A DNA stretch of 64,000 nucleotides, from the NCBI RefSeq assembly GCF_054482595.1, contig NZ_CM137008.1. The stretch is one strand, 5' to 3'. The notes under the pieces were generated by a model. That model saw only the letters and a list, made by a program, of their open reading frames with translations. It searched no databases and was not told the origin of the DNA. Positions 1 through 64,000 of this stretch are shown one piece after another. Both the position numbers and the translations under genes were made by a program. How positions within the stretch are numbered: position 1 is the first letter of the stretch; each line of letters opens with the position of its first letter.

Positions 1-1099
1 TGGTGGCACGAAATACACGGCGCGAATTGCTAAAGTTGGCTTCTTCGCCGGTATCCTGTTACCTGCATTTATTTTGATTGCATTAGCGGCTATTTATCTG
101 CACTCCGGTGCCCCCGTTGCTATCGAAATGGATTCGAAGACCTTCTTCCCTGACTTCTCTAAAGTGGGCACCCTGGTTGTATTTGTTGCCTTCATTTTGA
201 GTTATATGGGCGTAGAAGCTTCCGCAACCCACGTCAATGAAATGAGTAACCCAGGGCGCGACTATCCACTGGCTATGTTACTGCTGATGGTGGCGGCAAT
301 CTGCTTAAGCTCTGTTGGCGGTTTGTCTATTGCGATGGTCATTCCGGGTAATGAAATCAACCTCTCCGCAGGGGTAATGCAAACCTTTACCGTTCTGATG
401 TCCCATGTGGCACCGGAAATTGAGTGGACGGTTCGCGTGATCTCCGCACTGCTGTTGCTGGGTGTTCTGGCGGAAATCGCCTCCTGGATTGTTGGTCCTT
501 CTCGCGGGATGTATGTCACAGCGCAGAAAAACCTGCTGCCAGCGGCATTCGCTAAAATGAACAAAAATGGCGTACCGGTAACGCTGGTCATTTCACAGCT
601 GGTGATTACTTCTATCGCGTTGATCATCCTCACCAATACCGGTGGCGGTAACAACATGTCCTTCCTGATCGCACTGGCGCTGACGGTGGTGATTTATCTG
701 TGTGCTTATTTCATGCTGTTTATTGGCTACATTGTGTTGGTTCTTAAACATCCTGACTTAAAACGCACATTTAATATCCCTGGTGGTAAAGGTGTGAAAC
801 TGGTCGTGGCTATTGTCGGTCTGCTGACTTCAATTATGGCGTTTATTGTTTCCTTCCTGCCGCCGGATAATATCCAGGGTGACTCTACCGATATGTATGT
901 TGAATTACTGGTCGTTAGTTTCCTGGTGGTACTTGCCCTGCCCTTTATTCTCTATGCTGTTCATGATCGTAAAGGCAAAGCGAATACCGGCGTCACTCTG
1001 GAGCCAATCAACAGTCAGAACGCACCAAAAGGTCACTTCTTCCTGCACCCGCGTGCACGTTCACCACACTATATTGTGATGAATGACAAGAAACACTAA
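1..1099 (+). CDS. gadC: Glutamate/GABA antiporter GadC, C-terminal ~365 codons; gene starts upstream of the window
   Basis: Frame 2 is open from position 2 to the stop at 1097-1099; multi-TM amino-acid permease sequence; synteny with yddW/dosCP as in K-12. Confidence 0.85.
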
Positions 1100-1123
1100 C
1101 CATGTCTGAATGGTTATAAGACA

Positions 1124-1153
1124 AGGGAGCGATAATTCATCGCTCCCTTTTTC
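1124..1153 (+). terminator. Rho-independent terminator after gadC
   Basis: Inverted repeat agggagcgat / atcgctccct with 5-nt loop followed by a T-run. Confidence 0.7.
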
Positions 1154-1229
1154 GTGCTTGCTGTCGTATTGACTTAACCGGGATAAGTACGAGAATGAGC
1201 GCACATCTGTTTACCGGAAACCAGCACAT

Positions 1230-2549
1230 ATGGATATCTGCTCCCGAAACAAGAAATTAACGATTAGAAGACCAGCGATACTGGTTGCACTGGCACTTTT
1301 ACTGTGTAGTTGTAAAAGCACGCCTCCAGAGTCCATGGTGACACCACCAGCGGGTTCAAAGCCACCAGCCACGACGCAACAATCGTCACAACCGATGCGT
1401 GGCATCTGGCTGGCCACGGTGTCTCGCCTCGACTGGCCACCGGTTTCCTCGGTTAACATTAGTAACCCCACCAGCCGGGCCCGTGTACAACAACAGGCGA
1501 TGATCGACAAATTGGATCATTTGCAACGTCTCGGTATAAACACGGTCTTTTTCCAGGTCAAGCCGGACGGTACCGCCCTGTGGCCTTCAAAAATTTTGCC
1601 ATGGTCCGATCTTATGACCGGTAAGATTGGTGAAAATCCGGGTTACGATCCGCTGCAATTTATGCTCGACGAAGCCCACAAGCGTGGGATGAAAGTACAC
1701 GCCTGGTTTAACCCCTATCGCGTATCGGTTAATACGAAGCCCGGTACTATCAGGGAACTGAATAGCACTCTGTCTCAACAACCGGCGAGCGTCTATGTGC
1801 AACACCGTGACTGGATCAGAACGTCTGGCGATCGCTTTGTCCTCGACCCGGGCATCCCTGAGGTTCAGGACTGGATCACATCAATAGTCGCAGAAGTGGT
1901 TTCCCGCTATCCGGTAGATGGCGTGCAGTTTGACGACTATTTCTATACTGAGTCACCGGGTTCACGGCTAAATGATAACGAAACGTACCGCAAATACGGA
2001 GGCGCATTTGCGTCAAAAGCAGACTGGCGGCGCAACAATACTCAGCAGTTAATTGCAAAAGTATCGCACACCATTAAAAGCATTAAGCCGGGAGTCGAAT
2101 TTGGTGTTAGCCCGGCAGGCGTGTGGCGTAACCGATCACACGATCCGCTCGGTTCCGATACCCGAGGCGCGGCAGCCTATGACGAATCCTACGCTGACAC
2201 CCGTCGATGGGTGGAACAAGGATTGCTGGATTACATTGCTCCCCAAATTTACTGGCCGTTCTCACGGAGTGCCGCGCGTTATGACGTGTTGGCAAAATGG
2301 TGGGCGGATGTCGTTAAACCGACCAGGACCCGCCTGTATATCGGTATCGCCTTCTATAAAGTGGGTGAACCTTCAAAGATAGAGCCAGACTGGATGATTA
2401 ACGGCGGCGTACCGGAACTGAAAAAGCAGCTCGATCTTAACGATGCGGTACCAGAAATTAGCGGCACCATCTTGTTCCGTGAGGACTATCTGAATAAACC
2501 GCAGACTCAACAAGCGGTCAGCTATCTGCAAAGTCGTTGGGGCAGTTAA
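1230..2549 (+). CDS. yddW: Lipoprotein YddW (glycosyl-hydrolase-like family)
   Basis: 439-aa ORF with signal peptide and lipobox-like LLCSC; position between gadC and dosC as in K-12. Confidence 0.8.
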   Translation: MDICSRNKKLTIRRPAILVALALLLCSCKSTPPESMVTPPAGSKPPATTQQSSQPMRGIWLATVSRLDWPPVSSVNISNPTSRARVQQQAMIDKLDHLQRLGINTVFFQVKPDGTALWPSKILPWSDLMTGKIGENPGYDPLQFMLDEAHKRGMKVHAWFNPYRVSVNTKPGTIRELNSTLSQQPASVYVQHRDWIRTSGDRFVLDPGIPEVQDWITSIVAEVVSRYPVDGVQFDDYFYTESPGSRLNDNETYRKYGGAFASKADWRRNNTQQLIAKVSHTIKSIKPGVEFGVSPAGVWRNRSHDPLGSDTRGAAAYDESYADTRRWVEQGLLDYIAPQIYWPFSRSAARYDVLAKWWADVVKPTRTRLYIGIAFYKVGEPSKIEPDWMINGGVPELKKQLDLNDAVPEISGTILFREDYLNKPQTQQAVSYLQSRWGS

Positions 2550-2920
2550 ACTCCCATTCTTACTTTGTAACAAGCCGGTACATTACCCACCGGCTTGTTA
2601 CCCTCTTGAACTATCCCACTACTAATCATGCTTACTAAAGTCAAATTAACCATGCAATTAACCACACTTAGTTAAACAGCCATAAATCCCCTAATACAAA
2701 TGTATGAATATGAAAAAACATACGATATTCGCTGTCACCGAAAAATAATTACGATGGGCTATACTCTTCTGAAGAACAGTAGCGTAGATTGAAACTGTCC
2801 TAAGTCGCTTATTTCTTTTCAGTATATCTTCATATTTCAGGAGAATATGGTGCAGTTAGTCGATCTCGCACGTTGCGTTTTGATTCCGTCTGATTTCCCA
2901 GCCTTATAAGGGTGTGAATT

Positions 2921-4303
2921 ATGGAGATGTATTTTAAAAGAATGAAAGATGAGTGGACCGGACTTGTCGAACAGGCAGATCCGCCCATTCGAGCTAAAGC
3001 CGCGGAAATTGCCGTTGCGCATGCTCATTATCTGAGTATTGAGTTTTATCGAATTGTCCGCATCGACCCGCATGCCGAAGAATTCTTGAGTAATGAACAA
3101 GTTGAGCGGCAGTTGAAAAGTGCGATGGAACGCTGGATTATTAACGTGCTTTCTGCCCAGGTTGACGATGTCGAAAGGCTAATACAAATCCAGCATACCG
3201 TCGCGGAAGTGCATGCCCGCATAGGAATTCCGGTAGAAATTGTCGAGATGGGGTTTCGGGTGCTGAAAAAGATCCTCTATCCGGTAATCTTCTCTTCGGA
3301 TTATTCTGCCGCAGAAAAACTTCAGGTCTACCATTTCTCGATTAACAGTATTGATATCGCTATGGAAGTGATGACCCGCGCGTTTACCTTTAGTGACAGT
3401 AGTGCCTCAAAAGAAGATGAAAACTATCGTATCTTCTCGTTACTGGAAAACGCCGAAGAAGAAAAAGAACGGCAAATAGCCTCAATACTTTCATGGGAAA
3501 TAGATATCATCTATAAAATCCTGCTGGATTCTGATTTAGGCAGTAGTTTGCCTTTAAGCCAGGCTGATTTTGGCCTGTGGTTTAACCATAAAGGTCGACA
3601 TTATTTCAGCGGCATTGCTGAAGTGGGCCATATCTCTCGTCTGATTCAGGATTTCGACGGTATTTTCAATCAAACCATGCGTAACACCAGGAATTTGAAT
3701 AACAGAAGTCTGCGGGTGAAATTTTTATTACAGATAAGAAATACCGTATCGCAAATTATTACCTTGCTGCGTGAATTGTTTGAAGAAGTATCGCGCCACG
3801 AAGTCGGTATGGATGTACTGACGAAATTACTTAACCGCCGTTTCCTGCCGACTATCTTCAAACGCGAAATTGCCCATGCCAACCGGACCGGTACACCGCT
3901 GTCAGTGCTGATTATTGACGTTGATAAATTCAAAGAGATCAACGATACGTGGGGCCATAACACTGGCGATGAAATTCTGCGTAAAGTCTCTCAGGCCTTT
4001 TATGACAACGTCCGCAGTAGTGATTATGTTTTCCGCTACGGGGGCGATGAATTTATCATTGTTTTGACTGAAGCTTCTGAAAACGAAACGTTACGTACCG
4101 CAGAACGTATTCGCAGTCGGGTGGAGAAAACCAAACTGAAAGCCGCAAACGGCGAAGATATTGCCCTCTCACTTTCCATCGGTGCCGCCATGTTTAATGG
4201 TCATCCTGACTATGAGCGCCTCATTCAAATAGCCGATGAAGCTCTGTATATCGCCAAAAGACGAGGTAGAAACCGTGTTGAACTCTGGAAAGCCAGTCTT
4301 TAG
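2921..4303 (+). CDS. dosC: Diguanylate cyclase DosC (globin-coupled sensor with GGDEF domain)
   Basis: 460-aa ORF; C-terminal GGDEF motif (RYGGDEF) seen in translation; immediately upstream of dosP. Confidence 0.9.
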   Translation: MEMYFKRMKDEWTGLVEQADPPIRAKAAEIAVAHAHYLSIEFYRIVRIDPHAEEFLSNEQVERQLKSAMERWIINVLSAQVDDVERLIQIQHTVAEVHARIGIPVEIVEMGFRVLKKILYPVIFSSDYSAAEKLQVYHFSINSIDIAMEVMTRAFTFSDSSASKEDENYRIFSLLENAEEEKERQIASILSWEIDIIYKILLDSDLGSSLPLSQADFGLWFNHKGRHYFSGIAEVGHISRLIQDFDGIFNQTMRNTRNLNNRSLRVKFLLQIRNTVSQIITLLRELFEEVSRHEVGMDVLTKLLNRRFLPTIFKREIAHANRTGTPLSVLIIDVDKFKEINDTWGHNTGDEILRKVSQAFYDNVRSSDYVFRYGGDEFIIVLTEASENETLRTAERIRSRVEKTKLKAANGEDIALSLSIGAAMFNGHPDYERLIQIADEALYIAKRRGRNRVELWKASL

Positions 4304-4327
4304 ATGCGCCAGGATGCAGAGGTAATC

Positions 4328-6727
4328 ATGAAGCTAACCGATGCGGATAATGCCGCCGATGGCATTTTTTTCCCCGCCCTTGAGCAAAATATGATGGGTG
4401 CGGTGTTAATTAACGAAAATGATGAAGTGATGTTTTTCAACCCCGCCGCAGAGAAGCTCTGGGGGTACAAACGTGAAGAAGTCATTGGCAATAACATTGA
4501 TATGCTGATTCCGCGGGATTTGCGTCCTGCGCATCCTGAATACATTCGTCATAACCGTGAAGGCGGTAAAGCGCGCGTCGAGGGGATGAGTCGGGAGCTG
4601 CAGCTGGAGAAAAAAGACGGCAGTAAAATCTGGACCCGTTTTGCGCTATCAAAAGTGAGCGCCGAGGGGAAAGTTTATTACCTGGCGCTGGTACGGGATG
4701 CCAGCGTAGAAATGGCGCAAAAAGAACAGACCAGGCAATTGATTATTGCCGTTGACCATCTCGACCGACCGGTGATTGTCCTCGATCCGGAACGCCATAT
4801 TGTGCAGTGCAATCGCGCATTTACCGAAATGTTTGGTTACTGCATTAGCGAAGCCAGCGGTATGCAGCCCGATACACTCCTGAACATTCCTGAATTCCCT
4901 GCCGATAACCGCATTCGTTTACAACAGTTGCTATGGAAAACCGCCCGCGATCAGGACGAATTTCTGCTGTTGACGCGCACCGGTGAAAAAATCTGGATTA
5001 AAGCTTCTATCAGCCCGGTTTATGACGTGCTCGCGCATCTGCAGAACCTGGTAATGACCTTCTCGGATATCACCGAAGAACGGCAAATCCGCCAGCTTGA
5101 AGGCAATATTCTCGCCGCCATGTGCAGCAGCCCGCCATTTCATGAAATGGGGGAAATCATTTGTCGTAATATCGAATCTGTTCTCAACGAATCGCATGTT
5201 TCGCTGTTCGCACTGCGCAACGGGATGCCGATACACTGGGCGTCATCTTCCCACGGTGCAGAAGTTCAAAATGCGCAAAGCTGGTCAGCGACCATTCGTC
5301 AGCGTGATGGCGCGCCTGCGGGGATCCTGCAAATTAAAACCTCGTCAGGAGCAGAAACCAGCGCCTTTATCGAACGCGTGGCAGATATCAGCCAGCATAT
5401 GGCCGCGCTGGCGCTGGAACAGGAAAAAAGCCGTCAGCATATTGAACAACTCATCCAATTTGATCCGATGACCGGTCTGCCAAATCGCAATAACCTGCAC
5501 AATTACCTCGATGACCTGGTCGACAAAGCCGTCTCTCCGGTGGTGTATCTCATCGGTGTTGACCATATTCAGGATGTGATTGATAGCCTTGGCTATGCGT
5601 GGGCCGATCAGGCATTGCTGGAAGTGGTCAATCGCTTTCGTGAAAAACTCAAACCGGATCAGTATCTCTGTCGTATCGAAGGTACGCAGTTTGTCCTCGT
5701 GAGCCTGGAAAACGACGTCAGTAACATTACCCAAATCGCCGATGAGCTACGGAATGTGGTCAGCAAGCCGATAATGATTGACGATAAACCCTTCCCGCTT
5801 ACCTTGAGTATTGGCATCAGCTACGACGTGGGTAAAAACCGCGATTACCTGCTCTCCACTGCTCACAATGCAATGGATTATATTCGCAAGAATGGCGGTA
5901 ACGGCTGGCAGTTCTTCAGCCCGGCGATGAACGAAATGGTAAAAGAGCGTTTGGTTTTAGGCGCAGCGCTGAAAGAGGCGATTAGCAATAACCAACTGAA
6001 ACTGGTTTACCAGCCGCAAATCTTCGCAGAAACGGGTGAACTGTACGGCATCGAAGCCCTTGCTCGCTGGCACGATCCCCAGCATGGTCATGTGCCCCCT
6101 TCACGGTTTATTCCTCTCGCAGAAGAGATTGGTGAAATCGAAAATATTGGGCGCTGGGTCATCGCGGAAGCTTGCCGTCAGTTAGCAGAATGGCGTAGCC
6201 AGAATATTCATATCCCGGCGTTATCCGTGAACTTGTCGGCGCTGCACTTTCGCAGTAATCAACTGCCTAATCAGGTGTCTGATGCAATGCAAGCCTGGGG
6301 TATTGACGGCCACCAGCTGACGGTGGAAATCACGGAAAGCATGATGATGGAACACGATACCGAAATCTTTAAGCGCATTCAGATCCTGCGTGATATGGGC
6401 GTGGGTTTATCGGTAGATGATTTTGGCACGGGCTTTTCCGGATTATCCCGCTTAGTCAGTCTTCCGGTAACGGAAATCAAAATTGACAAAAGTTTTGTCG
6501 ATCGTTGTCTGACGGAAAAACGCATCCTTGCCTTACTTGAAGCCATTACCAGCATTGGGCAAAGCCTCAATTTAACCGTCGTGGCGGAAGGCGTCGAAAC
6601 CAAAGAGCAATTTGAGATGCTACGTAAGATCCACTGTCGAGTTATTCAGGGATATTTCTTTTCCCGCCCCCTACCCGCCGAAGAAATTCCAGGCTGGATG
6701 AGCAGCGTGTTACCGCTGAAAATCTGA
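4328..6727 (+). CDS. dosP: c-di-GMP phosphodiesterase DosP (PAS heme sensor, GGDEF-like and EAL domains)
   Basis: ORF 4304-6727; start placed at MKLTDADN to give 799 aa; EAL-domain motifs in C-terminal half; an in-frame start at 4304 is also possible. Confidence 0.9.
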   Translation: MKLTDADNAADGIFFPALEQNMMGAVLINENDEVMFFNPAAEKLWGYKREEVIGNNIDMLIPRDLRPAHPEYIRHNREGGKARVEGMSRELQLEKKDGSKIWTRFALSKVSAEGKVYYLALVRDASVEMAQKEQTRQLIIAVDHLDRPVIVLDPERHIVQCNRAFTEMFGYCISEASGMQPDTLLNIPEFPADNRIRLQQLLWKTARDQDEFLLLTRTGEKIWIKASISPVYDVLAHLQNLVMTFSDITEERQIRQLEGNILAAMCSSPPFHEMGEIICRNIESVLNESHVSLFALRNGMPIHWASSSHGAEVQNAQSWSATIRQRDGAPAGILQIKTSSGAETSAFIERVADISQHMAALALEQEKSRQHIEQLIQFDPMTGLPNRNNLHNYLDDLVDKAVSPVVYLIGVDHIQDVIDSLGYAWADQALLEVVNRFREKLKPDQYLCRIEGTQFVLVSLENDVSNITQIADELRNVVSKPIMIDDKPFPLTLSIGISYDVGKNRDYLLSTAHNAMDYIRKNGGNGWQFFSPAMNEMVKERLVLGAALKEAISNNQLKLVYQPQIFAETGELYGIEALARWHDPQHGHVPPSRFIPLAEEIGEIENIGRWVIAEACRQLAEWRSQNIHIPALSVNLSALHFRSNQLPNQVSDAMQAWGIDGHQLTVEITESMMMEHDTEIFKRIQILRDMGVGLSVDDFGTGFSGLSRLVSLPVTEIKIDKSFVDRCLTEKRILALLEAITSIGQSLNLTVVAEGVETKEQFEMLRKIHCRVIQGYFFSRPLPAEEIPGWMSSVLPLKI

Positions 6728-6740
6728 CAAATTCCTCTCG

Positions 6741-6760
6741 CCCGCACTCGCGGGTTTTCA
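6741..6760 (+). terminator. Rho-independent terminator after dosP
   Basis: cccgcactcgcggg hairpin followed by ttttc. Confidence 0.65.
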
Positions 6761-6924
6761 TTTAACGTGACACTGTCACTTAAATACTGTGATTTCAGCT
6801 ACGATTCCGGGAGATTCCTTCCTTAACTTCCCCTCTTGCACCAAAACTGCACTACGCTGCACAAATGTTGATCAAAAGTTAAAAAATATAACTTTAAGCC
6901 AGCATTCTGGCGCTTATCCCGGCA

Positions 6925-6940
6925 TGGCATGAGATCTGCA
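6925..6940 (+). promoter_or_regulatory. Candidate sigma54 (-24/-12) promoter for the ddpX operon
   Basis: TGGCATG-N4-CTGCA matches the TGGCACG-N4-TTGCW consensus with GG/GC spacing of 12, about 45 bp upstream of the ddpX ATG; ddp is known to be nitrogen (NtrC) regulated. Confidence 0.55.
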
Positions 6941-6984
6941 TAAGCGGAAAGCGCAGCAATTTTTGTCTTATACAGGAACCGTTT

Positions 6985-7566
6985 ATGTCGGATACCACCG
7001 AACTGGTTGATTTAGCCGTGATCTTCCCTGATCTGGAGATCGAATTGAAATACGCCTGCGCTGATAACATCACAGGTAAAGCTATTTATCAGCAAGCGCG
7101 TTGTCTGTTACACAAGGATGCGATTACCGCGCTGGCGAAAAGTATCAGTATCGCCCAGCTCTCAGGCTTACAACTGGTGATTTACGATGCGTACCGCCCA
7201 CAACAAGCACAGGCGATGTTGTGGCAAGCCTGCCCAGACCCGCAATATGTTGTTGATGTGACGGTCGGTTCTAATCACAGCCGTGGCACGGCGATCGACC
7301 TGACGCTTCGTGATGAGCACGGGAACATCCTCGATATGGGCGCAGGGTTCGATGAAATGCACGAGCGCTCCCATGCCTATCACCCTTCCGTCCCGCCCGC
7401 CGCTCAGCGCAATCGCCTGTTGCTGAATGCGATAATGACTGGTGGCGGTTTTGTCGGTATCTCCAGCGAATGGTGGCACTTCGAATTACCCCAGGCAGCG
7501 AGTTACCCACTGCTCGCTGATCAATTCACCTGTTTTATATCCCCTGGCACACAGCACGTCAGTTAA
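6985..7566 (+). CDS. ddpX: D-Ala-D-Ala dipeptidase DdpX
   Basis: 193-aa ORF; first gene of the ddp cluster by synteny. Confidence 0.9.
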   Translation: MSDTTELVDLAVIFPDLEIELKYACADNITGKAIYQQARCLLHKDAITALAKSISIAQLSGLQLVIYDAYRPQQAQAMLWQACPDPQYVVDVTVGSNHSRGTAIDLTLRDEHGNILDMGAGFDEMHERSHAYHPSVPPAAQRNRLLLNAIMTGGGFVGISSEWWHFELPQAASYPLLADQFTCFISPGTQHVS

Positions 7567-7579
7567 TCAGGAAACTGTC

Positions 7580-9130
7580 ATGAAAAGATCGATATCGTTT
7601 CGTCCTACATTGCTCGCGCTCGTCCTTGCCACAACTTTCCCGGTTGCGCACGCCGCCGTACCGAAAGATATGCTGGTGATTGGTAAGGCCGCCGATCCAC
7701 AAACCCTCGACCCGGCGGTAACAATAGATAATAACGACTGGACGGTGACCTACCCGTCTTATCAGCGGCTGGTTCAGTACAAAACGGACGGTGATAAAGG
7801 CTCAACCGACGTTGAAGGCGATCTGGCGAGTGGCTGGAAAGCGTCTGACGATCAAAAAGAGTGGACGTTCACCCTGAAGGACAATGCTAAATTTGCCGAT
7901 GGCACACCCGTCACTGCCGAAGCAGTAAAACTCTCTTTTGAGCGGTTACTAAAAATCGGCCAGGGGCCAGCAGAAGCATTTCCCAAAGATTTAAAGATTG
8001 ATGCTCCCGACGAACATACGGTGAAGTTTACCCTTAGCCAGCCATTTGCACCGTTCCTCTACACGCTGGCGAATGACGGTGCATCCATTATCAATCCGGC
8101 GGTGTTAAAGGAACATGCGGCGGATGATGCCCGCGGCTTCCTCGCGCAAAATACCGCCGGTTCCGGACCATTTATGCTGAAAAGCTGGCAAAAAGGTCAG
8201 CAATTAGTTCTGGTGCCAAATCCGCATTACCCTGGCAATAAACCGAACTTTAAGCGAGTATCGGTAAAAATTATTGGTGAAAGTGCCTCCCGTCGCCTGC
8301 AGCTCTCCCGTGGCGACATTGACATTGCCGATGCGCTGCCGGTGGATCAACTCAACGCCCTGAAGCAGGAAAATAAAGTCAATGTGGCAGAGTATCCGTC
8401 ACTGCGCGTCACCTATCTGTATCTGAATAACAGCAAAGCGCCACTTAATCAGGCGGATCTGCGGCGGGCCATTTCCTGGTCTACCGATTATCAGGGCATG
8501 GTTAACGGCATTCTGAGTGGTAACGGAAAACAGATGCGCGGCCCGATTCCGGAAGGCATGTGGGGCTACGATGCGACGGCAATGCAATACAACCATGACG
8601 AAACGAAAGCCAAAGCTGAATGGGATAAAGTGACGAACAAACCCACCAGCCTGACGTTTCTCTATTCTGATAATGATCCGAACTGGGAGCCTATTGCTCT
8701 GGCGACACAATCCAGTCTCAACAAGCTGGGCATCAATGTGAAGCTGGAAAAGCTGGCGAACGCCACCATGCGCGACAGAGTGGGTAAAGGTGATTACGAC
8801 ATTGCGATTGGCAACTGGAGTCCGGATTTTGCCGACCCGTATATGTTTATGAATTACTGGTTTGAGTCAGACAAAAAAGGTCTGCCGGGTAACCGCTCGT
8901 TCTATGAAAACAGTGAGGTCGATAAGTTACTGCGCAATGCGCTCGCGACCACCGACCAGACGCAGCGTACCCGGAACTACCAGCAGGCACAGAAAATCGT
9001 CATTGATGACGCTGCTTATGTGTACCTGTTCCAGAAAAACTACCAACTGGCGATGAACAAAGAGGTGAAAGGCTTTGTGTTCAATCCCATGCTGGAACAG
9101 GTCTTCAATATCAATACCATGAGTAAATAA
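7580..9130 (+). CDS. ddpA: Periplasmic dipeptide-binding protein DdpA (ABC transporter)
   Basis: ORF 7442-9130; start placed at MKRSISF, which is followed by a signal peptide (…PVAHA); family 5 substrate-binding protein features. Confidence 0.85.
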   Translation: MKRSISFRPTLLALVLATTFPVAHAAVPKDMLVIGKAADPQTLDPAVTIDNNDWTVTYPSYQRLVQYKTDGDKGSTDVEGDLASGWKASDDQKEWTFTLKDNAKFADGTPVTAEAVKLSFERLLKIGQGPAEAFPKDLKIDAPDEHTVKFTLSQPFAPFLYTLANDGASIINPAVLKEHAADDARGFLAQNTAGSGPFMLKSWQKGQQLVLVPNPHYPGNKPNFKRVSVKIIGESASRRLQLSRGDIDIADALPVDQLNALKQENKVNVAEYPSLRVTYLYLNNSKAPLNQADLRRAISWSTDYQGMVNGILSGNGKQMRGPIPEGMWGYDATAMQYNHDETKAKAEWDKVTNKPTSLTFLYSDNDPNWEPIALATQSSLNKLGINVKLEKLANATMRDRVGKGDYDIAIGNWSPDFADPYMFMNYWFESDKKGLPGNRSFYENSEVDKLLRNALATTDQTQRTRNYQQAQKIVIDDAAYVYLFQKNYQLAMNKEVKGFVFNPMLEQVFNINTMSK

Positions 9131-9131
9131 C

Positions 9132-10154
9132 GTGACCTTCTGGAGTATTTTACGCCAACGCTGCTGGGGGCTGGTGCTCGTGGTGGCGGGCGTCTGCGTG
9201 ATTACGTTTATTATCTCGCATCTGATCCCCGGCGATCCGGCGCGGTTACTGGCGGGTGACCGCGCCAGCGATGCTATCGTGGAAAATATTCGCCAGCAAC
9301 TGGGACTGGACCAGCCACTGTATGTACAGTTTTACCGCTACGTCAGCGACCTGTTTCATGGTGACCTGGGAACATCCATTCGTACCGGGCGTCCGGTGCT
9401 GGAAGAGTTGCGTATATTTTTCCCGGCGACGCTGGAGCTGGCTTTTTGTGCCCTGCTGCTGGCACTCTTGATTGGCATCCCGCTGGGCATACTCTCTGCA
9501 GTCTGGCGAAATCGCTGGCTGGATCATCTGGTGCGAATAATGGCCATTACCGGAATCTCCACACCTGCGTTCTGGCTTGGACTGGGCGTCATTGTGCTGT
9601 TTTATGGTCATCTGCAAATTCTTCCCGGCGGCGGAAGGCTTGATGACTGGCTGGATCCACCAACGCACGTTACCGGCTTTTATCTGCTCGATGCGCTGCT
9701 TGAAGGCAACGGTGAAGTATTCTTCAATGCGTTGCAACATCTCATCTTACCGGCATTAACGCTGGCGTTCGTTCACCTGGGAATTGTCGCTCGCCAGATC
9801 CGCTCAGCGATGCTGGAACAATTGAGTGAAGACTACATTCGTACCGCCCGGGCCAGCGGCTTGCCCGGCTGGTATATCGTTTTATGTTATGCGCTACCCA
9901 ATGCGTTGATCCCATCGATTACCGTATTGGGTCTGGCGCTGGGCGATTTGTTGTATGGCGCAGTGCTCACCGAAACCGTTTTTGCCTGGCCCGGAATGGG
10001 GGCATGGGTAGTGACATCAATACAGGCGCTCGACTTCCCTGCGGTGATGGGATTTGCCGTCGTGGTTTCGTTTGCTTATGTGCTGGTCAACCTGGTAGTG
10101 GATTTGCTCTATTTGTGGATTGATCCGCGTATCGGACGTGGAGGTGATGAATGA
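9132..10154 (+). CDS. ddpB: ABC transporter permease DdpB
   Basis: 340-aa multi-TM ORF with GTG start; operon position. Confidence 0.85.
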   Translation: MTFWSILRQRCWGLVLVVAGVCVITFIISHLIPGDPARLLAGDRASDAIVENIRQQLGLDQPLYVQFYRYVSDLFHGDLGTSIRTGRPVLEELRIFFPATLELAFCALLLALLIGIPLGILSAVWRNRWLDHLVRIMAITGISTPAFWLGLGVIVLFYGHLQILPGGGRLDDWLDPPTHVTGFYLLDALLEGNGEVFFNALQHLILPALTLAFVHLGIVARQIRSAMLEQLSEDYIRTARASGLPGWYIVLCYALPNALIPSITVLGLALGDLLYGAVLTETVFAWPGMGAWVVTSIQALDFPAVMGFAVVVSFAYVLVNLVVDLLYLWIDPRIGRGGDE

Positions 10155-11047
10155 TGCTAAGCGAGGAAACGTCCGCCGTACGCCCAGCAAAACAAACGCG
10201 ATTTAACGGTGCAAAACTGGTATGGATGCTGAAAGGCAGTCCGCTCACCGTGACCGGCGCAGTCATCATTGTATTAATGCTATTGATGATGATTTTTTCA
10301 CCGTGGCTTGCGACGCATGATCCCAACGCCATTGATTTAACCGCCCGCCTTTTGCCGCCTTCTGCGGCGCACTGGTTTGGCACCGATGAAGTGGGACGCG
10401 ATCTGTTCAGCCGCGTACTGGTCGGCAGTCAGCAATCAATTCTCGCCGGATTAGTCGTGGTTGCCATTGCGGGTATGATTGGTTCGCTACTCGGATGTCT
10501 ATCCGGTGTGCTTGGCGGACGCGCAGACGCCATCATCATGCGCATCATGGACATTATGCTGTCGATTCCTTCGTTGGTACTGACAATGGCACTGGCTGCC
10601 GCTCTCGGGCCGAGTTTATTTAACGCCATGCTGGCGATTGCTATTGTGCGAATTCCCTTTTATGTGCGCCTGGCGCGGGGGCAAGCATTAGTTGTACGCC
10701 AGTATACCTATGTTCAGGCGGCGAAAACCTTTGGTGCGTCGCGTTGGCATCTGATCAGCTGGCATATTTTACGTAACTCCCTGCCGCCGCTGATCGTGCA
10801 GGCATCGCTGGATATCGGTAGCGCGATTTTAATGGCCGCCACGTTGGGATTTATTGGCCTGGGTGCTCAACAACCGAGTGCTGAATGGGGCGCGATGGTA
10901 GCAAATGGTCGCAACTATGTACTCGATCAGTGGTGGTATTGCGTATTTCCGGGGGCAGCGATTTTGCTTACCGCCGTCGGGTTTAATCTCTTTGGTGATG
11001 GTATTCGCGATCTGCTTGACCCGAAAGCAGGAGGAAAGCAGTCATGA
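10151..11047 (+). CDS. ddpC: ABC transporter permease DdpC
   Basis: 298-aa ORF; 4-nt overlap with ddpB; permease-type TM segments. Confidence 0.85.
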   Translation: MMLSEETSAVRPAKQTRFNGAKLVWMLKGSPLTVTGAVIIVLMLLMMIFSPWLATHDPNAIDLTARLLPPSAAHWFGTDEVGRDLFSRVLVGSQQSILAGLVVVAIAGMIGSLLGCLSGVLGGRADAIIMRIMDIMLSIPSLVLTMALAAALGPSLFNAMLAIAIVRIPFYVRLARGQALVVRQYTYVQAAKTFGASRWHLISWHILRNSLPPLIVQASLDIGSAILMAATLGFIGLGAQQPSAEWGAMVANGRNYVLDQWWYCVFPGAAILLTAVGFNLFGDGIRDLLDPKAGGKQS

Positions 11048-12030
11048 CCCAACCCGTTCTGGACATTCAACAGCTGCATTTGAGTTTCCCCGGTTTTAAC
11101 GGTGATGTTCACGCGCTCAACAATGTGTCCTTGCAGATTAACCGCGGTGAAATTGTCGGTCTGGTGGGAGAATCCGGCTCAGGTAAATCAGTCACCGCAA
11201 TGCTGATTATGCGTCTGCTACCGACGGGCAGTTATTGCGTACATCGGGGGCAGATTTCACTGCTGGGAGACGATGTTCTTAACGCTCGGGAAAAACAGCT
11301 TCGTCAGTGGCGCGGCGCACGAGTGGCGATGATCTTTCAGGAACCGATGACCGCCCTCAATCCGACACGTCGAATAGGTCTTCAGATGATGGACGTGATC
11401 CGCCATCATCAACCAATAAGCCGTCGGGAAGCCAGAGCTAAAGCGATTGACCTGCTGGAAGAGATGCAAATCCCGGATGCCGTGGAAGTTATGTCGCGCT
11501 ATCCGTTTGAGCTTTCAGGTGGTATGCGCCAGCGGGTAATGATTGCGCTGGCATTCTCCTGCGAGCCGCAATTGATTATTGCCGACGAACCGACTACGGC
11601 GCTGGACGTCACGGTACAGTTGCAGGTACTGCGTTTGCTTAAACATAAAGCCCGCGCCAGTGGAACTGCGGTACTGTTCATCAGCCATGATATGGCCGTG
11701 GTATCGCAACTGTGCGATAGCGTTTACGTGATGTATGCCGGAAGCGTAATTGAAAGCGGCGTGACGGCAGACGTTATCCATCATCCCCGGCATCCGTATA
11801 CCATTGGTTTGCTGCAATGCGCACCAGAACATGGAGTACCACGCCAGCCATTACCCGCCATTCCAGGGACGGTACCAAACCTCACCCATTTGCCTGACGG
11901 CTGCGCTTTTCGCGATCGTTGCTATGCGGCAGGTGCACAGTGTGAAAACGTCCCGGCGCTGACAGCGTGTGGTGACAACAACCAGCGCTGCGCCTGTTGG
12001 TATCCGCAGCAGGAGGTCATAAGTGTCTGA
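11044..12030 (+). CDS. ddpD: ABC transporter ATP-binding protein DdpD
   Basis: 328-aa ORF; Walker A GESGSGKS and signature LSGGMRQR seen. Confidence 0.9.
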   Translation: MTQPVLDIQQLHLSFPGFNGDVHALNNVSLQINRGEIVGLVGESGSGKSVTAMLIMRLLPTGSYCVHRGQISLLGDDVLNAREKQLRQWRGARVAMIFQEPMTALNPTRRIGLQMMDVIRHHQPISRREARAKAIDLLEEMQIPDAVEVMSRYPFELSGGMRQRVMIALAFSCEPQLIIADEPTTALDVTVQLQVLRLLKHKARASGTAVLFISHDMAVVSQLCDSVYVMYAGSVIESGVTADVIHHPRHPYTIGLLQCAPEHGVPRQPLPAIPGTVPNLTHLPDGCAFRDRCYAAGAQCENVPALTACGDNNQRCACWYPQQEVISV

Positions 12031-12949
12031 CACGTTATTAACGTTACGCGACGTCCATATCAATTTCCCGGCCCGTAAAAACTGGCTTGGTAAAACTACG
12101 GAACATGTTCATGCCATTAATGGTATTGATTTACAGATCCGCCGTGGTGAAACCTTAGGGATCGTCGGCGAGTCAGGCTGCGGCAAAAGCACCCTCGCAC
12201 AGCTTTTAATGGGTATGCTGCAACCGAGCCACGGGCAATACATCCGTTCTGGCTCACAACGCATTTTGCAGATGGTGTTTCAGGACCCGCTCTCTTCGCT
12301 CAATCCGCGCTTACCGGTGTGGCGCATCATCACAGAACCGCTCTGGATAGCTAAGCGTAGTAGTGAACAACAGCGGCGAGCGTTGGCAGAGGAGCTGGCT
12401 GTGCAGGTGGGTATTCGTCCGGAGTATCTCGACCGCCTGCCTCATGCGTTCTCCGGCGGGCAGCGGCAACGCATCGCCATTGCCAGAGCACTCTCTTCGC
12501 AGCCTGACGTGATTGTGCTTGATGAGCCAACCTCAGCGCTGGATATCTCCGTGCAGGCGCAGATCCTCAATTTACTGGTAACGCTACAGGAAAATCACGG
12601 GCTGACTTATGTGCTGATTTCACACAATGTCTCGGTGATACGTCATATGAGCGATCGGGTGGCGGTGATGTATCTCGGGCAGATTGTGGAATTAGGGGAA
12701 GCGCAACAGGTGCTAACGGCTCCGGCACATCCATACACCCGATTATTGCTGGATTCTCTCCCCGCCATTGATAAACCGCTGGAGGAAGAATGGGCATTAC
12801 GTAAAACGGATCTGCCGGGAAACCGCACGTTGCCGCAAGGCTGTTTTTTCTACGAACGTTGCCCTCTGGCAACCCACGGATGTGAAGTCCGGCAATCATT
12901 AGCAATAAGGGAGGACGGACGTGAGCTCCGGTGCTGGCGGGCGCTGTAG
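12023..12949 (+). CDS. ddpF: ABC transporter ATP-binding protein DdpF
   Basis: 308-aa ORF; Walker A GESGCGKST and signature FSGGQRQR seen. Confidence 0.9.
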   Translation: MSDTLLTLRDVHINFPARKNWLGKTTEHVHAINGIDLQIRRGETLGIVGESGCGKSTLAQLLMGMLQPSHGQYIRSGSQRILQMVFQDPLSSLNPRLPVWRIITEPLWIAKRSSEQQRRALAEELAVQVGIRPEYLDRLPHAFSGGQRQRIAIARALSSQPDVIVLDEPTSALDISVQAQILNLLVTLQENHGLTYVLISHNVSVIRHMSDRVAVMYLGQIVELGEAQQVLTAPAHPYTRLLLDSLPAIDKPLEEEWALRKTDLPGNRTLPQGCFFYERCPLATHGCEVRQSLAIREDGRELRCWRAL

Positions 12950-13004
12950 AGATGCTAACAACGCATCAGGCATTCACGCGCCTGACGCGTCATCCGGCAA
13001 TGCT

Positions 13005-13436
13005 TTACGATTTCAACTGGTAATCCAGCGTAATTTCCGCTTTCAGTACCTGAGAGACCGGGCATCCTGCTTTTGCTTTCTGGATGATGCCGTCAAAGGT
13101 AGAGGCATCAATACCCGGCACCGCAACTTCACTCTTCAGTGCGATTTTCGTAATCGCAAAACCGGCATCCACTTTATCCAGCGACACATCGGCGGTGGTA
13201 TCAATCGATGTTGGCGTAAATCCCGCTTCCCCCAGCATTAATGAAAGCGCCATTGAGAAACATGCGGCATGCGCTGCGCCAATCAGTTCTTCAGGGTTAG
13301 TTCCTTTTTCGCCTTCAAAACGCGTGTTAAATCCATACGGCTGTTGGTTCAGCACACCACTCTCGGTGGATACTGTTCCCTTCCCGCGTTTGATATCGCC
13401 TTCCCAGTGTGCCTGACCTTTCTTATGGATTGTCAT
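13005..13436 (-). CDS. osmC: Osmotically inducible peroxiredoxin OsmC
   Basis: 143-aa ORF beginning MTIHKKGQAHWEGDIKRGKG; OsmC/Ohr family. Confidence 0.95.
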   Translation of the reverse strand: MTIHKKGQAHWEGDIKRGKGTVSTESGVLNQQPYGFNTRFEGEKGTNPEELIGAAHAACFSMALSLMLGEAGFTPTSIDTTADVSLDKVDAGFAITKIALKSEVAVPGIDASTFDGIIQKAKAGCPVSQVLKAEITLDYQLKS

Positions 13437-13781
13437 TGTTGCTCTCCTGTGGGCTTAAAAAGGAAATTATAGACTACGTGAGAAACAGCACGAGGATAAG
13501 CAGGATATTCCGAATAAAAATCCGGCAGAAATATTACTTCTGCACTTAAATTAAATTTCCACAATAGATAACCGGGAATATATAACCCAAGAGATATTGC
13601 ATTAATATTAATCAACTCACCACAATAATAATACCTATCAATATCATGAGGTTAAAATATAAAAATCATCAACCAGGACTAATCTTAACAACGAAGCGGC
13701 AAATATTTGCCATGCTGAATGTGCTTTATAAATCTGCGATCCGTAGCAGACACCATAAATACACAGACACGGAGAATCACT

Positions 13782-13997
13782 ATGTTTACTTATTATCAGG
13801 CAGAAAATTCAACAGCAGAACCCGCTCTGGTTAATGCCATTGAGCAAGGCCTTCGGGCAGAGCACGGTGTTGTCACTGAAGATGACATTCTCATGGAGCT
13901 GACCAAATGGGTGGAAGCTTCTGATAACGACATCCTCAGTGATATCTACCAGCAAACGATCAATTATGTGGTCAGTGGCCAGCACCCTACGCTTTAA
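13782..13997 (+). CDS. bdm: Biofilm-dependent modulation protein Bdm
   Basis: 71-aa product MFTYYQAENS… within ORF 13719-13997; divergent from osmC as in K-12. Confidence 0.85.
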   Translation: MFTYYQAENSTAEPALVNAIEQGLRAEHGVVTEDDILMELTKWVEASDNDILSDIYQQTINYVVSGQHPTL

Positions 13998-14098
13998 GGT
14001 GCTATGCTTGATCGGCAACCTAATTTAGGGGTTTAGCACGTGTTTCTTCGCTACGGCGATGTTGTCCTTAAAACTAGCAACAGGATTGAGGAGTTAAA

Positions 14099-14236
14099 AT
14101 GAAATCGAACCGTCAGGCACGTCATATTCTTGGACTGGACCATAAAATTTCTAACCAGCGCAAAATAGTTACCGAAGGTGACAAATCCAGCGTGGTAAAT
14201 AATCCAACCGGCAGAAAACGCCCCGCTGAAAAGTAA
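14099..14236 (+). CDS. sra: Stationary-phase ribosome-associated protein Sra (45 aa)
   Basis: Hand-translated small [48 protein letters not shown], preceded by a GGAG Shine-Dalgarno; below the ORF-track length cutoff. Confidence 0.85.
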
Positions 14237-14392
14237 TTCATAACCATCAGTCCTCAATGACGATTAAACACCATTGCCTGCGCAATGGTGTTTTTGTTTT
14301 TATCTGCTTTATACTTGGGGCCGACGCCCTGGTGGTAAAGCAAAGACGATAAAAGCGTGCCAGGGATGGATATTCAAAAAAGAGTGAGTGAC

Positions 14393-16090
14393 ATGGAACC
14401 AAAAACAAAAAAACAGCGTTCGCTTTATATCCCTTACGCTGGCCCTGTACTGCTGGAATTTCCGTTGTTGAATAAAGGCAGTGCCTTCAGCATGGAAGAA
14501 CGCCGTAACTTCAACCTGCTGGGGTTACTGCCGGAAGTGGTCGAAACCATCGAAGAACAAGCGGAACGAGCATGGATCCAGTATCAGGGATTCAAAACCG
14601 AAATCGACAAACACATCTACCTGCGTAACATCCAGGACACTAACGAAACCCTCTTCTACCGTCTGGTAAACAATCATCTTGATGAGATGATGCCTGTTAT
14701 TTATACCCCAACCGTCGGCGCAGCCTGTGAGCGTTTTTCTGAGATCTACCGCCGTTCACGCGGCGTGTTTATCTCTTACCAGAACCGGCACAATATGGAC
14801 GATATTCTGCAAAACGTGCCGAACCATAATATTAAAGTGATTGTGGTGACTGACGGTGAACGTATTCTGGGGCTTGGTGACCAGGGCATCGGTGGGATGG
14901 GCATTCCAATCGGTAAACTGTCGCTCTATACCGCCTGTGGCGGCATCAGCCCGGCGTATACCCTTCCGGTGGTGCTGGATGTCGGGACCAACAACCAGCA
15001 GCTGCTTAACGATCCGCTGTATATGGGCTGGCGTAATCCACGTATCACTGACGATGAATACTATGAATTCGTTGATGAATTTATCCAGGCTGTGAAACAA
15101 CGCTGGCCGGACGTGCTGTTGCAGTTTGAAGACTTTGCTCAAAAAAATGCGATGCCGTTACTTAACCGCTATCGCAATGAAATTTGTTCTTTTAACGATG
15201 ACATTCAGGGCACTGCGGCGGTAACAGTCGGCACACTGATCGCAGCCAGCCGCGCGGCAGGTGGTCAGTTAAGCGAGAAAAAAATCGTCTTCCTTGGCGC
15301 AGGTTCAGCGGGATGCGGCATTGCCGAAATGATCATTTCCCAGACCCAGCGCGAAGGATTAAGCGAGGAAGCGGCGCGGCAGAAAGTCTTTATGGTCGAT
15401 CGCTTTGGCTTGCTGACCGACAAGATGCCGAACCTGCTGCCTTTCCAGACCAAACTGGTGCAGAAGCGCGAAAACCTCAGTGACTGGGATACCGACAGCG
15501 ATGTGTTGTCACTGCTGGATGTGGTGCGCAATGTAAAACCAGATATTCTGATTGGCGTCTCAGGACAGACCGGGCTGTTTACGGAAGAGATCATTCGTGA
15601 GATGCATAAACACTGTCCGCGTCCGATCGTGATGCCGCTGTCTAACCCGACGTCACGCGTGGAAGCCACACCGCAGGACATTATCGCCTGGACCGAAGGT
15701 AACGCGCTGGTCGCCACTGGCAGCCCGTTTAATCCAGTGGTATGGAAAGATAAAATCTACCCTATCGCCCAGTGTAACAACGCCTTTATTTTCCCGGGCA
15801 TCGGCCTGGGGGTTATTGCTTCCGGCGCGTCACGTATCACCGATGAGATGCTGATGTCGGCAAGTGAAACGCTTGCTCAGTATTCGCCGCTGGTCCTGAA
15901 CGGCGAAGGTCTGGTACTACCGGAACTGAAAGATATTCAGAAAGTCTCCCGCGCAATTGCGTTTGCGGTTGGCAAAATGGCGCAGCAGCAAGGCGTGGCG
16001 GTGAAAACGTCTGCCGAAGCTCTGCAACAGGCCATTGATGATAATTTCTGGCAAGCCGAATACCGCGACTACCGCCGTACCTCCATCTAA
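14393..16090 (+). CDS. maeA: NAD-dependent malic enzyme MaeA
   Basis: ORF 14357-16090; start placed at [10 protein letters not shown] to give 565 aa; malic enzyme family sequence. Confidence 0.9.
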
Positions 16091-16096
16091 GCCTGC

Positions 16097-16128
16097 GCCC
16101 GGTAGTGAAGGCTACCGGGCAATTTTCC
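16097..16128 (+). terminator. Rho-independent terminator after maeA
   Basis: gcccggtagtgaaggctaccgggc hairpin followed by aattttcc. Confidence 0.7.
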
Positions 16129-16223
16129 TCTCCCTTTTTCAGATCTCATCCATACTGGGTAGTGGCGAATAAATCTCATTTGCCTCACCTGCTATGCAGA
16201 ACATCATCCGAAAAGGAGGAACT

Positions 16224-17234
16224 ATGAAGGCTGCAGTTGTTACGAAGGATCATCATGTTGACGTTACGGATAAAACACTGCGCTCACTGAAACATGGCGA
16301 AGCCCTGCTGAAAATGGAGTGTTGTGGTGTATGTCATACCGATCTTCATGTTAAGAATGGCGATTTTGGTGACAAAACCGGCGTAATTCTGGGCCATGAA
16401 GGCATCGGTGTGGTGGCAGAAGTGGGTCCAGGTGTCACCTCATTAAAACCAGGCGATCGTGCCAGCGTGGCGTGGTTTTACGAAGGATGCGGTCATTGCG
16501 AATACTGTAACAGTGGTAACGAAACGCTCTGCCGTTCAGTTAAAAATGCCGGATACAGCGTTGATGGCGGGATGGCGGAAGAGTGCATCGTGGTCGCCGA
16601 TTACGCGGTAAAAGTGCCAGATGGTCTGGACTCGGCGGCGGCCAGCAGCATTACCTGTGCGGGGGTCACCACCTACAAAGCCGTTAAGCTGTCAAAAATT
16701 CGTCCCGGGCAGTGGATTGCTATCTACGGTCTTGGCGGTCTGGGTAACCTTGCCCTGCAATACGCGAAGAATGTCTTTAACGCGAAAGTGATCGCCATTG
16801 ATGTCAATGATGAGCAGTTAAAACTGGCAACCGAAATGGGTGCAGATTTAGCGATTAACTCACGCACCGAAGACGCCGCCAAAATTGTGCAGGAGAAAAC
16901 CGGTGGCGCTCACGCTGCGGTGGTAACAGCGGTAGCTAAAGCTGCGTTTAACTCGGCAGTTGATGCTGTCCGTGCAGGTGGGCGTGTTGTGGCAGTCGGT
17001 CTGCCGCCGGAGTCTATGAGCCTGGATATCCCACGCCTTGTGCTGGATGGCATTGAAGTGGTCGGTTCGCTGGTCGGCACGCGCCAGGATCTAACCGAAG
17101 CCTTCCAGTTTGCCGCCGAAGGCAAAGTGGTGCCGAAAGTCGCCCTGCGTCCGTTAGCGGACATCAACACCATCTTTACCGAGATGGAAGAAGGCAAAAT
17201 CCGTGGCCGAATGGTGATTGATTTCCGCCGCTAA
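16224..17234 (+). CDS. adhP: Alcohol dehydrogenase AdhP (zinc-dependent, propanol-preferring)
   Basis: ORF 16194-17234; start placed at [11 protein letters not shown] to give 336 aa; GHEGIG zinc-ADH signature. Confidence 0.9.
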
Positions 17235-17380
17235 GAGGCCTTTGCTGCGACTGCCAGTCCTGGTGTCGCAGCATCGCACACTCTCCAACATGAAATGGCT
17301 AAATGGATTATTGTTGCGTAGGAAGGAACAATAATGATAGTGTTCCCAGAGAAGGAACGCTACTGAGAGTAAAGACACTA

Positions 17381-17665
17381 ATGAAAATGGCCAATCATCC
17401 CCGCCCGGGGGACATTATTCAGGAATCACTGGACGAACTTAATGTCAGCCTGCGCGAGTTTGCCAGAGCAATGGAAATTGCGCCCTCAACGGCAAGCCGA
17501 TTGCTGACCGGAAAAGCAGCTTTGACGCCAGAAATGGCAATTAAACTTTCCGTGGTGATCGGCAGTTCGCCGCAAATGTGGCTGAATCTGCAAAACGCCT
17601 GGAGTCTGGCAGAGGCTGAAAAAACGGTGGATGTGTCACGATTACGCCGTCTGGTTACGCAATAA
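17381..17665 (+). CDS. yddM: XRE-family HTH protein YddM (HigA-like antitoxin homolog)
   Basis: 94-aa product [31 protein letters not shown]… within ORF 17303-17665; HTH pattern. Confidence 0.75.
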
Positions 17666-17718
17666 AAAAATGGCACCTTATAAAGCGCCATTTGAAACTG
17701 ATGACAAACGCAACATTG

Positions 17719-17830
17719 CCTGATGCGCTACGCTTATCAGGCCTACACGTTCACTGCAATCTATTGGATTTGAACGGTTTGTAGGCCGGATAAGGCGTTC
17801 ACGCCGCATCCGGCATGAACAAAGCCTACG
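17719..17830. repeat. BIME with two REP palindromic units
   Basis: gcctgatgcgctacgcttatcaggcctac and gtaggccggataaggcgttcacgccgcatccggca, typical E. coli REP sequences. Confidence 0.85.
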
Positions 17831-17844
17831 TTGTCTACAATATG

Positions 17845-17873
17845 AAAATGGCGCTTCTTATAGCGCCATTTTC
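17845..17873. terminator. Bidirectional hairpin terminator between yddM and fdnI
   Basis: aaaatggcgct…agcgccatttt inverted repeat flanked by A/T runs on both sides. Confidence 0.6.
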
Positions 17874-17893
17874 AGCTTAAAGTTCAAAAGAGA

Positions 17894-18547
17894 TTATATC
17901 CCTTCTTCACTCTCTTTTTTCGCTTCTGCCTTCTCGATTTCACGATACCAGCGTGGATGGTGTTTCTTCGCCCAGCGACGGCTCACCTTCCCTTCGATCA
18001 TCCCTTTAATCGATCCTTTCACCCAAAATGCCATATACATATGGATCAGGATGGCGTGGATCAGGATGATACCCGCAGCCGCGTGGATCAGCAGGCTATA
18101 ACGGACAACCTGCATCGGGAAGTACTGCGCAAAGTACGGACGCCAGATAATCACCCCGGTCACCAACAGCACGAAAATCATGCTCATGATCGACCAGAAC
18201 ATCATCTTTTGCCCGGCGTTGTACTTACCGACATCCGCCACTTTGTGCTCATTGCCTTTTAATACTTCGACAATGTTCAACAGCCACGGAATATCTTTCT
18301 TATCCGGGATGTTGTGATGCACAAAACGCACAAACATAAACATCAGTGCGACGAAAATCGCAATGCCGAAGAATGGGTGCAAAATACGTCCCATCTGCGG
18401 CGTACCGAAGGTTTGCGTCAGCCATTGCAGCGTCGGGAAGAAGAACGAAATCCCGGACAGCGCCACCAGGAAGAAGCAAATCACCACGGTCCAGTGACAG
18501 GCGCGATCAATAAATTTGGTGCGCACAATCATTTTCGACTTACTCAT
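17894..18547 (-). CDS. fdnI: Formate dehydrogenase-N gamma subunit (cytochrome b556) FdnI
   Basis: 217-aa product from [10 protein letters not shown] within ORF 17894-18589; multi-TM; 8-nt overlap with fdnH stop. Confidence 0.9.
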
Positions 18548-19424
18548 GATGATCCTCCTCGTCATCGTCCACTTCCTTATTCGGGCCAATACCGATGTAG
18601 TGGAAAATCAACCCGGCAAAAGTGGCAATAAAGCCAGCCGCTGCCAGCGGTTTCAACGCGCCTTTCCACAGGCTTACCGAGGTGTCGATCTTCGGATCTT
18701 TCGGCAGACCGTGATACAGCTCCGGCTGATCGGCGTGATGCAGCACGTACATAACGTGCGTACCACCGACCCCTTCCGGGTTGTAGACGCCAGCATGTTC
18801 GTAACCACGCGCTTTCAGTTTCGCCACGCGCTGTTCCGCCAGCTCCAGCATCTCCTTCTTGGTGCCGAAGTGGATAGCCCCGGTCGGACAGGTTTTCACA
18901 CAAGCCGGTTCCTGGCCGACGCTGACGCGATCGACGCAGAGCGTGCATTTATATACCCGGTTATCCTCTTTGTTGAGGCGCGGAATATTAAACGGACACC
19001 CGGCAATGCAGTAACCACAGCCGATGCAGTTTTCCGACTGGAAATCGACAATCCCGTTAGCGTACTGAATGATTGCACCAGCAGACGGGCACGCCTTCAG
19101 GCAGCCGGGATCTTCACAGTGCATACAGCCGTCTTTACGGATCAGCCACTCCAGCTTGCCGTTCTGTTCGGTTTCGCTAAAGCGCATCACCGTCCAGGAC
19201 TTGGCGCTCAGATCGGCGGGGTTATCGTAAACCCCGACGCAGTGCCCCACTTCATCACGGATGTCGTTCCACTCCGAACACGCCACCTGACAGGCTTTAC
19301 AGCCGATACAGGTGGAAACGTCGATAAGTTTTGCGACTTCTGCTTTGTAATCACGCACCTGAGAAGGCGGCGTGATGGAGTTAGTTGCGGACCTTTTGAT
19401 AATGTCCTGCGTTTCCATAGCCAT
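18540..19424 (-). CDS. fdnH: Formate dehydrogenase-N iron-sulfur beta subunit FdnH
   Basis: 294-aa ORF with several CxxCxxCxxxCP ferredoxin motifs. Confidence 0.95.
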
Positions 19425-19436
19425 CTGTTCGCCCCC

Positions 19437-22400
19437 TTACGCCTTCTCGATGTTGACTAAGAACGCTTTATATTCCGGCGTTTGCGAGTTTGCATCACCG
19501 ACATTCGGCGTCAGAGTGTTAGCGATATAACCTTTACGCGCGACACCCTCAAAGCCCCAGTGGATTGGAATACCCACCGTTTCAACCTGCTGACCATTTA
19601 CATTCAGTGGTTTCAGACGACGCGTTACCACAGCCACCGCGCGGATAAAGCCACGCTTGCTTGAGACAGTGACACGATCGCCATTATTAATGCCTTTCGC
19701 CGCCGCCAGCGTTTCGCTGATTTCCACAAACTGTTCCGGCTGAGCAATTGCGTTGAGCAATGCGTGCTTGGTCCAGGTGTGGAAGTGCTCGGTCAGACGA
19801 TAGGTCGTACCCACATACGGGAACTGCTCTTTTTTACCCATCCGCAGTGCGTCTTGTTCATACAGACGAACAACCGGGTTAGACACCACGTTCGGATGCA
19901 GCGGGTTAGTGCCCAGCGGCGTTTCAATCGGCTCGTAGTGTTCCGGGAACGGACCTTCCGCCATTTTGTTGATGGCAAACAGGCGTCCCATCCCTTCCGG
20001 CTGCATGATAAACGGCCCGGTTGGCGTACCCGGTGCGGCATTGCCGAAGTCAGGAATATCGTTACCCGTCCACTTGCTGCCGTTCCACTGGATCAGCATC
20101 CGTTTCGGATCCCACGGTTTACCGTTGATATCCGCCGAAGCACGGTTGTACAGCACGCGACGGTTGAGCGGCCACGCCCAGGCCCATCCCAGCGTATTCC
20201 CCAGACCGGACGGGTCGGAGTTATCGCGGTTAGCCATCTGGTTGCCCTGCTCTGTCCAGCTACCGGTGTAGATCCAGCAAGAAGATGCGGTTGTACCGTC
20301 ATCACGCAGATGCGCAAAGCTACTCAGCAACTGACCTTTCTTCGCAATCAGCACGCCATTAGCATCATAGAGATCTTCCAGCGCATAGCCGTTGTTCTCT
20401 TTAGCTACTTCGTCAGATTGCGGTTCGTGCGGCTGCTTGTAGTTCCAGCTCATCTTCATCAGCGGTTCTACGCCTTTACCACCTTCGGCCTGGTACAGCT
20501 CGCGCAGGTGATGGTAGATACCCGCCAGAATTTCACCGTCGTTACGCGCTTCGCCCGGCGCATCCTGACCTTTCCAGTGCCACTGCAGCCAGCGACCGGA
20601 GTTAGCAATAGAACCATCTTCTTCAGCAAAGCAGGTCGAAGGCAGACGGAATACTTCAGTCTGAATAGACGCCGGATCGACATCGTTCGACTCGCCGTGG
20701 TTCTGCCAGAAGGTTGAGGTTTCAGTCACCAGCGGATCGATAACCACCATGTACTTCAGCTTGCTTAGGCAGCTCACCACTTTGTTTTTGTCCGGGAAGG
20801 ACGCAACCGGGTTAAAGCCCTGGCAGAAATAACCGGTGACTTTGCCTTCATCCATCATGTTGAAATACTTGATGACGTCGTAGGTCTGGTCCCACTTCGG
20901 CAGCCAGTCATAGCCCCAGTTGTTCTCTTTCTGCGCGGCATCGCCATAGAAAGATTTCATCAGGCTAACGAAGAACTTCGGATAGTTGCTCCAGTAGTTC
21001 ACCTGACCAGCCAGCGTCGCTTTCGGCGTGTTCGCTTCCAGATACGACTGCAAATCAACCTGTTTTTCTGACGGCAGCGTCAGATAACCTGGCAGGCTGG
21101 TAGAGAGCAGACCTAAGTCAGTCAGACCCTGAATGTTGGAGTGACCACGCAATGCATTCACGCCGCCACCGGCCATACCCATGTTACCGAGCAGCAACTG
21201 GATCATCGCCATAGTACGGATGTTCTGCGCACCCACGGTGTGCTGCGTCCAGCCCAGCGCGTACAGGAAGGTGGTTGTGCGATTCGGTGCGCTGGTGGAG
21301 GCCAGCACTTCACACACTTTCAGGAAGTCGGCTTTTGGCGTACCACAGATGTTTTCAACAACGTCCGGCGTGTAGCGGGAAACGTGCGCTTTCAGCAGGT
21401 TCCACACACAGCGCGGATGAGTCAGTGTTTCATCGCGTTTCGCATAGCCGTTTTCATCGAACTGATAGTTCCAGGACGATTTATCGTATTGCCGTTTTTC
21501 AGCGTCGTAGCCGCTGAACAGACCGTCTTCGAAAGCAAAATCATCACGCACCAGCAGGCTGGCGTTGGTGTAATGCTTAACGTATTCGGCGTTGATTTTG
21601 TCGTTTTCGATCAGGTAGCGCAAAACGCCAGACAGGAACGTAATGTCCGTACCGGAACGAATAGGTGCGTAAATATCCGCCACAGAAGCGGTACGCGTAA
21701 AACGAGGATCGACAACGATCAAGGTTGCATCGTTGTTGTTTTTCGCTTCCATCGCCCAGCGGAAACCGACGGGATGCGCTTCAGCAGCGTTACCGCCCAT
21801 TACCATTACGACGTTAGCGTTTTTGATATCCACCCAGTGGTTGGTCATCGCACCGCGACCAAATGTTGGAGCAAGACTTGCTACCGTTGGTCCGTGTCAG
21901 ACGCGCGCCTGGTTGTCTACCGCCAGCATCCCGAGGGAGCGGGCAAATTTCTGTGTCAGCATCCCGGTTTCGTTGCTGGCACCGGAGGCACACAGCATAC
22001 CGGTAGAAAGCCAACGGTTTACCGTTACGCCCTGCTCGTTCTTTTCAATAAAGTTAGCGTCACGGTCAGCTTTCATCAGCTTTGCAATACGGGAGAATGC
22101 TTCTTCCCAGCTAATGCGCTGCCATTTGTCAGAACCTGGCGCACGATATTCCGGGTAGCGCAGACGGTTTTCGCTGTTGACGTAATCCAGCAAACCGGCC
22201 CCTTTTGGGCACAGCGCACCACGGCTTACCGGATGATCCGGGTCACCTTCAATGTGATAAATCGCTTCTCTGGCGTTTTTCGCGCCATCACCCAGGCTAT
22301 ACATCAATAGCCCGCAACCTACGGAACAGTATGTGCAGGTGTTACGGATCTCTTTAGCGCGTAATAATTTGTAGTTTCGCGCCTGAGCCAGTGCTTGCTT

Positions 22401-22484
22401 CGGGGCAAAGCCCAATGCCGCTACCGTTGTTCCAGCCATACCGCCCGCGCAGATTTTAAAAAATTGTCTGCGACTGACGTCCAT
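19437..22484 (-). CDS. fdnG: Formate dehydrogenase-N alpha subunit FdnG (selenoprotein; in-frame UGA at 21897-21899 read as Sec, codon 196)
   Basis: Track ORFs 21897-22484 (Tat signal RRQFFK, stops at TGA) and 19437-21848 are in the same frame and together give 1015 aa; molybdopterin oxidoreductase family. Confidence 0.9.
21855..21899 (-). other. Selenocysteine UGA codon and adjacent SECIS-like hairpin in fdnG
   Basis: TGA (plus-strand tca at 21897-21899) followed on the mRNA by a stem ggtagcaagtcttgctcc; FdnG is a known Sec enzyme. Confidence 0.7.
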
Positions 22485-22548
22485 TGCTTTCCTCTTTTTT
22501 CAGGGGTATTACTGCGCGAGGAAACTAACAGTAAAATTCTGAATCTTT

Positions 22549-22562
22549 TTGCGCGAAATCAA
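22549..22562 (-). promoter_or_regulatory. Candidate FNR half-site pair in the fdnG promoter region
   Basis: TTGCG-N4-ATCAA resembles TTGAT-N4-ATCAA, about 65-80 bp upstream of the fdnG start; fdnGHI is known to be anaerobically induced. Confidence 0.4.
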
Positions 22563-22715
22563 AAAGAACACGTGTTTGCCACAAAATAATCCGCCTGCGC
22601 AAATTGACCTACCTCAATAGCGGTAGAAAAACGCACCACTGCCTGACAGGCCAGTTAAAAAAATGCTATAAAATTCAGCTTAATTTTTAACGGCAAGAGA
22701 GACAAAACAGCGAGC

Positions 22716-34040: not shown

Positions 34041-34934
34041 ATGAAACCGCAGATTTACCACGTCGATGCTTTTACCTCTCAACCATTTCGCGGCAATTCT
34101 GCCGGTGTTGTTTTCCCCGCCGATAATCTTAGCGAAGCGCAAATGCAGCTTATCGCCCGCGAATTAGGTCATTCGGAAACTGCTTTTCTGCTGCACAGCG
34201 ACGACAGCGATGTGCGCATCCGCTACTTTACGCCAACGGTTGAAGTTCCGATTTGTGGTCACGCGACAGTAGCTGCGCACTATGTACGTGCGAAGGTGTT
34301 AGGTTTAGGAAATTGCACGGTCTGGCAAACATCGCTGGCAGGAAAACATCGCGTGACTATCGAAAAGCACCACGATGATTATCGTATTTCGCTGGAACAA
34401 GGTACGCCGGGCTTTGAGCCACCGCTGGAAGATGAAACACGTGCGGCGATTATCAACGCGCTTCATCTCACTGAGGACGATATTCTGCCAGGCTTGCCAA
34501 TTCAGGTGGCAACAACAGGACACTCAAAAGTGATGATCCCGTTGAAACCAGAAGTGGATATCGACGCCCTTTCGCCTGATCTTGCTGCGCTGAGCGCTAT
34601 CAGCAAACAGATTGGCTGCAATGGTTTCTTCCCGTTCCAGATCCGCCCAGGCAAAAACGAAACCGATGGTCGCATGTTCTCGCCTGCGATTGGTATTGTG
34701 GAAGATCCGGTGACTGGCAATGCCAATGGCCCGATGGGTGCATGGTTGGTACATCACAACGTATTGCCCCACGATGGCAAGGTGCTGCGTGTTAAAGGCC
34801 ATCAGGGGCGCGCATTGGGGCGTGACGGCGTGATTGAAGTGACGGTGACAATTCGTGATAACCAACCGGAAAAAGTCACCATTTCTGGCGCGGCGGTGAT
34901 TTTGTTTCATGCCGAATGGGCAATTAAACTCTGA
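34041..34934 (+). CDS. yddE: PhzF-family isomerase-like protein YddE
   Basis: 297-aa ORF; synteny between narV and nhoA. Confidence 0.85.
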   Translation: MKPQIYHVDAFTSQPFRGNSAGVVFPADNLSEAQMQLIARELGHSETAFLLHSDDSDVRIRYFTPTVEVPICGHATVAAHYVRAKVLGLGNCTVWQTSLAGKHRVTIEKHHDDYRISLEQGTPGFEPPLEDETRAAIINALHLTEDDILPGLPIQVATTGHSKVMIPLKPEVDIDALSPDLAALSAISKQIGCNGFFPFQIRPGKNETDGRMFSPAIGIVEDPVTGNANGPMGAWLVHHNVLPHDGKVLRVKGHQGRALGRDGVIEVTVTIRDNQPEKVTISGAAVILFHAEWAIKL

Positions 34935-34941
34935 AACCGTT

Positions 34942-35017
34942 GCCTGATGCGCTTCGCTTATCAGGTCTACAACCGAGCTAATGTATGCCGGATAAGGCGT
35001 TTACGCCGCATCCGGCA
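34942..35017. repeat. REP elements (two palindromic units) between yddE and nhoA
   Basis: gcctgatgcgcttcgcttatcaggtctac and gccggataaggcgtttacgccgcatccggca. Confidence 0.85.
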
Positions 35018-35029
35018 ACCTGACATAAA

Positions 35030-35875
35030 TTATTTTCCCGCCTCCGGGTGCGTATCAAACGCCGCCATCACCAGCGCTAACTCATCCACGGTTAAGCCAT
35101 GTTTCGCATCATCCACGCCCAGACCAAACTGTTCTTGCATCACAGCATATAATGACGCCACATCCGGTAGATTTCGCTGCTCCACCGCGTGCCCATTTTC
35201 ATAATGGGTAAAATGAAAATTGGTCAGTGTCAGCTTGCCGCCGTCCGGCAAATGGCGGCACATCAGCAAATGATGGCGAAAATGCGACTGCGGCCAGTGC
35301 GCCGACCAGAAATTGCCCATCACATAATCGCTTTGTTGCTGCTCGCAGAGATCAAAACGGTACATCGACTGCCAATGCTGATGATGATTAAACTGCAACA
35401 CCCAATCATCACCCTCCTGCAACAACCGATACTCTCCGTGTGGCGTGGTCTGCACGAGATCGGGAACTAAACGAATCGGCGCGGTTAGCGTCTGCCCACC
35501 GAAACCGACATCAGCAATCCATTTTTCCCCTTCCAGTTCCACCAACAGCAAACGATGGGTGCGCGGCGGTAATGCTGGCGGATTTGATAACACTACCCGC
35601 CCTAACAAGCTGCGAACGTTAAACCCCAGCTCGCGTAACACCCGCTCAAACACGCCATTCTGCTCAAAACAGTAACCGCCACGACGGGCTATCACCAGTT
35701 TCTCTTCCAGCGATTGATCATCAAGCTGTATTTCCCTCGGCAGCAAAACGTCGAGGTTTTCAAACGGAATGGTGCAATTGTGTTTCAGGTGCAATGCACG
35801 AAGCGTATCAATATTGACCGCAGCAGCTCCCGACCAGTTAATACGGGCAAAATAGTGATTCAGAATGGGCGTCAT
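35030..35875 (-). CDS. nhoA: Arylamine N-acetyltransferase NhoA
   Basis: 281-aa ORF MTPILNHYFARINWSG…; NAT family. Confidence 0.9.
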   Translation of the reverse strand: MTPILNHYFARINWSGAAAVNIDTLRALHLKHNCTIPFENLDVLLPREIQLDDQSLEEKLVIARRGGYCFEQNGVFERVLRELGFNVRSLLGRVVLSNPPALPPRTHRLLLVELEGEKWIADVGFGGQTLTAPIRLVPDLVQTTPHGEYRLLQEGDDWVLQFNHHQHWQSMYRFDLCEQQQSDYVMGNFWSAHWPQSHFRHHLLMCRHLPDGGKLTLTNFHFTHYENGHAVEQRNLPDVASLYAVMQEQFGLGVDDAKHGLTVDELALVMAAFDTHPEAGK

Positions 35876-36047
35876 CAGGCGTTTCCCTTAGTGGTTTTCT
35901 CAACTTATAACCTGGAATAGACGCCGCACCGGCTATTTTGTGCGATCGCGGACATGCATCACGTTCGCAAATCGCCAATCCCGTTAATTTCGTTACTTAT
36001 TGCGTTACGGACTACGCTTAAAAAAACCTTCTTCGCGAGGCGATACC

Positions 36048-36617
36048 ATGAGCCGATTCATCCCCATAGAATTACACCATGCCAGCCGTCTGTTAAATCA
36101 TGGCCCAACTGTCTTGATCACCAGTTTCGATGAGCAATCCCAGCGGCGTAACATTATGGCTGCAGCCTGGTCAATGCCGGTGGAGTTTGAACCTCCACGC
36201 GTGGCGATTGTGGTAGATAAATCGACATGGACCAGGGAGTTGATTGAACATAACGGTAAATTTGGCATCGTTATCCCGGGCGTTGCAGCAACTAACTGGA
36301 CGTGGGCAGTGGGAAGTGTATCTGGGCGTGAAGAAGATAAATTTAATTGCTACGGCATTCCGGTGGTGAAAGGTCCGGTGCTTGGTTTGCCACTTGTTGA
36401 AGAGAAATGCCTGGCGTGGATGGAGTGCCGCCTGCTACCTGCGACTTCTGCGCAACAAAAATACGACACGCTGTTTGGCGAGGTGGTATCAGCAGCGGCA
36501 GACGCACGGGTATTTGTCGAAGGCCGCTGGCAGTTTGATGATGATAAGCTCAATACGTTGCATCATTTAGGTGCTGGCACGTTTGTTACCAGCGGCAAGC
36601 GAGTTACGGCGGGTTAA
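36048..36617 (+). CDS. yddH: Flavin reductase-like protein YddH
   Basis: ORF 36000-36617; start placed at MSRFIPIELHH to give 189 aa. Confidence 0.8.
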   Translation: MSRFIPIELHHASRLLNHGPTVLITSFDEQSQRRNIMAAAWSMPVEFEPPRVAIVVDKSTWTRELIEHNGKFGIVIPGVAATNWTWAVGSVSGREEDKFNCYGIPVVKGPVLGLPLVEEKCLAWMECRLLPATSAQQKYDTLFGEVVSAAADARVFVEGRWQFDDDKLNTLHHLGAGTFVTSGKRVTAG

Positions 36618-36620
36618 GCA

Positions 36621-36848
36621 TTACATGCTGTAACCGGGTTTCTTTATCAAAGCCTCCATTTGGGGCGCGATTTCGGCATCCCAGATAGCTTGCCATGATT
36701 CTGGTTGAATCTGCTGTAGAGAAATGCTTATCGAGCTATCTTTACTGTTCAGATGGCGAATAATAACGTCGGTAATATCTGCAGCAAGTGCTGCTTTTTG
36801 TTGTTCGTCCAGTTCACGCGGAAAACATTTAATGTCGATGTGCGGCAT
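36621..36848 (-). CDS. pptA: Tautomerase PptA (4-oxalocrotonate tautomerase family)
   Basis: 75-aa product [12 protein letters not shown]… with the N-terminal Pro characteristic of tautomerases; within ORF 36621-36962. Confidence 0.85.
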
Positions 36849-37289
36849 GATTACGCTCCTTTTGAAAGATGTCAGTAAAATTAACACACATTGTGAATGT
36901 CGTATGTCCGGTGATGCGTTTTTACGACAATAATGCCTGCTTGAAATTGTAGATATTTGCACTACACCCTTTTAAATAAAGCACCAACAAATCGTCAACT
37001 TGCAGAACATATTCTTCTGCCTACATACCATTAAGAAAACATCAAGTTCCCGACTTGCCAATTTATTAACGCCCATTATAGACGCTGAAACAAGCTACGG
37101 ACAAAGGAGATGCCAAAATTACCGGCAATGCAGAAAAACTCAACGAACCATGGCTCTTTACCACAGCAGCCGGGGTTGTTTGGGACCGACTTCCGACAGC
37201 AGATCCCGGTGGGCCTGCCACCATCTCTTCACAAGTTTATGCTTATTACATGCAAAACGTCCCGTTTTGCATCTTTGTGCCTACGGCAC

Positions 37290-37400
37290 ACCGTGATCTT
37301 TCCCTGGTCCCTGTCCCGGATTGTAGTACCGGTGCCAGTTGTAGTGCAGTTCGGATTCGTCGTCATACTGCTAGCCCGGATGGCGGAGCAGTTGCTCTAG
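37290..37400 (-). pseudogene. Degenerate orphan Rhs core-end remnant
   Basis: Minus-strand translation QYDDESELHYNWHRYYNPGQG… parallels [22 protein letters not shown] at the end of the intact Rhs core, then hits a stop; DNA similarity to 38400-38480. Confidence 0.5.
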
Positions 37401-37442
37401 TCACTCAGAATATTGTAATAGTGATAGAGTGCAGTGCCGGTT

Positions 37443-37856
37443 TCAATATCCTAACGCTGGTCTTTTGCCTGTATTAACTGATTTAGCTGGTTTGCTACAT
37501 ATTAATGCCTTCAGATTTTCCCTTTCCTTGTCTGTGATACTGTCACAAACCCTACTAGCCCATTCTACTTCACTCTTCTCCAGGCATTCTATTTTCTTAT
37601 TGCTCATTGTTCTAATGTTTGGTGTTGCATCTCCATTTAATAACATCCATGTTTCATTTTTCTTCATAAAACATCTTCCATTATGTTCAAAGATATTAGG
37701 TGTGAATATATTATCAGAATCCCATGTTACGACTTGCTCGAGGGCTATATTATCTTGATAGTCCATGCCAGCATTATAATAATCACAAGATATAATTATC
37801 ATGGAAATAATTATCATGGAAATAATTATCACTAATATCTTCCCAAGCATTTCCAT
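37443..37856 (-). CDS. Putative Rhs immunity protein; predicted inner-membrane lipoprotein (137 aa)
   Basis: Start ATG directly abuts the rhs stop (…GTAAAGTAAATGGAAATG); signal peptide with lipobox IISC and Asp at +2; AT-rich like the Rhs C-terminal domain. Confidence 0.7.
   Translation of the reverse strand: MEMLGKILVIIISMIIISMIIISCDYYNAGMDYQDNIALEQVVTWDSDNIFTPNIFEHNGRCFMKKNETWMLLNGDATPNIRTMSNKKIECLEKSEVEWASRVCDSITDKERENLKALICSKPAKSVNTGKRPALGY
37792..37832. repeat. 15-bp tandem repeat (2.7 copies of ataattatcatggaa) inside the putative immunity gene signal peptide
   Basis: Seen directly; encodes the repeated SMIII segment of the hydrophobic core. Confidence 0.9.
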
Positions 37857-40800
37857 TTACTTTACCTCTTGAAATTCAAATGGGAATCCAGTGAAAGGAC
37901 CTTTAGGCATAATATATCTTTGATATCCATAAAGCTCACCGAGCACTTGTAGGCTTATAGGCGCATTTGTATTCATAGAGGGGTTGTTAAACCCGCACGC
38001 CTCAAAAATCATGTTCGTTCGGCTAAAACAATTATTTAAAACAGGAAGAGGCCCGAGGTTAATAGTTTTTAGTTTTTTATTAAGGTCTATTGCCTTATTC
38101 ATCATACATTGTTCTTCTTCATCTGTTGTATCTATTATCCAAATCCAGGTATCTCTGCGGGATTGTATCTTTTTAAAATAATCAGAGACAGAGGCTCCCA
38201 TCTCATCCCCAGTTCCCGAACTCATTAATCCATATCGATTTGCCGCCGCAGCATGCCCAAAAGGATTATCAGGAACGGGGCCGTTACCTATTATCATAGT
38301 ACTAAGCCCTAATGGATCAACGTGTTGCACTGGATTCAGCGGATATTGGTACAGATTCCATCCCCCCTTCAGCCCTATCGGGTCCTGAGTGATATACCGC
38401 CCCTGCAACGGATCGTAGTACCGGTTCCGGTTGTAGTACAGCCCCGACTCCTTATCATACTGCTGCCCCGGCAGCCGGTACGGCTGGTGCAGGTGATGCG
38501 GGTTCTCCTCATTAAGCTGGTTGCCCCATTCATCATACTCCGCGCTCCACGCCGTATTGCCGTCTTCACTGATAAGCGCCAGCGGCAGGCCCCGGTGGTC
38601 GCAGTGGTAAAGATGAACTTTTCTCGCCGGTGTGTATTCCGGCTCCATCTGTCTGGCCAGTTGCTCCACCGTCAGCCCGCACTGCGCAAGCCACGCCCGG
38701 CTTTCACTGCTCACGCGGTCTGCCCGGATTTCTTCCTCCAGTCTGTCCAGCAGCCGCACCAGTTCAGCCGGAAATACCACGCCGTGCCCGTCCTCGCTCC
38801 CTTCCTGCTGCATCTTCTCCGCCAGGCTGCGGCGCTGCGCTTTCTCCCGCTCGCCGTTCTCTGTCTCGCCCCGGATGAGCGGCGTGAAGCTTCCCGGCTC
38901 GTATACCGTCTGGATACGTGTGGTGTCAGTCTGCACCGTCGTCAGCCTGTCGCCGTCCCACCCGTACCATGTCTCCTCCGGTTTACGCGACAGCGACATC
39001 CATCCCGTCAGGTCACGCCCGCGACGCCACACCCGTTTCGCCATTCGCCGTCCCAGCGGGTCGTAGAGGTAGCAGCTCTCGACCAGTGGCTCGCCATGCT
39101 GTATCCGCGTGTAGAACACCAGGCGGTGCTGGCTGTCGTAGTGATAGTGGTGGGTGCGCTCGTCGTGCATCCGGATAACCCCTTCCGGGATACGGTCCGT
39201 CTTCTCCGCCAGCCTGCCGTATTCATCGTAGCGGTAGACATAGTGCGCATCTTCCGCGATGCGGTTATCCGGCCACGCCGTGAAGGTGCTGTCCGGGTGC
39301 AGTTCCGGGTCCGGCAGCCGGTTTCCTGCCGGGTCCGTCGCATACGGGATATCGATATCCAGGTTCGCTGCCGTGGTGTGGACGCCCGTCAGCCTTCCCG
39401 TGCCGCTGTAACGGTACTCCCGGCTCTCCTGCGGGCCGCTGATGCGGATTAGCTGTCCGTTGTCGTTCCAGTCGTAGTCATGGTCAAGCTGCGGAAGGTT
39501 CAGGTGCCTGCTCCGGAGCTGGCCGCTGGTATTCCAGGCGGTGGCAAGTTCATATGCCTCCCCGCCGAAGCTGCGGGCCGTCTCACGGTGCAGCCGGTCC
39601 CGCGTGTACTCGACCAGCGGCGTTCCGCCCAGCTTCATCCCCGCAAGATAACCGCTGCCATACGTCAGCCACTCCACCCGCGGCAGGCTGTCCGGCGTGA
39701 CGCGGTTTGCCAGACCCTGTTCGTTGTATGCGTGCTCTGTCTCATGCTGCCACAGCAGTTCCCCCGTCTCCGGGTTATGCACCGTCTGGCGTTCGCCGGC
39801 CAGGCGACCCTTATCATCATAACCGTAATGCACCGCCACCTGATGGCCTTCGCTCAGGTGGCTGATGTCTGTCAGCCAGCCGTGGCCGTCATACTGCCAC
39901 TGCTCTGCCGGTTCACCGTTCACCGTGCGGTGAGTGATACGGTCCGATTCGTCGTAGTGCCAGAGGGTGACAAGTCCCTCATCCTCACTCTGTGTGAGTT
40001 TTCCGGTCAGGTCATAATGATAACGCTGCGTCCGCCCGTCAAAGCCGCCCTGCTGTACCAGGCGGTCCAGCGCATCGTAGCTGAAGTCGCTGTGACTGCC
40101 GTTCTCGTTGGTCAGGCTGATGACACGTCCGGCAGCATCGTACTCCATACTGCGCGTCAGCCCGCCCTGCGTGGTGCTGACCGCCTTTCCCCACGCATCG
40201 TACTGTGTCTCGCTCCGGTTGCCGTCCGGGGTGATAACGGCAGTCAGGTCGCCTGCGGCGTTGTATTCATACCGCGTTTCACGGCCCTGTGCGTCTTTCA
40301 CCGAGGTTAACCGGCCACGGTTGTCATAGCGGCGGTAAAGGCTGATGCCTTCCTCGCGGTGGACCGCCGTCATCTGGCCGAAGCGGTCGTATTCATAGCG
40401 GGTCTGGTAGCCCGAGCAGTCGGTGAACGCCAGCAACTGACCGTAGCGGCTCCACGTCATCTGCCGGGTGCTGCCCGTCGCATCTGTTGTCGTGGCCGGT
40501 AATTCACTGTGCGCATCATCATAGCGGTAGCGTACTGTCTCCCCGCTGCGCGATGTCTCCGTTACCAGCCTGTCCAGTTCATCATATGCCCGGCGGCTCT
40601 CCAGCCCGTCCGGGGACACCACCGCCGTCAGCTGGTTCCCGTCGTTATAGTAAAATTTCGTCTCCCGCCCGTCCGGTGTGGTGATGTCCGTGATATCGCC
40701 GGACACCACATTCAGACCGTACTCTGTCCGCCGTCCCGCCGCGTCCGTCTGCGCCGTGAGCCTTCCTGCCGCGTCATACCCGCTGTGCGTGACGCTGCCA

Positions 40801-42062
40801 TCCGCCAGTTCTTTTTTCACCACCCGTTTCAGCCCGCCTTCACCTTCTGTATGCAGCACCTCACGCCGGTTCAGGCTGTCGGTGACGGTGATGCGGTCCT
40901 GCTCATACTGGTAGCGGTAACTCAGGCCTGCCGGGTTAAGCTGCTCCACCACCCGCCCGGTATCGTCGTAGCGGTAGCGCATCTCCGGCCTTCCCGCATA
41001 ACGGTGCCCCACCATCCGGCCCGGGTGCTGCGCGTCATACGTGAAAGCGCGCACCTGTGTCCCGCTGCGGTCATATACCGCCAGCAGTTCACCGGCTTCC
41101 GTATACGTGTACCGCGCCAGTGGCGCTCCGGGCAGGCTCTCCGGGTATGCCGGGTCGTGCATCAGCCACACCGCCAAAAGGCGGATACCCCTGTCGGGGC
41201 CGTATTCGGTACCGGGCAGTGTGTCGGGGAACGCTGAGGCTGAGAGAGGGCGGGAACGGTCAGAAGAAGATAGCGAAGAGGTGCGGGCCTCTTCCGCACG
41301 CTGCGCCTGCGTGGTCAGCACCAGACGGAACTCCCGCCCGGCACCGTCCGTCACGCCGGTGATTTCCCCGGCCAGGTCACCGGCGGCCTCACGCCGGTAC
41401 GTCAGCGTCCGCCCGAAGCGGTCCGCCATCCCGGTAAGCACCCGGTACGGCGGCAGCGGCGCTGGCAGTACGTCCTCAGCACCCGGCACCCGCTCAGACC
41501 ACCCCAGTATCCACCACGGCCCCTGTGCGCTGTTGGTCGCCAGGTAAAGATGCGGGCTTAACCGGATATCCGGCGGCAGCGACGCCCACAGCCGTGCCAG
41601 CGTATGGCCGTCCGGCTGCGTTGCCTTACCGCCACGCACCAGCCACAGGGACTCGCTGCGGCTGTACACCGCCTCACCCGGCAGCAGCGGCTCAAAGTGA
41701 ATGCTCCGTCCGCCGTTGTCGTTGAGTACCAGTGCATCATCGCGTAGCTGTAAGCGGATATCAGAAGGCGCTTTCCAGCCGGGGCCAAAAATCCCCACCG
41801 GTGCAGGCGTCTTCGTCCGGTAGCTGCTGTAGGTGCGGGAGAGAATGAACGGCAGCGGGCCGGGCAGCGCAAGGTCCGTCTCGCCGGGCAGCACCTTCGC
41901 CCCCAGTAGCGGGTTTACCGGGTTAGAATAGGTGATACCGCCCGGACACACCGAGCACGCCACACCGGTCGGCGCGCCTATCAGTACCCCCGCTGACCCC
42001 TGGACTATCGGACCGCCGTACTGGGTCATATCTCCCTGGCGTGCCGCTGGTTTTCCGCTCAT
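37857..42062 (-). CDS. rhs: PAAR-domain Rhs protein (1401 aa): N-terminal PAAR-like region, YD/RHS repeat core, DPLGL boundary, 148-aa C-terminal domain of unknown function (putative toxin)
   Basis: N-terminus [11 protein letters not shown]…; numerous YD repeats; core ends …[32 protein letters not shown] at 38304-38318; downstream CT (37860-38303) is AT-rich. Confidence 0.9.
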
Positions 42063-42129
42063 GATTCAAATTCCTTCTTCTGTTTATTTTTAATGCTGGT
42101 TTGTTACTGAATACCGAACAGGTACGGGA

Positions 42130-44238
42130 TCAGTACTCTCTCATATCCGGCGTATCCTGCTTTTCATCAGGTGTCTTCGGTGGGGATTTCGAGGCTGCAC
42201 AGTTCAAGTTAATCAACAGTGAGTCACCATTAACCTGCTCCTTACCCTGCAAATGAATTTTTGTGCCGTTGAGAAAAATTTGTCCGTCCTTCGTCAGCAC
42301 CAGCCTTGCCTTACCACAGCAGAGCTCCAGATGCTCCCCGGCAGAGTAAATCGCTGTCTGTCCGGTATCATCCTTCTTCGTTTTACCCACGGTGAAGGTG
42401 ACGTTATTTCCGACTTTAACGTCATATCCTTTCCCCACAAGCAGCGATTTATTTACCCCCACCTGCGAGGACTGCATCAGCGCCACCGAGGTGTTCATAA
42501 TGCCACCTACCGTCGTCTGATACGCCACGCCCACGGTCAGCGCACGAACAAGTCCAATCGTTTCCACCTGAACAGAACCCACTTTAATTATCTGGTTACT
42601 GCCCACCGTCTCTATCTGGTTAACACCCACCGTCTGTATCTGATTGTTGGTAACCGCAATCATCTGATTGTTGCCAATGGTTTCAGCATGGTTGTTTATC
42701 ACATCCGTGGTGCGGTTATTCAGCACCTCGGTGTTCATGTTCTTCTGCGCGTGGATGTAGACCTGTTCTTTCCCTGTCGCATCGTCAAACTTCAGTTCAT
42801 TAAACCCGCTGCCCTTATAGGTTTTCGAACGAATGGTCATCTGCGTCTTCGTCCCCGGCAGGCTGCCGGGGGTGCGGTTTTCCTGGTGGTAGGTACGCCC
42901 CATAATAATCGGCTGGTCCGGATCGCCGTTGAGGAAGTCCACAATCACCTCCTGACCCACACGCGGTATCGCCAGGTTGCCAAAGCCGGTGCCTGCCCAC
43001 GCCTGTGCCACACGGATCCAGCATGAACTGTCCTGGTTTGACGGGTTATAGCGGTCCCAGTTAAATTTCACCCGCACGCGGCCATGTTCATCACAGAAGA
43101 TTTCCTCGCCTGCCGGTCCCGTCACGACGGCGCTCTGCGGGCCGTCCACCATCGGTTTCAGCAACGGCTGTGGCCGCCATGTCCGGTCTGCCGGGATTAC
43201 CGCAAAGTGGTTATTCAGCGTGGTACCTGAACCACTGCGTCCCGGCACCGCCTGCGGCTGCTCGCCGTGCAGTTCACTTGCCACCACCTGCCATTCCCGG
43301 TTCAGGTTCGCCTGCGGATGCCCCGTCAGCGCAATTCGCCGTCCCGGCCATATCTCCGGAGAACGGCTTGTTCCGCGCGCCACTTCTGCGTTGTTTCGCC
43401 AGCCATCCATCTGCCAGCGGGCAAAGTTCTGCCCGTGGGCACCCTTGAAACGTCCGGGGTAGTCATACACTTCATACTGTGTGCGCTGGTAATCCTGGTA
43501 CTGGCCTTCCTGATCAAAACGCCCTGCCCAGCCGGGTCGTTTAAAGGTGTAGTCTTTGGTCACCACGGAAGAAGGGCGGATTTGTGCGCTGTAGCGAAAC
43601 TGGCTGATGCATAGGGTGCTCACCTCGGTACGGGTGTTCGGGTTCCAGGGGATCTCAAAGGACTCCGGCAGATAACGCACGGTGTCGCACAGGACCAGGC
43701 TCTGGTCGATACTTTTTTGCGCGTGCTCCTCATAAAAGAAGATGCCTTCCTCCGCCGCCATCCGGCACAGGAAATCGTAATCGGTTTCGCCGTACTGGAC
43801 ACAAAACTCACGGGAAGGATGTGGCTCGCTGAACAGCGGGCTCCACTCGGTAACCCCGTTTTCCTGCAATATCGTGCCGAGGATGCTTTCGATGTCCTCA
43901 TTCTGGAAGATACGGAAGTTCTGGCGCAGCCCTGTGCGCCACAGCGGTGGGCACACCTTCATGCTGTACAGCATCTGGTTTTTGTCGTTCTCCCCCAGTT
44001 CAAACCAGGTCACCATACCTTTCACCCGGCGCTGTACGTCATCGCCCTGCCATACCGTCAGGTAGGCCATTTTGTCCAGCACCTGCGCAAATTCAAGGGA
44101 AAGAAACTGCTGACTGACCAGAGAAAGGTCGAGGGAAAAAAGTGAAGAGAGTGACTGGGAGAGGTGAAAGGAAACCACCGCAAAAGCATCCGGTGGCAGG
44201 CCGTCCACTTCAAGTGTGAAACGTAATCCGGTTGACAT
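42130..44238 (-). CDS. vgrG: Type VI secretion spike protein VgrG
   Basis: Start placed at MSTGLRFTLEVDGLP within ORF 42130-44274; VgrG gp27/gp5-like sequence; 67 bp upstream of rhs. Confidence 0.85.
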   Translation of the reverse strand: MSTGLRFTLEVDGLPPDAFAVVSFHLSQSLSSLFSLDLSLVSQQFLSLEFAQVLDKMAYLTVWQGDDVQRRVKGMVTWFELGENDKNQMLYSMKVCPPLWRTGLRQNFRIFQNEDIESILGTILQENGVTEWSPLFSEPHPSREFCVQYGETDYDFLCRMAAEEGIFFYEEHAQKSIDQSLVLCDTVRYLPESFEIPWNPNTRTEVSTLCISQFRYSAQIRPSSVVTKDYTFKRPGWAGRFDQEGQYQDYQRTQYEVYDYPGRFKGAHGQNFARWQMDGWRNNAEVARGTSRSPEIWPGRRIALTGHPQANLNREWQVVASELHGEQPQAVPGRSGSGTTLNNHFAVIPADRTWRPQPLLKPMVDGPQSAVVTGPAGEEIFCDEHGRVRVKFNWDRYNPSNQDSSCWIRVAQAWAGTGFGNLAIPRVGQEVIVDFLNGDPDQPIIMGRTYHQENRTPGSLPGTKTQMTIRSKTYKGSGFNELKFDDATGKEQVYIHAQKNMNTEVLNNRTTDVINNHAETIGNNQMIAVTNNQIQTVGVNQIETVGSNQIIKVGSVQVETIGLVRALTVGVAYQTTVGGIMNTSVALMQSSQVGVNKSLLVGKGYDVKVGNNVTFTVGKTKKDDTGQTAIYSAGEHLELCCGKARLVLTKDGQIFLNGTKIHLQGKEQVNGDSLLINLNCAASKSPPKTPDEKQDTPDMREY

Positions 44239-45346
44239 AGCAACCTCCGTGAAAATGAATAATAATCCGCACATATTGCATGTACAACATGTCGGGCGGA
44301 TGAGATAAGCGAGTCGACATCTGGCGTTACCGGGGAATATCAGAAAAATGTCATGGTTATGTGATGATTTAGTCTGGGATTTTACTTCAGAGAAACGGGT
44401 GTCTGTTTAGTCAACAAAATAATCACAAACGCAACGGATGGGTTCTCGACGTTATTCACGACAGGCTCGTACATTACAGCGAGTAATAAAAAACCCGATA
44501 TGCAAAGTCAAACCAATATTCATAATGTCTTTTTATTCACAACAATAAATAATTTAATAACAATCATTGAAATGAATGATGATTTGTATAAGGAATATAC
44601 GCTACCGCCCCACCCTGATAACATGATCTGCACATTGCCATCTTAACGTCGTTAAACACTGGCTTAATAGTGGATATTTCAAATTAGGAATTTATTAAAT
44701 TCACCTGATGAATATCATAAGCAAATAGCATAGAAAATAATGACAACTCCCCCGAGGGGACCATTTCCAAAGCACTGCACCACCACCTGGTGCCCGGATG
44801 ATCTTGCTTCAGTGGTAAGAGTACCTGATTCATTGTTCCCAAAATGGTGTTTTCCCCTGCCCCTCCAATAATGTGCAGCTCTCACGTGATAATCTATTGA
44901 TTAGGTTATATTAAGAATCAATATTTAAAATACATCCATTTTCTTGAATAAATCAACATGTTTATTAATCAATTGCTGTTTTAGCTCTGACTCATCAAGC
45001 TCTCCATATTTGTCCTACAGATAATTGCGAATAAATACAGAGAACGCCATTTATCCTTTTAGCATACCTGCCGGATATTTTTATTTGTATTAATATTAAT
45101 TGCATCTCCAACTCCGAGCATATCCATCATTAAAAAAATTTTGAGATTATAGAATACCTGTGATAACAAGTGAAACATCTGCACAATGTGAATAGTTAGT
45201 TTCTTTTCAGAGGAAATGAAATAGACACGCTGAATGAAAGGGAGAGTGATATAAATTAAAAAACATAACGTGAATTTAATTAATTACGCCCATCATTGTG
45301 GATAAAGTTACTGAATAATAAATAACATAATCTTCTGGTATCCCAC

Positions 45347-45964
45347 TCAAATAATTTCATTCCTTTTTAGTATTTCTTGTAACGTTGGTAACTGACATAC
45401 AGCATCAGCAATCGCACTGATATTCGTGGCATTATCCTGAAACCATTCATGCCCAGGCCCCCATGTGCGCATAGTGCAAAGATAACAGTCCACCAGCGTT
45501 AGTTGCTCACCAAACGCATAAGGTTCAGCGGTCAATTGTGAATTCAGCCAGATATAAAGCGATTTACGATATTCAATAACATTCTTCTTTAACTGTTCGG
45601 GTGCGTCAGGAGCCCAACGCTCAGGGTAATCGGCGAAAGTGAATGTTGGATAGACATTAGCAACCAGCCAGACCAATAGCCGTTGAAACTGCTGACGTTC
45701 GGCGCGCCCAACCGGTGGCGCAAGGTCCGGGCGACGATCGAGAACCATCAATGCAATCGCCGCTGTCTCCGTCATAATCTCGTCATTTTCCAATGCCAGT
45801 GTCGGAACCTGACACAACGGGTTCAGGGTTTTCAATAACTCGCGTGAAGCTCCCTCGTGGTCAAAACCACTGACATCAACGAACTGATAAGGAATATCAG
45901 CCAGTGTTAGCATCAGCTCACTGATTGTAGAGCCCCATCCGGGTACGCCATACACCTTAATCAT
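45347..45964 (-). CDS. yncG: Glutathione S-transferase homolog YncG
   Basis: 205-aa ORF; GST-like N-terminal region; synteny next to ansP. Confidence 0.8.
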   Translation of the reverse strand: MIKVYGVPGWGSTISELMLTLADIPYQFVDVSGFDHEGASRELLKTLNPLCQVPTLALENDEIMTETAAIALMVLDRRPDLAPPVGRAERQQFQRLLVWLVANVYPTFTFADYPERWAPDAPEQLKKNVIEYRKSLYIWLNSQLTAEPYAFGEQLTLVDCYLCTMRTWGPGHEWFQDNATNISAIADAVCQLPTLQEILKRNEII

Positions 45965-46230
45965 ATGCCCCTCACAATCTTTTAAAGATTAAGTGTAGGA
46001 CAGTACACAGGTTAACCAGCAAAAGGATTTGTCATTTTTTCGTCAGTTGTATTAATCCCCTTCAGGATTGTAAGGGGATGTTTTGCATCGTTTATCGATA
46101 ACGGGTAGGATGCTGCGCCGATAGTTTTATACCCATAAAGAATAATGGTGATAACTATCATCGCCAGGATGAATAAACATTGTTCATGGCAACTTATATG
46201 ACTTTTTCATTAAAGCAATCAGGGAGAGCA

Positions 46231-47730
46231 ATGAGTAAACACGACACCGACACTTCAGATCAACACGCCGCGAAACGCCGCTGGCTTAATGCCCACGAAG
46301 AGGGGTATCACAAAGCGATGGGCAATCGCCAGGTACAGATGATCGCCATTGGCGGCGCGATTGGCACCGGCTTGTTTTTAGGTGCAGGAGCCCGACTGCA
46401 AATGGCGGGTCCAGCACTGGCACTGGTTTATTTAATTTGTGGCTTGTTTTCGTTTTTTATTCTGCGTGCATTGGGTGAGCTGGTGCTACACCGCCCTTCC
46501 AGTGGCAGTTTTGTCTCTTATGCCCGTGAGTTTTTGGGTGAGAAAGCCGCTTATGTTGCTGGCTGGATGTACTTCATCAACTGGGCGATGACGGGGATTG
46601 TTGATATTACCGCCGTCGCTCTGTATATGCATTACTGGGGTGCGTTTGGCGGCGTGCCGCAGTGGGTCTTTGCGCTCGCTGCACTTACCATCGTTGGCAC
46701 CATGAATATGATCGGTGTGAAATGGTTTGCGGAGATGGAGTTCTGGTTTGCGCTTATTAAAGTGCTCGCCATTGTGACCTTTTTGGTCGTGGGTACAGTG
46801 TTCCTCGGTAGTGGTCAGCCGCTGGATGGCAACACCACTGGCTTTCATTTAATCACCGATAATGGCGGCTTCTTCCCCCACGGTTTGCTGCCTGCGCTGG
46901 TGTTGATTCAGGGCGTAGTGTTTGCTTTTGCCTCCATTGAAATGGTGGGTACAGCTGCCGGAGAATGTAAAGATCCGCAGACCATGGTGCCTAAAGCGAT
47001 TAACAGTGTGATTTGGCGTATTGGCCTGTTTTACGTCGGCTCCGTGGTGTTGCTGGTTATGTTATTGCCGTGGAGCGCGTATCAGGCGGGGCAAAGTCCG
47101 TTCGTGACGTTTTTCTCTAAACTGGGTGTGCCATATATCGGCAGCATTATGAACATTGTGGTGCTGACCGCTGCCCTCTCCAGCCTGAATTCAGGTCTGT
47201 ACTGCACCGGACGTATTCTGCGCTCAATGGCGATGGGCGGTTCCGCACCGAGTTTTATGGCGAAAATGAGTCGTCAGCATGTACCGTATGCCGGGATTCT
47301 GGCGACACTGGTTGTGTATGTCGTCGGCGTATTCCTCAACTATCTGGTGCCGTCGCGCGTATTTGAGATTGTGTTGAACTTCGCGTCGCTGGGAATCATC
47401 GCTTCATGGGCGTTTATCATCGTGTGCCAGATGCGCCTGCGTAAAGCGATTAAAGAAGGCAAAGCAGCGGATGTCAGTTTTAAACTGCCTGGCGCGCCCT
47501 TCACTTCCTGGCTGACATTACTGTTTTTACTGAGTGTCCTTGTGCTGATGGCGTTCGATTACCCGAACGGGACTTATACTATCGCGGCGCTGCCGATTAT
47601 CGGTATTCTGCTGGTTATAGGCTGGTTTGGTGTGCGCAAACGCGTTGCCGAAATTCACAGCACTGCGCCAGTCGTCGAGGAAGATGAAGAAAAACAGGAA
47701 ATTGTGTTTAAGCCTGAAACGGCGAGTTAA
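46231..47730 (+). CDS. ansP: L-asparagine permease AnsP
   Basis: ORF 46180-47730; start placed at MSKHDTDTSD to give 499 aa; APC-family permease. Confidence 0.9.
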   Translation: MSKHDTDTSDQHAAKRRWLNAHEEGYHKAMGNRQVQMIAIGGAIGTGLFLGAGARLQMAGPALALVYLICGLFSFFILRALGELVLHRPSSGSFVSYAREFLGEKAAYVAGWMYFINWAMTGIVDITAVALYMHYWGAFGGVPQWVFALAALTIVGTMNMIGVKWFAEMEFWFALIKVLAIVTFLVVGTVFLGSGQPLDGNTTGFHLITDNGGFFPHGLLPALVLIQGVVFAFASIEMVGTAAGECKDPQTMVPKAINSVIWRIGLFYVGSVVLLVMLLPWSAYQAGQSPFVTFFSKLGVPYIGSIMNIVVLTAALSSLNSGLYCTGRILRSMAMGGSAPSFMAKMSRQHVPYAGILATLVVYVVGVFLNYLVPSRVFEIVLNFASLGIIASWAFIIVCQMRLRKAIKEGKAADVSFKLPGAPFTSWLTLLFLLSVLVLMAFDYPNGTYTIAALPIIGILLVIGWFGVRKRVAEIHSTAPVVEEDEEKQEIVFKPETAS

Positions 47731-47736
47731 TTGCAA

Positions 47737-47763
47737 AGTTGCCCGGCTACGTGCCGGGCAACT
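47737..47763. terminator. Bidirectional hairpin terminator between convergent ansP and yncE
   Basis: agttgcccggctacgtgccgggcaact inverted repeat. Confidence 0.65.
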
Positions 47764-47842
47764 TCAAATTACTGACGAAGGTGCCGGATACGGCGTGATC
47801 AAAGTCAGGCAAGTCTCTCCGTTATCACCCTCGCCATGTCTA

Positions 47843-48904
47843 TTACAGCGCAATACGAATCACATCGTCTGGCTGGGTAGCTTCCTGCTGTTTAGTGGAT
47901 TTTTGTTTCACACTGACATACAGCGTTTTGCCATCGGCAGACAGCGCCAGGCTGTTTGGATGAGTCGGCGTATCGAACGTTTTCACCACTTTATAGCTTT
48001 TCGCGTCAATCACACTGACTTTACCTGCCTGACGATGCGTTACGTAGGCTTCATTACGCGCTGAGTTAAACAGTACAGCCAGTGATTCCGGTGCCGCAAC
48101 CTTCGCCAGAATATTGCCATTACGGGTATCGACCACTAACACTTCTGCGGCTTTAGAATCGGTGATAAATGCACGCTGCCTGGCGGTATCAAGGCTAATG
48201 TTGATAAAGAAGTGCTCTTTGCCGTCATCCAGCAGCTTTTTACGGCTGAGGATTTTATTGTCGGCGGTGTCGATGGTAATCAATTCGCCGTCAGCGTTAG
48301 TGGTGTAAAGACGTTTGCCTTTGCTATCCAGCGCCAGACCGGTACTCATTTTACCGGTGTTCTGGATGGCGGTTTTCAGTTTGATATTCTCGCCATCAAC
48401 GACCCAAATCACGCTCTCTTTACCAATACCACTGATGTAAACGGTGTTCGTGGCATCATCAGCTACCAGCTCACGCGGTTGCAGCGGGCGCACCTCTTCC
48501 GTGCGCTTACGATCATCCAGCACCAGACGGCCTTTCACTTCGCCCGTTTTGGCATCTATCGCCGTGACCGCGCTGTTTACGGTGTTACCAAACCACAACG
48601 TCTGAGTCGTGTTATTGATGGTGGCACCAAACGGCTTGAGATCGTTATGGATCGCCTGCGTCACTTCCAGAGTGACCGGATCAAGACGATAAACCACGCC
48701 ACCTTTATCCAGTTTGCGGCTTTGCGAAGTGGCGAGCCACAGCGCGTTTTCTTGCTGGCTATAAGCCATTTCGTAGGCACCTTTACCTACCGCTTTACGC
48801 AGCATTTCTTCTGCGGCCTGCGTACTGAATGATGAAGCAACAAGCAATGAACCTAACAGTAATGAACCACGCAGGCGCAATGAAAACAGATGACGTAAAT
48901 GCAT
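47843..48904 (-). CDS. yncE: PQQ-like beta-propeller protein YncE (signal peptide)
   Basis: 353-aa ORF with N-terminal signal sequence. Confidence 0.85.
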   Translation of the reverse strand: MHLRHLFSLRLRGSLLLGSLLVASSFSTQAAEEMLRKAVGKGAYEMAYSQQENALWLATSQSRKLDKGGVVYRLDPVTLEVTQAIHNDLKPFGATINNTTQTLWFGNTVNSAVTAIDAKTGEVKGRLVLDDRKRTEEVRPLQPRELVADDATNTVYISGIGKESVIWVVDGENIKLKTAIQNTGKMSTGLALDSKGKRLYTTNADGELITIDTADNKILSRKKLLDDGKEHFFINISLDTARQRAFITDSKAAEVLVVDTRNGNILAKVAAPESLAVLFNSARNEAYVTHRQAGKVSVIDAKSYKVVKTFDTPTHPNSLALSADGKTLYVSVKQKSTKQQEATQPDDVIRIAL

Positions 48905-48985
48905 GACGACTCCCTTTGATGAACCGATATTTTTGCTGCTTCACAATGCTTCGCTAAGCGTAATCATCGTTACGCTCTTGTTATA

Positions 48986-49008
48986 AATGGGAATGGTAAT
49001 CATTATTT
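48986..49008. promoter_or_regulatory. Candidate Fur box in the yncE-yncD divergent region
   Basis: aatgggaatggtaatcattattt; the core tggtaatcattatt matches the Fur consensus tgataatcattatc at 12 of 14 positions. Confidence 0.5.
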
Positions 49009-49145
49009 TCTCAAATGTGGAGCATTTCTTGCCGTTACGACTACAATTTTCTCAATTACTTAACGTATTGTGCCGTTTCATTTTCCATAAATTTACAATT
49101 TCATTACCATGACGGCGTTTTCCCATTCTTAACCTGGCTTTTTTC

Positions 49146-51248
49146 ATGAAGATTTTTTCCGTCCGACAGACCGTTTTGCCCGCACTGCTTGTCCTTTCCC
49201 CCGTTGTTTTTGCCGCTGATGAACAGACCATGATTGTCAGTGCCGCGCCGCAGGTGGTTTCAGAACTGGATACCCCTGCAGCAGTAAGCGTGGTGGATGG
49301 CGAGGAGATGCGCCTGGCAACACCGCGCATTAACTTGTCCGAATCACTGACCGGCGTGCCTGGTTTGCAGGTACAAAACCGGCAGAACTATGCGCAAGAT
49401 TTACAGCTGTCGATTCGCGGATTTGGCTCCCGTTCCACTTACGGAATTCGCGGTATTCGCCTGTATGTGGACGGTATTCCCGCCACCATGCCCGACGGGC
49501 AAGGGCAAACATCCAACATCGATTTAAGCAGTGTGCAAAATGTGGAAGTGCTGCGTGGCCCCTTCTCTGCCCTGTATGGCAACGCGTCTGGCGGTGTAAT
49601 GAATGTCACCACCCAGACCGGACAACAGCCACCAACCATTGAAGCCAGTAGTTACTACGGCAGTTTTGGCAGCTGGCGCTATGGGCTGAAAGCAACGGGC
49701 GCAACGGGAGACGGCACACAGCCCGGCGATGTCGATTACACCGTCTCAACCACGCGTTTTACGACCCACGGCTATCGTGACCATAGTGGCGCACAGAAAA
49801 ATTTAGCCAATGCCAAACTGGGCGTACGCATTGATGAAGCCAGCAAATTAAGCCTGATTTTCAATAGTGTGGATATCAAAGCAGATGACCCTGGTGGGCT
49901 AACCAAAGCAGAATGGAAGGCGAATCCACAACAAGCGCCTCGTGCAGAACAGTACGACACGCGAAAAACCATCAAGCAAACTCAGGCTGGGTTGCGCTAT
50001 GAACGTAGCCTGAGTTCGCGGGATGATATGAGTGTGATGATGTATGCCGGAGAGCGAGAAACGACCCAGTATCAGTCAATACCCATGGCACCACAACTTA
50101 ACCCGTCACATGCGGGCGGCGTGATTACCCTGCAACGCCATTACCAGGGAATAGACAGCCGCTGGACACACCGTGGTGAACTGGGCGTTCCGGTCACGTT
50201 CACTACCGGCCTGAACTACGAAAACATGAGTGAAAACCGCAAGGGCTACAATAACTTCCGCCTGAATAGCGGCATGCCGGAGTACGGGCAAAAAGGTGAG
50301 TTGCGTCGCGACGAACGCAATCTGATGTGGAACATCGATCCCTATTTACAGACGCAGTGGCAGCTGAGCGAAAAACTGTCGCTGGATGCTGGCGTGCGCT
50401 ACAGCTCCGTGTGGTTTGATTCCAACGACCATTACGTTACTCCGGGTAACGGCGATGACAGCGGTGATGCCAGTTATCACAAATGGCTACCTGCCGGATC
50501 GCTAAAATATGCAATGACCGATGCCTGGAATATCTATCTGGCAGCCGGGCGTGGTTTTGAAACGCCGACGGTTAATGAGCTGTCTTATCGTGCTGATGGG
50601 CAAAGCGGTATGAACTTTGGTTTAAAACCATCCACCAACGATACAATTGAGATCGGCAGTAAAACGCGTATTGGTGATGGGCTGCTTAGTCTCGCATTGT
50701 TCCAGACCGACACCGATGATGAAATTGTTGTCGATAGCAGTAGCGGTGGGCGTACGACTTACAAAAATGCCGGAAAGACCCGTCGTCAAGGCGTTGAACT
50801 GGCATGGGATCAACGTTTCGCGGGAGATTTTCGCGTAAACGCGTCCTGGACCTGGCTTGATGCGACCTATCGCAGCAATGTTTGCAACGAACAGGATTGT
50901 AACGGTAATCGGATGCCAGGGATCGCCCGTAATATGGGCTTTGCGTCGATAGGTTATGTACCGGAAGATGGTTGGTATGCAGGCACGGAAGCGCGTTATA
51001 TGGGCGATATTATGGCAGATGATGAAAATACGGCAAAAGCGCCGTCTTATACTCTCGTCGGCTTATTCACCGGGTATAAATACAATTACCACAATTTAAC
51101 TGTGGATTTATTTGGTCGTGTCGATAATTTATTCGATAAAGAATACGTTGGTTCTGTCATTGTCAATGAGTCAAACGGGCGATATTACGAACCTGCGCCC
51201 GGACGAAATTATGGTGTCGGCGTGAATATTGCGTTGAGATTTGAGTAA
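49146..51248 (+). CDS. yncD: TonB-dependent outer membrane receptor YncD
   Basis: 700-aa ORF with signal peptide, plug/barrel composition and C-terminal aromatic residue. Confidence 0.9.
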   Translation: MKIFSVRQTVLPALLVLSPVVFAADEQTMIVSAAPQVVSELDTPAAVSVVDGEEMRLATPRINLSESLTGVPGLQVQNRQNYAQDLQLSIRGFGSRSTYGIRGIRLYVDGIPATMPDGQGQTSNIDLSSVQNVEVLRGPFSALYGNASGGVMNVTTQTGQQPPTIEASSYYGSFGSWRYGLKATGATGDGTQPGDVDYTVSTTRFTTHGYRDHSGAQKNLANAKLGVRIDEASKLSLIFNSVDIKADDPGGLTKAEWKANPQQAPRAEQYDTRKTIKQTQAGLRYERSLSSRDDMSVMMYAGERETTQYQSIPMAPQLNPSHAGGVITLQRHYQGIDSRWTHRGELGVPVTFTTGLNYENMSENRKGYNNFRLNSGMPEYGQKGELRRDERNLMWNIDPYLQTQWQLSEKLSLDAGVRYSSVWFDSNDHYVTPGNGDDSGDASYHKWLPAGSLKYAMTDAWNIYLAAGRGFETPTVNELSYRADGQSGMNFGLKPSTNDTIEIGSKTRIGDGLLSLALFQTDTDDEIVVDSSSGGRTTYKNAGKTRRQGVELAWDQRFAGDFRVNASWTWLDATYRSNVCNEQDCNGNRMPGIARNMGFASIGYVPEDGWYAGTEARYMGDIMADDENTAKAPSYTLVGLFTGYKYNYHNLTVDLFGRVDNLFDKEYVGSVIVNESNGRYYEPAPGRNYGVGVNIALRFE

Positions 51249-51256
51249 TTACCTTG

Positions 51257-51278
51257 ATGCCCGGTATTTTCCGGGCAT
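51257..51278 (+). terminator. Rho-independent terminator after yncD
   Basis: atgcccggtattttccgggcat hairpin. Confidence 0.65.
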
Positions 51279-51283
51279 TTACT

Positions 51284-51949
51284 TTAACGATTGTATTGCT
51301 GGTATAAAATAGCAATATTTTGTTGCATAATTTCAGCAAGACAATGTTTGCATCCCTCTTTGTCTTTTGCTTTTAACGCGGCGAGTAATAGACGATAGTT
51401 TTCTATACGCTCCCGTAATTCCGCTGGATTAATCTCTTCATAGAGATAATGTAAACCAGGTCCCATCCTGACCCACAGTTGTTCAATCATCTCACACAGG
51501 ATGGGCATATTTGAGCGATGATAAATCGCTAAGCGAAATAGCCTGTTTACATTAATGATTTGTTCCATGTCGCCCTTTTCTTGCGCCTGCTGTAATTTCT
51601 CGAGCAATTCCTGGAGTTCCGCCAGGTCTTGGGGGGTGAGGTGTTCAACAGCCAGAGCAACTGCCATTAATTCCAGTTCGTAGCGGATCCGATTGATTTC
51701 GTCTAATTGACGTTTCCCCACTTCCGGAACTGTAAATGCTTGCGCTGGTGCGACAGAAAGCGCATTCACCGAAACCAGACGTAATAATGCTTCACGCACA
51801 GGTGTAATACTCATACCTAATTGCTCCGCCAGATTTTTAGTAATCAGGCGTGCGCCAGGTTTTAGTGCGCCAATACTAAGCTGATGTTTCAGGTCGTTCT
51901 CAACCTGCAGAGTCAAACTGACATGTTTCATTTTTCCCGTTCCAGGCAT
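51284..51949 (-). CDS. mcbR: GntR-family transcriptional regulator McbR (YncC)
   Basis: 221-aa product from MPGTGKMKHVSL within ORF 51284-52006; N-terminal GntR HTH. Confidence 0.85.
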   Translation of the reverse strand: MPGTGKMKHVSLTLQVENDLKHQLSIGALKPGARLITKNLAEQLGMSITPVREALLRLVSVNALSVAPAQAFTVPEVGKRQLDEINRIRYELELMAVALAVEHLTPQDLAELQELLEKLQQAQEKGDMEQIINVNRLFRLAIYHRSNMPILCEMIEQLWVRMGPGLHYLYEEINPAELRERIENYRLLLAALKAKDKEGCKHCLAEIMQQNIAILYQQYNR

Positions 51950-52146
51950 TTTAATTCCTTCGCGTGTTTTCTGTCCAACCCTGCCTGCATGGCAGAAGGA
52001 GTTCACCTAGTGTATTAAAGTGAATAATCATAAACCACTCACCTTTGTTGTTATTAGCAGCAGAACAATGATGTGGTTAGTTAATTAAAGCTGAAAATAA
52101 GCTTTTTGCCTGGATTTTTATGGCGGCTTACGCCGCCGTTGAAACT

Positions 52147-53184
52147 TTAATCATCACCCGCCACGCGGATCACCACTTTGCCGAAGTTTTTACCCTTCAG
52201 CAGGCCGATAAACGTCTGTGGCGCATTCTCTAAACCGTCAGTAATTTCTTCGCGGTAGTGGATTTTATCCTCTTTCACCCATTGCCCCATCTCCCTCTGA
52301 AACTCATGGATGCGGTGACTATAATCCTGAGCGATAATAAAACCTTGCAAGCGAATACGTTTTTTCAGCACTGTAGCCATCAACAGAGGTAAACGATCCG
52401 GACCGGGTGGTAGCTCTGTAGCGTTATAGCTGCTCACTAATCCGCAGACGGGAATGCGCGCAGATGTATTAAGTAACGGTAGCACCGCATCGAATACCTT
52501 ACCGCCCACGTTTTCATAATAGATATCAATACCTTTTGGGCACGCTTTCGCCAGTTGTTCGGCAAAATCATCCGCGTGGTGATCAAGACAAACATCGAAG
52601 CCTAACACCTCGGTAGCATGGCGGCATTTTTCCGCGCCACCGGCTACCCCCACCACTCTGCAACCTTTAAGTTTGCCGATTTGCCCCACCGTCGCCCCCA
52701 CTGGTCCTGTCGCCGCAGCTACCACCAACGTTTCGCCCTCTTTAGGCTGACCGATATCCAGTAGGCCCATATAAGCGGTAAAGCCTGGCATCCCTAGCAC
52801 ACCCAGCGACCACGATGGATTTTGCGGATGATCGCCAAGTTTCACCAGATCATCACCACTGGATATGTCATAGTCTTGCCATCCACTGTAGCCCAGCACC
52901 CAGTCGCCAGACTGATAATCAGGATGATTCGACTCCACGACACGGCTCACCGTACCGCCGACCATCACGCCGCCAATATCAACCGGCGGTGAATAAGATG
53001 GCTCATCGCTCATACGTCCACGCATATACGGGTCCAGGGACAAATAAACTGTGCGCAGTAACACCTGTCCTTCACCCGGTGTGGCGACATCATCTTCTTC
53101 AAGACGGAAATTCTCCGGAACCGGTACGCCATGTGGACGCGAGGCCAGAACCCAACGTCGATTACGCTGCTTTTGTTGCCCCAT
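52147..53184 (-). CDS. curA: NADPH-dependent curcumin/dihydrocurcumin reductase CurA (YncB)
   Basis: 345-aa product from MGQQKQRNRRWVL within ORF 52147-53277; MDR-family oxidoreductase. Confidence 0.85.
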   Translation of the reverse strand: MGQQKQRNRRWVLASRPHGVPVPENFRLEEDDVATPGEGQVLLRTVYLSLDPYMRGRMSDEPSYSPPVDIGGVMVGGTVSRVVESNHPDYQSGDWVLGYSGWQDYDISSGDDLVKLGDHPQNPSWSLGVLGMPGFTAYMGLLDIGQPKEGETLVVAAATGPVGATVGQIGKLKGCRVVGVAGGAEKCRHATEVLGFDVCLDHHADDFAEQLAKACPKGIDIYYENVGGKVFDAVLPLLNTSARIPVCGLVSSYNATELPPGPDRLPLLMATVLKKRIRLQGFIIAQDYSHRIHEFQREMGQWVKEDKIHYREEITDGLENAPQTFIGLLKGKNFGKVVIRVAGDD

Positions 53185-53364
53185 AATGCTCTCCTGTGCT
53201 TTTGGCATGAATCCATCAATAGTAGCAGGCTCGCAGGATTGGTTTTGTTTGCAGCCGTCACACCCCCTCTGCAACACGCAATAATTTCATCGAGGAATCC
53301 GTTGCTTCGGGCTGTTTTCGATAGTATTGATAACATCATCATCATTATTTTATTGAGGCCAGAC

Positions 53365-53883
53365 ATGTCCATCCGTTTTGCCCGCAAAGCCGACTGTGCT
53401 GCCATTGCGGAAATTTATAACCACGCCGTGTTGTATACGGCGGCTATCTGGAATGACCAAACGGTGGATGCAGATAACCGCATTGCCTGGTTTGAAGCGC
53501 GGACCATAGCAGGTTATCCGGTGCTGGTAAGTGAAGAAGATGGCGTAGTGACGGGATATGCCTCATTTGGCGACTGGCGTAGTTTCGATGGTTTTCGCCA
53601 TACCGTGGAACATTCGGTTTATGTCCATCCCGATCATCAGGGCAAAGGTCTGGGGCGTAAATTGTTAAGCCGATTGATTGATGAAGCGCGAGATTGCGGG
53701 AAGCATGTCATGGTCGCCGGGATCGAATCGCAAAATCAGGCCTCGCTGCATCTGCACCAGTCGCTGGGATTTGTCGTCACCGCACAAATGCCGCAGGTGG
53801 GCACTAAATTTGGGCGCTGGCTGGATCTGACATTTATGCAGTTGCAACTCGACGAACGCACTGAACCGGACGCGATTGGATGA
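53365..53883 (+). CDS. mnaT: GNAT-family L-amino acid N-acyltransferase MnaT (YncA)
   Basis: 172-aa product from MSIRFARKADCAAIAEIYNH within ORF 53131-53883. Confidence 0.85.
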   Translation: MSIRFARKADCAAIAEIYNHAVLYTAAIWNDQTVDADNRIAWFEARTIAGYPVLVSEEDGVVTGYASFGDWRSFDGFRHTVEHSVYVHPDHQGKGLGRKLLSRLIDEARDCGKHVMVAGIESQNQASLHLHQSLGFVVTAQMPQVGTKFGRWLDLTFMQLQLDERTEPDAIG

Positions 53884-54329
53884 ATCAGTCGCTCACCCTT
53901 GCCTTTTTGATTGCCGCCGGAATTGGTCTGGTAGTCCAGAACACGCTGATGGTGCGCATCACCCAGACCTCCTCTACCATTCTCATCGCCATGTTGCTGA
54001 ACTCACTGGTGGGGATTGTGCTCTTTGTTTCTATTTTATGGTTTAAACAAGGTATGGCGGGGTTTGGCGAACTGGTGTCCAGCGTGCGCTGGTGGACACT
54101 TATACCCGGCTTGCTGGGATCGTTTTTTGTCTTTGCCAGTATCAGCGGATATCAGAATGTGGGAGCGGCGACAACTATTGCAGTACTGGTCGCCAGCCAG
54201 CTGATTGGCGGTCTGGTGCTGGATATCTTCCGCAGTCATGGCGTACCACTACGGACATTGTTCGGCCCAATTTGTGGCGCAATTTTACTTGTGGTTGGCG
54301 CCTGGTTGGTAGCCAGACGCTCATTTTAA
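53880..54329 (+). CDS. ydcZ: Inner membrane protein YdcZ
   Basis: 149-aa multi-TM ORF overlapping the mnaT stop. Confidence 0.85.
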   Translation: MNQSLTLAFLIAAGIGLVVQNTLMVRITQTSSTILIAMLLNSLVGIVLFVSILWFKQGMAGFGELVSSVRWWTLIPGLLGSFFVFASISGYQNVGAATTIAVLVASQLIGGLVLDIFRSHGVPLRTLFGPICGAILLVVGAWLVARRSF

Positions 54330-54563
54330 TCACAGGATGGTGCCGCCTTTGGTTAACTGTTCATGGCGCGCTTCCATATCTTCTTTATGCTTGCGACCGT
54401 GATGAGCAATAGCGGTGCGCAAACGCTGCTGCTGGGTGTAGCGATCTTCCCGACTTAACTCCGCGTCATCGCTCAGAGCGATTAATAATTCGTTCATATG
54501 GGCAATGACGCTCTCTTCAATCGCGGCATCCACGCGCGCGATGACTTCATCCAGATGCGACAT
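54330..54563 (-). CDS. ydcY: Uncharacterized protein YdcY
   Basis: 77-aa ORF; synteny. Confidence 0.75.
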   Translation of the reverse strand: MSHLDEVIARVDAAIEESVIAHMNELLIALSDDAELSREDRYTQQQRLRTAIAHHGRKHKEDMEARHEQLTKGGTIL

Positions 54564-54648
54564 ACTTTCTCCTTAGCCACTTGTGAAATTTATCGATTCA
54601 TCCAAATGATATAAGTCTGCGTGGTGCCGTCAAGCCAGTGAGTAAGAT

Positions 54649-64000: not shown

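Follow-up and report, generated by a model that had tools for sequence, protein, structure and literature searches.

The window analysed here, a 64-kb stretch of the E. coli chromosome (NCBI RefSeq assembly GCF_054482595.1, contig NZ_CM137008.1), contains dosP (4304–6727), and ddpX and the genes of the ddp transporter come next in the same orientation. The spacer between dosP and ddpX is about 257 bp long, and the region that controls ddp expression starts downstream of ~6800. The features of the spacer and the gene that follows it are listed below:

6740–6755, + strand: intrinsic terminator of the dosCP operon, GCCCGC-ACTC-GCGGGT and then TTTCATTT, from a terminator scan and RNA folding
6837–6853, + strand: enhancer site A, TGCACCAAAACTGCACT, a candidate weak NtrC dyad with its centre at 6845 (-106)
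6858–6874, + strand: enhancer site B, TGCACAAATGTTGATCA, a candidate weak NtrC dyad with its centre at 6866 (-85)
6875–6923, + strand: enhancer–promoter spacer, AT-rich, containing an A6 run and the conserved sequence GTTAA at 6878–6882
6924–6940, + strand: sigma-54 (RpoN) promoter ddpXp, aTGGCATGAGATCTGCA, with GG at 6926–6927 (-24) and GC at 6938–6939 (-12)
6951, + strand: predicted transcription start, 12 nt past the C of the -12 GC and 19 nt past the motif centre
6952–6984, + strand: 5'UTR, with the Shine-Dalgarno sequence AGGA at 6974–6977
6985–7566, + strand: ddpX (D-alanyl-D-alanine dipeptidase), first gene of ddpXABCDF, from the ORF list and the RefSeq annotation

The ddp control region is bounded upstream by the terminator of the dosCP operon, which is not itself a part of the promoter. 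A perfect palindrome, GTGACAcTGTCAC (6768–6780, in the region 6760–6785), forms a second hairpin after this terminator and is conserved in Escherichia. Its candidacy as a CRP-like or ddp regulatory site was rejected, as the spacing of its half-sites is wrong for CRP, the sequence forms a hairpin, and it stays with dosP in ddp-less strains. Because the palindrome is kept in strains that lack ddp, it belongs to the 3' end of dosCP.

An earlier note on this DNA, made from the letters alone, had placed the sequence TGGCATG-N4-CTGCA at 6925–6940. The element is present at this position as TGGCATG-AGAT-CTGCA, with the canonical GG-N10-GC spacing, and the stretch TGGCATGAGATCTGCA carries two substitutions relative to TGGCAC-N5-TTGCW, both at tolerated positions. 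The strict -24/-12 pattern occurs once, with 0.14 occurrences expected per 64-kb window, and the consensus with up to two mismatches is no rarer than chance in the window (12 found versus 14.7 expected). The position weight matrix scan for RpoN that the earlier note had proposed was performed with a matrix trained on 49 other ChIP-bound sigma-54 sites, from which ddpX was left out, and it returned 6924–6940 as the top match in the 64-kb window, with a score of 15.8 bits. The training sites themselves score between 7.9 and 21.1 bits with a median of 15.5, which places ddpXp at about the median, and a Markov null predicts ~0.6 matches as good as ddpXp per 64 kb. The sequence alone would not prove ddpXp; its position, orientation, conservation, and identity with published binding data decide the matter. 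The element is oriented on the same strand as ddpX, and the predicted start at 6951, which was placed by the rule of Bonocora 2015, lies 34 nt before the ATG.

The ddpXp promoter is already known: it has entries in RegulonDB and EcoCyc, and both targeted and genome-scale experiments have described it (Bonocora 2015, Zhao 2010, Shimada 2021). The catalogued promoter shares its 17-mer, strand, and distance to ddpX with the element described here. The 17-mer ATGGCATGAGATCTGCA agrees at every base with OS16, a sigma-54 ChIP-seq site of Bonocora 2015 (PMC4591121), and the table of that study also states the distance of 34 nt to the ATG. Coordinates were mapped by subtracting the U00096.2 coordinate from 1568085; the motif centre of OS16 (1561153 in U00096.2) thereby falls at window position 6932, the peak centre at 6936, and the predicted start at 6951. 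Zhao 2010 (PMC2831329) placed this element between -60 and -43 relative to the ATG and found its expression to be sigma-54-dependent, and an RpoN-holoenzyme gSELEX peak at 1,561,132 (Shimada 2021, PMC8743547) corresponds to window position 6953. The sigma-54 reading proposed in the earlier note is thus borne out, and binding of sigma-54 RNA polymerase to the -24/-12 element at 6924–6940 has been demonstrated. A 2011 paper also cites ddpX among the RegulonDB sigma-54 promoters, and a search of the literature mentioning ddpX found no experimentally mapped transcription start for the gene. The promoter itself is a re-identification of a RegulonDB/EcoCyc entry, which matters little, and its detection by the note-maker shows that enhancer-dependent promoters can be recognised from raw sequence.

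Other matches to the sigma-54 matrix were also considered. A second sigma-54-like motif, CTTGCACCAAAACTGCA at 6835–6851 (12.2 bits), was rejected, since it carries TG rather than GG at -24 and scores 7.6 bits in Citrobacter. Judged from its letters, this match is probably a coincidence, in which the NtrC half-site of site A overlaps the -24/-12 consensus. The next-best matches in the window are ATGGCAAAATTTTTGAA at 1586–1602 on the minus strand (14.1 bits) and CTGGCGCTACCGTTGCA at 32056–32072 on the plus strand (13.2 bits), and these two may be chance or intragenic sites.

Upstream of the promoter, a resemblance to NtrC half-sites had been noted at about 6838–6865. Copies of TGCAC are indeed found there, starting at 6837 (TGCACCA), 6848, and 6858, all on the plus strand and 63–88 bp upstream of the -24 element, and this one cluster of three same-strand TGCAC copies within 30 bp compares with 0.027 expected per 64 kb. 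The copies are not three equivalent half-sites; a scan for the NtrC dyad (TGCACY-N5-GGTGCA, 17 bp) with up to three mismatches came up empty in the dosP–ddpX spacer, and the reading of three equivalent half-sites was then replaced by that of two weak dyads. The first and third copies are the left halves of site A and site B, and the middle copy (6848–6852) is part of the degenerate right half of site A. Site A carries five mismatches to TGCACCAnnnTGGTGCA, and its left half, TGCACCA, agrees fully with the consensus half-site. Site B carries four mismatches to the same consensus, which makes it the best match in the spacer, and its left half is likewise intact; by chance, 135 nt would hold 0.05 NtrC sites with up to four mismatches. 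The centres of the two sites are 21 bp, or two helical turns, apart, and both sites lie on one helical face at -106 and -85 from 6951, within the range of ~80–150 bp upstream. The 17-bp NtrC consensus was calibrated on twelve NtrC/sigma-54 promoters of MG1655, with the following numbers of mismatches at the best site or sites:

glnA, glnH, and nac: 1–2 mismatches
astC, glnK, rutA, and yhdW: 3–4 mismatches
argT, yeaG, gltI, and potF: 5 or more mismatches
ddpX: 4 mismatches at 6858–6874, and 5 at both 6837–6853 and 6848–6864

Neither of the ddpX dyads is as stringent as the footprinted NtrC sites, with four and five mismatches versus one or two at glnA, glnH, and nac. The TGCAC copies at ddpX also all point in one direction, whereas footprinted enhancers have convergent pairs. 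The AT-rich spacer between the enhancer and the promoter probably provides the bending needed for looping. The IHF consensus WATCAANNNNTTR has no match with up to one mismatch in 6728–6984, and the best IHF-like match is GATCAAAAGTTAA at 6870–6882, with two mismatches.

The enhancer and the promoter are strongly conserved. Among three Escherichia species-level lineages, variable columns make up 5.9% of 6832–6984 versus 28% of 6728–6831 (p = 1.5e-6), with none among the 17 columns of the -24/-12 element and one among the 31 columns of the TGCAC block. Within the E. coli population, an identity of 99% or more over 6832–6945 is seen in 96% of records, versus 72.5% for ddpX coding DNA of equal length. 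The cross-species comparison covered 80 ddpX loci of Enterobacterales, with one genome per species, and 72 of them have, upstream of ddpX and in its orientation, a sigma-54 motif that scores 11 bits or more. A scan of 400 nt upstream had suggested that the promoter is specific to Escherichia, and this view was overturned when the scan was widened to 1.5 kb. Between -180 and -46, NtrC dyads with up to three mismatches occur at 31% of the 72 loci versus 0.8% of 710 control pieces, and dyads with up to four mismatches at 72% versus 5.8%, percentages that overstate independence, as the 80 loci are phylogenetically related.

An alignment of 13 genomes from ~9 genera reveals the details of this conservation. 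The TGGCA and TGC of the -24/-12 element are invariant across genera, sites A and B align across the ~9 genera, and both the left part of site A, TGCACCAAAA, and the GTTAA of the spacer (6878–6882) are nearly invariant. The right half of site A occurs in the variants CTGCACT, CTGAACT, GTGAACT, ATGCGCG, and TGGATCG, and the middle TGCAC reads TGAAC in Citrobacter and Enterobacter. The enhancer of Citrobacter reads TTGCACCAAAACTGAACTACGCTGCACAAATGTTGATCATTAGTTAA, the -24/-12 element of this genus scores 15.4 bits, and site B of E. coli recurs unchanged in Citrobacter and Enterobacter. The orthologues of site B in Serratia (TGCCCAAATGTTGTGCA) and Huaxiibacter (TGCACAAATGTTGTGCG) are nearer to the consensus, with three mismatches each, and the orthologous sites in several genera are good NtrC dyads with two to three mismatches. 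Site B lies at -85 in Escherichia versus -96 in Citrobacter and Enterobacter, a difference in spacer length of 11 bp; as far as the aligned letters indicate, the spacer differences tend to keep the helical phase. The control module is thus ancient and common to Enterobacterales.

The binding of NtrC to this region has been described both in vivo and in vitro. An NtrC ChIP-seq peak was found in vivo at ddpXABCDF by Brown 2014 (PMC4066584), and gel shift assays with a 409-bp ddpX probe revealed NtrC, holoenzyme, and ternary complexes (Shimada 2021, PMC8743547); the primers of this probe map to 6653–7061. The same study reported that ddpX mRNA rises 104-fold upon nitrogen depletion, which its authors credit to RpoN plus NtrC. 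Together, the ChIP-seq peak, the ternary gel shift, and the rise in mRNA support the nitrogen-limitation induction of ddp that the earlier note had proposed. The main-text table of NtrC-alone gSELEX peaks does not contain ddpX, and the gene is mentioned in other sections of the paper (PMC8743547). Extra holoenzyme bands on the ddpX probe were also noted by Shimada 2021 (PMC8743547). A separate study reported down-regulation of ddpX in a cya mutant (PMC4512719). In window coordinates, the published NtrC ChIP peak covers 6904–6984, on the promoter and off the enhancer, and the NtrC ChIP peaks at glnH, nac, and astC likewise lie on the promoter rather than on their known enhancers. The placing of the enhancer by the peak of Brown 2014 was dropped, because this same promoter offset at glnH, nac, and astC means that NtrC ChIP coordinates cannot place an enhancer. 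The papers describe NtrC binding without base-pair resolution of the sites; the two-dyad NtrC reading and the cross-genus homology, which are derived from the sequence, are the additions of the present analysis, and they propose, at the level of single bases, where the unfootprinted NtrC sites of ddp may lie.

The region 6836–6984 is thus very probably the control region of ddpXABCDF, a classical enhancer-dependent sigma-54 promoter at which NtrC-P acts from sites A and B, and which descends from an ancestral module. As is general for promoters of this kind, the holoenzyme would wait at 6924–6940 as a closed complex. Upon nitrogen limitation, NtrC-P would fill sites A and B cooperatively, as their sequence, phasing, and orthology suggest, and would then oligomerise and contact the polymerase through a DNA loop formed by the AT-rich spacer. 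The promoter would be opened by ATP hydrolysis, and transcription would start near the predicted position 6951. Since the left half is the only good part of either dyad, a high level of NtrC-P is probably required at this enhancer, a requirement that would fit a scavenging operon that is turned on in real starvation.

This arrangement resembles that of glnAp2 and glnHp2, which also combine a -24/-12 element with at least two NtrC sites on one helix face ~80–150 bp upstream and are induced by nitrogen limitation. The sites of glnA and glnH are near-perfect dyads with one to two mismatches, located at -108 to -140. In contrast, the sites of ddpX have four to five mismatches, keep only their left halves intact, and lie closer to the start (-85 and -106), and the region has no IHF site at up to one mismatch.

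The RpoS dependence of the operon, which the earlier note had mentioned as reported, is indeed described for ddpXA in EDL933 (Dong & Schellhorn 2009, PMC2907692), and it is left unexplained by the sigma-54/NtrC mechanism. A second, RpoS-linked route into ddpX may exist, a tentative proposal that would complement the main explanation rather than replace it; transcripts would arrive either by read-through from dosCP or from an unrecognised sigma-S promoter in the AT-rich spacer. The dosCP operon is RpoS-dependent, the end of dosP lies about 258 nt upstream on the same strand, and the dosCP terminator consists of a 6-bp stem only, with an interrupted T-tract. However, two hairpins follow dosP with an RNA fold z-score of -3.8, and no -35/-10 pair for sigma-70 or sigma-S with 16–18 bp spacing was found in 6600–7100, where the best -10-like hexamer, TATAAC at 6887–6892, is without the final T. 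Putative read-through from dosCP is a plausible form of this RpoS route.

Dual dependence on nitrogen limitation and stationary phase is also a property of astCADBE and yeaGH, and astCADBE has been listed with RpoS, RpoN, and NtrC (PMC2907692). The -24/-12 core of yeaG in MG1655, ATGGCATGAGAGTTGCT, is nearly identical to that of ddpX, and the two promoters are alike in having no strong NtrC dyad, the best one at yeaG carrying six mismatches. Unlike ddpX, astC is served by distinct NtrC sites that have been characterised; they lie far upstream (-233 and -253) and carry three to four mismatches. The astC gene also has its own sigma-S promoter, whereas ddpX has no recognisable one in 6600–7100.

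In most Enterobacterales, the module would drive more than the ddp genes. An RpiR-like gene lies between the sigma-54 motif and ddpX in 64 of the 80 loci; in Citrobacter, for example, the enhancer and the -24/-12 element lie upstream of an RpiR-family (HTH_6) gene (L094:9120-9986) that ends 14 nt before ddpX. The nearest NCBIfam model for the encoded protein is SapR, and because the match of 374 bits is below the cut-off of 500, the protein is referred to here only as an RpiR-family regulator. The 64-kb window contains no homologue of this protein. The sequence downstream of the -12 element in Escherichia differs from that in all other genera aligned, and the 3' part of the E. coli 5'UTR (~6952–6984) gives a local alignment to the last codons of the Citrobacter RpiR-like gene and its junction with ddpX. 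This remnant in the 5'UTR, the lack of a homologue in the window, and the altered sequence past the -12 element therefore indicate that Escherichia deleted the regulator gene. From the aligned sequences, Escherichia appears to have lost the RpiR-family gene by a deletion that joined the promoter to ddpX, a finding that is new but minor.

The ddp unit also varies within E. coli. The block ~6804–12960, which comprises the enhancer, the promoter, and ddpXABCDF, is absent from ~1,100 of 5,426 complete E. coli genomes, in which the dosP end is kept. In Nissle 1917, the block is replaced by ~68 bp, and dosP is then followed by osmC. The GC content of the block is 52.9%, versus 50.7% for the window.

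It is on balance probable that the E. coli ddp promoter is the remnant of an ancestral sigma-54-driven operon, rpiR-like plus ddpXABCDF, which is intact in most Enterobacterales. The ancestral module would drive the RpiR-family gene and then ddpXABCDF, and the deletion in Escherichia, extending from just past the -12 element to the last codons of the regulator gene, would have fused the promoter to ddpX. On this account, control in E. coli would now depend only on the general nitrogen status, through a weak, half-consensus NtrC enhancer, probably with an addition of RpoS-linked read-through from dosCP, and the whole unit (~6804–12960) is present or absent among E. coli lineages. This suggests that the loss of a pathway-specific RpiR-family regulator makes E. 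coli K-12 atypical, which matters for the use of E. coli ddp regulation as a model of D-Ala-D-Ala and cell-wall peptide scavenging in other enterics.

The conserved block at 6837–6882 could also serve chiefly as an operator for a different protein, for example the ancestral RpiR-family regulator, IHF, or ArcA, with NtrC acting from other weak sites or from solution; this reading is considered unlikely. The ddpX dyads match the NtrC consensus poorly, CAAATGTTG and GTTAA are among the most invariant letters although they lie outside that consensus, and a gene for a specific regulator follows the promoter in 64 of the 80 loci. In addition, the sequence TGTTGATCAAAAGTTAA at 6866–6882 appears to resemble both an ArcA direct repeat and an IHF site with two mismatches. 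However, Escherichia has no RpiR-like gene, and yet the block is almost invariant in this genus, so some protein that is present in E. coli uses it. Conservation is highest in the TGCAC left halves, their orthologues in several genera form good NtrC dyads, the positions of the sites and their 21-bp phasing suit an NtrC enhancer, and NtrC binds the region both in vivo and in vitro (PMC4066584, PMC8743547). The possibility that the motifs are chance matches without function, to which the chance-level frequency of consensus-like -24/-12 matches in the window and the 0.6 equally good matrix matches expected per 64 kb might point, is refuted by the published ChIP-seq, gel-shift, and RT-qPCR data and by the order-wide conservation, and can be set aside with near certainty.

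In the enhancer of Huaxiibacter (L048:436-580), the 10-bp unit CTGCACTACG is duplicated in tandem, which adds one helical turn and an extra TGCAC. Outside Escherichia, the loci L050 and L084 and a few others are also without the RpiR-like gene, possibly through independent losses.

Follow-up and report, generated by a model that had tools for sequence, protein, structure and literature searches.

Layout of the osmC-bdm locus

The window (the whole 64-kb stretch of E. coli DNA that was analysed) carries a divergent gene pair, osmC (minus strand) and bdm (plus strand), with ddpD and ddpF as upstream neighbours and sra and maeA downstream. Many complete E. coli genomes match 996 bp across osmC and bdm with 100% identity, and RefSeq annotates the two genes in them under these names. 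The features of the locus are as follows.

13005-13436, minus strand: osmC coding sequence, peroxiredoxin OsmC, 143 aa (open reading frame; so named by RefSeq in E. coli DNA with 100% identity)
13444-13448, minus strand: Shine-Dalgarno sequence of osmC, AGGAG, read from the sequence and kept as AGGAG or GGAG across 80 loci
13517-13660, no strand: AT-rich centre of the spacer, which is hypervariable within E. coli and cannot be aligned across genera
13782-13997, plus strand: bdm coding sequence, 71 aa, with a Shine-Dalgarno GGAG at 13771-13774

An earlier note on this DNA had placed the spacer between the genes at 13437-13781, and these limits are exact: the osmC start codon (minus strand) ends at 13436 and the bdm ATG begins at 13782, leaving 345 bp. 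Its description of the spacer as a divergent osmC-bdm control region is borne out by the open reading frames and by the RefSeq annotation of the identical E. coli DNA. Spacer identity drops to ~91% among E. coli strains, with the variation in the centre far above that of the genes on either side and of the promoter-proximal ends. Across eight E. coli alleles both promoter-proximal ends are conserved (0-4 variable columns per 20 bp), compared with 8-16 variable columns per 20 bp in the hypervariable centre at ~13517-13660. The spacer also differs in length, being 345 bp here and 519 bp in Salmonella arizonae.

Generic scans of the spacer were uninformative. A sigma-70 scan returned just two matches, both at chance level and within the AT-rich centre, and picked up neither of the activator-dependent promoters described below; Rfam models gave nothing above threshold in the spacer or close to it. 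Two "terminator-like" hairpins from a generic scan (13525-13543 and 13697-13712) were rejected, as they are not conserved as hairpins.

Symmetric elements near osmC

The earlier note had drawn attention to a 30-mer, caggatattccgaataaaaatccggcagaa, which is indeed found at 13501-13530, and to a 9-nt dyad within it. Two overlapping elements have to be told apart.

13503-13511, no strand: the flagged "dyad" GGATATTCC, consisting of a GGA half-site and a TCC shifted by one base from the register of the canonical right half
13506-13516, no strand: a true 11-bp palindrome, TATTC-C-GAATA (TATTCCGAATA), lying across the distal half of the osmC RcsB box

The 9-mer had been called palindromic but is no palindrome: its reverse complement is GGAATATCC, and only the 3-nt arms GGA and TCC pair, across TAT. 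Nor is the 30-mer centred on it, the centre of the dyad lying at 13507 and that of the 30-mer at ~13515. GGATATTCC occurs once within the window, where 0.36 copies are expected per 64 kb and at least one copy was present in 34 of 100 shuffles. Dyads with arms of 3 and a gap of 3 are at chance level, with 6 observed in the spacer and 6.1 in dinucleotide shuffles. Statistically the dyad is nothing and its interest comes wholly from its context; the significance of the element derives from position and cross-genus conservation rather than from symmetry. For the palindrome TATTCCGAATA, P is about 0.06, and the symmetry is broken in strain E2348/69.

An RcsB box abutting the distal osmC promoter

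Phosphorylated RcsB activates osmC, which is also RpoS-regulated, and the RcsB-D56E protein protects osmCp1 from DNase I. A review gives the usual place of RcsB sites as immediately upstream of the -35 element. The RcsB box has been described as a 14-bp pseudo-palindrome, TN(G/A)GAN4TC(T/C)NA, with a lower-affinity form TN(G/A)GAN4(A/C)CTNA (PMC7913699); an older RcsAB box consensus is TaAGaatatTCcta. The flagged bases fall within such a box, which lies among the following promoter features.

13500-13513, minus strand: probable RcsB box of osmCp1, TCGGAATATCCTGC on the osmC strand, centre about -42.5 (consensus, orthologues and position weight matrix)
13494-13499, minus strand: TTATCC, putative -35 of osmCp1, 17 bp upstream of TAGTCT
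13471-13476, minus strand: TAGTCT, putative -10 of osmCp1, at -12 to -7 of start 13464
13466-13472, minus strand: CTATAAT, sigma-S-type -10 with an upstream C (osmCp2); a CTATACT anchor is conserved in 76/81 sequences
13464, minus strand: mapped osmC transcription start, position 1554621 of NC_000913.2, which precedes the ATG by 28 nt (supplement of Kim et al. 2012, PMC3415461)

The start at 13464, mapped onto the window from the table of Kim et al. 2012, is preceded by TTCGGAATATCCTGCTTATCCTCGTGCTGTTTCTCACGTAGTCTATAATTT and has low support (3 reads); its spacing suggests that it is the osmCp1 start. Relative to this start the box is centred at -42.5 and directly abuts the -35-like TTATCC, which is followed by a 17-bp spacer and TAGTCT. 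The box thus has the location of an RcsB site abutting the -35 of the promoter that it activates. The TT immediately after the box is kept in other genera (as TTGCCA, TTACCA or TTCC), positions 16 and 17 being T in 29/43 and 39/43 sequences, respectively. The original mapping reportedly set osmC p1 and p2 10 bp apart, and the box centre could lie at about -37 if p1 starts about 5 bp further upstream. osmCp2 is a sigma-S-dependent promoter.

The 14-mer at 13500-13513 matches 6/8 positions of the strict consensus TNRGAN4TCYNA and 7/8 positions of the lower-affinity form TNRGAN4(A/C)CTNA, and these scores are no rarer than in shuffles of the spacer. Likewise, a scan of the AT-rich spacer with the strict RcsB consensus gave matches not above those in shuffles and is non-significant alone. 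Since consensus scores could not single out the site, three independent lines were used: geometry, as given above, a phylogenetic footprint and a position weight matrix (PWM).

The PWM was built from 33 distinct osmC boxes from outside Escherichia. Within the spacer, its two best matches are 13674-13687, at the bdm end (8.4 bits), and 13500-13513 (7.4 bits), with the next best at 3.2 bits. Among the 127,974 positions of the whole window these rank 20th and 45th, respectively, the latter in the top 0.04%. The best osmC-type PWM match of the window (13.5 bits) is elsewhere, at 3296-3309 (GCAGAATAATCCGA / TCGGATTATTCTGC), inside a 460-aa open reading frame at 2921-4303 on the plus strand; intragenic RcsB motifs are common in Salmonella (PMC7913699).

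Compared with the canonical RcsB operator, the osmC box shares the left half, TcGGA, and the 14-bp frame, and its right half, CCT, corresponds to the lower-affinity variant (A/C)CT. It differs in having CCT instead of TCY as the right half and C instead of A as the final base. Because the right half-site is CCT and not TCY, the affinity of the osmC box for RcsB is probably low.

Conservation of the osmC box

For the phylogenetic footprint, one scan of GTDB genomes yielded 80 osmC loci, or 81 sequences with the window. The sigma-S-type -10 (CTATAMT) served as the anchor, and every offset from 0 to 79 nt upstream of it was scored for an RcsB box with a threshold of at least 6/8 matching positions. 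Such matches pile up at offsets 26-27, where they occur in 43/76 anchored loci, with no more than 4 at any other of the 80 offsets; the loci are phylogenetically related, so that these counts overstate the number of independent events. The E. coli box lies at offset 27.

In the 43 boxed sequences, the half-site bases are nearly invariant (G4 in 42, A5 in 43, T10 in 40 and C11 in 43), and the N4 centre and both flanks vary freely. This is the pattern of an RcsB box, conserved half-sites with a drifting centre and drifting flanks. The boxed genera are Escherichia, Citrobacter, Enterobacter, Lelliottia, Kluyvera, Superficieibacter, Cedecea, Siccibacter and Buttiauxella. Their flanking sequences cannot be aligned with one another, and Escherichia alone among the boxed groups has C at box position 10. 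Among E. coli alleles, the sole change inside the osmC box is in E2348/69 (GGATAATCC), at an N4 base, and from the osmC box to the start the window is identical to K-12 over a 51-mer.

At the anchored osmC loci, no box was found at offset 26-27 in Salmonella, C. amalonaticus, Klebsiella, Pantoea/Erwinia or Pectobacterium. Because Salmonella, Klebsiella, Pantoea/Erwinia and Pectobacterium have no box there, conservation of the box is lineage-limited, and Rcs control of osmC is lineage-specific. Sigma-S dependence of osmCp2 has been reported in the literature, and a sigma-S-type -10, CTATACT(T), lies ~30-40 nt upstream of the osmC ATG in 76/81 Enterobacterales sequences (loci L003-L080). It is far more widespread than the RcsB box, and Escherichia is unusual in having CTATAAT. 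A fixed-offset pile-up of this kind can validate a weak site where single-sequence statistics fail, which gives the comparative result a modest value.

For S. Typhimurium, an RcsB motif has been given for osmC/yddX, TGAGATTTATCCTA (PMC7913699). This motif was considered as an orthologue of the E. coli osmC box and rejected: it maps to the middle of the longer Salmonella spacer, in Salmonella-specific DNA. S. arizonae (locus L016) has a 7/8 RcsB-box match, TAACATTTTTCCTA, at the corresponding mid-spacer position; its distance is 238 nt to the osmC ATG and 268 nt to that of bdm.

E. coli CUWW10 (locus L082, 2501-3330) has an IS1A insertion flush with the proximal end of the osmC RcsB box (window 13500/13501 onward). 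The element replaces the box, the remaining spacer and the first bdm codons, and bdm is annotated there with 201 bp instead of 216 bp. The insertion amounts to a natural loss of both the bdm promoter and the Rcs/NhaR control of osmCp1.

RcsB and NhaR at osmCp1

Taken together, geometry, conservation and PWM rank argue that 13500-13513 is the RcsB box of osmCp1, the activator-dependent distal osmC promoter, and that it serves osmC only, a reading to which we assign a probability of about 0.87. Equating these bases with the published footprint rests on geometry, conservation and secondary citations. Reviews and related papers confirm the regulation and give no coordinates for the RcsB site of osmC or of bdm; a literal literature search for the box sequence returned unrelated primer matches only. 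In comparison with the known osmCp1 RcsB box (Davalos-Garcia et al. 2001; Sturny et al.), the gene, the promoter region and the position beside the -35 are alike, and nothing substantive differs; in the window, the A-tract that adjoins the box upstream is longer by one A. The osmCp1 RcsB (and NhaR-overlapping) operator is real and already known. osmC is a textbook-level multi-stress promoter on which RcsB, NhaR and sigma-S converge, and finding the operator again brings no new biology.

Mechanistically, a phosphorylated RcsB dimer would bind the half-sites GGA and CCT/TCC ~42 bp upstream of the osmC start and, through a presumed contact of the class-II type, recruit or stabilise sigma-70 RNA polymerase. 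The promoter would have a weak -35 (TTATCC) abutting the box and, beyond the 17-bp spacer, a weak -10 (TAGTCT), these exact hexamers being presumptive. The overlapping sigma-S promoter, osmCp2, would use CTATAAT.

A second regulator, the LysR-type NhaR, has to be fitted into the same stretch. The title of Sturny 2003 states that NhaR and RcsB regulate osmCp1 at overlapping sites, and NhaR shifts osmC promoter DNA; its motif is poorly defined in the literature. Next to the box lies one further candidate element.

13510-13525, no strand: imperfect dyad CCGAAT-AAAA-ATCCGG with an A-tract, candidate NhaR part of the overlapping NhaR/RcsB region

NhaR would use a stretch overlapping the RcsB box, probably reaching into TATTCCGAATA and CCGAAT-A-tract-ATCCGG (13506-13525, the exact bases being presumptive), and this overlap would let osmCp1 respond to salt independently. 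The 2003 work of Sturny and colleagues reportedly found that RcsB and NhaR depend on one and the same short sequence immediately 5' of the -35 and that the regions they protect, close to it, overlap. The geometry found here agrees with this.

The symmetry at the site might mainly belong to NhaR, with TATTCCGAATA and CCGAAT-A-tract-ATCCGG forming its operator and RcsB merely overlapping it. This reading is compatible with the RcsB box and strikes us as plausible, at a little under even odds. Besides the overlap announced in the title of Sturny 2003 and the binding of NhaR to osmC promoter DNA, it draws on the palindrome's P value of about 0.06 and on the restriction of the palindrome and the imperfect dyad to Escherichia, both being kept within that genus and absent from other genera that have the RcsB box. 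However, although both elements are present at the osmC box, the ill-defined NhaR motif and its proposed consensus, TCgaAAAAatCtA, align with them poorly and unconvincingly by eye, and the length of the A-tract differs between E. coli alleles.

At 13516-13520 the window has AAAAA, compared with AAAA in K-12, O157, E2348/69 and the other alleles examined. The extra A alters the spacing inside the CCGAAT...ATCCGG dyad just upstream of the osmC box. The exact 63-mer of the window with five A's is present in 966 of 5,222 complete E. coli genomes (about 18%).

A separate RcsB module at bdm

bdm is Rcs-regulated as well, and the earlier note had proposed that one activator site serves both genes. 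The bdm end of the spacer has promoter features of its own.

13674-13687, plus strand: RcsB box of the bdm promoter, CAGGACTAATCTTA / TAAGATTAGTCCTG, centre about -41.5, top PWM score in the spacer
13698-13711, no strand: perfect 14-bp palindrome GGCAAATATTTGCC, inside the bdm core promoter
13708-13716, plus strand: TGcCATGCT, putative extended -10 for bdm, shared by E. coli, Salmonella and Citrobacter, with a presumed spacing to 13722
13722, plus strand: bdm transcription start as used by others, the reverse-primer end of a bdm-lacZ fusion (PMC10746276)

The table of transcription starts in Kim 2012 (PMC3415461) holds none for bdm. The end-point of the fusion primer was used in its place, the fragments of the bdm-lacZ transcriptional fusions having been described as reaching "to the transcriptional start site" (PMC10746276). 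Measured from 13722, the bdm box is centred at -41.5 and the osmC box at -215.5. The bdm box matches the consensus at 7/8 positions on both strands and is identical in S. arizonae; C. amalonaticus keeps the half-sites with a different centre (CAGGAGTTTTCTGA). Both Salmonella and C. amalonaticus keep the bdm box and lack the osmC one. Compared with the osmC box, the bdm box (Francez-Charlot et al. 2005) shares the regulator, the -41/-42 geometry and the spacer, and differs in being a site of its own, its centre 174 bp from that of the osmC box, and in matching the consensus better (7/8). The osmC and bdm modules are near mirror images, and bdm would be driven by its own module, with RcsB bound at 13674-13687 ~41.5 bp upstream of its own start.

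The palindrome GGCAAATATTTGCC sits between the bdm RcsB box and the bdm start and overlaps the putative extended -10. It is rarer than expected by chance (P about 0.04), and outside Escherichia (in Salmonella and Citrobacter) the right arm alone is kept. Its half-sites presumably resemble operators of the LacI/PurR type (GCAAA..TTTGC), with a central TA replacing CG.

Two forms of joint control can be weighed against separate RcsB sites for osmC and bdm. In the weaker form, the two modules are functionally coupled, occupancy of the osmC box modestly assisting bdm and the reverse; RcsB at both boxes might jointly displace a silencing nucleoprotein filament (H-NS/Lrp-type) or form a loop. This would be a weak form of the "shared control" idea; it is pure conjecture, and we regard it as very improbable.

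In the form proposed by the earlier note, one RcsB site centred on GGATATTCC activates both promoters. Both genes are Rcs-regulated in the literature and the site does lie in the spacer common to them, but about 215 bp to the bdm start is far outside activation-competent positions for such a regulator. A shared divergent site would lie within reach of both starts and have no second site beside it. Instead, 13500-13513 is about -42.5 from the osmC start and about -215.5 from the bdm start, and bdm has its own conserved box at about -41.5. The bdm box is moreover the higher-scoring of the two and is kept in Salmonella and Citrobacter even without an osmC-proximal box, and the DNA between the boxes is hypervariable in both sequence and length. 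The single shared site is largely refuted and retains only a marginal probability. What stands of the proposal is that the flagged bases lie in an RcsB-type activator site, as position, PWM rank, conservation and literature indicate; what falls is the sharing with bdm.

That the dyad is a product of chance and functionless is just as improbable. The chance-level frequency of arm-3/gap-3 dyads, the unremarkable 9-mer count and the non-significant consensus scan would favour this reading. It is already contradicted by the comparative data, with half-site bases kept at a fixed offset in about nine genera, and is opposed by the PWM rank of 13500-13513 together with its class-II geometry and by the published RcsB protection at osmCp1.

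Downstream of bdm, the Kim 2012 table (PMC3415461) places an sra transcription start at ~14015, 84 nt before the sra ATG and just 3' of the bdm stop codon (13995-13997). A start near 14015 fits with sra having a promoter of its own, besides read-through from bdm (PMC10746276).

Follow-up and report, generated by a model that had tools for sequence, protein, structure and literature searches.

yddM is an orphan HigA-family antitoxin left by deletion of higB, and probably a toxin-free autorepressor

The window analysed here, a 64-kb stretch of DNA from contig NZ_CM137008.1, holds an orphan antitoxin and no toxin–antitoxin system: its gene yddM (17381–17665, + strand) encodes a HigA-family antitoxin of 94 amino acids with an XRE-type helix-turn-helix DNA-binding domain, and the partner gene, higB, is absent. 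We therefore regard yddM as the surviving half of a toxin–antitoxin pair, rather than as an unexplained regulator, and consider it very probable that it is an orphan HigA made by deletion, which now represses its own transcription free of toxin through two predicted operators, O1 and O2. An old chromosomal higB–higA module, with the toxin gene first, lies between adhP and fdnI, and yddM is its antitoxin half; in the lineage of the window, one deletion removed essentially all of the higB frame and left behind the hig promoter, the two operators and an unchanged yddM. Under the mechanism that we propose, YddM would still be made from the former hig promoter, its dimer would bind O1 and O2 and so repress its own transcription without toxin, and YddM would thus serve on its own as a small DNA-binding protein of the XRE type, which may have other targets on the chromosome.

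The family assignment of YddM draws on several independent comparisons. In a profile search, YddM matches the NCBIfam equivalog TIGR02607, antidote_HigA ('HigA family addiction module antitoxin'), end to end, its residues 3–81 falling on profile positions 1–80 of 81, with 93.7 bits (E = 4.5e-27) against a cut-off of 47.7 bits; the N-terminal XRE/Cro-type helix-turn-helix is recognized by Pfam HTH_3 at 39.1 bits (cut-off 23). The protein is 100% identical, over 94 of 94 residues, to 'antitoxin HigA' of E. coli CFT073 as crystallized in PDB entries 2ICP/2ICT, and the next PDB matches are again HigA proteins (P. vulgaris 4MCX, P. putida GraA 6F8S and 3TRB). RefSeq names the product 'HigA family addiction module antitoxin', and its annotation gives toxin-bearing, frameshifted and toxin-less strains alike one and the same protein, WP_000781370.1, which is identical in E. 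albertii. Judged from its sequence, YddM is a bona fide HigA-family antitoxin, as expected by an earlier note on this DNA, which had likened it to HigA as a small XRE-type protein and had named a profile search finding it unrelated to antitoxin families as the outcome that would overturn this view; both profiles instead match above their cut-offs. In SCU-482, NRG857c and E. albertii a protein of this very sequence accompanies an intact HigB, and given that identity YddM should still neutralize its cognate toxin if the toxin gene were reacquired.

The gene order around yddM in the window is that of E. coli, maeA-adhP-yddM-fdnI-fdnH-fdnG. The adhP reading frame ends at 17234 and yddM starts at 17381, leaving a spacer of 146 bp (17235–17380), the length that had been given for it before. 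Translated searches (tblastn) that used as queries Rts1 HigB and the E. coli HigB encoded at the orthologous locus returned only noise, both in this spacer, where the best match had an E value of 0.61 over 4 residues, and in the entire 64-kb window, where the best E value was 0.25. The search of 17235–17380 for HigB/RelE-like remnants that the earlier note had proposed thus came back empty, and its two statements, that no HigB-like reading frame lies around yddM and that YddM may be an orphan antitoxin, both stand. A gene placed directly after a co-transcribed higB (PF05015) is one mark of a HigA-family antitoxin; the window lacks this arrangement, and the adjacency of the two genes is found at the orthologous locus elsewhere. 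Likewise, of the intact toxin and antitoxin that make up a complete type II HigBA module, the window has the antitoxin alone.

Within the spacer, a repeat search places a hairpin, TGCTGCGAC-N13-GTCGCAGCA, directly 3′ of the adhP stop (17243–17273, + strand); in alignments this hairpin forms the left edge of the spacer and is common to toxin-bearing and toxin-less alleles. The longest plus-strand reading frame confined to the spacer is 38 aa (17218–17334). A 120-aa frame opening at 17303 was rejected as a true gene: it is merely an upstream extension of yddM through the promoter and operators, and its start is also ruled out by the solved protein, which has 94 aa, and by the toxin-bearing alleles, where the yddM start overlaps the higB stop.

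At the same locus in other E. coli, the toxin is in place. In strain SCU-482 a gene of 279 nt lies between adhP and yddM, its stop sharing 1 nt with the yddM start; its 92-aa product scores 64.4 bits against the HigB-like toxin profile PF05015 (cut-off 27), aligns with P. vulgaris Rts1 HigB (4MCT_B) over its full length with an E value of 8e-32, and retains H54, D90, Y91 and H92, which we take to be the catalytic residues of Rts1 HigB. Some of the E. coli genomes found with an 801-nt locus query annotate a 'RelE/ParE family toxin' in this position. Of 5426 complete E. coli genomes, 5412 have yddM and 1331 have higB, always in single copy and nearly always beside yddM; the toxin-less promoter haplotype accounts for the other 4081 (5412 minus 1331). 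This last count comes from blastn; a megablast count of 3024 was discarded as an undercount that missed 1061 genomes with an inverted O1. About 545 of the 1331 higB carriers match, at 99% or more, an allele frameshifted by a 1-nt deletion, which RefSeq annotates as a pseudogene in strain NQ3 and which is typical of ST131 strains such as EC958. In round shares, ~15% of genomes keep higB without the ST131-type frameshift, ~10% have it frameshifted and ~75%, the window among them, have no higB. CFT073 belongs with the carriers that have higB beside yddM without the ST131-type frameshift (PMC7232551).

The distribution of the pair beyond E. coli gives the direction of the change. An outgroup scan with one genome per species found higB–yddM upstream of fdnI in E. 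albertii, whose two proteins match those of E. coli at 100% identity, and likewise in an Escherichia cryptic-clade genome, ~12 Citrobacter species, Pluralibacter, an Enterobacter species and another Enterobacteriaceae genome; the pair is further present in Buttiauxella, Cedecea, Erwinia and Chimaeribacter. Since the pair recurs in these other species and genera, the toxin-bearing state is, on this distribution, ancestral and the toxin-less state of the window derived. A comparison with other Enterobacteriaceae, which the earlier note had called for, accordingly finds the toxin retained at the same spot, in the 1331 E. coli genomes and in other genera. Separate losses are seen in Citrobacter: Citrobacter sp. 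FP75 has only fragments of higB, through internal loss, upstream of an intact yddM homologue (locus L008, 2395–2498), and C. portucalensis has a frameshifted higB (locus L014, 2234–2498). The decay of higB in these two is independent of the loss in E. coli.

Aligned with toxin-bearing alleles, the window and K-12 lack the whole higB reading frame and keep the adhP hairpin, the promoter region and yddM. From these alignments it is essentially certain that a single clean deletion took essentially the entire higB frame and spared the promoter, the operators and the yddM start. What remains between O2 and yddM is a leader with the deletion scar, ctactgagagtaaagacacta (17360–17380, + strand), which the same alignments identify as the remainder of the place where the higB leader, the higB frame and the yddM Shine–Dalgarno sequence formerly stood. 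The junction in the window reads AAAGACACTAATGAA followed by AATGGCC (TAATGAA joined to AATGG). This leader can be aligned to the higB start region, TAATGAA then holding the third codon of higB, ATG, or to the higB 3′ end; the second alignment is the more convincing in O111-type alleles, which read CACTGATGAA here, the last higB codon and stop. Because either end of higB can be aligned, the end-points of the deletion are not fixable to the base, and at most two or three terminal codons are recognizable. The suggestion that yddM might stem from a decayed toxin–antitoxin pair therefore holds for its descent from such a pair and fails for the manner of loss, since the frame was cleanly removed here rather than decaying in place; in-situ decay of higB does occur in other lineages, the ST131-like 1-nt frameshift being an example. 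With higB went the Shine–Dalgarno sequence of yddM (GAGGA), which lies inside the higB 3′ end, and because of its removal the translation of yddM in the toxin-less allele would seem to rest on a poor-looking leader.

The deletion left a promoter region with two predicted palindromic operators. O1, TGTTGC-gtaggaa-GGAACA (17312–17330), is a predicted HigA/YddM site on the grounds of cross-genus conservation; O2, TGTTCC-cagagaa-GGAACg (17341–17359), matches GTTCC-N7-GGAAC exactly. Between them, position and cross-genus alignment place the putative −10 hexamer of the former higB–yddM promoter, GATAGT (17336–17341, + strand), 16 nt from a putative −35 hexamer, TTGCGT (17314–17319), which O1 overlaps; the two operators are 29 bp apart, centre to centre, and O2 covers the expected transcription start. 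In 29 loci retrieved for comparison, the composite of O1 and O2 keeps its position ahead of higB or yddM; in 28 distinct promoters, which represent at least eight genera, its half-sites, TGTTsC/GsAACA, are invariant and the variation falls in the 7-nt spacers and the flanks. The left half of O1 lay outside the search pattern, yet it too is invariant, as TGTT[G/C]C. Palindromic operators are what an autoregulated type II module would be expected to carry, and here two predicted palindromes, conserved across genera, lie at the right position. The promoter itself is less distinct: because a scan for consensus sigma-70 promoters called none at threshold in this region, we infer the hexamers from conservation, and they are weak, with 7 of 12 matches to consensus. 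A SELEX peak of sigma-70 RNA polymerase in the K-12 adhP–yddM spacer is consistent with a promoter so placed (PMC3946193).

The closest characterized counterpart is the Rts1 HigB–HigA system of Proteus vulgaris (4MCT/4MCX, 6CHV, 9CHL), which combines the same two families in the same toxin-first order as the E. coli pair (E = 1e-18 for HigA against YddM, 8e-32 for HigB against E. coli HigB). There, HigA dimers bind two inverted-repeat operators over the −35 and −10 elements of Phig, and HigA alone represses Phig at least as well as the HigB–HigA complex (PMC12266136); because P. vulgaris HigA represses alone, an orphan HigA of this type can autoregulate without toxin. The two systems differ in that Rts1 is plasmid-borne with its toxin present, whereas the locus in the window is chromosomal with its toxin absent. 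Their operators differ too, both in sequence, since the P. vulgaris HigBA complex fails to bind hig DNA of E. coli, and in spacing, which is ~22 bp in P. vulgaris, as read from quoted contact positions (PMC12266136), against 29 bp here.

That yddM is an orphan is itself already known, because RefSeq names its product as an antitoxin, HigA has been crystallized, and a 2020 paper on toxin–antitoxin pairs states the case for K-12 and HS (PMC7232551). The crystallized protein, from CFT073 (Arbing et al. 2010, as cited in PMC4803016 and PMC6987408), is identical to YddM and comes from the same locus, the difference being that CFT073 has a neighbouring higB and the window does not. The 2020 paper describes in the adherent-invasive strain NRG857c a pair TA20, 'ParE-2/HigA-2', of which K-12 and HS encode the antitoxin partner alone (Bustamante and Vidal 2020, PMC7232551). 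By its coordinates TA20 is adhP-toxin-yddM-fdnI and so orthologous to the locus in the window; its toxin, labelled ParE there, is a HigB in our analysis (PF05015; E = 8e-32 to 4MCT_B), and the paper gives neither junction, operator nor population frequencies. Added here are the frequencies in 5426 genomes, the polarity from outgroups, the anatomy of the deletion, the cross-genus operator footprint, the purifying selection on yddM, and the divergence of the promoter with the inversion of O1. The locus offers a clean natural example of an antitoxin that has outlived its toxin and is still under selection, and it bears on how toxin–antitoxin modules are lost and how their DNA-binding halves are recruited as regulators or as immunity against mobile toxins. 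The K-12 HigBA pair (YgjN/YgjM) shares the name and the toxin-first order; it differs in its unrelated HigA architecture, with the helix-turn-helix in the C-terminal half (PMC6987408), lies at another locus, fadH–rlmG, and is not the partner of YddM.

The toxin-less haplotype has diverged further than the loss of one gene. Its promoter and leader (17274–17380) are ~66% identical to the E. coli toxin-bearing version, to which even the toxin-bearing promoters of Citrobacter are closer (72–82%), while the flanking yddM is 97.5–99.6% identical across both haplotypes. On these identities a simple recent deletion does not explain the promoter; the divergence suggests an old allele in which non-contact bases turned over rapidly, or else import from an unsampled lineage. 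Among toxin-less alleles the O2 spacer occurs as CAGAGAA, CAGTGAA, TGGTGAA and TGATGAA, and the junction as ACACTA, ACACTG and ATTTTG. In 1061 of the 4081 toxin-less genomes (for example, O111:H8 SF26 and EC93), the 17-bp O1 segment at 17313–17329 is exactly reverse-complemented, GTTGCGTAGGAAGGAAC becoming GTTCCTTCCTACGCAAC, a micro-inversion between the arms of the palindrome (loci L051 and L052, at ~744–760). Strain WP4-S17-ESBL-08 (L049) lacks 29 bp between two GAAGGAAC direct repeats (17322–17358 in the window), a deletion that costs it the putative −10 and turns O1 and O2 into a single fused operator; yddM may have been silenced in this allele. Toxin-bearing alleles have, in turn, a segment of ~46 bp upstream of O1, including TTTTGCGAGACGCTTTCCGCAA (773–818 in locus L001; ~17273/17274 in the window), whose core (TTGCG...CGCTTTCC) is conserved between Escherichia and Citrobacter and occurs in no toxin-less allele.

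A search for a plasmid source of the divergent promoter yielded nothing beyond chromosomal-type copies from E. coli and a 91-nt fragment on each of two 65-kb plasmids. These two (NZ_CP086392.1 and NZ_MT180434.1; 65,126 bp, conjugative, from E. coli) carry a 98.9% copy of 17270–17360 with no gene annotated there, and a 219-kb plasmid carries the toxin-less spacer together with a HigA gene. E. coli genomes hold no paralogous copy; where a record shows a second 'place', it is the inverted O1 piece.

It is possible, and we offer this tentatively, that the toxin-less allele, far from being a passive remnant, is an old, selectively maintained 'domesticated' regulator that has lasted in E. coli side by side with the toxin-bearing allele, its promoter and leader having been remodelled after the loss of higB in a way that reset the dosage of YddM, and that YddM now controls host genes or gives immunity to incoming HigB; under this reading, the ~34% divergence, the multi-base junction changes and the micro-inversion of O1 would all be part of that remodelling. 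A parallel case exists in the same species at ybaQ/higB-1, where the HigA-type regulator is essential only in the clades (B2 and F) that keep the upstream higB-1, and where K-12 and most phylogroups have lost the toxin and retained the antitoxin ybaQ (Rousset et al., bioRxiv 10.1101/2020.05.25.114553). That locus is a different one, and ybaQ is a paralogue of yddM (YbaQ, PDB 2EBY, matches YddM with E = 5.6e-9); yddM itself does not appear in bioRxiv 10.1101/2020.05.25.114553. If YddM were indeed such a regulator, the two loci together would suggest that E. coli has repeatedly drawn new transcription factors from HigA antitoxins.

Polymorphism argues that yddM is under constraint. Seven sampled toxin-less alleles have 11 synonymous and 1 non-synonymous polymorphic sites, a pN/pS of ~0.03 over 68 synonymous and 214 non-synonymous sites; the binomial chance of at least 11 synonymous among 12 under neutrality is ~1.5e-6. 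yddM of the window is 99.6% identical to that of toxin-bearing SCU-482 and 97.9% to that of toxin-less K-12, and because the alleles are thus not sorted by toxin status, recombination must cross the boundary between toxin-bearing and toxin-less genomes. Given this recombination, part of the purifying selection on YddM may act in toxin-bearing backgrounds.

What selection acts on is the one point at which another reading, compatible with autorepression by an orphan HigA, parts from it: YddM might be kept for neutralizing HigB that arrives on plasmids, on phages or by recombination with toxin-bearing E. coli. We consider this unlikely, although the purifying selection without a toxin in cis and the identity of YddM to the partnered protein would suit it, an anti-addiction role is commonly discussed for orphan antitoxins (PMC7354431), and relatives of HigB are common on mobile DNA, occurring in 539 plasmid records, 99 of which come from Escherichia, and in Escherichia phage GER2. 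Against it, the identity of mobile HigBs to the cognate toxin does not exceed ~61%, once three E. coli plasmid-labelled records of 93–100% identity are set aside (two without gene annotation at the match, one 4.9 Mb long), and the antitoxin of GER2, the one mobile antitoxin compared, is 51% identical to YddM, its locus being without the YddM operator motif. A mobile HigBA as a close partner in trans was accordingly rejected, the nearest phage pair standing at 61% (HigB) and 51% (HigA).

It is more doubtful still that yddM is a functionless leftover which has so far been neither lost nor inactivated. Strains of K-12 deleted for yddM are viable, as expected with no active cognate toxin left, the gene's own ribosome-binding site went with higB, and rare alleles such as that with the 29-bp deletion have lost an operator and the −10; all three would be in keeping with a relic. 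A relic would hardly, however, be retained in 99.7% of genomes (5412 of 5426), 4081 of them without toxin, nor show the 11:1 excess of synonymous over non-synonymous sites among toxin-less alleles, nor keep its operator half-sites invariant amid fast turnover of the surrounding bases. The protein is, moreover, expressed and DNA-binding in K-12, where ChIP-exo with YddM tagged on the chromosome yielded binding regions and a motif (PMC6237786); new regulatory connections for YddM are also claimed in a CRISPRi/a preprint. Least probable is that a toxin persists, be it as an unrecognized small frame within the spacer or downstream, or at some other place in the genome: small spacer frames such as that of 38 aa do exist and the search covered 64 kb of the genome, but the window has no HigB-like sequence, the spacer frames cross the adhP stop, the hairpin and the operators and are broken in sister alleles by the O1 inversion and substitutions, higB sits in a single place per genome wherever present, nearly always beside yddM, and yddM can be deleted in K-12. 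With yddM read as an orphan autorepressor, we expect it to be dispensable in the window's lineage, as in K-12; this could differ in the ~15% of genomes that have higB without the ST131-type frameshift.

Downstream of yddM, the spacer to fdnI (17666–17893) is REP-rich, as had been noted from the letters, with two REP sequences, a BIME, read at 17718–17815 (~17718–17746 and ~17781–17815), outside the toxin–antitoxin locus. They are flanked by two copies of a terminator-like hairpin found in a terminator scan, the first directly after the yddM stop (17668–17693) and the second at ~17845–17872, and with this spacer in the query, the median number of matching places in an E. coli genome was 39. Lengths of the yddM–fdnI spacer of 50, 228 and 406 bp correspond to 0, 1 and 2 tandem copies of a 178-bp unit made up of the terminator hairpin and two REPs; the window has one copy and K-12 two, and the REPs are absent from strains with the 50-bp spacer. 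Some strains have an IS200 element in this spacer instead. Further along, the fdnG frame (19437–21848, − strand) is listed at only 803 aa, an in-frame stop further upstream interrupting it, presumably the known selenocysteine UGA of formate dehydrogenase-N.

Follow-up and report, generated by a model that had tools for sequence, protein, structure and literature searches.

The triplet at 21899..21897 on the minus strand of the window (the whole 64-kb stretch of E. coli DNA analysed here, 64,000 nucleotides of contig NZ_CM137008.1) is, with a probability of about 98%, the UGA that specifies selenocysteine 196 (Sec196) of the formate dehydrogenase-N alpha subunit FdnG, and it is followed within the coding sequence by a SECIS hairpin of 45-55 nt. 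The codon itself, the open reading frame, identity to the K-12 gene, the placement of the SelB determinants, and a constraint acting at the RNA level were all observed directly. Nothing about the feature is new; it has been known since 1991, and the element matches that of K-12 base for base. The first report of the fdnG UGA as a Sec codon is credited to Berg et al. (1991) in PMC13188914.

Reading frame, operon, and the identity of codon 196

A mechanical listing of ORFs on the minus strand returns one of 195 aa at 21897..22484, closed by a TGA, and another of 803 aa at 19437..21848 in the same frame. The first ATG of the 803-aa ORF is located at 21848 and the frame is already open from 21896 onward, so the two ORFs are parted by the TGA alone. 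Translation of 22484..19437 (minus strand) as a single frame yielded 1016 codons (3048 nt), confirming the proposal of the sequence-only reading that the two ORFs join into a 1015-aa protein. The sole internal stop is the TGA at codon 196 (window 21899..21897; local sequence GCG CGC GUC UGA CAC GGA CCA), 3′ of which the frame is open over 819 codons. The gene and the features read from its translation are as follows:

19437..22484, minus strand: fdnG, alpha subunit of formate dehydrogenase-N (1015 aa, one in-frame UGA, TAA as terminal stop)
21897..21899, minus strand: UGA codon 196, Sec196, a molybdenum ligand (sole internal stop; K-12 alignment; 1KQF)
22455..22475, minus strand: Tat (twin-arginine) export motif S-R-R-Q-F-F-K, FdnG residues 4-10 (read from the translation)

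The naming of the gene as fdnG, also made in that reading, holds at both the protein and the DNA level. With Cys put at the stop, the joined protein matches TIGR01553, the NCBIfam equivalog model for formate dehydrogenase-N subunit alpha, at 1621.3 bits (cutoff of 814.2) over residues 2-1014, and several E. coli strains carry an annotated fdnG with 100% nucleotide identity to the window gene. Of the 5426 complete E. coli genomes, 5425 contain a match to the gene (at least 80% of its length, 95-100% identity). Relative to K-12 MG1655, DNA identity is 98.7%, with 39 nucleotide and 6 amino acid differences (window to K-12: D295N, F342L, A366E, N401D, G493D, and A666S); all of the differences lie outside gene nt 540-677 and away from the recoding site. 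Chain A of PDB entry 1KQF (nitrate-inducible formate dehydrogenase) is matched over its full length, residues 1-1015; this structure is reportedly that of Jormakka et al. 2002. PMC3636253 refers to a Tat signal peptide in FdnG, and the four Cys residues of the [4Fe-4S] set given there (C50, C53, C57, and C92) are all present in the translation. Separately, the part of the window between 30000 and 50000 is 100% identical to E. coli strains THO-010, SM107, W619, and XH990.

Two further genes of the operon lie downstream on the same strand:

18540..19424, minus strand: fdnH, iron-sulfur beta subunit, directly after fdnG in the operon (TIGR01582, 482 bits, cutoff 335)
17894..18547, minus strand: fdnI, cytochrome b gamma subunit, final gene in the operon (NF007558, 487 bits, cutoff 339)

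For fdnI, the formate dehydrogenase-N gamma model scored 487 bits versus 268 bits for NF007924, the other model of formate dehydrogenase cytochrome b556 gamma subunits. The annotations of strain XH990 and K-12 likewise name the two genes fdnH and fdnI, and the neighbours are also those of K-12, with yddG upstream and fdnH, fdnI, and yddM downstream. The locus is therefore fdnGHI at its K-12 chromosomal position, and not fdoGHI. A scan for sigma-70 promoters upstream of fdnG (22485-22750) found no site. The fdnG promoter is activated by FNR and NarL. No sel gene and no tRNA gene were found within the 64-kb window; among 5426 complete E. coli genomes, 5425 carry selA-selB.

The sequence-only reading had placed Sec at position 196 by reference to K-12, and the comparisons with K-12 and with 1KQF agree with this placement. 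In K-12, the sole internal stop of fdnG, as well as of fdoG, is likewise a TGA at codon 196, and the internal TGA of fdhF is at codon 140 within the common motif ARV-U-HGP. Chain A of 1KQF has X (a non-standard residue) at 196, aligned to the substituted Cys. The 69 nt around the UGA are identical between the window and K-12 fdnG. All 113 distinct homologous sequences listed have a TGA as well, the search pattern itself having required UGA. Published work on E. coli identified the peptide V-U196-HGPTVASLAPTFGR by mass spectrometry, never found Cys at position 196, observed that translation of fdnG and fdoG halts at codon 196 without Sec-tRNA(Sec) (selC mutant), and named the three formate dehydrogenases as the only E. 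coli proteins in which UGA is decoded as Sec (PMC3636253). The peptide reported there is identical to the window sequence.

These data bear directly on the possibility that the TGA is a true stop, which would make fdnG a pseudogene or leave two genes encoding 195 and 803 aa. Two ORFs are indeed what a mechanical listing yields, and both fragments are on record as separately called proteins in public databases; even so, a true stop is scarcely credible at a position where K-12, whose full-length selenoprotein was crystallised, carries the same TGA. The gene is maintained at 95-100% identity in 5425 of 5426 genomes, 819 open codons follow the TGA, and RefSeq annotates a single CDS. Moreover, the TGA is kept, with covarying RNA downstream, in homologues from several phyla, and full-length FdnG with Sec196 has already been reported, the K-12 peptide being identical (PMC3636253). 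A sequencing error at the TGA was also considered and rejected.

The SECIS hairpin and its conservation across bacteria

The RNA immediately 3′ of the UGA contains a complete match to a bacterial SECIS model, within which a full hairpin and an apical hairpin can be delineated:

21844..21902, minus strand: SECIS element, Rfam RF01989 (SECIS_3), model positions 1-59, the whole model
21852..21897, minus strand: full hairpin, lower and upper helix (minimum-free-energy fold; pair counts in 66 sequences)
21868..21885, minus strand: GGUAGCAAGUCUUGCUCC, predicted apical hairpin for SelB binding (nt +15 to +32, with the U of UGA as +1)

The SECIS_3 match scored 84.3 bits (gathering score of 63; E = 2.9e-19, or 1.4e-18 over the whole window) and is one of only two Rfam matches above the gathering score in the 64-kb window; its 59 nt are identical to K-12 fdnG and fdoG. 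The stem-loop that had been proposed from the sequence as a bacterial SECIS is thus recognized as such by the covariance model, with SelB determinants at their published positions. The span originally proposed, 21855..21899, takes in the UGA and nearly the whole element, the fold reaching to 21852 and the Rfam model to 21844. The lowest pair of the full hairpin uses the A of the UGA.

The SelB determinants have been defined in fdhF and comprise a 17-nt apical hairpin (nt 15-31) located 11 nt from the UGA, together with U17, G23, and U24 (PMC8659212, a review of the fdhF work). With the U of UGA taken as nt 1, the window sequence is UGACACGGACCAACGG-U17-AGCAA-G23-U24-C-UUGCUCC, with 11 nt between the UGA and G15, the start of the apical hairpin. 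This hairpin folds as ((.(((((...))))))), the bulged U17 (21883) is unpaired in every fold, and the apical loop consists of G23 (21877), U24 (21876), and C25 (21875).

As the sequence-only reading had expected, the RNA directly 3′ of the UGA folds into a hairpin; the stability of this hairpin, in contrast, is no better than that of shuffled sequence. The minimum free energy was -11.9 kcal/mol over the 45 nt originally proposed and -14.6 kcal/mol over 56 nt, and z-scores against dinucleotide shuffles were -0.08 (56 nt), -1.18 (45 nt), -1.44 (48 nt), -1.90 (40 nt), and -2.06 (the 18-nt apical hairpin). Thermodynamics alone would not pick out this site, and folding energy was rejected as a discriminating criterion (five spans, z from -0.08 to -2.06). 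Since the hairpin is no more stable than shuffles, the lack of a stable hairpin, which had been named as evidence that would count against the site, is a weak refuting test. Three features do go beyond chance: the match to the covariance model, the compensatory changes found at synonymous positions, and the frozen choice of synonymous codons in the loop. The evidence for a SECIS is carried by comparative data rather than by stability.

Homologous sequences were collected by a pattern scan (GTNTGACAYGGNCCNACNGTNGC, one genome per species), which yielded at least 120 stretches and which by design fixed the UGA and part of the 5′ arm in every homologue collected. Among the matches listed, 115 of 116 readable stretches encode ...DNQARV-stop-HGPTVA...; a Streptomyces locus (L055) was excluded as a chance pattern match without an FdnG-like reading frame. 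The matches listed span Enterobacterales, Pseudomonas, Stutzerimonas, Burkholderiales, Xanthomonadales, Mesorhizobium, and Desulfuromonadota, as well as metagenome-assembled genomes of Acidobacteriota and Actinomycetota. Aligned together, the window and the 115 loci among the matches listed comprise 66 distinct 59-mers.

Across these 66 distinct sequences, drawn from the matches listed, the apical helix is 99.4% paired, and sliding the partners out of register lowers pairing to 26-50%. Changes on both sides are found in two of the seven apical pairs, at wobble positions: among the matches listed, pair 21-33 (alignment columns) is GC in 52 sequences, AU in 8, and GU in 6, and pair 24-30 is AU in 46, CG in 18, and GC in 2. 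None of 500 shuffles reached the observed covariation score. Columns 21, 24, 30, and 33 are the third-codon positions of Val201, Ala202, Leu204, and Ala205, which places the covariation at the level of RNA and not of protein. Columns U20, G26, and U27, corresponding to the bulged U17 and the loop G23-U24, are invariant in all 66 sequences. Codon 203 is the source of A22-G23-U24; it is AGU in all 73 cases where it encodes Ser and GGU where it encodes Gly, and Thr200 is ACG in 112 of 113 (both counts among the matches listed); Ser183, located outside the element, uses at least four codons.

This pattern of conservation also weighs on a second possibility, namely, that the UGA is read through without the Sec machinery, a near-cognate tRNA inserting Trp or Cys while the hairpin serves as a mere roadblock that slows termination. 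A hairpin of unexceptional stability would be compatible with such SelB-independent read-through, and the sequence alone would allow generic effects of RNA structure. The conserved nucleotides, however, are the specific SelB contacts U17, G23, and U24, and their conservation extends beyond mere pairing. In addition, Cys has never been found at position 196, the selC mutant stops there (PMC3636253), and selAB are universal in E. coli, leaving SelB-independent read-through with a very slight chance of being correct. Decoding of the UGA as Sec is the preferred reading here.

Related formate dehydrogenase genes and the lower helix

K-12 fdnG (b1474) is the same gene, sharing the codon number, the fdnGHI operon, and the yddG and yddM neighbours; its SECIS is identical to that of the window over 69 nt, with only strain-level variation elsewhere in the gene. 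Its paralogue fdoG, encoding the formate dehydrogenase-O alpha subunit, has a UGA at the same codon 196 and differs in its locus, its regulation, and its overall sequence (74.7% DNA and 76.9% protein identity). Against this background, one long block is shared:

21832..21902, minus strand: 71-nt block identical in window fdnG and K-12 fdoG (the longest identical run of the gene pair)

The block starts 3 nt before the UGA, coincides with the SECIS, and continues about 20 nt past the hairpin; the next-longest identical run between fdnG and fdoG is 36 nt.

The third gene, fdhF (formate dehydrogenase-H, Sec140), is the experimental model for SelB binding. Its sequence, UGACACGGCCCAUCGG-U17-UGCAG-G23-U24-C-UGCACC, resembles the window in having CACGG.CC after the UGA, in placing U17 and G23-U24 equally far from it, and in closing the apical stem by G15-G16 paired to CC. 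While fdhF has a 4-nt loop (GGUC) and a 17-nt hairpin, window fdnG can form an extra A22-U26 pair, which reduces the loop to 3 nt (GUC) and lengthens the hairpin to 18 nt. The two genes also differ in the lower helix and in the sequence of the 3′ arm.

A homologue with Cys in place of Sec was identified on E. coli plasmid pN96-1, which carries an IS-flanked fdnGHI-like operon with 70% amino acid identity. In this homologue the aligned codon is TGT (Cys), and the peptide HGPTVAALAPTFGRGAMT is retained; at the place of the apical hairpin its RNA reads CGUUGCUGCUCUUGCACC, and the apical hairpin sequence is lacking. Its SECIS_3 score is 44.7 bits, under the gathering score of 63. Having neither the UGA nor the apical hairpin and scoring below threshold, the pN96-1 homologue shows that the SECIS features go with the UGA. 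At the same time, the 44.7 bits that a Cys-type homologue retains show that about half of the window's Rfam score derives from coding conservation. The Rfam E-value was consequently rejected as pure RNA evidence, given this score for a sequence without UGA; the model's evidence for the SECIS itself consists only of the roughly 40 bits above 44.7 and of the passing of the threshold.

The lower helix is less clearly defined than the apical one. The Rfam consensus for it fits GC-rich lineages, which form a 7-bp GGCCC/GGCCG stem, and imposing this pairing on the window or on enterobacterial sequence gives two non-standard pairs, A-G and A-C. The minimum-free-energy lower helix (C14-G43, C13-G44, A12-U45, and G11-C46 in alignment columns, with two bulges) is shifted by one base and has standard pairs where the Rfam consensus gives A-G and A-C; in two Oxalobacteraceae sequences, U12-A45 is found. 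Over the 66 sequences, pairing in the lower helix is 86.2% under one register and 83.9% under the other, neither being clearly ahead, and the register is ambiguous on this account. Unpaired bases between nt 4-14 and nt 32-41 cut read-through by only about 25% (PMC8659212). It is conceivable, though rather unlikely, that the lower helix of enterobacterial fdnG and fdoG is shifted by one base relative to SECIS_3 and that the 71-nt block has been kept by gene conversion or by a constraint beyond SelB. If true, neither the shifted register nor such a cause of the 71-nt block would change the nature or the role of the element.

Decoding and consequences for annotation

SelB binding, Sec insertion, and termination in sel mutants may be carried over to the window by analogy, from published work on the identical K-12 sequence. 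On this basis, SelB with GTP and Sec-tRNA(Sec) would bind the apical hairpin (nt +15 to +32), recognizing U17 and G23-U24. The approaching ribosome would melt the lower helix, bringing the UGA into the A site with the apical hairpin positioned at the mRNA entrance. Sec-tRNA(Sec) would then be delivered by SelB in competition with release factor 2, allowing translation to proceed to the 1015-aa protein. In the catalytic subunit, which is exported by Tat to the periplasm, Sec196 would become a ligand of the molybdenum cofactor.

The expectation from the sequence that automated callers would split or truncate the gene was borne out in part. In the RefSeq/PGAP annotations of strain XH990 and K-12, fdnG is a single 3048-nt CDS, whereas split fragments are on record elsewhere: separate proteins matching the 195-aa fragment exactly occur on at least 1000 contigs, and those matching the 803-aa fragment exactly on 194 contigs. 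One of the two fragments carries a wrong name in public protein databases.

One of three E. coli genes with a UGA that specifies selenocysteine, fdnG is split by callers blind to recoding, and it is for annotation quality only that the site matters. Combining an above-threshold model match, synonymous covariation, and frozen loop codons with an unremarkable folding energy, it provides a clean positive control for a true bacterial SECIS.

A cysteine homologue of FdnG on plasmid pN96-1

An fdnGHI-like operon is carried by the 198-kb E. coli plasmid pN96-1, and its FdnG-like protein shares 70% amino-acid identity with FdnG of the window; the 181-nt probe had 25 plasmid matches in total.

L128, NZ_JBXULY010000002.1, 4464-9060: fdnGHI-like operon, flanked by IS elements

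At the position where FdnG of the window has selenocysteine, the plasmid operon encodes cysteine (TGT). The SECIS apical hairpin is absent from this operon, and the homologue scores 44.7 bits against the Rfam SECIS_3 model, under the threshold.

A deposited copy of the 195-aa N-terminal fragment

One deposited copy of the N-terminal fragment of FdnG, EFN8991448.1 (P0004; 195 aa), bears the name "sulfate ABC transporter substrate-binding protein," which is a misannotation added to a split fdnG gene call.

Elements in the surrounding DNA

Several naRNA4 and ES036 matches, all under the gathering score (38.2 bits for naRNA4), lie between fdnI and yddM. These families correspond to REP elements, so the interval has the appearance of several REP-type palindromes clustered together. 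Strain annotation of E. coli XH990 places a pseudogene and a gene upstream of yddG, with corresponding ORFs listed in the window (region ~23856-25501). The hypothetical gene in the last line of the list adjoins an island of RHS core protein and VgrG.

17703-17880, both strands: naRNA4 and ES036 matches
17693..17668 (-): terminator-like hairpin, directly beyond the end of yddM, a convergent gene
23856..24146 and 24170..25501 (+): ORFs corresponding to the XH990 yddL pseudogene and leucine-rich-repeat protein gene
XH990, L001 2984-4629: porin pseudogene yddL (C-terminus missing) and leucine-rich-repeat protein gene
37117-37222 (-): group-II-D1D4-2 (RF01999) match, 49.2 bits versus a gathering score of 36
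E. coli THO-010, position of the RF01999 match: ~590-nt gap without annotation, between pptA and a hypothetical gene

The 37117-37222 match probably marks a fragment of a group II intron.

Follow-up and report, generated by a model that had tools for sequence, protein, structure and literature searches.

Among the described Rhs effectors, the closest counterpart of the module analysed here is the VgrG1c-Tse5 (RhsP1)-Tsi5 system of Pseudomonas aeruginosa (structure 8cp6; PMC10684867), in which vgrG likewise lies directly upstream of rhs and no Eag gene is present. A 47-aa PAAR-like peptide, Tse5-NT, is needed for the secretion of Tse5, a protein that contains a DUF6531 plug but lacks a membrane module (PMC10684867). 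Eag/prePAAR effectors, such as Tse6, P. protegens RhsA and Serratia Rhs1 (PMC7773334), are also Rhs or PAAR-bearing cargo carried on VgrG, but they possess an AARxxDxxxH motif, transmembrane helices near the N-terminus and a neighbouring DUF1795 gene, none of which is present here. In E. coli, a vgrG-rhsE island has already been described in EHEC; the vgrG2-rhsE island of strain EDL933 (PMC7216683) shares with the present locus the chromosomal site, the gene order and the NF041261 core family. The C-terminal tip and immunity pair of such islands varies between strains. As for toxin activities, Tox-Act1 of Salmonella and TseH are periplasm-acting phospholipases of the permuted NlpC/P60 fold (PMC12994826), TseH having first been proposed as a peptidoglycan hydrolase. 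The Tox-Act1 clade is marked by phospholipase activity towards PG/PE and by toxicity confined to the periplasm.

At its rhsE locus, the window, a stretch of 64,000 nucleotides of contig NZ_CM137008.1 (assembly GCF_054482595.1), carries a vgrG-rhs-immunity module that is intact (Table 1), as an earlier note made from the sequence alone had read it. The genes, their sizes and the gap between vgrG and rhs were all recovered by ORF and profile searches. The interval which that note assigned to the island (36963-45346) does hold the intact module, but it also includes the annotated gene yncH (45059-45280) and a stretch of debris. Taken as a whole, the element is probably best explained as an auxiliary module ('orphan') that supplies an effector to the type-2 T6SS encoded at aspV, with a lipid-acting toxin tip and with a loss of delivery in the clade to which the window belongs.

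Table 1 Features of the vgrG-rhs-immunity locus (positions in the window)
Feature	Position	Strand	Basis or remark
Leader, AT-rich, presumed to bear the promoter	44239-45058	-	GC 0.31-0.39; upstream of vgrG
vgrG (tssI), T6SS spike protein, 702 aa	42130-44238	-	TIGR03361 and Pfam
vgrG-rhs spacer, 67 bp, with ribosome-binding site and without ORF	42063-42129	-	Sequence read
rhs, 1401 aa	37857-42062	-	NF041261
Rhs residues 1-47, PAAR-like N-terminal peptide	41922-42062	-	Tse5 alignment
Rhs residues 48-1253: DUF6531 plug (47-123), YD-repeat shell, Rhs-associated core with terminal DPLGL	38304-41921	-	Pfam, NCBIfam
Rhs-CT toxin domain, residues 1254-1401	37860-38303	-	Predicted permuted NlpC/P60 papain-like fold
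Immunity gene, 137 aa	37443-37856	-	Begins 1 nt past the rhs stop codon
Debris between immunity gene and pptA, 480 bp	36963-37442	-	Rhs fragment, group II intron fragment and deletion scar

The mosaic composition claimed for the island was confirmed: the AT-rich leader is followed by vgrG at a GC content of 0.49-0.62, the Rhs core at 0.60-0.69, and the toxin domain and immunity gene at 0.34-0.42. The three genes would be transcribed as one minus-strand unit from the leader. Promoter-like hexamers occur on the minus strand at 44621-44594 and 44286-44259 as consensus matches only, and the 67-bp spacer, whose ribosome-binding site is AGAAGAAGGAA, holds no terminator-like site; the promoter and terminator scan yielded only consensus-level sites and was uninformative. 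Towards pptA, the debris comprises a degenerate Rhs core-end fragment at about 37300-37400 (minus-strand read ..YDDESELHYNWHRYYNPGQG..), a group II intron fragment at 37117-37222 (Rfam RF01999, 49.2 bits, E 8.9e-08) and a deletion scar at about 37147-37154, where 2990 bp with ydcC and ltrA are missing compared to strain EC1515.

The earlier note presented the island against K-12, where only a truncated rhsE pseudogene and ydcD were said to stand at this position, and proposed an alignment against K-12 and other E. coli rhsE loci. Its account of K-12 proved correct, the gene order there being yncG, yncH, rhsE pseudogene, ydcD, yncI, ydcC, pptA. This alignment showed K-12 to be the deleted form and the intact form to be common. 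K-12 aligns to positions 44306-46000 of the window at 98.2%, so that the leader is conserved only as far as 44306, while 39855-44305, which includes vgrG as well as the 5' portion of the Rhs core, is missing from it. Judged by this alignment, K-12 is a deletion derivative. Of 5426 complete E. coli genomes, 2537 (47%) matched a 9.5-kb locus query in one place over at least 80% of its length. The unusual status implied for the island is thus not borne out: what the window carries is the well-known RhsE locus in its ordinary, undeleted form, which about half of the sequenced E. coli possess. The tip and immunity pair of the window is found in 566 of the 5426 genomes, or about 10%. No naturally empty pptA-yncG site was found; the two genes lie close together in only seven genomes, with IS1 annotated under each of the seven matches. 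Comparing E. coli genomes with one another therefore does not define where the island ends on either side. A 'vgrE-RhsE' element of E. coli was reportedly described by the Hill laboratory in 1998; a literature search on 'vgrE/RhsE' returned unrelated papers only.

VgrG has the features of a VgrG/TssI spike, namely a gp27-like hub, a gp5 OB fold and a beta-helix repeat region. It matches TIGR03361 over residues 7-517 (E 6.7e-189) as well as Pfam Phage_GPD, Phage_base_V and Gp5_trimer_C. Within the ORF, which spans 42130-44274, position 44238 was chosen as the start on account of a GGAGG located 7 nt before it; RefSeq has the start there, too. The protein and the VgrG encoded in the aspV cluster of strain XH990 share 90% identity, residues 1-520 being nearly identical and the C-terminus divergent. 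Through the conserved N-terminal 520 residues, the VgrG trimer may join the machine encoded at aspV, and the divergent C-terminus would bind its own Rhs via the 47-aa PAAR-like peptide, as the Tse5/VgrG1c pair suggests.

The Rhs protein shows the hallmarks of an Rhs polymorphic toxin: YD repeats, a core ending in DPxGL, a variable tip and a downstream immunity ORF. Residues 1-1253 score 2710 bits with NF041261 ('RHS element core protein'), for which the cutoff is 2000, and the core is 76% identical to the Rhs of the aspV cluster. NCBIfam TIGR03696 covers residues 1176-1253, with DPLGL at 1249-1253, and Pfam recognises DUF6531, RHS_repeat (11 copies, E <= 0.001) and RHS. Of the name 'PAAR-Rhs' used earlier, the Rhs part stands and the PAAR part is only loosely right: PAAR_motif matches residues 3-28 at only E = 0.17, covering positions 22-50 of a model of 70. 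A single PAAR repeat can be recognised and aligns to SalCis10 (9rce) at E = 0.026. By alignment, the first 47 residues form a PAAR-like peptide that has its end at N47|P48 and is equivalent to Tse5-NT.

Tse5 is also the best match among solved structures (E 6.6e-120), and the correspondence extends to both ends of the shell. In both proteins, the 47-aa peptide stands just before PVNP(M/L)LG(S/A)K and is followed by a DUF6531 plug, a YD shell and a DPxGL self-cleavage site. The Tse5 shell chain, 8cp6_B, begins with Tse5 P48, to which P48 is aligned, and its last residue, Tse5 L1168, is aligned to L1253. Self-cleavage is thus predicted to follow L1253, with N47|P48 as a probable second site, and the shell would enclose the 148-aa toxin. 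In both systems, a tip of about 150 aa acts on the envelope and not in the cytoplasm, which is presumed for the present toxin. The differences lie in the tip, which is a pore-forming peptide in Tse5 and a predicted Cys/His enzyme here, and in the machine, which is the H1-T6SS in Pseudomonas and the type-2 T6SS in E. coli.

The absence of an Eag/DUF1795 gene from the locus, pointed out in the earlier note, was verified, and the prePAAR motif AARxxDxxxH is not strictly matched, with Tyr in place of His. No transmembrane segment was found in Rhs (highest Kyte-Doolittle value of a 19-residue window, 1.44). An Eag chaperone is not expected for an Rhs without such a segment; its gene would be missing for an ordinary reason, and delivery would not need the chaperone.

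The immunity protein is predicted to be a periplasmic lipoprotein anchored in the inner membrane (lipobox IISC, Cys24, Asp at +2), and the S-C-D at the lipobox is invariant in nine homologues. Encoded directly downstream of the toxin, it would protect sister cells. In Salmonella, an immunity homologue lies directly downstream of the homologue of the toxin domain, in keeping with toxin-immunity pairing. Behind more distant toxin relatives, the downstream ORFs encode lipoproteins, membrane-anchored proteins or, in one relative, a two-helix membrane protein. Searches of the immunity protein against Pfam and NCBIfam returned chance-level matches only, and its structure model (pLDDT 61.5) was too poor for a fold search. 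The gene contains a 15-bp tandem duplication at 37792-37831.

Since the immunity protein is a predicted lipoprotein, the toxin would act on the envelope, working from the periplasmic side of the target after firing. A cytoplasmic papain-like protease or PPPDE-like deconjugating enzyme would agree with most Rhs tips but is very unlikely: export of the immunity protein is indicated by its lipoprotein signal, which is invariant, and by the four cysteines of its mature part, the N-terminus of Rhs has no membrane-crossing module, and the ORFs behind relatives of the toxin encode membrane or exported proteins.

The nature of the envelope-acting tip was approached through its fold. The 148-aa toxin domain has no Pfam match at E <= 10, and neither the tip nor its family profile matches a PDB sequence, apart from spurious repeat-summed hits to Protein A. 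The AF2 model (pLDDT 80.8) displays a papain-like fold with His before Cys, as in permuted NlpC/P60 enzymes, a group that comprises YiiX, TseH, Tox-Act1, DUF4105 and LRAT. Foldseek matches the model to Rhs C-termini and DUF4105/Lnb_N proteins in AFDB50 (E 1e-9 to 1e-4); against the PDB it returned nothing at E <= 0.001 (best E 0.44). The domain has 335 representative relatives, mostly located behind an Rhs DPxGL motif. In the family, His1270 (codon 38253-38255) and Cys1345 (codon 38028-38030), a putative catalytic pair, are invariant. On the strength of the model, the tip appears to fold like the permuted NlpC/P60 enzymes YiiX, TseH and MARTX RID, with His1270 and Cys1345. Sequence profiles do not place it in that group (Lnb_N/DUF4105, YiiX): Lnb_N is matched at E <= 0.001 in only one of 31 relatives, with marginal hits to this Pfam entry in family members, and a comparison of E. 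coli YiiX with the family profile was negative (hhalign probability 0.4).

The toxin probably targets lipids and would be akin to Tox-Act1, among whose homologues an E. coli Rhs (CP057959.1) is listed (PMC12994826). The His1270/Cys1345 enzyme would most likely cleave or transfer acyl chains of membrane lipids, like Tox-Act1 and TseH. Several differences from the Tox-Act1/TseH/DUF4105 (Lnb)/YiiX group must be weighed. The tip, itself without a Pfam Lnb_N match, is likened to Tox-Act1 by description; His and Cys are 75 residues apart, compared to 108 in Tox-Act1 (H43/C151); and the Tox-Act1 immunity protein has two transmembrane helices (PMC12994826), whereas here it is a predicted lipoprotein. 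No protein with His43 and Cys151 was present among the hits scanned.

Two other envelope activities come into consideration. The tip might be a peptidoglycan amidase or endopeptidase (Tae-like), lysing cells via cell-wall peptides and not via lipids. This recalls the first proposal for TseH and is judged unlikely. Lnb, in turn, is a related N-acyltransferase acting on lipoproteins. It is a tentative and rather doubtful idea that the tip defines a distinct and unnamed branch within the permuted NlpC/P60 toxins, with about 335 representative clusters, nearly all at Rhs C-termini, and that the substrate is not bulk phospholipid but a different acylated molecule of the envelope, for instance lipoproteins or lipid A. 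If true, about 10% of E. coli would possess a new T6SS toxin activity.

Whether the module can be put to use depends, as the earlier note stated and as the present analysis supports, on a T6SS encoded elsewhere. Besides the module, no T6SS genes occur in the 64-kb window, which runs from gadC to rlhA according to the XH990 annotation. The question was addressed in the near-identical genomes XH990 and THO-010. XH990 is 99.97% identical; in the stretches that were compared, 10 positions set it apart from the window (five SNPs in 1-36846, none in 33500-49000 and five in 44846-64000). Both genomes carry a type-2 cluster at aspV with all core genes annotated; the 13 core genes (tssA-M) are not all intact, as tssH (clpV) has an internal stop. 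This amber mutation (GAG to TAG) at codon 273 of 912 precedes both AAA+ domains. It is present in 12 of the 5426 genomes, which are exactly the 12 with this locus allele, and these assemblies are independent and come from several countries and hosts. In EC1515 and D8, tssH is intact, and D8 also carries this toxin. The near-identical genomes thus largely answer the T6SS question, and the genome of the window presumably shares the amber codon. With tssH interrupted in the clade, delivery has probably been lost or much reduced and immunity kept.

In its strictest form, this loss would leave the module stranded, with intact genes but only one T6SS, of truncated ClpV, to deliver it; the genes would persist by virtue of the immunity gene or since the mutation is recent. 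The chances of this reading are about even. The position of the amber codon and its coincidence with the locus allele speak for it, and in E. coli a clpV2 mutant lost Rhs-CT3-dependent killing, as summarised in PMC6730261. The ORFs of all three genes of the module (vgrG, rhs, immunity) are free of decay, in agreement with a recent loss. On the other side, the amber codon is known from near-identical genomes only, and a second T6SS or read-through of the amber codon is possible. Moreover, residual T6SS activity independent of ClpV is known in Vibrio cholerae.

The locus itself teaches little: the site is in its normal condition here, without the deletion that K-12 has undergone. More can be learned from its tip: present in about one tenth of E. 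coli, it would belong to a lipid-targeting class first characterised in 2026 and missed by current domain libraries. Since it is invisible to Pfam, effector surveys based on Pfam will score it as 'unknown'. Furthermore, the intactness of an effector island is no proof that the weapon works, as the gene for the ATPase of the machine appears to be cut short here, and the clade may serve as a natural example of immunity being kept while attack is lost.

The island at the rhsE locus consists of three closely packed minus-strand genes, vgrG, rhs and a 137-aa ORF (see table). The earlier note described a complete vgrG and a 1401-aa rhs separated by a 67-bp gap without an adaptor ORF, and its coordinates and description proved correct when the ORFs were read and profiles matched. 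VgrG matches TIGR03361 (E 6.7e-189) with the domains Phage_GPD, Phage_base_V and Gp5_trimer_C. A longer vgrG ORF reaching 44274 is disfavoured by the ribosome-binding site of the shorter one and by the RefSeq start. Rhs residues 1-1253 match NCBIfam NF041261 'RHS element core protein' with 2710 bits (cutoff 2000). The mosaic composition reported from the sequence is real, with GC fractions of 0.31-0.39 in the leader, 0.60-0.69 in the core and 0.34-0.42 in the toxin tip and third gene.

Features of the vgrG-rhs-immunity module, its surroundings and the tssH allele (window coordinates unless stated)
Feature	Position	Strand	Size	Remarks
vgrG	42130-44238	-		GGAGG 7 nt upstream of the start codon (ATG, 44238); same start in RefSeq
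vgrG-rhs spacer		-	67 bp	ribosome-binding site present, no ORF
rhs	37857-42062	-	1401 aa	
Third ORF (immunity)	37443-37856	-	137 aa	start one base past the rhs stop codon
Degenerate Rhs core-end fragment	37300-37400	-		..QYDDESELHYNWHRYYNPGQG.., with stop codon; downstream of immunity gene
Group II intron D1-D4 fragment	37117-37222	-		Rfam RF01999, 49.2 bits; between immunity gene and pptA
Debris adjoining pptA			480 bp	
yncH	45059-45280			
tssH amber codon	L002 38409-38411			L002, XH990 stretch with the aspV cluster; XH990 chromosome 3878408-3878410; outside window

The N-terminus of Rhs had been called PAAR. Pfam detects numerous RHS repeats and places DUF6531 at residues 47-123, but PAAR_motif matches residues 3-28 at E = 0.17 only. 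The nearest solved structure is Pseudomonas aeruginosa Tse5 (E 6.6e-120), and Rhs P48 and L1253 align to the first and last residues of its shell chain. The first 47 residues of Tse5 make up a 5-kDa 'PAAR-like' peptide that secretion on VgrG1c requires; DUF6531 serves as the protein's N-terminal plug, and a membrane module is absent from the N-terminal fragment (PMC10684867). The N-terminus is thus better described as PAAR-like, as in Tse5, while the reported lack of an Eag gene holds. Eag chaperones bind prePAAR effectors at the transmembrane helices of the effectors' N-termini (PMC7773334). No transmembrane helix was found in Rhs (top Kyte-Doolittle 19-residue window, 1.44), and the sequence at the place of the prePAAR motif AARxxDxxxH departs from it. 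This architecture therefore predicts that no Eag gene is present.

The tip comprises residues 1254-1401, directly after the DPLGL cleavage motif. Neither Pfam, at a limit as loose as E <= 10, nor the PDB sequences yielded a match to it, and its close homologues are few, being Rhs fragments of E. coli, Salmonella and metagenomes. A profile built from eight of them retrieved 335 representative proteins at E <= 0.001 (133 at E <= 1e-10), the majority of them C-termini after the Rhs DPxGL motif. His17 and Cys92 (Rhs His1270 and Cys1345) are invariant in an alignment of 31 sequences, together with N13, G16, G25, S28, G30, R50 and P115. An AlphaFold model of the tip (pLDDT 80.8, pTM 0.78) retrieved Rhs tips of many proteobacteria and DUF4105/Lnb_N proteins with Foldseek on AFDB50. 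The link in Pfam is marginal, as Lnb_N matches one of the 31 relatives at E <= 0.001, and both Foldseek against PDB and hhalign of the tip family against YiiX were negative. The proposed assignment to Tox-Act1/TseH-type enzymes is therefore based on the predicted fold, the order of catalytic residues and the context. Salmonella Tox-Act1 is a T6SS-delivered, periplasm-acting phospholipase that needs His43 and Cys151; phospholipase activity is also reported for TseH, and many Tox-Act1 homologues are fused to Rhs, including one E. coli Rhs with a Pfam DUF4105 match (PMC12994826).

At its N-terminus, the 137-aa product has a signal peptide and a lipobox (IISC) with Asp as the next residue. None of the nine immunity homologues deviates from Ser-Cys-Asp, and the mature part holds four cysteines. 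Under the Enterobacterial +2 rule, Asp at +2 predicts inner-membrane retention, and the immunity protein is hence a predicted inner-membrane-retained lipoprotein. In Salmonella, the immunity homologue directly follows the toxin homologue. The ORFs found downstream of more distant toxin relatives encode a lipoprotein homologous to it, a membrane-anchored product and a membrane protein with two helices, which supports an envelope target of the toxin. DNA of the toxin-immunity pair is present in 566 of 5426 complete E. coli genomes. Among the matches listed, it measures 861 bp here and 846 bp in copies outside the clade. The 15-bp difference is a perfect tandem duplication (2.7 copies, window 37792-37831) which adds IISMI to the signal peptide, lengthening its hydrophobic core; none of the eight other aligned immunity homologues carries it.

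By the annotation of E. coli XH990, the window extends from gadC to rlhA and has no other T6SS gene, which bears out the claim that it holds no T6SS core genes beyond the module. On tssA-M, hcp and clpV elsewhere, which the earlier note proposed to look for, the evidence comes from the chromosome of XH990, which differs from the window at 10 positions over the compared stretches (five SNPs in 1-36846, none in 33500-49000, five in 44846-64000). A type-2 T6SS cluster was found between yafV and tRNA-Asp (aspV), with rhs, vgrG, two hcp genes, tssB, C, E, F, G, tagH, tssJ, K, L, H, vasI, tssA and tssM. The orphan VgrG of the window shares 90% identity with the cluster VgrG. Because residues 1-520 are near-identical and the C-terminus is divergent, the pair fits an orphan VgrG that would share the cluster's machine and carry a cargo of its own. 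In the orphan vgrG, a 24-bp tandem repeat (window 42589-42642) codes for Val-Gly octapeptide repeats; the protein has one 8-residue unit fewer than the cluster VgrG. The cluster Rhs and the Rhs of the window have unrelated tips. The cluster Rhs has 1470 aa, and an overlapping tetratricopeptide-repeat gene, presumably its immunity gene, comes after it (L002 19005-20015, minus strand). The VasL-domain gene is annotated as 'frameshifted' (L002 46042-47452; also in stretches L003, L008 and L009); being present in all three lineages examined, this annotation is uninformative and may reflect a species-wide feature or an annotation-model artefact.

In XH990 and THO-010, another genome of the clade, codon 273 of the 912 in tssH (clpV) reads TAG in place of GAG, before both AAA+ modules. 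An 81-nt probe found this amber allele in exactly 12 of the 5426 genomes, the same 12 that match the window's rhsE locus at 99.3% or more. The gene is intact in EC1515 and D8, strains outside the clade, and D8 carries the same toxin. In a clpV2 mutant of E. coli, Rhs-CT-dependent killing was abolished (PMC6730261). Judging from these sister genomes and the mutant, delivery has probably been lost or weakened in the window's clade, with toxin and antidote intact.

E. coli Rhs tips have been reviewed as T6SS effectors (PMC6730261), and the vgrG-rhsE island of EHEC EDL933 was described previously (PMC7216683). At least 80% of the 9.5-kb yddH-yncG stretch was matched in a single place in 2537 of the 5426 genomes. 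The alignment with K-12 showed a reduced locus: yncG, yncH and the leader are retained (98% identity) as far as window 44306, from where the alignment jumps into the core, so that vgrG and 2.2 kb at the 5' end of rhs are lost (window 39855-44305). Its tip and immunity gene (ydcD) also differ. With a chimeric pptA+yncG probe, the two genes were found close together in only seven of the 5426 genomes, which have lost the region between them; an IS1 annotation underlies the match in all seven, and no IS-free empty site was found. Therefore, on genome comparison, the element is a long-standing resident of the species and K-12 a derived remnant.

The interval first marked (36963-45346) also includes yncH and the debris adjoining pptA, both unmentioned at the time; the debris contains the Rhs core-end fragment and the intron fragment of the table. 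The Rhs core-end fragment was probably left behind by a tip replacement in the past. Compared to EC1515 (stretch L011, 956-3944), 2990 bp have been deleted here, and with them the transposase gene ydcC (ISAs1/H-repeat) and ltrA, a decayed intron gene. Two alignments to EC1515 share an 8-bp overlap at the junction (window about 37147-37154), which the RF01999 match appears to cross. Elsewhere in the window, the XH990 annotation gives a frameshifted hicA-type mRNA interferase gene beside hicB (62749-62903, minus strand), a truncated porin pseudogene, yddL (23856-24131, plus strand), and an intact leucine-rich-repeat protein gene (24170-25501).

The intact vgrG-rhs-immunity module is confirmed and its interpretation was broadly right, but there is nothing unusual about such a locus in E. 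coli. From its sequence, the module is best filed as a Tse5-style, Eag-independent VgrG-Rhs system, and its modelled tip as a putative Pfam-invisible relative of the Tox-Act1/TseH lipid-targeting toxins.

Follow-up and report, generated by a model that had tools for sequence, protein, structure and literature searches.

Organization of the rhs-pptA interval

The 64-kb stretch of DNA that was analysed (hereafter the window) is part of an E. coli chromosome, and the 480 bp that we queried by megablast (36963-37442) are 100% identical to strain XH990. The genes around this segment are arranged on the minus strand in the series ansP-yncG-yncH-vgrG, rhs, an immunity-type ORF, an unannotated gap of 594 bp and pptA, and beyond pptA follow yddH on the plus strand and then nhoA on the minus strand. 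This vgrG-rhs/pptA locus occupies the position of the rhsE remnant in K-12, with pptA as the conserved flank of the variable rhs region. More specifically, vgrG (44274-42130, minus strand) lies upstream of the resident full-length rhs gene (37857-42062, minus strand; 1401 aa in the ORF list), which is annotated as 'RHS element core protein' in the RefSeq record of XH990 and has its core end at 38471-38401 on the minus strand. It is followed by rhsI (37443-37856, minus strand; 137 aa), the cognate immunity gene of the resident Rhs-CT according to the ORF list and the annotation of relatives, where a hypothetical protein is found directly after rhs in XH990, FDAARGOS_433 and EC1515. The tautomerase gene pptA (36621-36848, minus strand) was placed on basis of the annotation of XH990 and its relatives.

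The C-terminal domain (CT) of the resident Rhs protein after DPLGL comprises 146 aa (37857-38294, minus strand), and neither this domain nor its immunity protein matched a Pfam family. The rhsI gene carries a 15-bp tandem duplication at 37791-37829 (minus strand), made up of two copies of ATAATTATTTCCATG and a partial third, which gives rise to IIISMIIISMIIIS within the hydrophobic segment predicted at the N-terminus. In FDAARGOS_433 and EC1515 the orthologue (WP_000425544.1) is 15 nt (5 codons) shorter, with 399 nt versus 414 nt in the window.

The RefSeq annotation of the identical strain XH990 holds no feature in the gap between rhsI and pptA. A megablast comparison to 5426 complete E. coli genomes revealed that 36963-37442 is a mosaic of three pieces, to which we refer as a (37442-37307), b (37306-37147) and c (from ~37146 to pptA). 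Piece a represents the leader and 5' stub of an orphan rhs-CT (37307-37442, minus strand) and corresponds at 98.5% identity to the start of an orphan pseudogene in FDAARGOS_433 (L001 6001-6136). Piece b starts with the left terminal inverted repeat of an H-rpt element, CAGGGAAAGATCA (37306-37294), and the dinucleotide CG (37293-37292), a stretch (37292-37306, minus strand) that was recognized by the match of the 13-mer to H-rpt copies. It continues with a 5' remnant of the group II intron E.c.I9 of ~141-145 nt (37147-37291, minus strand), which starts with GTGTG and was identified via Rfam RF01999 and the collinearity with EC1515. Piece c is the native intergenic DNA upstream of pptA (36849-37146, minus strand), 97.8% identical to the IS-free strain ZYB39 (L003 6001 onwards). 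The 594-bp gap is thus accounted for in full by relics nested in one another, namely the stub of an orphan Rhs-CT, a solo end of H-rpt and what is left of E.c.I9.

The original prediction had been made from the sequence of the window and had regarded 37290-37400 as one Rhs fragment. Its greater part, 37400-37308, is Rhs-derived indeed (37442-37307 when the leader is included), but 37306-37290 consists of the H-rpt repeat and the first bases of the intron. The remainder before pptA was said to contain no intact toxin or immunity ORF, and this still stands: the six small ORFs that were scanned in 36963-37477 gave no Pfam match and RefSeq annotates none. Nevertheless, that DNA is not anonymous, as it is made up of the H-rpt left end, the 145-nt E.c.I9 remnant and the native sequence upstream of pptA.

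The Rhs core-end stub and its intact counterparts

The stub is located where orphan modules are located, downstream of rhs (42062-37857) and rhsI (37856-37443), it starts at most 45 nt from the rhsI stop on the same strand, and it opens, like such modules, with homology to the 3' end of the Rhs core. The minus strand at 37400-37308 reads in frame as LEQLLRHPG-stop-QYDDESELHYNWHRYYNPGQG, in agreement with the original prediction, and the in-frame TAG codons lie at 37403-37401 and 37373-37371. The frame leaves the Rhs sequence after NPGQG at 37308. The PxxxxDPxGL motif and the variable toxin domain are absent from the stub, and so is a cognate immunity ORF; nothing in the window corresponds to the one that the intact orphan carries at L001 6645-6988.

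The relation to the Rhs core was recovered by various methods. A local alignment of 36963-37442 to the resident core end (38250-38700, both on the minus strand), a comparison of the kind proposed with the original prediction, gave a score of 62, whereas 300 shuffles gave 19.1 +/- 2.3 with a maximum of 30. The claimed likeness to the DNA at 38400-38480 was recovered by blastn, which aligned 37379-37309 to 38471-38401 over 71 nt with 77.5% identity (E 5.4e-11), and this resident core end was the sole non-self blastn match of the stub within the 64-kb window. In a tblastn comparison of the main Rhs core end to the intergenic region, 31 aa were aligned with 61% identity (E 1.6e-9). An hmmscan of the 39-aa translation of the stub, with the stop taken as Q, assigned it to positions 1199-1229 of the 1261 of NCBIfam NF041261 (RHS_core; E 2.9e-8), and TIGR03696 (Rhs_assc_core) scored 31.1 bits on the same translation, slightly below the cutoff of 32.5. 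The segment is short (71-93 nt), and one might therefore consider a chance or compositional match in otherwise ordinary intergenic DNA. However, with an alignment score and E-values of this order, and with hundreds of genomes in which orphan Rhs pseudogenes are annotated that run collinear with the stub, the probability of such a coincidence is close to nil.

It had also been claimed that the fragment is a decayed copy of the resident core end, in other words a local duplicate that subsequently underwent neutral mutational decay. The 77.5% identity to 38471-38401 and the two in-frame stops are in line with that idea, but a Salmonella/Citrobacter-type core end is closer to the stub (24 of 31 residues the same) than is the resident core (19 of 31). 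More generally, the stub is 75-79% identical to every E. coli main core examined, and the relatives of the orphan protein in the databases include orphans of Salmonella and Citrobacter, which carry the core end that was used in this comparison. Moreover, the stub varies between strains at just 2 of 136 positions, and its 3' end forms a clean junction with the IS terminus. The CT that follows the stub in intact orphans is 98.5% identical to that of a functional gene (see below), which implies that the divergence of the core end is not a matter of uniform decay. We consider local duplication and decay improbable and this element of the original prediction mistaken. Judged by the residues it shares, the stub would be the core end of another, Salmonella/Citrobacter-like Rhs lineage with few extra changes, the stop included, and it was truncated at the IS terminus and not eroded.

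The state from which such a stub could have been derived is found in other strains. In FDAARGOS_433 the same 136 bp (37442-37307) are found at this locus as the opening of an orphan pseudogene, annotated as 'RHS repeat-associated core domain', and the frame of this orphan runs on through NPVQWIDLLGL into a toxin domain of 125 aa that belongs to the Pfam family Tox-WTIP (PF15654; E 2.6e-13), after which follow a frameshifted immunity ORF and then H-rpt elements. The full orphan module, composed of the core end, Tox-WTIP and the immunity gene, is present in 398 of the 5426 complete E. coli genomes at a coverage of at least 80%. In strain UID2309220033, a Tox-WTIP CT with an intact immunity gene forms the end of a full-length Rhs at the same locus, and the CT of the orphan is 98.5% identical to that of this functional gene. 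As far as GRYI, the core end of this full-length Rhs-WTIP is the canonical one of E. coli, and from there on the identity to the orphan is ~98% (alignment A1).

The switch to orphan-like sequence in UID2309220033 (L010 5880-6080 versus L001 5998-6190) lies within the conserved stretch at the core end and has the pattern expected of an orphan that was re-activated by recombination with the main gene. The strain may represent such a re-activation recombinant, or alternatively the result of an independent acquisition. Koskiniemi et al. are said to have described the re-activation of orphans in Salmonella in 2014, and 'C-terminal displacement' at Rhs was reportedly described by Jackson et al. in 2009.

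A further stage is represented by strain 88-3493, where the main CT/immunity module of the window itself sits as an orphan (97% identity over 1063 nt, from PGQQHDEES onwards; L008 2669-3716), downstream of a different main CT and directly behind an H-rpt right end. In this strain a second H-rpt cuts piece a after just 30 nt. Serial displacement is evident from 88-3493, and the two strains show the locus to be an evolving orphan array. Together with the Tox-WTIP CT and immunity gene on the full-length Rhs of UID2309220033, this bears out the suggestion in the original prediction that the fragment is an orphan core end left as the footprint of a CT displacement.

The H-rpt end and the group II intron remnant

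The 13-mer CAGGGAAAGATCA bounds the 1291-bp H-rpt element of K-12 that carries ydcC (L004 6673 and, in inverted orientation, 7963) and was found at the ends of every H-rpt copy examined; uninterrupted copies read CAGGGAAAGATCACGTAACGCTG. A complete H-rpt of 1291 bp, with CAGGGAAAGATCA and CAGGGCAAGATTA around a transposase gene of ~1.14 kb, was not found in the window. The left repeat (37306-37294) is all that the window holds of the element besides the adjoining CG, as a solo end, and the transposase gene and right repeat are present in EC1515. The left repeat and the CG (37306-37292) together constitute the 5' exon of the E.c.I9 homing site.

At the a/b junction, where the orphan stub meets the IS, ...AATCCGGGACAGGGAC is joined to CAGGGAAAGATCA precisely at the IS terminus, and 43 genomes have this junction in common. 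A junction at this very point would be the signature of an end made by the transposase and not of a random deletion. No target-site duplication was found flanking H-rpt, and a simple insertion is therefore indistinguishable here from an adjacent deletion or from recombination between H-rpt copies. As to the other end of the element, the H-rpt right end in K-12 and O157 abuts the DNA upstream of pptA 210 bp nearer to pptA than it does in EC1515 and 88-3493 (L004 7964; window 36937/36938 versus 37146), from which it follows that K-12 has an additional deletion of 210 bp beside the right end of the IS. In the IS-free strain ZYB39 the homology to the window begins exactly at the boundary between IS and flank of EC1515.

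The H-rpt termini (CAGGGAAAGATCA and CAGGGCAAGATTA) resemble the Rhs core-end codons for PGQ(Q/G), CCAGGGCAGCA and ACAGGGAC, and H-rpt ends often lie directly beside CAGGG-like sequences (~16 junctions, several of them non-independent). Examples are the stub of the window, the orphan of 88-3493 starting with PGQQHD, intron position ~161 and the tandem left repeats of O157. It is conceivable, albeit doubtful, that the H-rpt transposase targets or mis-recognises sequences like its own ends; with ~16 partly non-independent junctions the recurrence provides only a hint. If true, such end-targeting would offer a mechanistic explanation for the decades-old association of Rhs and H-rpt, and H-rpt would take an active part in trimming and shuffling the arrays of orphan toxins, at defined points.

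Several arrangements of these ends were encountered in other strains. O157 (NE122 and Sakai; L005/L011, L011 6801-6826) has tandem left repeats, CAGGGAAAGATCA CAGGGAAAGATCA, before the E.c.I9 fragment. NCTC86 (L002 5934-6190) has a truncated H-rpt left end, after this a repeat with 161 nt of intron, and then a second repeat with the full H-rpt, where the breakpoint in the intron reads GCGCAGGGG on the one side and CAGGGAAAG on the other. In 88-3493 (L008 2640-2700 and 3690-3730) the H-rpt right end abuts the orphan exactly at CCAGGGCAGCAA (PGQQ).

The remnant of E.c.I9 was matched by Rfam model RF01999 (group-II-D1D4-2) at 37222-37117 with 49.2 bits, the gathering score being 36 (E 1e-8). The alignment is good over only the first ~75 positions of the model and poor beyond 37147, which leaves a partial domain I; the full E.c.I9 copy of EC1515 obtained 93.9 bits with the same model. 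Neither a match to domain V/VI (RF00029) nor a reverse-transcriptase ORF was found in this region of the window, and EC1515 has both. To judge from these missing parts, the remnant should be unable to splice or move. In sequence it equals the 193-bp fragment 'E.c.I9-1/tr1' of O157 Sakai, with a constant offset of +135 in the current version of that record. Fragments of E.c.I9 occur in 2545 genomes and copies that cover at least 80% of the intron in 84. The 160-bp unit 37306-37147, of which a copy with identical ends is found at the yafV rhs locus, was also considered as the left end of a distinct ISAs1 subfamily or as a discrete mobile unit; this was ruled out by Rfam and EC1515, which resolve it into an H-rpt repeat and the 5' end of a group II intron.

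The undeleted arrangement is found in EC1515. There, rhs is followed by the immunity gene and the stub known from the window, by the left repeat of H-rpt and by a group II intron of 1.87 kb with an ltrA pseudogene and a domain V/VI match to RF00029; subsequently come the remaining part of H-rpt, with the ydcC transposase and the right repeat, and finally pptA. The window aligns to this sequence in two blocks, 37458-37147 to L009 1700-2011 (99.4%) and 37154-36835 to L009 5001-5320 (97.8%), and equals EC1515 minus ~2.99 kb (L009 ~2012-5000). At the resulting junction (b/c) the sequences are joined within a TGGT microhomology (37150-37147), with 7 of 8 nt in common: the window reads ...GAGCCATGGTTCGTTG, the intron of EC1515 reads GAGCCAAGGTAGTG at the breakpoint (GAGCCATGGTAGTG in O157), and the H-rpt right end of EC1515 with its flank reads TTGCCCTGGTTCGTTG. 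Excision via a pseudo-left-repeat in the intron, GGTAAAGAGCCA, which is loosely repeat-like, was rejected in favour of the microhomology, since GGTAAAGAGCCA is kept at the junction.

The b/c junction, between intron remnant and pptA flank, occurs in 18 genomes, and it is these 18 in which the 480 bp are covered in full. All 17 of those that could be checked among the a/b matches listed (25 of 43) also carry a/b, from which we infer that the 18 genomes are nested within the 43. Moreover, Combat11I9, EC974, LH50-c and L26 have the a/b junction together with the full intron, and the deletion is thus nested within, and later than, the a/b event.

Proposed history and function of the stub, and its relation to known systems

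We propose to read the feature as a 5' stub without function that remains of an orphan rhs-CT/rhsI module and was shaped by displacement, H-rpt, intron insertion and deletion, and we assign this reading a probability of about 0.88. Homologies and junctions were observed directly, and so were the intermediate states that other strains represent. The order and direction of the events are inferred from the comparison of a handful of strains and would be as follows. First, a Tox-WTIP toxin/immunity cassette would have been displaced from the end of rhs by a newer CT/immunity cassette, the present module at 38340-37443, which entered by recombination at the conserved end of the core; its predecessor would have been left downstream with ~95 nt of core-end coding sequence and would have acquired in-frame stops. 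Second, an H-rpt would have come to abut the orphan at its left inverted repeat, directly after the NPGQG codons, and what followed of the orphan toxin would have been removed along with its immunity gene and the debris of older H-rpt copies, either by insertion and then recombination between H-rpt copies or by an IS-mediated adjacent deletion. Third, before or after this second step, E.c.I9 would have inserted 15 nt inside the H-rpt left end. Fourth, the ~2.99-kb deletion would have taken the intron sequence starting at nt ~146 together with all that remained of the H-rpt as far as its right terminus, probably via the TGGT microhomology.

With regard to the first step, the core end of the stub is unlike the canonical core end of the Rhs-WTIP of UID2309220033. 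It may therefore be that the orphan at no time served as main CT in this lineage, and it may instead have been acquired horizontally, already as a cassette with a Salmonella-like core end.

The stub is expected to have no function today, considering that it has no start codon context, two in-frame stops and no DPxGL motif, toxin or immunity gene. Nevertheless, a remaining role has to be considered, either as a site at which recombination could start in CT switching or re-activation, or as a regulatory or RNA element for rhsI or pptA. The core-end homology of intact orphans can recombine with the main gene, and the canonical core fused to the orphan CT in UID2309220033 is consistent with such an event. 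However, the window holds nothing useful downstream that could be re-activated, and the conserved core-end stretch in which the intact orphan has exact runs of 16-20 nt in common with the main gene is deleted from it. The longest exact run that stub and resident rhs gene still have in common is 11 nt, which is too short for the homologous recombination that re-activates intact orphans. A regulatory role finds as little to build on: Rfam detected nothing above chance on the stub, the one match being RAGATH-28 with an E-value of 7.6, which was discarded as chance, and a promoter scan placed all promoter-like sites in the native DNA upstream of pptA (36849-37146) and none in the stub. We regard a stub that still works as very unlikely. 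In the Rfam survey the Yersinia sRNA Ysr206 was matched at 36837-36908 on the plus strand, overlapping the start of pptA, with 17 bits (gathering score 124) and an E-value of 0.1, which is almost certainly chance.

An inert stub is of little importance beyond annotation. The loss that it marks concerns toxin and immunity alike: the Tox-WTIP of the orphan and the gene that protects against it are gone from the strain, which could be sensitive to neighbours that deploy Tox-WTIP. In addition, the window and the intermediates in other strains illustrate clearly how displacement builds up Rhs toxin arrays and how mobile elements then prune them.

The processes involved, i.e. Rhs displacement, the association with H-rpt and the homing of E.c.I9 into H-rpt, are already known, and the stub of the window is ordinary debris of an Rhs locus. 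Orphan rhs-CT/rhsI modules were described with an in-frame stop in the retained core piece, and CTs known as orphans were encountered elsewhere as the ends of full-length genes (Poole et al. 2011, PLoS Genet 7:e1002217; PMC3150448). The stub of the window resembles these modules in that it lies downstream of a full-length vgrG-linked rhs and its immunity gene, starts with a short core-end coding piece that carries an in-frame stop, and has its former CT fused to a full-length rhs in another strain. It differs from them in that the core-end stub alone was kept, whereas the DPxGL motif, the toxin and the immunity gene are gone; it is the relic of a module, not a module.

The mobile elements have well-described relatives as well. 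The H-rpt end has a 13-nt terminal repeat, CAGGGAAAGATCA, identical to that of the H-rpt/ISEc1-type elements of the ISAs1 family, such as ydcC beside pptA in K-12, and it is found at the same locus and in the same orientation as the ydcC copies of K-12, O157 and EC1515, but the window retains only the first 15 nt, with the transposase gene and the right end deleted. For the intron, it was reported that E.c.I2 and E.c.I9 home into Rhs-associated IS, with a 193-bp 'E.c.I9-1/tr1' fragment listed 'in a Rhs region' of O157 Sakai and others (Tables S2/S3) and a 159-bp E.c.I9 fragment in BL21/REL606 (Leclercq & Cordaux 2012, PLoS One 7:e52268; PMC3522654). The remnant in the window has the same 5' sequence of this bacterial class D intron and the same homing site in the Rhs-associated IS. 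In contrast to the intact intron it is devoid of domains V/VI and of the reverse-transcriptase ORF, and in contrast to the listed fragments it represents a third truncation, of ~145 nt, with another 3' breakpoint and joined straight to the DNA upstream of pptA.

Follow-up and report, generated by a model that had tools for sequence, protein, structure and literature searches.

A putative Rhs immunity gene of Escherichia coli carries an in-frame, length-variable 15-bp repeat in its predicted lipoprotein signal

The 64-kb stretch of DNA analysed here (the window) contains a vgrG-rhs module whose last gene is a small ORF with a short tandem repeat near its start. The features used below are as follows.

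37443-37856, minus strand: putative immunity gene, 137 aa in the window allele, a predicted prolipoprotein (ORF list, ATG start; homologs)
37782-37787, minus strand: codons of Cys24 (+1, predicted to be lipidated) and Asp25 (+2, Lol-avoidance), both invariant in alignment A1
37788-37856, minus strand: predicted signal peptide, residues 1-23, with n-region MEMLGK and a 17-residue uncharged h-region, ILVIIISMIIISMIIIS, ending in the lipobox residues I-I-S (sequence and PROSITE rule)
37792-37831, minus strand: 15-bp tandem array of 2.7 perfect copies (TGATAATTATTTCCA twice, then TGATAATTAT), the full unit encoding MIIIS (Tandem Repeats Finder)
37857-38318, minus strand: Rhs C-terminal toxin domain, from DPLGL to the stop, with a permuted NlpC/P60-type papain-like fold
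37857-42062, minus strand: Rhs protein, 1401 aa, WP_040234712.1 (ORF list, annotation in an identical genome)
37865-37870, minus strand: presumed Shine-Dalgarno-like AAGAGG in the 3' end of rhs, 8 nt ahead of the ATG of the immunity gene (read from the sequence)
42130-44238, minus strand: VgrG spike protein (annotated length 702 aa, WP_021556791.1), which presumably carries the Rhs effector

The sequence-only reading had described the ORF at 37443-37856 as a putative immunity gene that abuts rhs, and its anatomy is as described: the ORF list gives 137 aa from an ATG start on the minus strand, and the same protein is an annotated CDS (WP_021556798.1) in the identical genome of strain XH990. The N-terminus is exactly the one quoted there (MEMLGKILVIIISMIIISMIIISCDYY); up to the lipobox Cys it reads MEMLGKILVIIISMIIISMIIISC, and the mature part then continues DYY. 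The TAAATG junction is also real, with the rhs TAA at 37859-37857, the A of the ATG at 37856 and no intergenic bases. Because AAGAGG sits 8 nt upstream inside rhs, translation of the immunity gene from this first ATG and its coupling to rhs are plausible. The ORF directly follows the toxin domain behind vgrG-rhs and is thus a small, low-G+C gene directly 3' of a variable Rhs C-terminal domain, the layout of Rhs/T6SS toxin-immunity pairs. The immunity gene has 33.6% G+C, against 39.4% for the toxin domain and 63.5% for the Rhs core. Furthermore, the toxin domain and the immunity gene co-occur in other genomes, where the pair is intact both in full-length layouts and in orphan layouts with a truncated rhs, and a metagenomic toxin relative (P0039) is followed by a homolog of the window immunity protein. 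From this arrangement we infer that the ORF provides cognate immunity to the Rhs toxin encoded upstream. Two antisense ORFs, at 37429-37758 and 37683-37835 on the plus strand, were set aside as mechanical ORFs with no support, and a promoter and terminator scan gave consensus-level matches only, in AT-rich DNA, from which nothing was drawn.

Several features of the neighbourhood accompany the pair. G+C falls sharply at the boundary between the Rhs core (38319-42062) and the toxin domain (37857-38318), as is usual for Rhs tips that have been exchanged horizontally. The 594-bp gap between the immunity gene and pptA holds, immediately past the immunity gene, a remnant of an Rhs core end (37300-37364, minus strand; ...DDESELHYNWHRYYNPGQGPG...), whose equivalent at locus L003 is annotated as a partial RHS pseudogene; it is probably the scar of an earlier, displaced toxin-immunity module. 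The island (42130-44274 and the 44275-46000 region) consists of vgrG, rhs and the immunity gene only, between yncH/yncG and pptA, and T6SS core genes were found nowhere in the 64-kb window. Since hcp, impA and icmF-like genes directly adjoin the same vgrG in L023 and some other strains, the core cluster has either been lost from the window lineage or is located elsewhere in it. At 62749-62903 (minus strand), beside hicB, is a gene annotated in the identical strain XH990 as a frameshifted 'mRNA interferase' pseudogene; the hicB antitoxin gene is intact.

The toxin domain comprises about 150 residues after DPLGL and belongs to a family of 358 representatives, most of which form the ends of Rhs/YD-repeat proteins. 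Counting from DPLGL, His22 and Cys97 (the latter in the motif NNCFSRTN) are invariant across 32 sequences of about 30% identity, and the fold is papain-like with the catalytic His N-terminal to the catalytic Cys, the arrangement that defines the permuted superfamily. In the AFDB, the domain matched the C-terminal domains of further Rhs proteins and many periplasmic domains from the N-termini of DUF4105/Lnb proteins. Neither Pfam nor NCBIfam had a match for the toxin domain, Lnb_N matched weakly (E 0.002-0.1, in 4 of the 32 toxin relatives), and a profile of the 32 sequences searched against the PDB matched only Rhs core residues included in the alignment. By its fold, and by fold only, the toxin is a member of the permuted NlpC/P60 superfamily (YiiX/TseH/LRAT/DUF4105-Lnb/Tox-Act1). 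By analogy with these relatives, its target is probably the cell envelope, reached from the periplasm, and most likely membrane lipids.

As a test of the compartment, we considered the proteins encoded downstream of distant relatives of the toxin. Lipoprotein-type signals were present in four of the five distinct proteins (a slash follows the signal Cys).

L014: ankyrin-repeat protein, signal FLAC/S
L020: ankyrin-repeat protein, signal ISGC/S
L018/L019: unrelated protein of 101 aa, signal LFGC/T
L017: homolog of the window immunity protein, signal ITGC/DYYNAA
L013: ORF of 116 aa with an uncertain start call, no signal

Since unrelated immunity proteins converge on a lipid anchor, these signals argue that the toxin family acts at the membrane surface in the periplasm. 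The ankyrin-repeat proteins that follow distant toxin relatives at L014 (3672-4112) and L020 (797-1237) have 146 aa each and carry lipoprotein signals; they look like a family of ankyrin-repeat immunity lipoproteins for the same toxin fold.

The N-terminus of the window immunity protein has the features of a lipoprotein signal. The PROSITE pattern {DERK}(6)-[LIVMFWSTAG](2)-[LIVMFYSTAGCQ]-[AGS]-C is matched with the Cys at position 24 in the lipobox IISC; K6 supplies the Lys or Arg that the n-region rule (PS00013/PS51257) places in the first seven residues, as is also the case in all homologs tested, and the Cys of the window allele and of every homolog lies within positions 15-35. UniRef automatic rules label two family members 'Lipoprotein'. 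Conservation points in the same direction. S23, C24, D25, Y27, N28 and A29 are invariant in alignment A1, which includes homologs down to 58% identity and Salmonella sequences, while the segments ahead of the Cys differ (ILVIIISMIIIS, TLVAIIFMLIIS, ILAVITPMIITS, GVLITIISMMIVS and LFTIIIITTITS). The Cys is kept also in the homolog beside the metagenomic toxin relative at L017, which reads MKLNNFSVSMVFIITITGC/DYYNAA when its in-frame upstream ATG is used. Because the Cys and its flanks are conserved while the core diverges, the N-terminus fits a lipoprotein signal and not a plain membrane anchor or an internal start, and the proposal of a lipoprotein with Asp at +2 is well supported by the sequence comparison.

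Could the protein instead go without a lipid, either as a bitopic protein with an uncleaved transmembrane anchor or as a cytoplasmic protein made from an internal Met? The window h-region has 17 residues, with a mean Kyte-Doolittle hydropathy of 3.2, is unusually Ile-rich and long, and in longer alleles reaches 22-27 residues and so nears transmembrane length; an ATG is present in every repeat unit, each a potential start; and the immunity protein of the related toxin Tox-Act1 is held by transmembrane helices, not by a lipid. However, a plain anchor would not need the Cys that homologs conserve after [IVT][ITV][SG] and before D-Y-Y-N-A, and the 12-13 uncharged residues that homologs have before this Cys are too short to span a membrane. 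As to an internal start, the Shine-Dalgarno-like sequence is placed for the first ATG, whereas the internal Mets all fall within the hydrophobic core and lack such a sequence; a downstream Met as the true start with no lipobox, which the sequence-only reading had named as the finding that would overturn it, was not seen in the homologs. Four further Cys (C62, C91, C104 and C120) are invariant in the mature part in alignment A1, and this even number fits an oxidising, periplasmic location. We therefore regard a non-lipidated protein as quite unlikely, and infer that the predicted lipoprotein is lipidated at Cys24 and located in the inner membrane.

Asp at +2 is the enterobacterial Lol-avoidance signal, and in strong retention signals it is typically followed by Asp, Glu or Gln at +3 (PMC6469965). 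The window protein resembles E. coli Asp+2 inner-membrane lipoproteins in having a lipobox followed by Asp+2, with no adjacent basic residue, but differs from those with strong signals in that its +3 residue is Tyr (Cys in one variant). Inner-membrane retention is thus the likely prediction from the sequence; Tyr at +3 is outside the strongest-signal residues, so some sorting to the outer membrane is possible. Beyond the signal peptide, the immunity protein had no credible match in Pfam or NCBIfam, and PDB sequence searches with it and with the toxin domain gave no match, which sets it apart from the named immunity families. Kelch/NanM-like matches (E 0.01-0.09) were weak and were treated as chance. 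In a search of 5.8 billion proteins its family proved to be narrow, with members from E. coli, Salmonella, Citrobacter and metagenomes. The AF2 model of the protein is poor (pLDDT 61).

The h-region is largely encoded by the tandem array. Tandem Repeats Finder reported it at 37792-37831, with a period of 15, 2.7 copies, 100% matches and the consensus ATAATTATCATGGAA. The unit length and copy number given by the sequence-only reading therefore stand, and its end point of 37832 is corrected by one base to 37831. This is the sole perfect tandem array of such size in the 64-kb window, and dinucleotide-preserving shuffles did not reach it in any of 30 shuffles of the whole window or of 2000 shuffles of the AT-rich toxin-immunity module. 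The array is a true duplication, since most orthologous loci are exactly 15 bp shorter.

The locus is present in about 562 of 5,426 complete E. coli genomes (about 10%), and comparison of the orthologous loci showed that copy number is not invariant but varies from about 1 to 5. Allele counts were taken from record spans, ranking order and exact-protein look-ups, as BLAST-split hits made identity bands unreliable; contig counts come from an exact-protein look-up among about 15 billion proteins, in which only proteins identical outside the repeat were counted. The position of the Cys in the 4.7-copy allele was obtained by adding one 5-residue unit.

0.7 copies: 127 aa, Cys 14, 7 uncharged residues before the Cys; complete genomes 0, contigs 24
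1.7 copies: 132 aa, Cys 19, 12 uncharged residues before the Cys; complete genomes about 546, contigs at least 1000
2.7 copies (window): 137 aa, Cys 24, 17 uncharged residues before the Cys; complete genomes 13, contigs 703
3.7 copies: 142 aa, Cys 29, 22 uncharged residues before the Cys; complete genomes 1, contigs 16
4.7 copies: 147 aa, Cys 34, 27 uncharged residues before the Cys; complete genomes 0, contigs 1

A 5.7-copy allele (152 aa, Cys 39, 32 uncharged residues) was found neither in the complete genomes (0) nor in the exact-protein look-up. All five natural alleles, from 0.7 to 4.7 copies, are in frame and keep the lipobox, which bears out the earlier suggestion that slippage would lengthen or shorten the h-region in frame. 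AT-rich, low-complexity repeats are prone to miscalls and the 4.7-copy allele is a single contig, so an extra unit might be suspected of being a sequencing or assembly artefact. This is so improbable as to be negligible: the 2.7-copy allele occurs in 13 independent complete genomes from different laboratories as well as in 703 contigs, the 3.7-copy allele occurs in 16 contigs from several assemblies, and the differences are all exact 15-bp units. For the 0.7- to 3.7-copy alleles, an artefact is effectively refuted.

The 1.7-copy state is ancestral and dominant, and the window carries a derived minority allele. In the common allele, which reads MEMLGKILVIIISMIIISC, the DNA has just a 10-bp direct repeat (TGATAATTAT) at 15-bp spacing. 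Eight 2.7-copy loci are 99.5-100% identical to the window over 12.2 kb and all have 2.7 copies. They come from human, duck, chicken, pig and environmental sources in China, Japan and Russia; their VgrG, Rhs and neighbouring-gene protein accessions are common to all eight. The near-identical 12.2 kb and the common accessions indicate that the 2.7-copy allele arose in one event and was inherited clonally. Copy change is also rare, and the 'simple recent duplication' offered by the sequence-only reading fits best. Flanking sequence at the 3.7- and 4.7-copy loci is 99.7-100% identical to that of the window, which places these alleles as further steps on the 2.7-copy haplotype. About 17 of the 720 contigs of this expanded lineage changed copy number again, and for this reason slippage appears to be faster once the array is a perfect duplication. 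The 0.7-copy allele arose at least twice, as it lies on two other backgrounds, which differ in the Cys codon: where this is TGC, the toxin is frameshifted ahead of its catalytic Cys, and where it is TGT, Rhs is intact at 1409 aa. Taken together, there have been at least five independent slippage events, at a low rate.

Alleles of 1.7 to 4.7 copies have their Cys inside the PROSITE range of 15-35, whereas the shortest allele, with Cys 14, narrowly fails this rule. Three assemblies nevertheless pair the shortest allele with an intact Rhs of 1409 aa; either a signal this short is still functional or the strains concerned can do without immunity. We had considered selection against a too-short signal, as no complete genome has 0.7 copies, but this was overturned by the 24 contigs, three of them beside an intact toxin. 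In one group of 0.7-copy loci (L021-L024 and L026), the toxin domain, about 200 bp ahead of the immunity start, is frameshifted in AIDLNKKL, before the catalytic Cys. The toxin is therefore a pseudogene, although the immunity ORF survives; downstream there are an ISAs1 element and a gene for a group II intron reverse transcriptase.

Judged from the population pattern, the length polymorphism is most likely nearly neutral, because all alleles are in frame and keep the lipobox. A different reading is that the repeat tunes the protein adaptively: an h-region of 7 to 27 residues would alter the choice between the SecB and SRP routes or the processing by Lgt and LspA, or would leave an uncleaved anchor, and repeat length would thereby set the amount or topology of the immunity protein. 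Five natural length alleles exist, in frame and with the lipobox kept; the number of uncharged residues before the Cys is 12-13 in all divergent homologs, meaning that length is usually under constraint; and the 2.7-copy allele is common (703 contigs) across hosts and continents. However, its spread is accounted for by clonal descent, and change is rare, with the 12.2-kb-identical loci all at 2.7 copies and the NSG protein haplotype (at least 1000 contigs) showing no length variants. In addition, a lipid anchor and an uncleaved signal anchor would tether the protein to the same membrane face. We consider adaptive tuning unlikely, though an effect of the repeat on export route or efficiency is possible. 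A stronger version, in which h-regions of 7, 12, 17, 22 and 27 residues set the level or placement of immunity to a lipid-targeting Rhs toxin of the periplasm and are selected in T6SS-armed lineages, strikes us as rather improbable; were it true, length would, for instance, shift targeting from post-translational to SRP-dependent, or would replace the cleaved lipid anchor by a signal anchor that stays uncleaved.

The repeat resembles the phase-variable contingency loci of Neisseria, Haemophilus and Mycoplasma lipoproteins in being a tandem repeat, prone to slipped-strand mispairing, in a gene for a surface or envelope protein; those loci, in contrast, switch on and off by frequent frameshifts, whereas the window repeat is in frame, low-copy and clone-stable. 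High-frequency switching among close relatives was not seen, as the 12.2-kb-identical loci all have 2.7 copies and the changes are in frame. The repeat is not a contingency locus, because copy changes are rare.

We propose the following scheme, which as a whole we hold to be probable: a lipidated inner-membrane immunity protein opposes a periplasmic Rhs toxin, and its signal happens to contain a nearly neutral slippage repeat. The immunity ORF would be translated from the Shine-Dalgarno sequence inside the 3' end of rhs, from an ATG that abuts the rhs stop. Once exported by Sec, its product would receive a lipid at Cys24 (residue 19 in the common allele) and have its signal peptide removed by signal peptidase II, and Asp+2 would hold the lipoprotein in the inner membrane. 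A small domain, probably stabilised by two disulfides, would then be tethered to the periplasmic face of this membrane and would neutralise the C-terminal permuted NlpC/P60-type cysteine hydrolase of Rhs. This hydrolase probably shares with its relatives TseH and Tox-Act1 an envelope target that is reached from the periplasm, membrane lipids being the most likely one. The 15-bp repeat would go back to a 10-bp microhomology (TGATAATTAT, at 15-bp spacing) that was present by chance in the AT-rich DNA of the Ile-rich h-region and allowed replication to slip. The window would represent a derived, clonally inherited +1-unit allele, whose perfect 30-bp duplication expanded again on the same haplotype (+2 and +3 units), with -1-unit contractions arising independently elsewhere. 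A long, uncleaved h-region would still tether the domain on the periplasmic face, and expansions may be tolerated because the inner-membrane protein would be tethered either way.

Among known systems, the Tli proteins, which are the immunity proteins for Tle phospholipases, are lipoproteins. It has been reported that TseH is toxic only when sent to the periplasm, where TsiH neutralises it (PMC4453574), and that the Salmonella T6SS toxin Tox-Act1, which belongs to the permuted superfamily as a sister of DUF4105/Lnb, is a phospholipase toxic only in the periplasm, with an immunity protein, Imm-Act1, that has two transmembrane helices (PMC12994826). The window protein, as predicted from its sequence, is like TsiH and Imm-Act1 an exported or membrane-anchored immunity protein against an envelope-targeting T6SS effector. 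TseH, however, is a stand-alone protein, whereas the window effector is the C-terminal domain of an Rhs protein. The window toxin shares with Tox-Act1 a permuted NlpC/P60 domain with the His before the Cys, the catalytic pair being His43/Cys151 in Tox-Act1 and His22/Cys97 here. The pairing with a two-helix immunity protein is not shared: in place of the helices of Imm-Act1, the window protein has a lipoprotein signal and is predicted to have a lipid anchor with Asp+2. Natural variation of a signal peptide has a human counterpart in APOB, where a 9-bp variant inserts or deletes three residues of the hydrophobic core in frame. This variant, rs17240441 / rs11279109, is named a signal-peptide polymorphism in PMC4201729 and PMC5586014. 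The APOB case differs in being eukaryotic, with two alleles and a signal that is not of the SPase II type, whereas here there are five alleles in 5-residue steps.

In functional terms, the predicted protein is ordinary, a periplasm-facing, membrane-tethered immunity protein for an envelope-targeting T6SS toxin. The analysis assigns a likely compartment and likely fold to an uncharacterised Rhs toxin-immunity pair of E. coli and Salmonella, and connects it with the permuted NlpC/P60 toxins that target lipids and were described recently. That immunity proteins of this toxin family appear repeatedly to be lipoproteins, with unrelated folds, helps to predict the site of action of new toxins. The five natural signal-peptide lengths provide a ready series on h-region length versus Lgt/LspA processing and membrane sorting.

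Two further rearrangements were observed among the loci compared. Most 3.7-copy genomes (L005/L030-L033) carry an orphan module, in which an N-terminally truncated rhs lies behind ISEc1 (ISAs1-family), about 3 kb upstream of the immunity gene; farther upstream in these genomes is another, full-length Rhs with its own immunity gene of 197-207 aa. In the immunity gene of ETEC L7_E1373 (L004, 3145-3504; also P0005), 39 bp between two direct repeats of GATAATATA have been lost in frame, which removes 13 aa (ALEQVVTWDSDNI). Microhomology has here produced a second indel in the immunity gene, in the N-terminal mature part, and the stretch concerned, which the AF2 model places with low confidence, may be a flexible tether.

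Follow-up and report, generated by a model that had tools for sequence, protein, structure and literature searches.

A Rhs C-terminal domain with a predicted permuted NlpC/P60 fold and a putative lipoprotein immunity partner in E. coli

The C-terminal domain (CT) of a PAAR-Rhs protein of E. coli is a real, swappable toxin tip, and structural modelling predicts a papain fold that places it among the circularly permuted NlpC/P60 Cys-His enzymes (YiiX/TseH/Lnb/Tox-Act1 class). It is probably an acyl-hydrolase that is delivered by a T6SS on its PAAR-Rhs carrier, attacks membrane lipids from the periplasm and is neutralized by a lipoprotein encoded next to it. Because of the predicted fold and the membrane-anchored lipoprotein partner, the CT is taken to belong, as an uncharacterized member, to a kind of envelope-attacking toxin that was described only recently. 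The gene anatomy, the family membership, the conserved dyad, the predicted fold and the exported neighbours were obtained from the present analysis of a window of 64,000 nucleotides (contig NZ_CM137008.1), in which the genes and domains described below all lie on the minus strand. An earlier note, made from the letters of this window, had proposed a horizontally exchanged toxin module of no recognizable family that might act on the envelope, an interpretation that is supported in part.

The locus is flanked by pptA and yncH in its E. coli host. The PAAR-Rhs effector gene (37857..42062; 1401 aa and a stop codon) was delimited by its ORF, an NCBIfam match and the annotation of strain Santai. Directly upstream, across a gap of 67 bp, lies vgrG (42130..44274), encoding a T6SS spike protein (NCBIfam TIGR03361 VI_Rhs_Vgr, E 7e-189) with a length of 714 aa as the longest ORF and 702 aa in the RefSeq annotation; in strain Santai, which carries an identical locus, the same gene is annotated VgrG. 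The Rhs core (residues 1-1253, 38304..42062) consists of a PAAR-like N-terminus, a YD-repeat shell and the Rhs-associated core to DPLGL, and is spanned exactly by the NCBIfam model RHS_core (NF041261, 2710 bits), while TIGR03696 spans residues 1176-1253. The conserved DPLGL motif (GATCCATTAGGGCTT, 38304..38318), presumably the site of autoproteolysis as in other Rhs proteins, ends at residue 1253, and the CT comprises the following 148 residues (1254-1401, 37860..38303), just where the earlier note had drawn the boundary. The accompanying switch from GC-rich to AT-rich DNA was also confirmed: the GC content falls from 0.635 (core) to 0.394 (CT) and 0.336 (downstream ORF), the value for the flanking chromosome being 0.52. 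The YD-repeat core, the DPxGL motif and the variable CT, linked to vgrG and a small downstream gene, are those of a PAAR-Rhs polymorphic toxin, and DPxG[LF..] is found just upstream of the domain in 114 of 166 CT-family proteins. Further downstream, a degenerate 3' end remnant of another Rhs core (37284..37388; LRHPG*QYDDESELHYNWHRYYNPGQG..., with an in-frame stop) is a scar left by an earlier cassette. A reading of the locus as anti-phage defence was dropped because PADLOC gave no match and the context is that of a T6SS.

The CT contains no HExxH, HNH or similar motif, as had been noted, and it matches no sequence or model in Pfam (even at E<=10), NCBIfam, PADLOC or the PDB; the Pfam search at E<=10 included Tox-PL1/2/3, Tox-NLPC/P60 and other papain-like toxin domains (PMC3482391). 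Tox-HDC, the H, D, C toxin domain of Zhang et al. (2012), was set aside with no Pfam model matching the CT, and a short-chain dehydrogenase match to the CT-family profile ('FGH..A...G..SFG', E 0.16) was taken as chance. The claim that the CT has no recognizable family holds for sequence comparison but not for the predicted fold. The AF2 model is confident and indicates a papain-like alpha+beta fold, for which permuted NlpC/P60 proteins are the top structural matches and canonical NlpC/P60 proteins score far lower. His17 of the CT (His1270, codon 38253..38255), a putative catalytic base judging from conservation and predicted secondary structure, opens strand 17-22 of the model and precedes the Cys, as expected of a permuted enzyme. 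Cys92 (Cys1345, codon 38028..38030), the putative nucleophile, begins helix 92-102 inside an 'NNC' motif. Both residues are invariant in 56 family sequences, and in a set of 141 they are kept in 99% (His) and 100% (Cys); they are 75 residues apart in the CT and 68-96 apart across its family. N13, S28 and R50 (N1266, S1281 and R1303) are likewise invariant and are candidates for a third, polar catalytic residue that would orient the His, and every family-invariant residue is kept in this CT. A genome scan with a narrower CT-family profile returned only 10 loci.

The gene downstream of the effector (37443..37856, 137 aa) is a putative immunity gene on the basis of its ORF, lipobox, conservation and linkage to the CT, the last being seen in E. 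coli, Salmonella and Citrobacter. Its first base immediately follows the stop codon of rhs, and its Shine-Dalgarno sequence, AAGAGG, lies inside the final rhs codons. The sequence of the product bears out its earlier description as a membrane-anchored lipoprotein: its only hydrophobic segment is N-terminal (KD19 maximum 2.88) and resembles a lipoprotein signal peptide, with a positive n-region (K6), a hydrophobic core ILVIIISMIIISMII and a lipobox IIS|C (Cys24) that conforms to [LVI][ASTVI][GAS]C. The SMIII units of the hydrophobic core are encoded by a 15-bp tandem repeat of 2.7 copies (37792..37831, unstranded), the copy number of which differs among strains. In E. coli, Asp at +2 of a lipoprotein leads to Lol avoidance and retention in the inner membrane; the Asp found at +2 here (Asp25) is invariant and would fit such a signal, and 'SCDYY' or 'ACDYY' is kept in all homologs. 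The mature domain of ~113 aa has four invariant Cys residues, a pattern typical of periplasmic disulfides. No significant match to the protein was obtained in Pfam, NCBIfam, PADLOC or PDB sequences, and a NanM/YjhT match over 45 residues (E 0.01-0.09) was regarded as chance. Structure matching of the pair, for which the earlier note had called, placed the CT in the permuted NlpC/P60 branch and gave no match for the immunity protein, the model of which was only moderate (pLDDT 68). At 16 of 16 loci of the CT family, the product of the downstream ORF is a lipoprotein, is signal-anchored or has two TM segments, and at none of them is it a soluble cytoplasmic protein; 2-TM neighbours of about 80-90 aa stand beside three distant members. 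The family is served by envelope-located immunity proteins that fall into at least five unrelated classes.

Of 5426 complete E. coli genomes, 541 (about one in ten) carry the CT and its downstream gene with 95-100% identity; RefSeq names the two products merely Rhs core protein and hypothetical protein. A large toxin-domain family outside the coverage of Pfam and NCBIfam is brought out and, since it is met by several classes of immunity protein, it should be useful for annotation and for work on the evolution of immunity to membrane-active enzymes. With the CT, a toxin class characterized only in 2024-2026 gains a common enterobacterial representative. Furthermore, the toxin in this Rhs shell is probably active in the periplasm, unlike most Rhs-fused toxins, which act in the cytoplasm (PMC12994826). 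Placement in the permuted NlpC/P60 class yields a concrete hypothesis consisting of two catalytic residues, a compartment and a lipid readout.

We infer the delivery route, the substrate and the chemistry of the CT, as well as the immunity function of its neighbour, as follows. The CT would be the toxic cargo of a PAAR-Rhs effector riding on the adjacent VgrG spike; by analogy with other Rhs proteins, it may be cut off after DPLGL, kept inside the YD-repeat shell and freed in the target cell. With His1270 as the base and Cys1345 as the nucleophile, it would most likely be an acyl-hydrolase that forms an acyl-enzyme thioester and acts on the membrane from its periplasmic side, stripping acyl chains from phosphatidylethanolamine and phosphatidylglycerol. 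Loss of these chains would cause lysophospholipids and free fatty acids to accumulate and, it is proposed, the cell to lyse. The downstream lipoprotein, which its Asp at +2 should hold at the inner membrane facing the periplasm, would protect the producer by binding and blocking the CT. Points that weigh against this reading are the usual cytoplasmic action of Rhs-fused toxins, the peptidoglycan hydrolysis at first proposed for TseH, the sequence similarity to Tox-Act1, which falls short of significance, the failure of central family members to match Lnb_N and the moderate model of the immunity protein, which has no structural match.

It is unlikely that the CT is, instead of a general phospholipase, an acyl-transferase or de-acylase directed at lipoproteins. 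Such an enzyme would act on the lipid anchors of envelope lipoproteins in the manner of Lnb, by aberrant N-acylation or by acyl chain removal, and would disturb Lol sorting and envelope integrity; the inner-membrane lipoprotein could then be a decoy or could plug the active site. The nearest non-Rhs AFDB neighbours of the CT (Foldseek) are annotated as DUF4105/Lnb N-terminal domain, and Lnb N-acylates lipoproteins via a catalytic Cys. Many immunity proteins of the CT family are themselves lipoproteins, and Asp at +2 would put the present one where lipoprotein maturation occurs. Lipoproteins were also raised as possible targets by the authors who described Tox-Act1 (PMC12994826). However, Tox-Act1 and TseH, the only toxins of the fold class to have been tested, show phospholipase activity (PMC12994826), and other immunity proteins of the CT family are 2-TM or signal-anchored proteins rather than lipoproteins. 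Lnb_N is the sole Pfam signal in the family, yet the similarity is marginal or absent: it was detected in one of 56 members at E<=1e-3 and four of 56 at E<=0.1, in none of six central members, and not in the CT itself even at E<=10. It is similarly doubtful that the CT family forms a separate permuted NlpC/P60 branch, nearer to Lnb than to Tox-Act1, that kills via mis- or de-acylation of lipoproteins, and hence a block of Lol trafficking, instead of bulk phospholipid hydrolysis. If the lipoprotein-anchor reading were true, it would represent a new toxin target class, present in about 10% of E. coli.

With His ahead of Cys in the CT, and its best structural matches in a branch associated with lipid substrates, it is also improbable that the CT is a periplasmic peptidoglycan amidase or endopeptidase of the Tae/Tse1 NlpC/P60 type that is blocked by a periplasmic lipoprotein; canonical NlpC/P60 matches score far below the permuted ones, and cells killed by Tox-Act1 retained their rod shape and sacculus. 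Action in the cytoplasm, as for most Rhs tips, would make the CT a MARTX RID-like protein acyl-transferase, a thiol protease or a deamidase, with a downstream lipoprotein that either is not an immunity protein or only intercepts the CT in transit. This is very unlikely given that the 16 downstream ORFs all encode exported or membrane proteins, that the four invariant Cys residues of the immunity protein suggest periplasmic disulfides and that no TM segment was found in the Rhs N-terminus. Finally, the module could be a non-functional relic that travels with the Rhs core, as might be suggested by the decayed core remnant just downstream and by rhsE, which in some E. coli strains is a pseudogene at this site. 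Such decay is scarcely credible for this module, however, as both the effector gene (1401 aa) and the immunity gene have intact reading frames, the family-invariant residues are all present in a confidently modelled domain and the module is retained with high identity in 541 genomes.

The preferred reading, a lipoprotein-neutralized acyl-hydrolase acting on membrane lipids from the periplasm, has several partial counterparts among known systems. The nearest housekeeping family of the CT by structure (Foldseek) is Lnb/DUF4105 (Pfam PF13387 Lnb_N). Lnb of Bacteroides is a periplasmic lipoprotein N-acyltransferase that acts through its catalytic Cys; unlike the CT, it is not a toxin but a membrane enzyme with five TM helices, its His-Cys spacing is 99, and its conserved Asn 17 residues past the His has no counterpart in the CT. 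YiiX/YaeF (Peptidase_C92) and LRAT/PLAAT share 8-13% identity with the CT, which matches neither the Peptidase_C92 nor the LRAT model of Pfam, and they are cellular enzymes rather than secreted toxins. TseH of Vibrio cholerae (VCA0285, PDB 6v98) is 7% identical to the CT and differs from it in being a free-standing cargo effector with a different immunity protein. Peptidoglycan hydrolysis was reportedly the activity initially proposed for it. The TseH clade is tied to Pfam DUF6695 in published clade tables (PMC12994826).

The closest characterized analogue is Tox-Act1, which forms a pair of periplasm-acting phospholipase and immunity protein with Imm-Act1 in Salmonella (STox_15; PLoS Biol 2026, PMC12994826). 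Sequence comparison did not place the CT in the Tox-Act1 sequence family, as all three methods fell short of significance. The Tox-Act1 reference protein (P0184) was rebuilt from the primer sequences of that paper, and plasmid homologs from Aeromonas, Providencia and Vibrio were added; BLASTP against this group gave nothing, the family HMM gave 1.5-2.9 bits, below significance, and hhalign against Tox-Act1 gave 0.55% with a single sequence and 29% with a six-sequence profile, over 24 columns around the Cys. The Cys92 region is the sole segment of the CT that aligns with Tox-Act1, at its 'GNNC151TTH' helix. No CT-family member was matched by accession, organism or length in the S3 clade tables of PMC12994826, which include Rhs-fused relatives and one E. 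coli Rhs, QMP79959.1 (RHS+DUF4105), assigned to clade 'DUF4105b'. Tox-Act1 is a free-standing protein of 279 aa in the SPI-6 cluster with a His-Cys spacing of 108, whereas the CT, with its spacing of 75, forms the tip of a PAAR-Rhs protein encoded in a vgrG island. The two immunity proteins are unrelated: Imm-Act1 has 86 aa and two TM helices, and the neighbour of the CT is a 137-aa lipoprotein rather than a small 2-TM protein. Common to both toxins are the permuted NlpC/P60 fold, predicted in the case of the CT, the His-then-Cys dyad and similar motifs, 'GH[AG]' on a strand and 'NNC' at a helix start, together with a membrane-associated immunity protein; the CT would also share the role of a T6SS antibacterial toxin and the site of action at the periplasm or membrane. 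The proposed system further resembles the Tle1-5/Tli pairs: although these enzymes are unrelated to the CT in fold and chemistry, being alpha/beta-hydrolases with GXSXG in the case of Tle1-4 and a phospholipase D with HxKxxxxD motifs in that of Tle5, they are T6SS lipases that likewise hit membranes from the periplasm and are neutralized by periplasmic lipoproteins (PMC6730261).

The PAAR-Rhs open reading frame of this E. coli locus (37857-42062, minus strand) encodes 1401 residues, and the RHS_core equivalog model of NCBIfam spans exactly residues 1-1253 (2710 bits), ending with the Rhs-associated core domain at residue 1253. The earlier note had placed a C-terminal module (CT) of 148 residues after DPLGL, which was confirmed: the DPLGL codons occupy 38304-38318 and the CT coding stretch 37860-38303, both on the minus strand. 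The switch in GC content that it had described at this boundary was also borne out, with values of 0.635 in the Rhs core, 0.394 in CT, 0.336 in the next ORF and ∼0.52 in the flanking chromosome. This next ORF (37443-37856, minus strand), encoding a putative immunity protein of 137 residues, starts directly behind the rhs stop codon, with no intervening base; its AAGAGG ribosome-binding site is embedded in the final codons of rhs. In RefSeq, the Rhs protein is annotated as 'RHS element core protein' and the 137-residue product as 'hypothetical protein'. The vgrG gene (TIGR03361, E 7e-189) lies upstream of rhs; the intervening 67 bp (42063-42129) contain no eagR/DUF1795 chaperone gene, and no TM-like segment was found in the first 200 residues of Rhs (41463-42062; maximum Kyte-Doolittle 19-residue window 1.44). 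The island is located between pptA/yddH/nhoA/narZYWV and yncH/yncG. Between the immunity gene and pptA lies a decayed remnant of the 3' end of another Rhs core with an in-frame stop ('LRHPG*QYDDESELHYNWHRYYNPGQGPGKDHGVP'; 37284-37388, minus strand), probably left behind when the present toxin cassette displaced an earlier one.

Neither CT nor the downstream protein had a match in Pfam, NCBIfam, PADLOC or PDB sequence searches, and to this extent the view that CT has no recognisable family was upheld. However, an exhaustive phmmer search of 1.84 billion cluster representatives gave 152 relatives at E<=1e-3, a class was found at the level of the fold, and the earlier motif search (HExxH, HNH and similar) had overlooked a conserved His...Cys dyad. 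Among 56 diverse family members (mean column identity 30%), N13, G16, H17, G30, R50 and C92 of CT are invariant, and in a 141-sequence alignment His17 and Cys92 are conserved at 99% and 100%. The domain lies at the very C-terminus in 145 of the 166 family proteins collected, which are often 1100-2500 residues long, and directly follows DPxG[LF] in 114; CT thus represents a widespread polymorphic-toxin tip domain. In a Xylophilus sp. Leaf220 locus (L023, 2501-3330) the toxin domain is broken by a stop after '...MRDES', with the remainder in another frame, and the intact lipoprotein gene downstream may therefore be an orphan immunity gene. In Citrobacter farmeri (L005, 7330-9875) the toxin/immunity pair is followed by an IS1 transposase fragment, a 122-residue ORF and a 638-residue orphan Rhs fragment, as is typical of arrays in which Rhs cassettes have been displaced.

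An AlphaFold2 model of CT built with the family alignment (pLDDT 91.1, pTM 0.86) places His17 at the start of a β-strand and Cys92, later in the chain, at the N-terminus of a helix; in this model the order is that of the circularly permuted papain/NlpC-P60 enzymes. The leading structural matches were YiiX (2if6; 10.6), the Vibrio cholerae T6SS effector TseH (6v98; 10.3) and a YiiX-like protein from Bacillus cereus (3kw0; 9.2); next came the MARTX RID acyltransferase domain (5xn7; 7.5), and PLAAT4, Tae4 and CwlO scored about 4-5. The canonical papain-like toxin domains and Tox-HDC (Zhang et al., 2012) were considered as identities for CT, and none matched.

The toxin–immunity linkage is conserved in three genera (E. 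coli, Salmonella and Citrobacter), down to 62% toxin and 39% immunity protein identity. The downstream ORF was read in 16 CT-family loci from Gammaproteobacteria, Betaproteobacteria, Verrucomicrobiota, Chloroflexota and Desulfobacterota, and all 16 products carry a lipobox, a signal anchor or two TM helices. They comprise the enterobacterial lipoprotein found here, Variovorax/Xylophilus-type lipoproteins, a TM-anchored domain of about 115 residues, ankyrin-repeat lipoproteins in Solimonas (L004:10480-10950), Methylovulum (L015:2996-3442) and an Anaerolineaceae MAG (L016:547-1005), which look like an ankyrin-type class of exported immunity proteins that recurs, and 2-TM proteins of about 77-92 residues beside three distant family members (L006:7800-8048, L007:7612-7845 and L022:2519-2797). 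These exported or membrane neighbours, as predicted from sequence, offer the strongest in silico support for placing the target in the periplasm or a membrane, and strengthen the envelope-directed activity that the earlier note had proposed. Within the window, a perfect 15 bp tandem repeat of 2.7 copies (37792-37831) gives rise to the reiterated 'SMIII' units in the signal peptide of the putative immunity protein. Its copy number varies among strains (the commonest variant has 132 residues, compared with 137 here; match lengths among E. coli genomes are 1186, 1201 and 1216 bp), so that the length of the hydrophobic core varies by repeat slippage.

The best-supported model, which we favor on balance, is that CT acts as a phospholipid acyl-ester hydrolase on the periplasmic side. 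VgrG and PAAR-Rhs would carry the shell to the target, where cleavage at DPLGL would release CT; His1270 and Cys1345 (His17 and Cys92 of CT) would then cleave acyl esters of membrane phospholipids via a thioester intermediate, and the resulting lysolipids would permeabilize the cell. In the producer, the enzyme would be blocked by the inner-membrane lipoprotein. The closest precedent is Tox-Act1 of Salmonella (PLoS Biology 2026, PMC12994826; preprint 2024). This T6SS effector, built around a permuted NlpC/P60 core, is toxic only upon periplasmic targeting, requires His43 and Cys151, generates lysolipids from PG and PE both in vitro and in vivo, and is neutralized by a small protein with two TM helices. 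Phospholipase activity of TseH is reported there as well.

In that work DUF4105 forms the sister clade, and this is the periplasmic domain of Lnb, a Cys-dependent lipoprotein N-acyltransferase of Bacteroides (10.1101/2024.05.31.596883). In Foldseek searches of AFDB50, the first matches of CT were E. coli and Hafnia Rhs tips, followed by Rhs tips mixed with 'DUF4105 / Lnb N-terminal periplasmic domain' proteins (TMq 0.7-0.85); Pfam Lnb_N matched four of the 56 family members marginally (best 1e-3), and neither CT itself nor six central members. An Lnb-like attack on lipoprotein anchors has a small chance of being correct. A peptidoglycan amidase or endopeptidase is improbable; cells lysed by Tox-Act1 keep their rod shape (PMC12994826). 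A RID-like, protein-modifying activity in the cytoplasm is very improbable: none of the 16 loci has a soluble cytoplasmic neighbour. Of 5426 complete E. coli genomes, 541 carry both CT and the downstream gene (95-100% identity), and that the module is an inactive relic is hardly credible.

Reference Tox-Act1 (P0184, 279 residues) was recovered via peptides translated from the primers in PMC12994826; it is a free-standing gene within the SPI-6 cluster, followed by the 86-residue, 2-TM Imm-Act1 (L003:4830-5090). Membership of CT in the Tox-Act1 sequence family is not supported: BLASTP gave no match, the CT-family HMM scored 1.5-2.9 bits with all filters off, and hhalign with the CT-family profile gave 0.55% against P0184 alone and 29% against a six-sequence Tox-Act1 profile made from plasmid homologs in Aeromonas, Providencia and Vibrio, the 'NNC' helix being the sole aligned part in every case. 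The His-Cys spacing is 68-96 residues in the CT family, whereas it is 108 in Tox-Act1. Looked up by accession, organism or length, family members had no cross-match in the tables of PMC12994826, where the PSI-BLAST-defined 'Tox-Act1' clade is heterogeneous, taking in Rhs-fused and DUF4105-annotated proteins, and the sole E. coli Rhs belongs to clade 'DUF4105b'. Tox-Act1 homologs (34-53% identity), some PAAR-fused and several annotated merely as hypothetical protein, were also observed on mostly conjugative plasmids (L010-L014; 76 plasmid records) of Aeromonas, Providencia, Proteus, Moellerella and Vibrio. The 2-TM neighbours at L006, L007 and L022 have the topology of Imm-Act1, although the adjacent toxins lack significant sequence similarity to Tox-Act1. 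CT and Tox-Act1 have their fold class and dyad order in common, and their mode of action is probably the same. The earlier E. coli Rhs-CT catalogue, in the part summarised in PMC6730261, has clans of DNases, RNases, deaminases, peptidases and pore-formers as well as unknown ones, without such a lipid-directed class. Lipid-attacking T6SS toxins with the permuted NlpC/P60 fold are already a known kind, of which Rhs-fused examples have been listed, uncharacterised, in the literature; to these are added CT, a common E. coli member with this predicted activity from a sequence family outside Pfam and NCBIfam, and the new, putative lipoprotein immunity protein with which it is paired.

Follow-up and report, generated by a model that had tools for sequence, protein, structure and literature searches.

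Comparative analysis of the interval between yncG and vgrG (positions 44239–45346 of the window, the 64,000-nucleotide stretch of contig NZ_CM137008.1, assembly GCF_054482595.1, that was analysed here) revealed what is quite probably an ordinary, already annotated AT-rich spacer separating yncG from an orphan vgrG–rhs toxin island. The locus as such is already known, and a 37-nt core conserved within the vgrG leader is, in our judgement, the sole lead worth following. Little is at stake in this result, which corrects a gene-free reading of the interval: yncH is present with a mutated start codon. As a by-product, the analysis provides a precise boundary (44744) of the duplicated vgrG–rhs unit. 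We propose that the interval consists of three parts, namely a vgrG–rhs leader (44239–44744), a stretch of locus-specific filler (44745–45058) and yncH (45059–45280), and that it makes up the non-coding right-hand end of a ~8-kb accessory island, extending from ~37.15 to 45.35 kb.

The window originates from an Escherichia coli chromosome, and the interval is 100% identical to the corresponding region of strain XH990 (NZ_CP019359). At least 80% of it is present in 3539 of 5426 complete E. coli genomes, almost all at 95–100% identity. The gene order is yncE, ansP, yncG (45347–45964, minus strand, ending at 45347 and thereby bordering the interval), the interval itself, vgrG, the gene for the Rhs core protein (37857–42062) and its presumed immunity gene (37443–37856), with yncG, yncH, vgrG and rhs all lying on the minus strand. 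vgrG starts at 44238 (minus strand), in agreement with the RefSeq VgrG start in the identical genome; the mechanically called vgrG ORF opens at an upstream ATG (44274), while the annotated start preceded by a Shine–Dalgarno sequence is that at 44238.

The far edge of the island is adjoined by pptA (36621–36848) and marked, next to that gene, by the remnant of a sulfatase-like gene (37082–37147), whose 22 residues are 91% identical to the C-terminal region of the gene neighbouring yncG in Citrobacter and in one divergent genome labelled as E. coli (L007). The segment is absent from Citrobacter, Klebsiella, Enterobacter, Leclercia and Pseudocitrobacter as well as from L007, and in these genomes the sulfatase gene or pptA directly follows yncG. 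Based on the position of the sulfatase remnant next to pptA, we concluded that the segment from 37.15 to 45.35 kb, including yncH and the GC-richer patch described below, is accessory relative to the other genera. In E. coli, the proposed island lies between pptA, beside the sulfatase-gene remnant, and yncG; it comprises rhs with its immunity gene, vgrG and the leader, as well as the patch and yncH.

Several side observations concern the locus and its surroundings. Insertions of IS3-family and IS1 elements were found in the spacer of three of about ten strains inspected, at positions equivalent to 44853, 44936 and ~45080 (in L024, L004 and L021); the spacer appears to tolerate or attract IS insertion. 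In strain SW4848 (L019), the annotation gives yncG, yncH and vgrG alike as frameshifted or split, and several small indels occur in the spacer; these disruptions probably stem from faulty assembly and not from biology. Another strongly AT-rich stretch of the window (~23500–25100, 33% GC) corresponds in the identical genome to a yddL porin pseudogene and a gene for a leucine-rich-repeat protein.

Examination of the base composition bore out the strong AT-richness that an earlier, sequence-only reading of this DNA had claimed, the GC content of 44239–45346 being 35.5% compared with 50.7% for the window, which places the interval in the lowest 3% among windows of 1108 bp. The longest ORF running from ATG, GTG or TTG to a stop codon comprises 56 aa. 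As 48% of composition-matched shuffles were likewise devoid of an ORF of at least 60 aa, the lack of such a frame is unremarkable. The accompanying description of the region as free of ORFs therefore stands only for frames of at least 60 aa with one of these three start codons; it does not extend to yncH, which is annotated at 45059–45280 in the identical genome. The gene escaped both the ORF lister and the sequence-only reading because the ATG used in K-12 is replaced by ACG here, whereas the statement in that same reading that K-12 has a small gene, yncH, between yncG and rhsE proved correct, the gene being present according to both RefSeq and Pfam.

The yncH gene (YncH/DUF5445; 45059–45280, minus strand) immediately follows yncG, with which it shares the strand, and is annotated in the identical genome as CDS WP_032154043.1, with a 73-aa product read from an ATT start within a 74-codon open frame. 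YncH matches Pfam family PF17520 with an E-value of 5.1e-40 and 135.6 bits, against a gathering cut-off of 25. Strain comparison located the start ATG at 45271–45269 in K-12 and in the six other strains examined, while the window carries ACG at these positions (45269–45271, minus strand). The intact 70-aa yncH ORF of K-12, which opens with a standard ATG, is not preserved in the window, where the first available ATG, GTG or TTG yields a product of 41 aa. Only 14 of 3590 genomes contain the exact 50-mer bearing the ACG, which thus represents a rare allele. The N-terminal part of the gene is also unstable elsewhere, with a 1-bp deletion in two strains, and in SW4848, an assembly with many indels, yncH is a frameshifted pseudogene. 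No Shine–Dalgarno sequence was found upstream of the K-12 start.

Searches among 5.8 billion proteins returned 157 matches to the YncH family, and every one of those listed shares at least 83% identity and bears the name Escherichia or Enterobacteriaceae; judged by this distribution, yncH is an Escherichia-restricted orphan ORF. A 74-codon open frame is what the base composition of the interval yields by chance. Estimates of pN/pS, which rest on very few sites, amounted to 0.25–1 for yncH versus ~0.1 for yncG, and the 28 C-terminal residues of YncH are invariant among the six alleles compared. In view of this invariant C-terminus and the pN/pS values, yncH may still be a real small gene. In the literature, mentions of yncH are confined to lists from screens, covering over-expression and TraDIS, and transposon insertions in yncH were sparse in the TraDIS study (PMC5821084). 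This sparsity would, in our own interpretation rather than that of the cited paper, fit AT-rich DNA coated with protein. Overall, the coding status of yncH is doubtful, and in the strain of the window the gene is at best poorly initiated.

The part of the interval closest to vgrG (44239–44744, minus strand) constitutes the 5′ non-coding leader of the vgrG–rhs unit, consisting of the promoter region and the vgrG 5′ UTR, as it is contiguous with the vgrG start and homologous to the region upstream of a paralogous vgrG adjacent to cusS. In every leader compared, this homology breaks off at an identical TCATTA (minus strand), located at 44744 in the window, which identifies 44744 as the 5′ end of the duplicated vgrG–rhs unit. 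Reading of the sequence revealed a Shine–Dalgarno motif GGAGG (44244–44248, minus strand) ahead of the ATG at 44238, and a sigma-70 promoter-like arrangement TTGACT-17-TATTAC, unique in the window and directed at vgrG/rhsE, is predicted at 44483–44511 (minus strand). For the spacer between yncH and rhsE in K-12, a site bound in vitro by RpoD holoenzyme in genomic SELEX, an H-NS flag and a predicted promoter TTGACT-17-TATTAC toward rhsE have been reported (PMC3946193, with the H-NS flag given in Table 3 therein). This RpoD site and its predicted rhsE-directed promoter map to 44511–44483 (minus strand), in line with the sequence-only presumption that the region contains the vgrG–rhs promoter. 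In addition, a pho-box-like site (TATCAGAAAAATGTCATG; 44338–44355, plus strand) exactly matches the motif of a weak PhoB ChIP-seq peak in K-12 (NC_000913.3:1527862, motif TATCAGAAAAATGTCATG, ChIP score 1), which carries an H-NS-bound flag (PMC10294691, Table 1).

The proposal that the region resembles the leader of an island bound by xenogeneic silencers agrees with these data, as the DNA is AT-rich island-leader DNA and the 98%-identical K-12 spacer is flagged for H-NS in two studies (PMC3946193, PMC10294691). High AT content within accessory DNA, the composition of H-NS-bound xenogeneic DNA, was likewise found. The search for RNA elements in the leader yielded neither a conserved structure (alifold SCI 0.42, z +0.74) nor an Rfam match, and the supplementary tables of Cappable-seq and SMRT-Cappable-seq contained no transcription starts for the interval. 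Two further literature peaks were considered and discarded: the RpoN SELEX peak assigned to "yncH > ydcD" at 1527534 (PMC8743547) is given in U00096.2 coordinates and lies inside rhsE, outside the spacer, while an RpoS peak at 1528272 falls in ydcD, again outside the spacer. Extrapolating from the K-12 data, we expect the leader to be AT-rich, H-NS-coated and silent under laboratory conditions, and to carry the vgrG ribosome-binding site, at least one promoter of the sigma-70 type, a weak PhoB site and the 37-nt core. By the same analogy, silencing and promoter use in the strain of the window would follow the K-12 pattern.

The best-conserved part of the leader is a distal block (44590–44714), which includes the 37-nt core (44597–44633, minus strand; sense sequence TGCAGATCATGTTATCAGGGTGGGGCGGTAGCGTAT) kept between E. 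coli and a set of Citrobacter-like contigs. Read in the sense direction, the core TGCAGATCATGTTATCAGGGnnGnGCGGTAGCGTAT includes a GATC and a −35-like TTATCA and displays a promoter-like layout, in which TTATCA is followed by a GC-rich spacer of 16 nt and a −10-like hexamer beginning with TAT. Consensus matching accordingly predicts a promoter-like TTATCA-16-TATATT at 44621–44594 (minus strand), the last T of the −10-like hexamer not being kept outside E. coli. The core is the sole stretch retained both in E. coli strains without yncG and yncH and in the Citrobacter-like contigs. In the latter, the core lies ~204 nt after yncG, flanks and cargo are unrelated to the E. coli leader context, and the cargo following the core comprises PAAR, Rhs, an ISAs1-like gene and small ORFs. 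Genes downstream of the core are always co-oriented with it, and in one contig the first ORF begins 63 nt downstream. Besides the window, the core was encountered in L016 (6805–6841), L005 (3001–3054), L120, L146, L057 and L079. The distal block also contains a 13-nt palindrome without strand assignment, TTAACG-T-CGTTAA (44643–44655), which was read from the sequence and is nearly conserved in the leader at the cusS locus.

The core most likely acts as a promoter or an operator of the island, a role as promoter being our best guess. A more far-reaching proposal is that the core represents a dedicated promoter or operator, shared across genera of the Enterobacteriaceae, that switches on orphan T6SS effector islands with vgrG, PAAR and Rhs cargo; we regard this as possible and put it forward tentatively. 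If true, it would give access to the control of orphan vgrG islands in E. coli, whose regulation a 2026 study described as unknown (PMC13141884).

Immediately outside the boundary of the vgrG–rhs element begins the GC-richer patch (44740–44871, plus strand), which the sequence-only reading had pointed out and which is real: its GC content is 51.5%, compared with 24–30% in the flanks, and the maximum GC fraction over 132 nt (0.53, versus 0.444 ± 0.021 in shuffles) was reached by 0.15% of shuffles (p ~0.0015). The patch is single-copy and occurs in 3571 of 5426 E. coli genomes at 95–100% identity; in this analysis it was encountered in no other species, and none of the 30 records listed carries an annotation for it. 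Among eight strains, one of which (SW4848) may contribute assembly errors, 15 of 132 sites vary in the patch versus 26 of 409 and 10 of 187 in the flanks, which corresponds to about twice the flank density.

The 43-aa ORF noted in the patch is present exactly as it had been quoted, but it is not a gene. Its frame is broken across strains, a 1-bp deletion at 44793 shortening it to 25 aa in K-12 and A65EC, and this truncating allele is carried by roughly 40–50% of the patch-containing genomes, an estimate taken from evenly spaced rows of two population searches. All substitutions checked at the protein level change the amino acid, and no Shine–Dalgarno sequence precedes the ATG. The ATG itself (44740–44742) is borrowed from the terminal TAATGA of the vgrG–rhs element, so that the ORF straddles a junction of unrelated DNAs. 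We thus consider the 43-aa ORF an apparent accident of this junction, and the patch most probably a degraded fragment of older DNA evolving neutrally as part of the filler, that is, relic DNA under no detectable constraint. Its neutrality would be consistent with the variability described above. Counting against this explanation, the composition of the patch is a real anomaly, reached by so few shuffles. In practical terms, the patch and its ORF need no annotation.

Whether the patch could instead encode a functional E. coli-specific small RNA or a 43-aa micro-protein rich in Cys, Pro and Trp was weighed against the same data. The compositional island is genuine, 3571 genomes have kept the patch, four of eight sampled strains possess an intact ORF, and in two others, S51 and BP0078, a substitution at 44747 defeats the start-motif search. 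For a small RNA, by contrast, a curated family and a stable structure are both missing: Rfam searches of both strands at permissive thresholds (E up to 10) gave no match for the patch or the interval, a tRNA/tmRNA scan with ARAGORN returned nothing, and folding of the patch was no better than that of shuffles on either strand (z −0.44 and −0.32). The patch is, moreover, no more conserved than its flanks, and the earlier suggestion of an sRNA is therefore not upheld. The micro-protein is opposed by the frameshift, the non-synonymous changes and the borrowed ATG, and no similar predicted protein exists apart from ORFs called on copies of the same locus, which renders this explanation very improbable as a whole. 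Quite unlikely, too, is the possibility that the patch is the recognisable remnant of a specific known gene, whether the gene that ancestrally adjoined yncG or the 5′ portion of a vgrG. Its coding-like GC content and its position at an island edge speak for such an origin, and a scrap of the ancestral sulfatase gene does survive elsewhere (37082–37147). Yet no frame of the patch matches a protein: its joined open frames found nothing in a word-index search of 5.8 billion proteins, and an exhaustive phmmer search of 1.84 billion representatives yielded, besides one low-complexity match and one chimera, nothing but ORFs called on this very locus. Neither the genes neighbouring yncG in Citrobacter or the divergent E. 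coli-labelled genome nor vgrG, plasmids and phages provided a match, the blastn searches of plasmid and phage collections giving either mis-filed E. coli chromosome or nothing. With no similar protein or gene outside the ORFs called on this locus, derivation from the ancestral yncG neighbour was rejected, the true sulfatase remnant being that at 37082–37147. A relic of the inverted vgrG 5′ end, an idea prompted by the chimera (P0127) and a 14-nt inverted repeat, was also rejected, as the local DNA alignment was no better than 36% of shuffles and blastp gave no alignment of the 43-aa ORF to the VgrG N-terminus. A tblastx match of the patch to window positions 8482–8577 aligned stop codons with one another and was dismissed as noise.

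Two further proposals assign the patch a role toward vgrG. As a transcriptional insulator, it would stop read-through from yncG and yncH into the co-oriented vgrG leader by means of a GC hairpin followed by a T-rich tail (44760–44748), a weak candidate terminator identified by consensus match between yncH and the leader (44748–44760, minus strand). The shared minus-strand orientation of yncG, yncH, vgrG and rhs, the location of the terminator-like site exactly at the junction of patch and element, and a 13-nt stem-loop that is invariant in eight strains would suit such a function. The number of terminator-like sites (one found versus 1.2 expected from shuffles), however, is that of random sequence, the hairpin comprises 5 bp at −7.2 kcal/mol (z 0.03), the tail GUUGUCAUUAUUUU is a poor U-tract, and 13 invariant bases carry no weight among sequences that are 97–99% identical; we therefore consider the insulator unlikely. 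The other proposal regards the patch as one arm of an invertible switch, in which an inverted repeat (44180–44193 and 44794–44807) flips the vgrG leader together with the start codon. The 14-nt repeat is complementary at 12 of 14 positions, and in two metagenome contigs vgrG runs up to codon 17 and then passes, at CCGGATG, into the right half of the patch. Against this, the inverted junction occurs in none of the 5426 complete genomes; at their left end the contigs retain the junction of the reference, which indicates a fold-back and not a reciprocal inversion; no invertase or recombinase gene was seen beside the interval; and the patch resembles the vgrG 5′ end no more than expected by chance. 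An invertible switch is thus hardly credible. A decayed scrap of older DNA is the explanation of the patch that we prefer.

The two metagenome contigs merit a brief description of their own. They are independent (L025 and L026, positions 1–720 each) and fuse vgrG codons 1–17 to the right half of the patch, being composed of window positions 44180–44808 in inverted orientation, joined to 44794 onward. The fold-back junction coincides with a 7-nt microhomology, CCGGATG, that forms part of the 14-nt inverted repeat. As the fold-back was found in none of the 5426 complete E. coli genomes, it was treated as an artefact or a rare rearrangement.

Comparison with known systems places the interval within a familiar setting. 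Alignment to the K-12 yncH region, which recovered yncH, revealed the same locus and the same order of yncE, ansP, yncG and yncH as in the yncG–yncH–rhsE region of K-12 (b1454–b1456, RhsE element), with intergenic DNA that is 98.4% identical over window positions 44306–45346. K-12 differs in that vgrG and the 5′ part of rhsE are deleted, with the junction at window position 44306 and rhsE left as a pseudogene, in the ATG start of yncH (ACG in the window), and in the 1-bp deletion within the patch. Comparison of YncH with DUF5445 (PF17520) showed that residues 22–73 match the profile over its full length (positions 1–52 of 52), whereas the canonical start codon is lost here and other strains show variation or frameshifts in the N-terminal region.

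The paralogous vgrG leader adjacent to cusS is ~80% identical over ~500 bp, and 89–93% identical in a second allele class, and shares the Shine–Dalgarno sequence, the conserved core and the distal block up to the common TCATTA. In contrast to the leader of the window, it is without the TTGACT-17-TATTAC promoter spacing, owing to an 8-nt deletion in the spacer, and without the pho-box, and past the boundary its neighbour is cusS, where the window has the patch and yncH. With respect to xenogeneic silencing, the interval resembles known targets in its GC content of 35.5% against a background of 50.7%, in its position at the edge of an accessory island and in the reported H-NS binding of the K-12 ortholog, and it differs from them in that H-NS occupancy is known from the literature on this K-12 ortholog rather than from the strain of the window or from an intact island.
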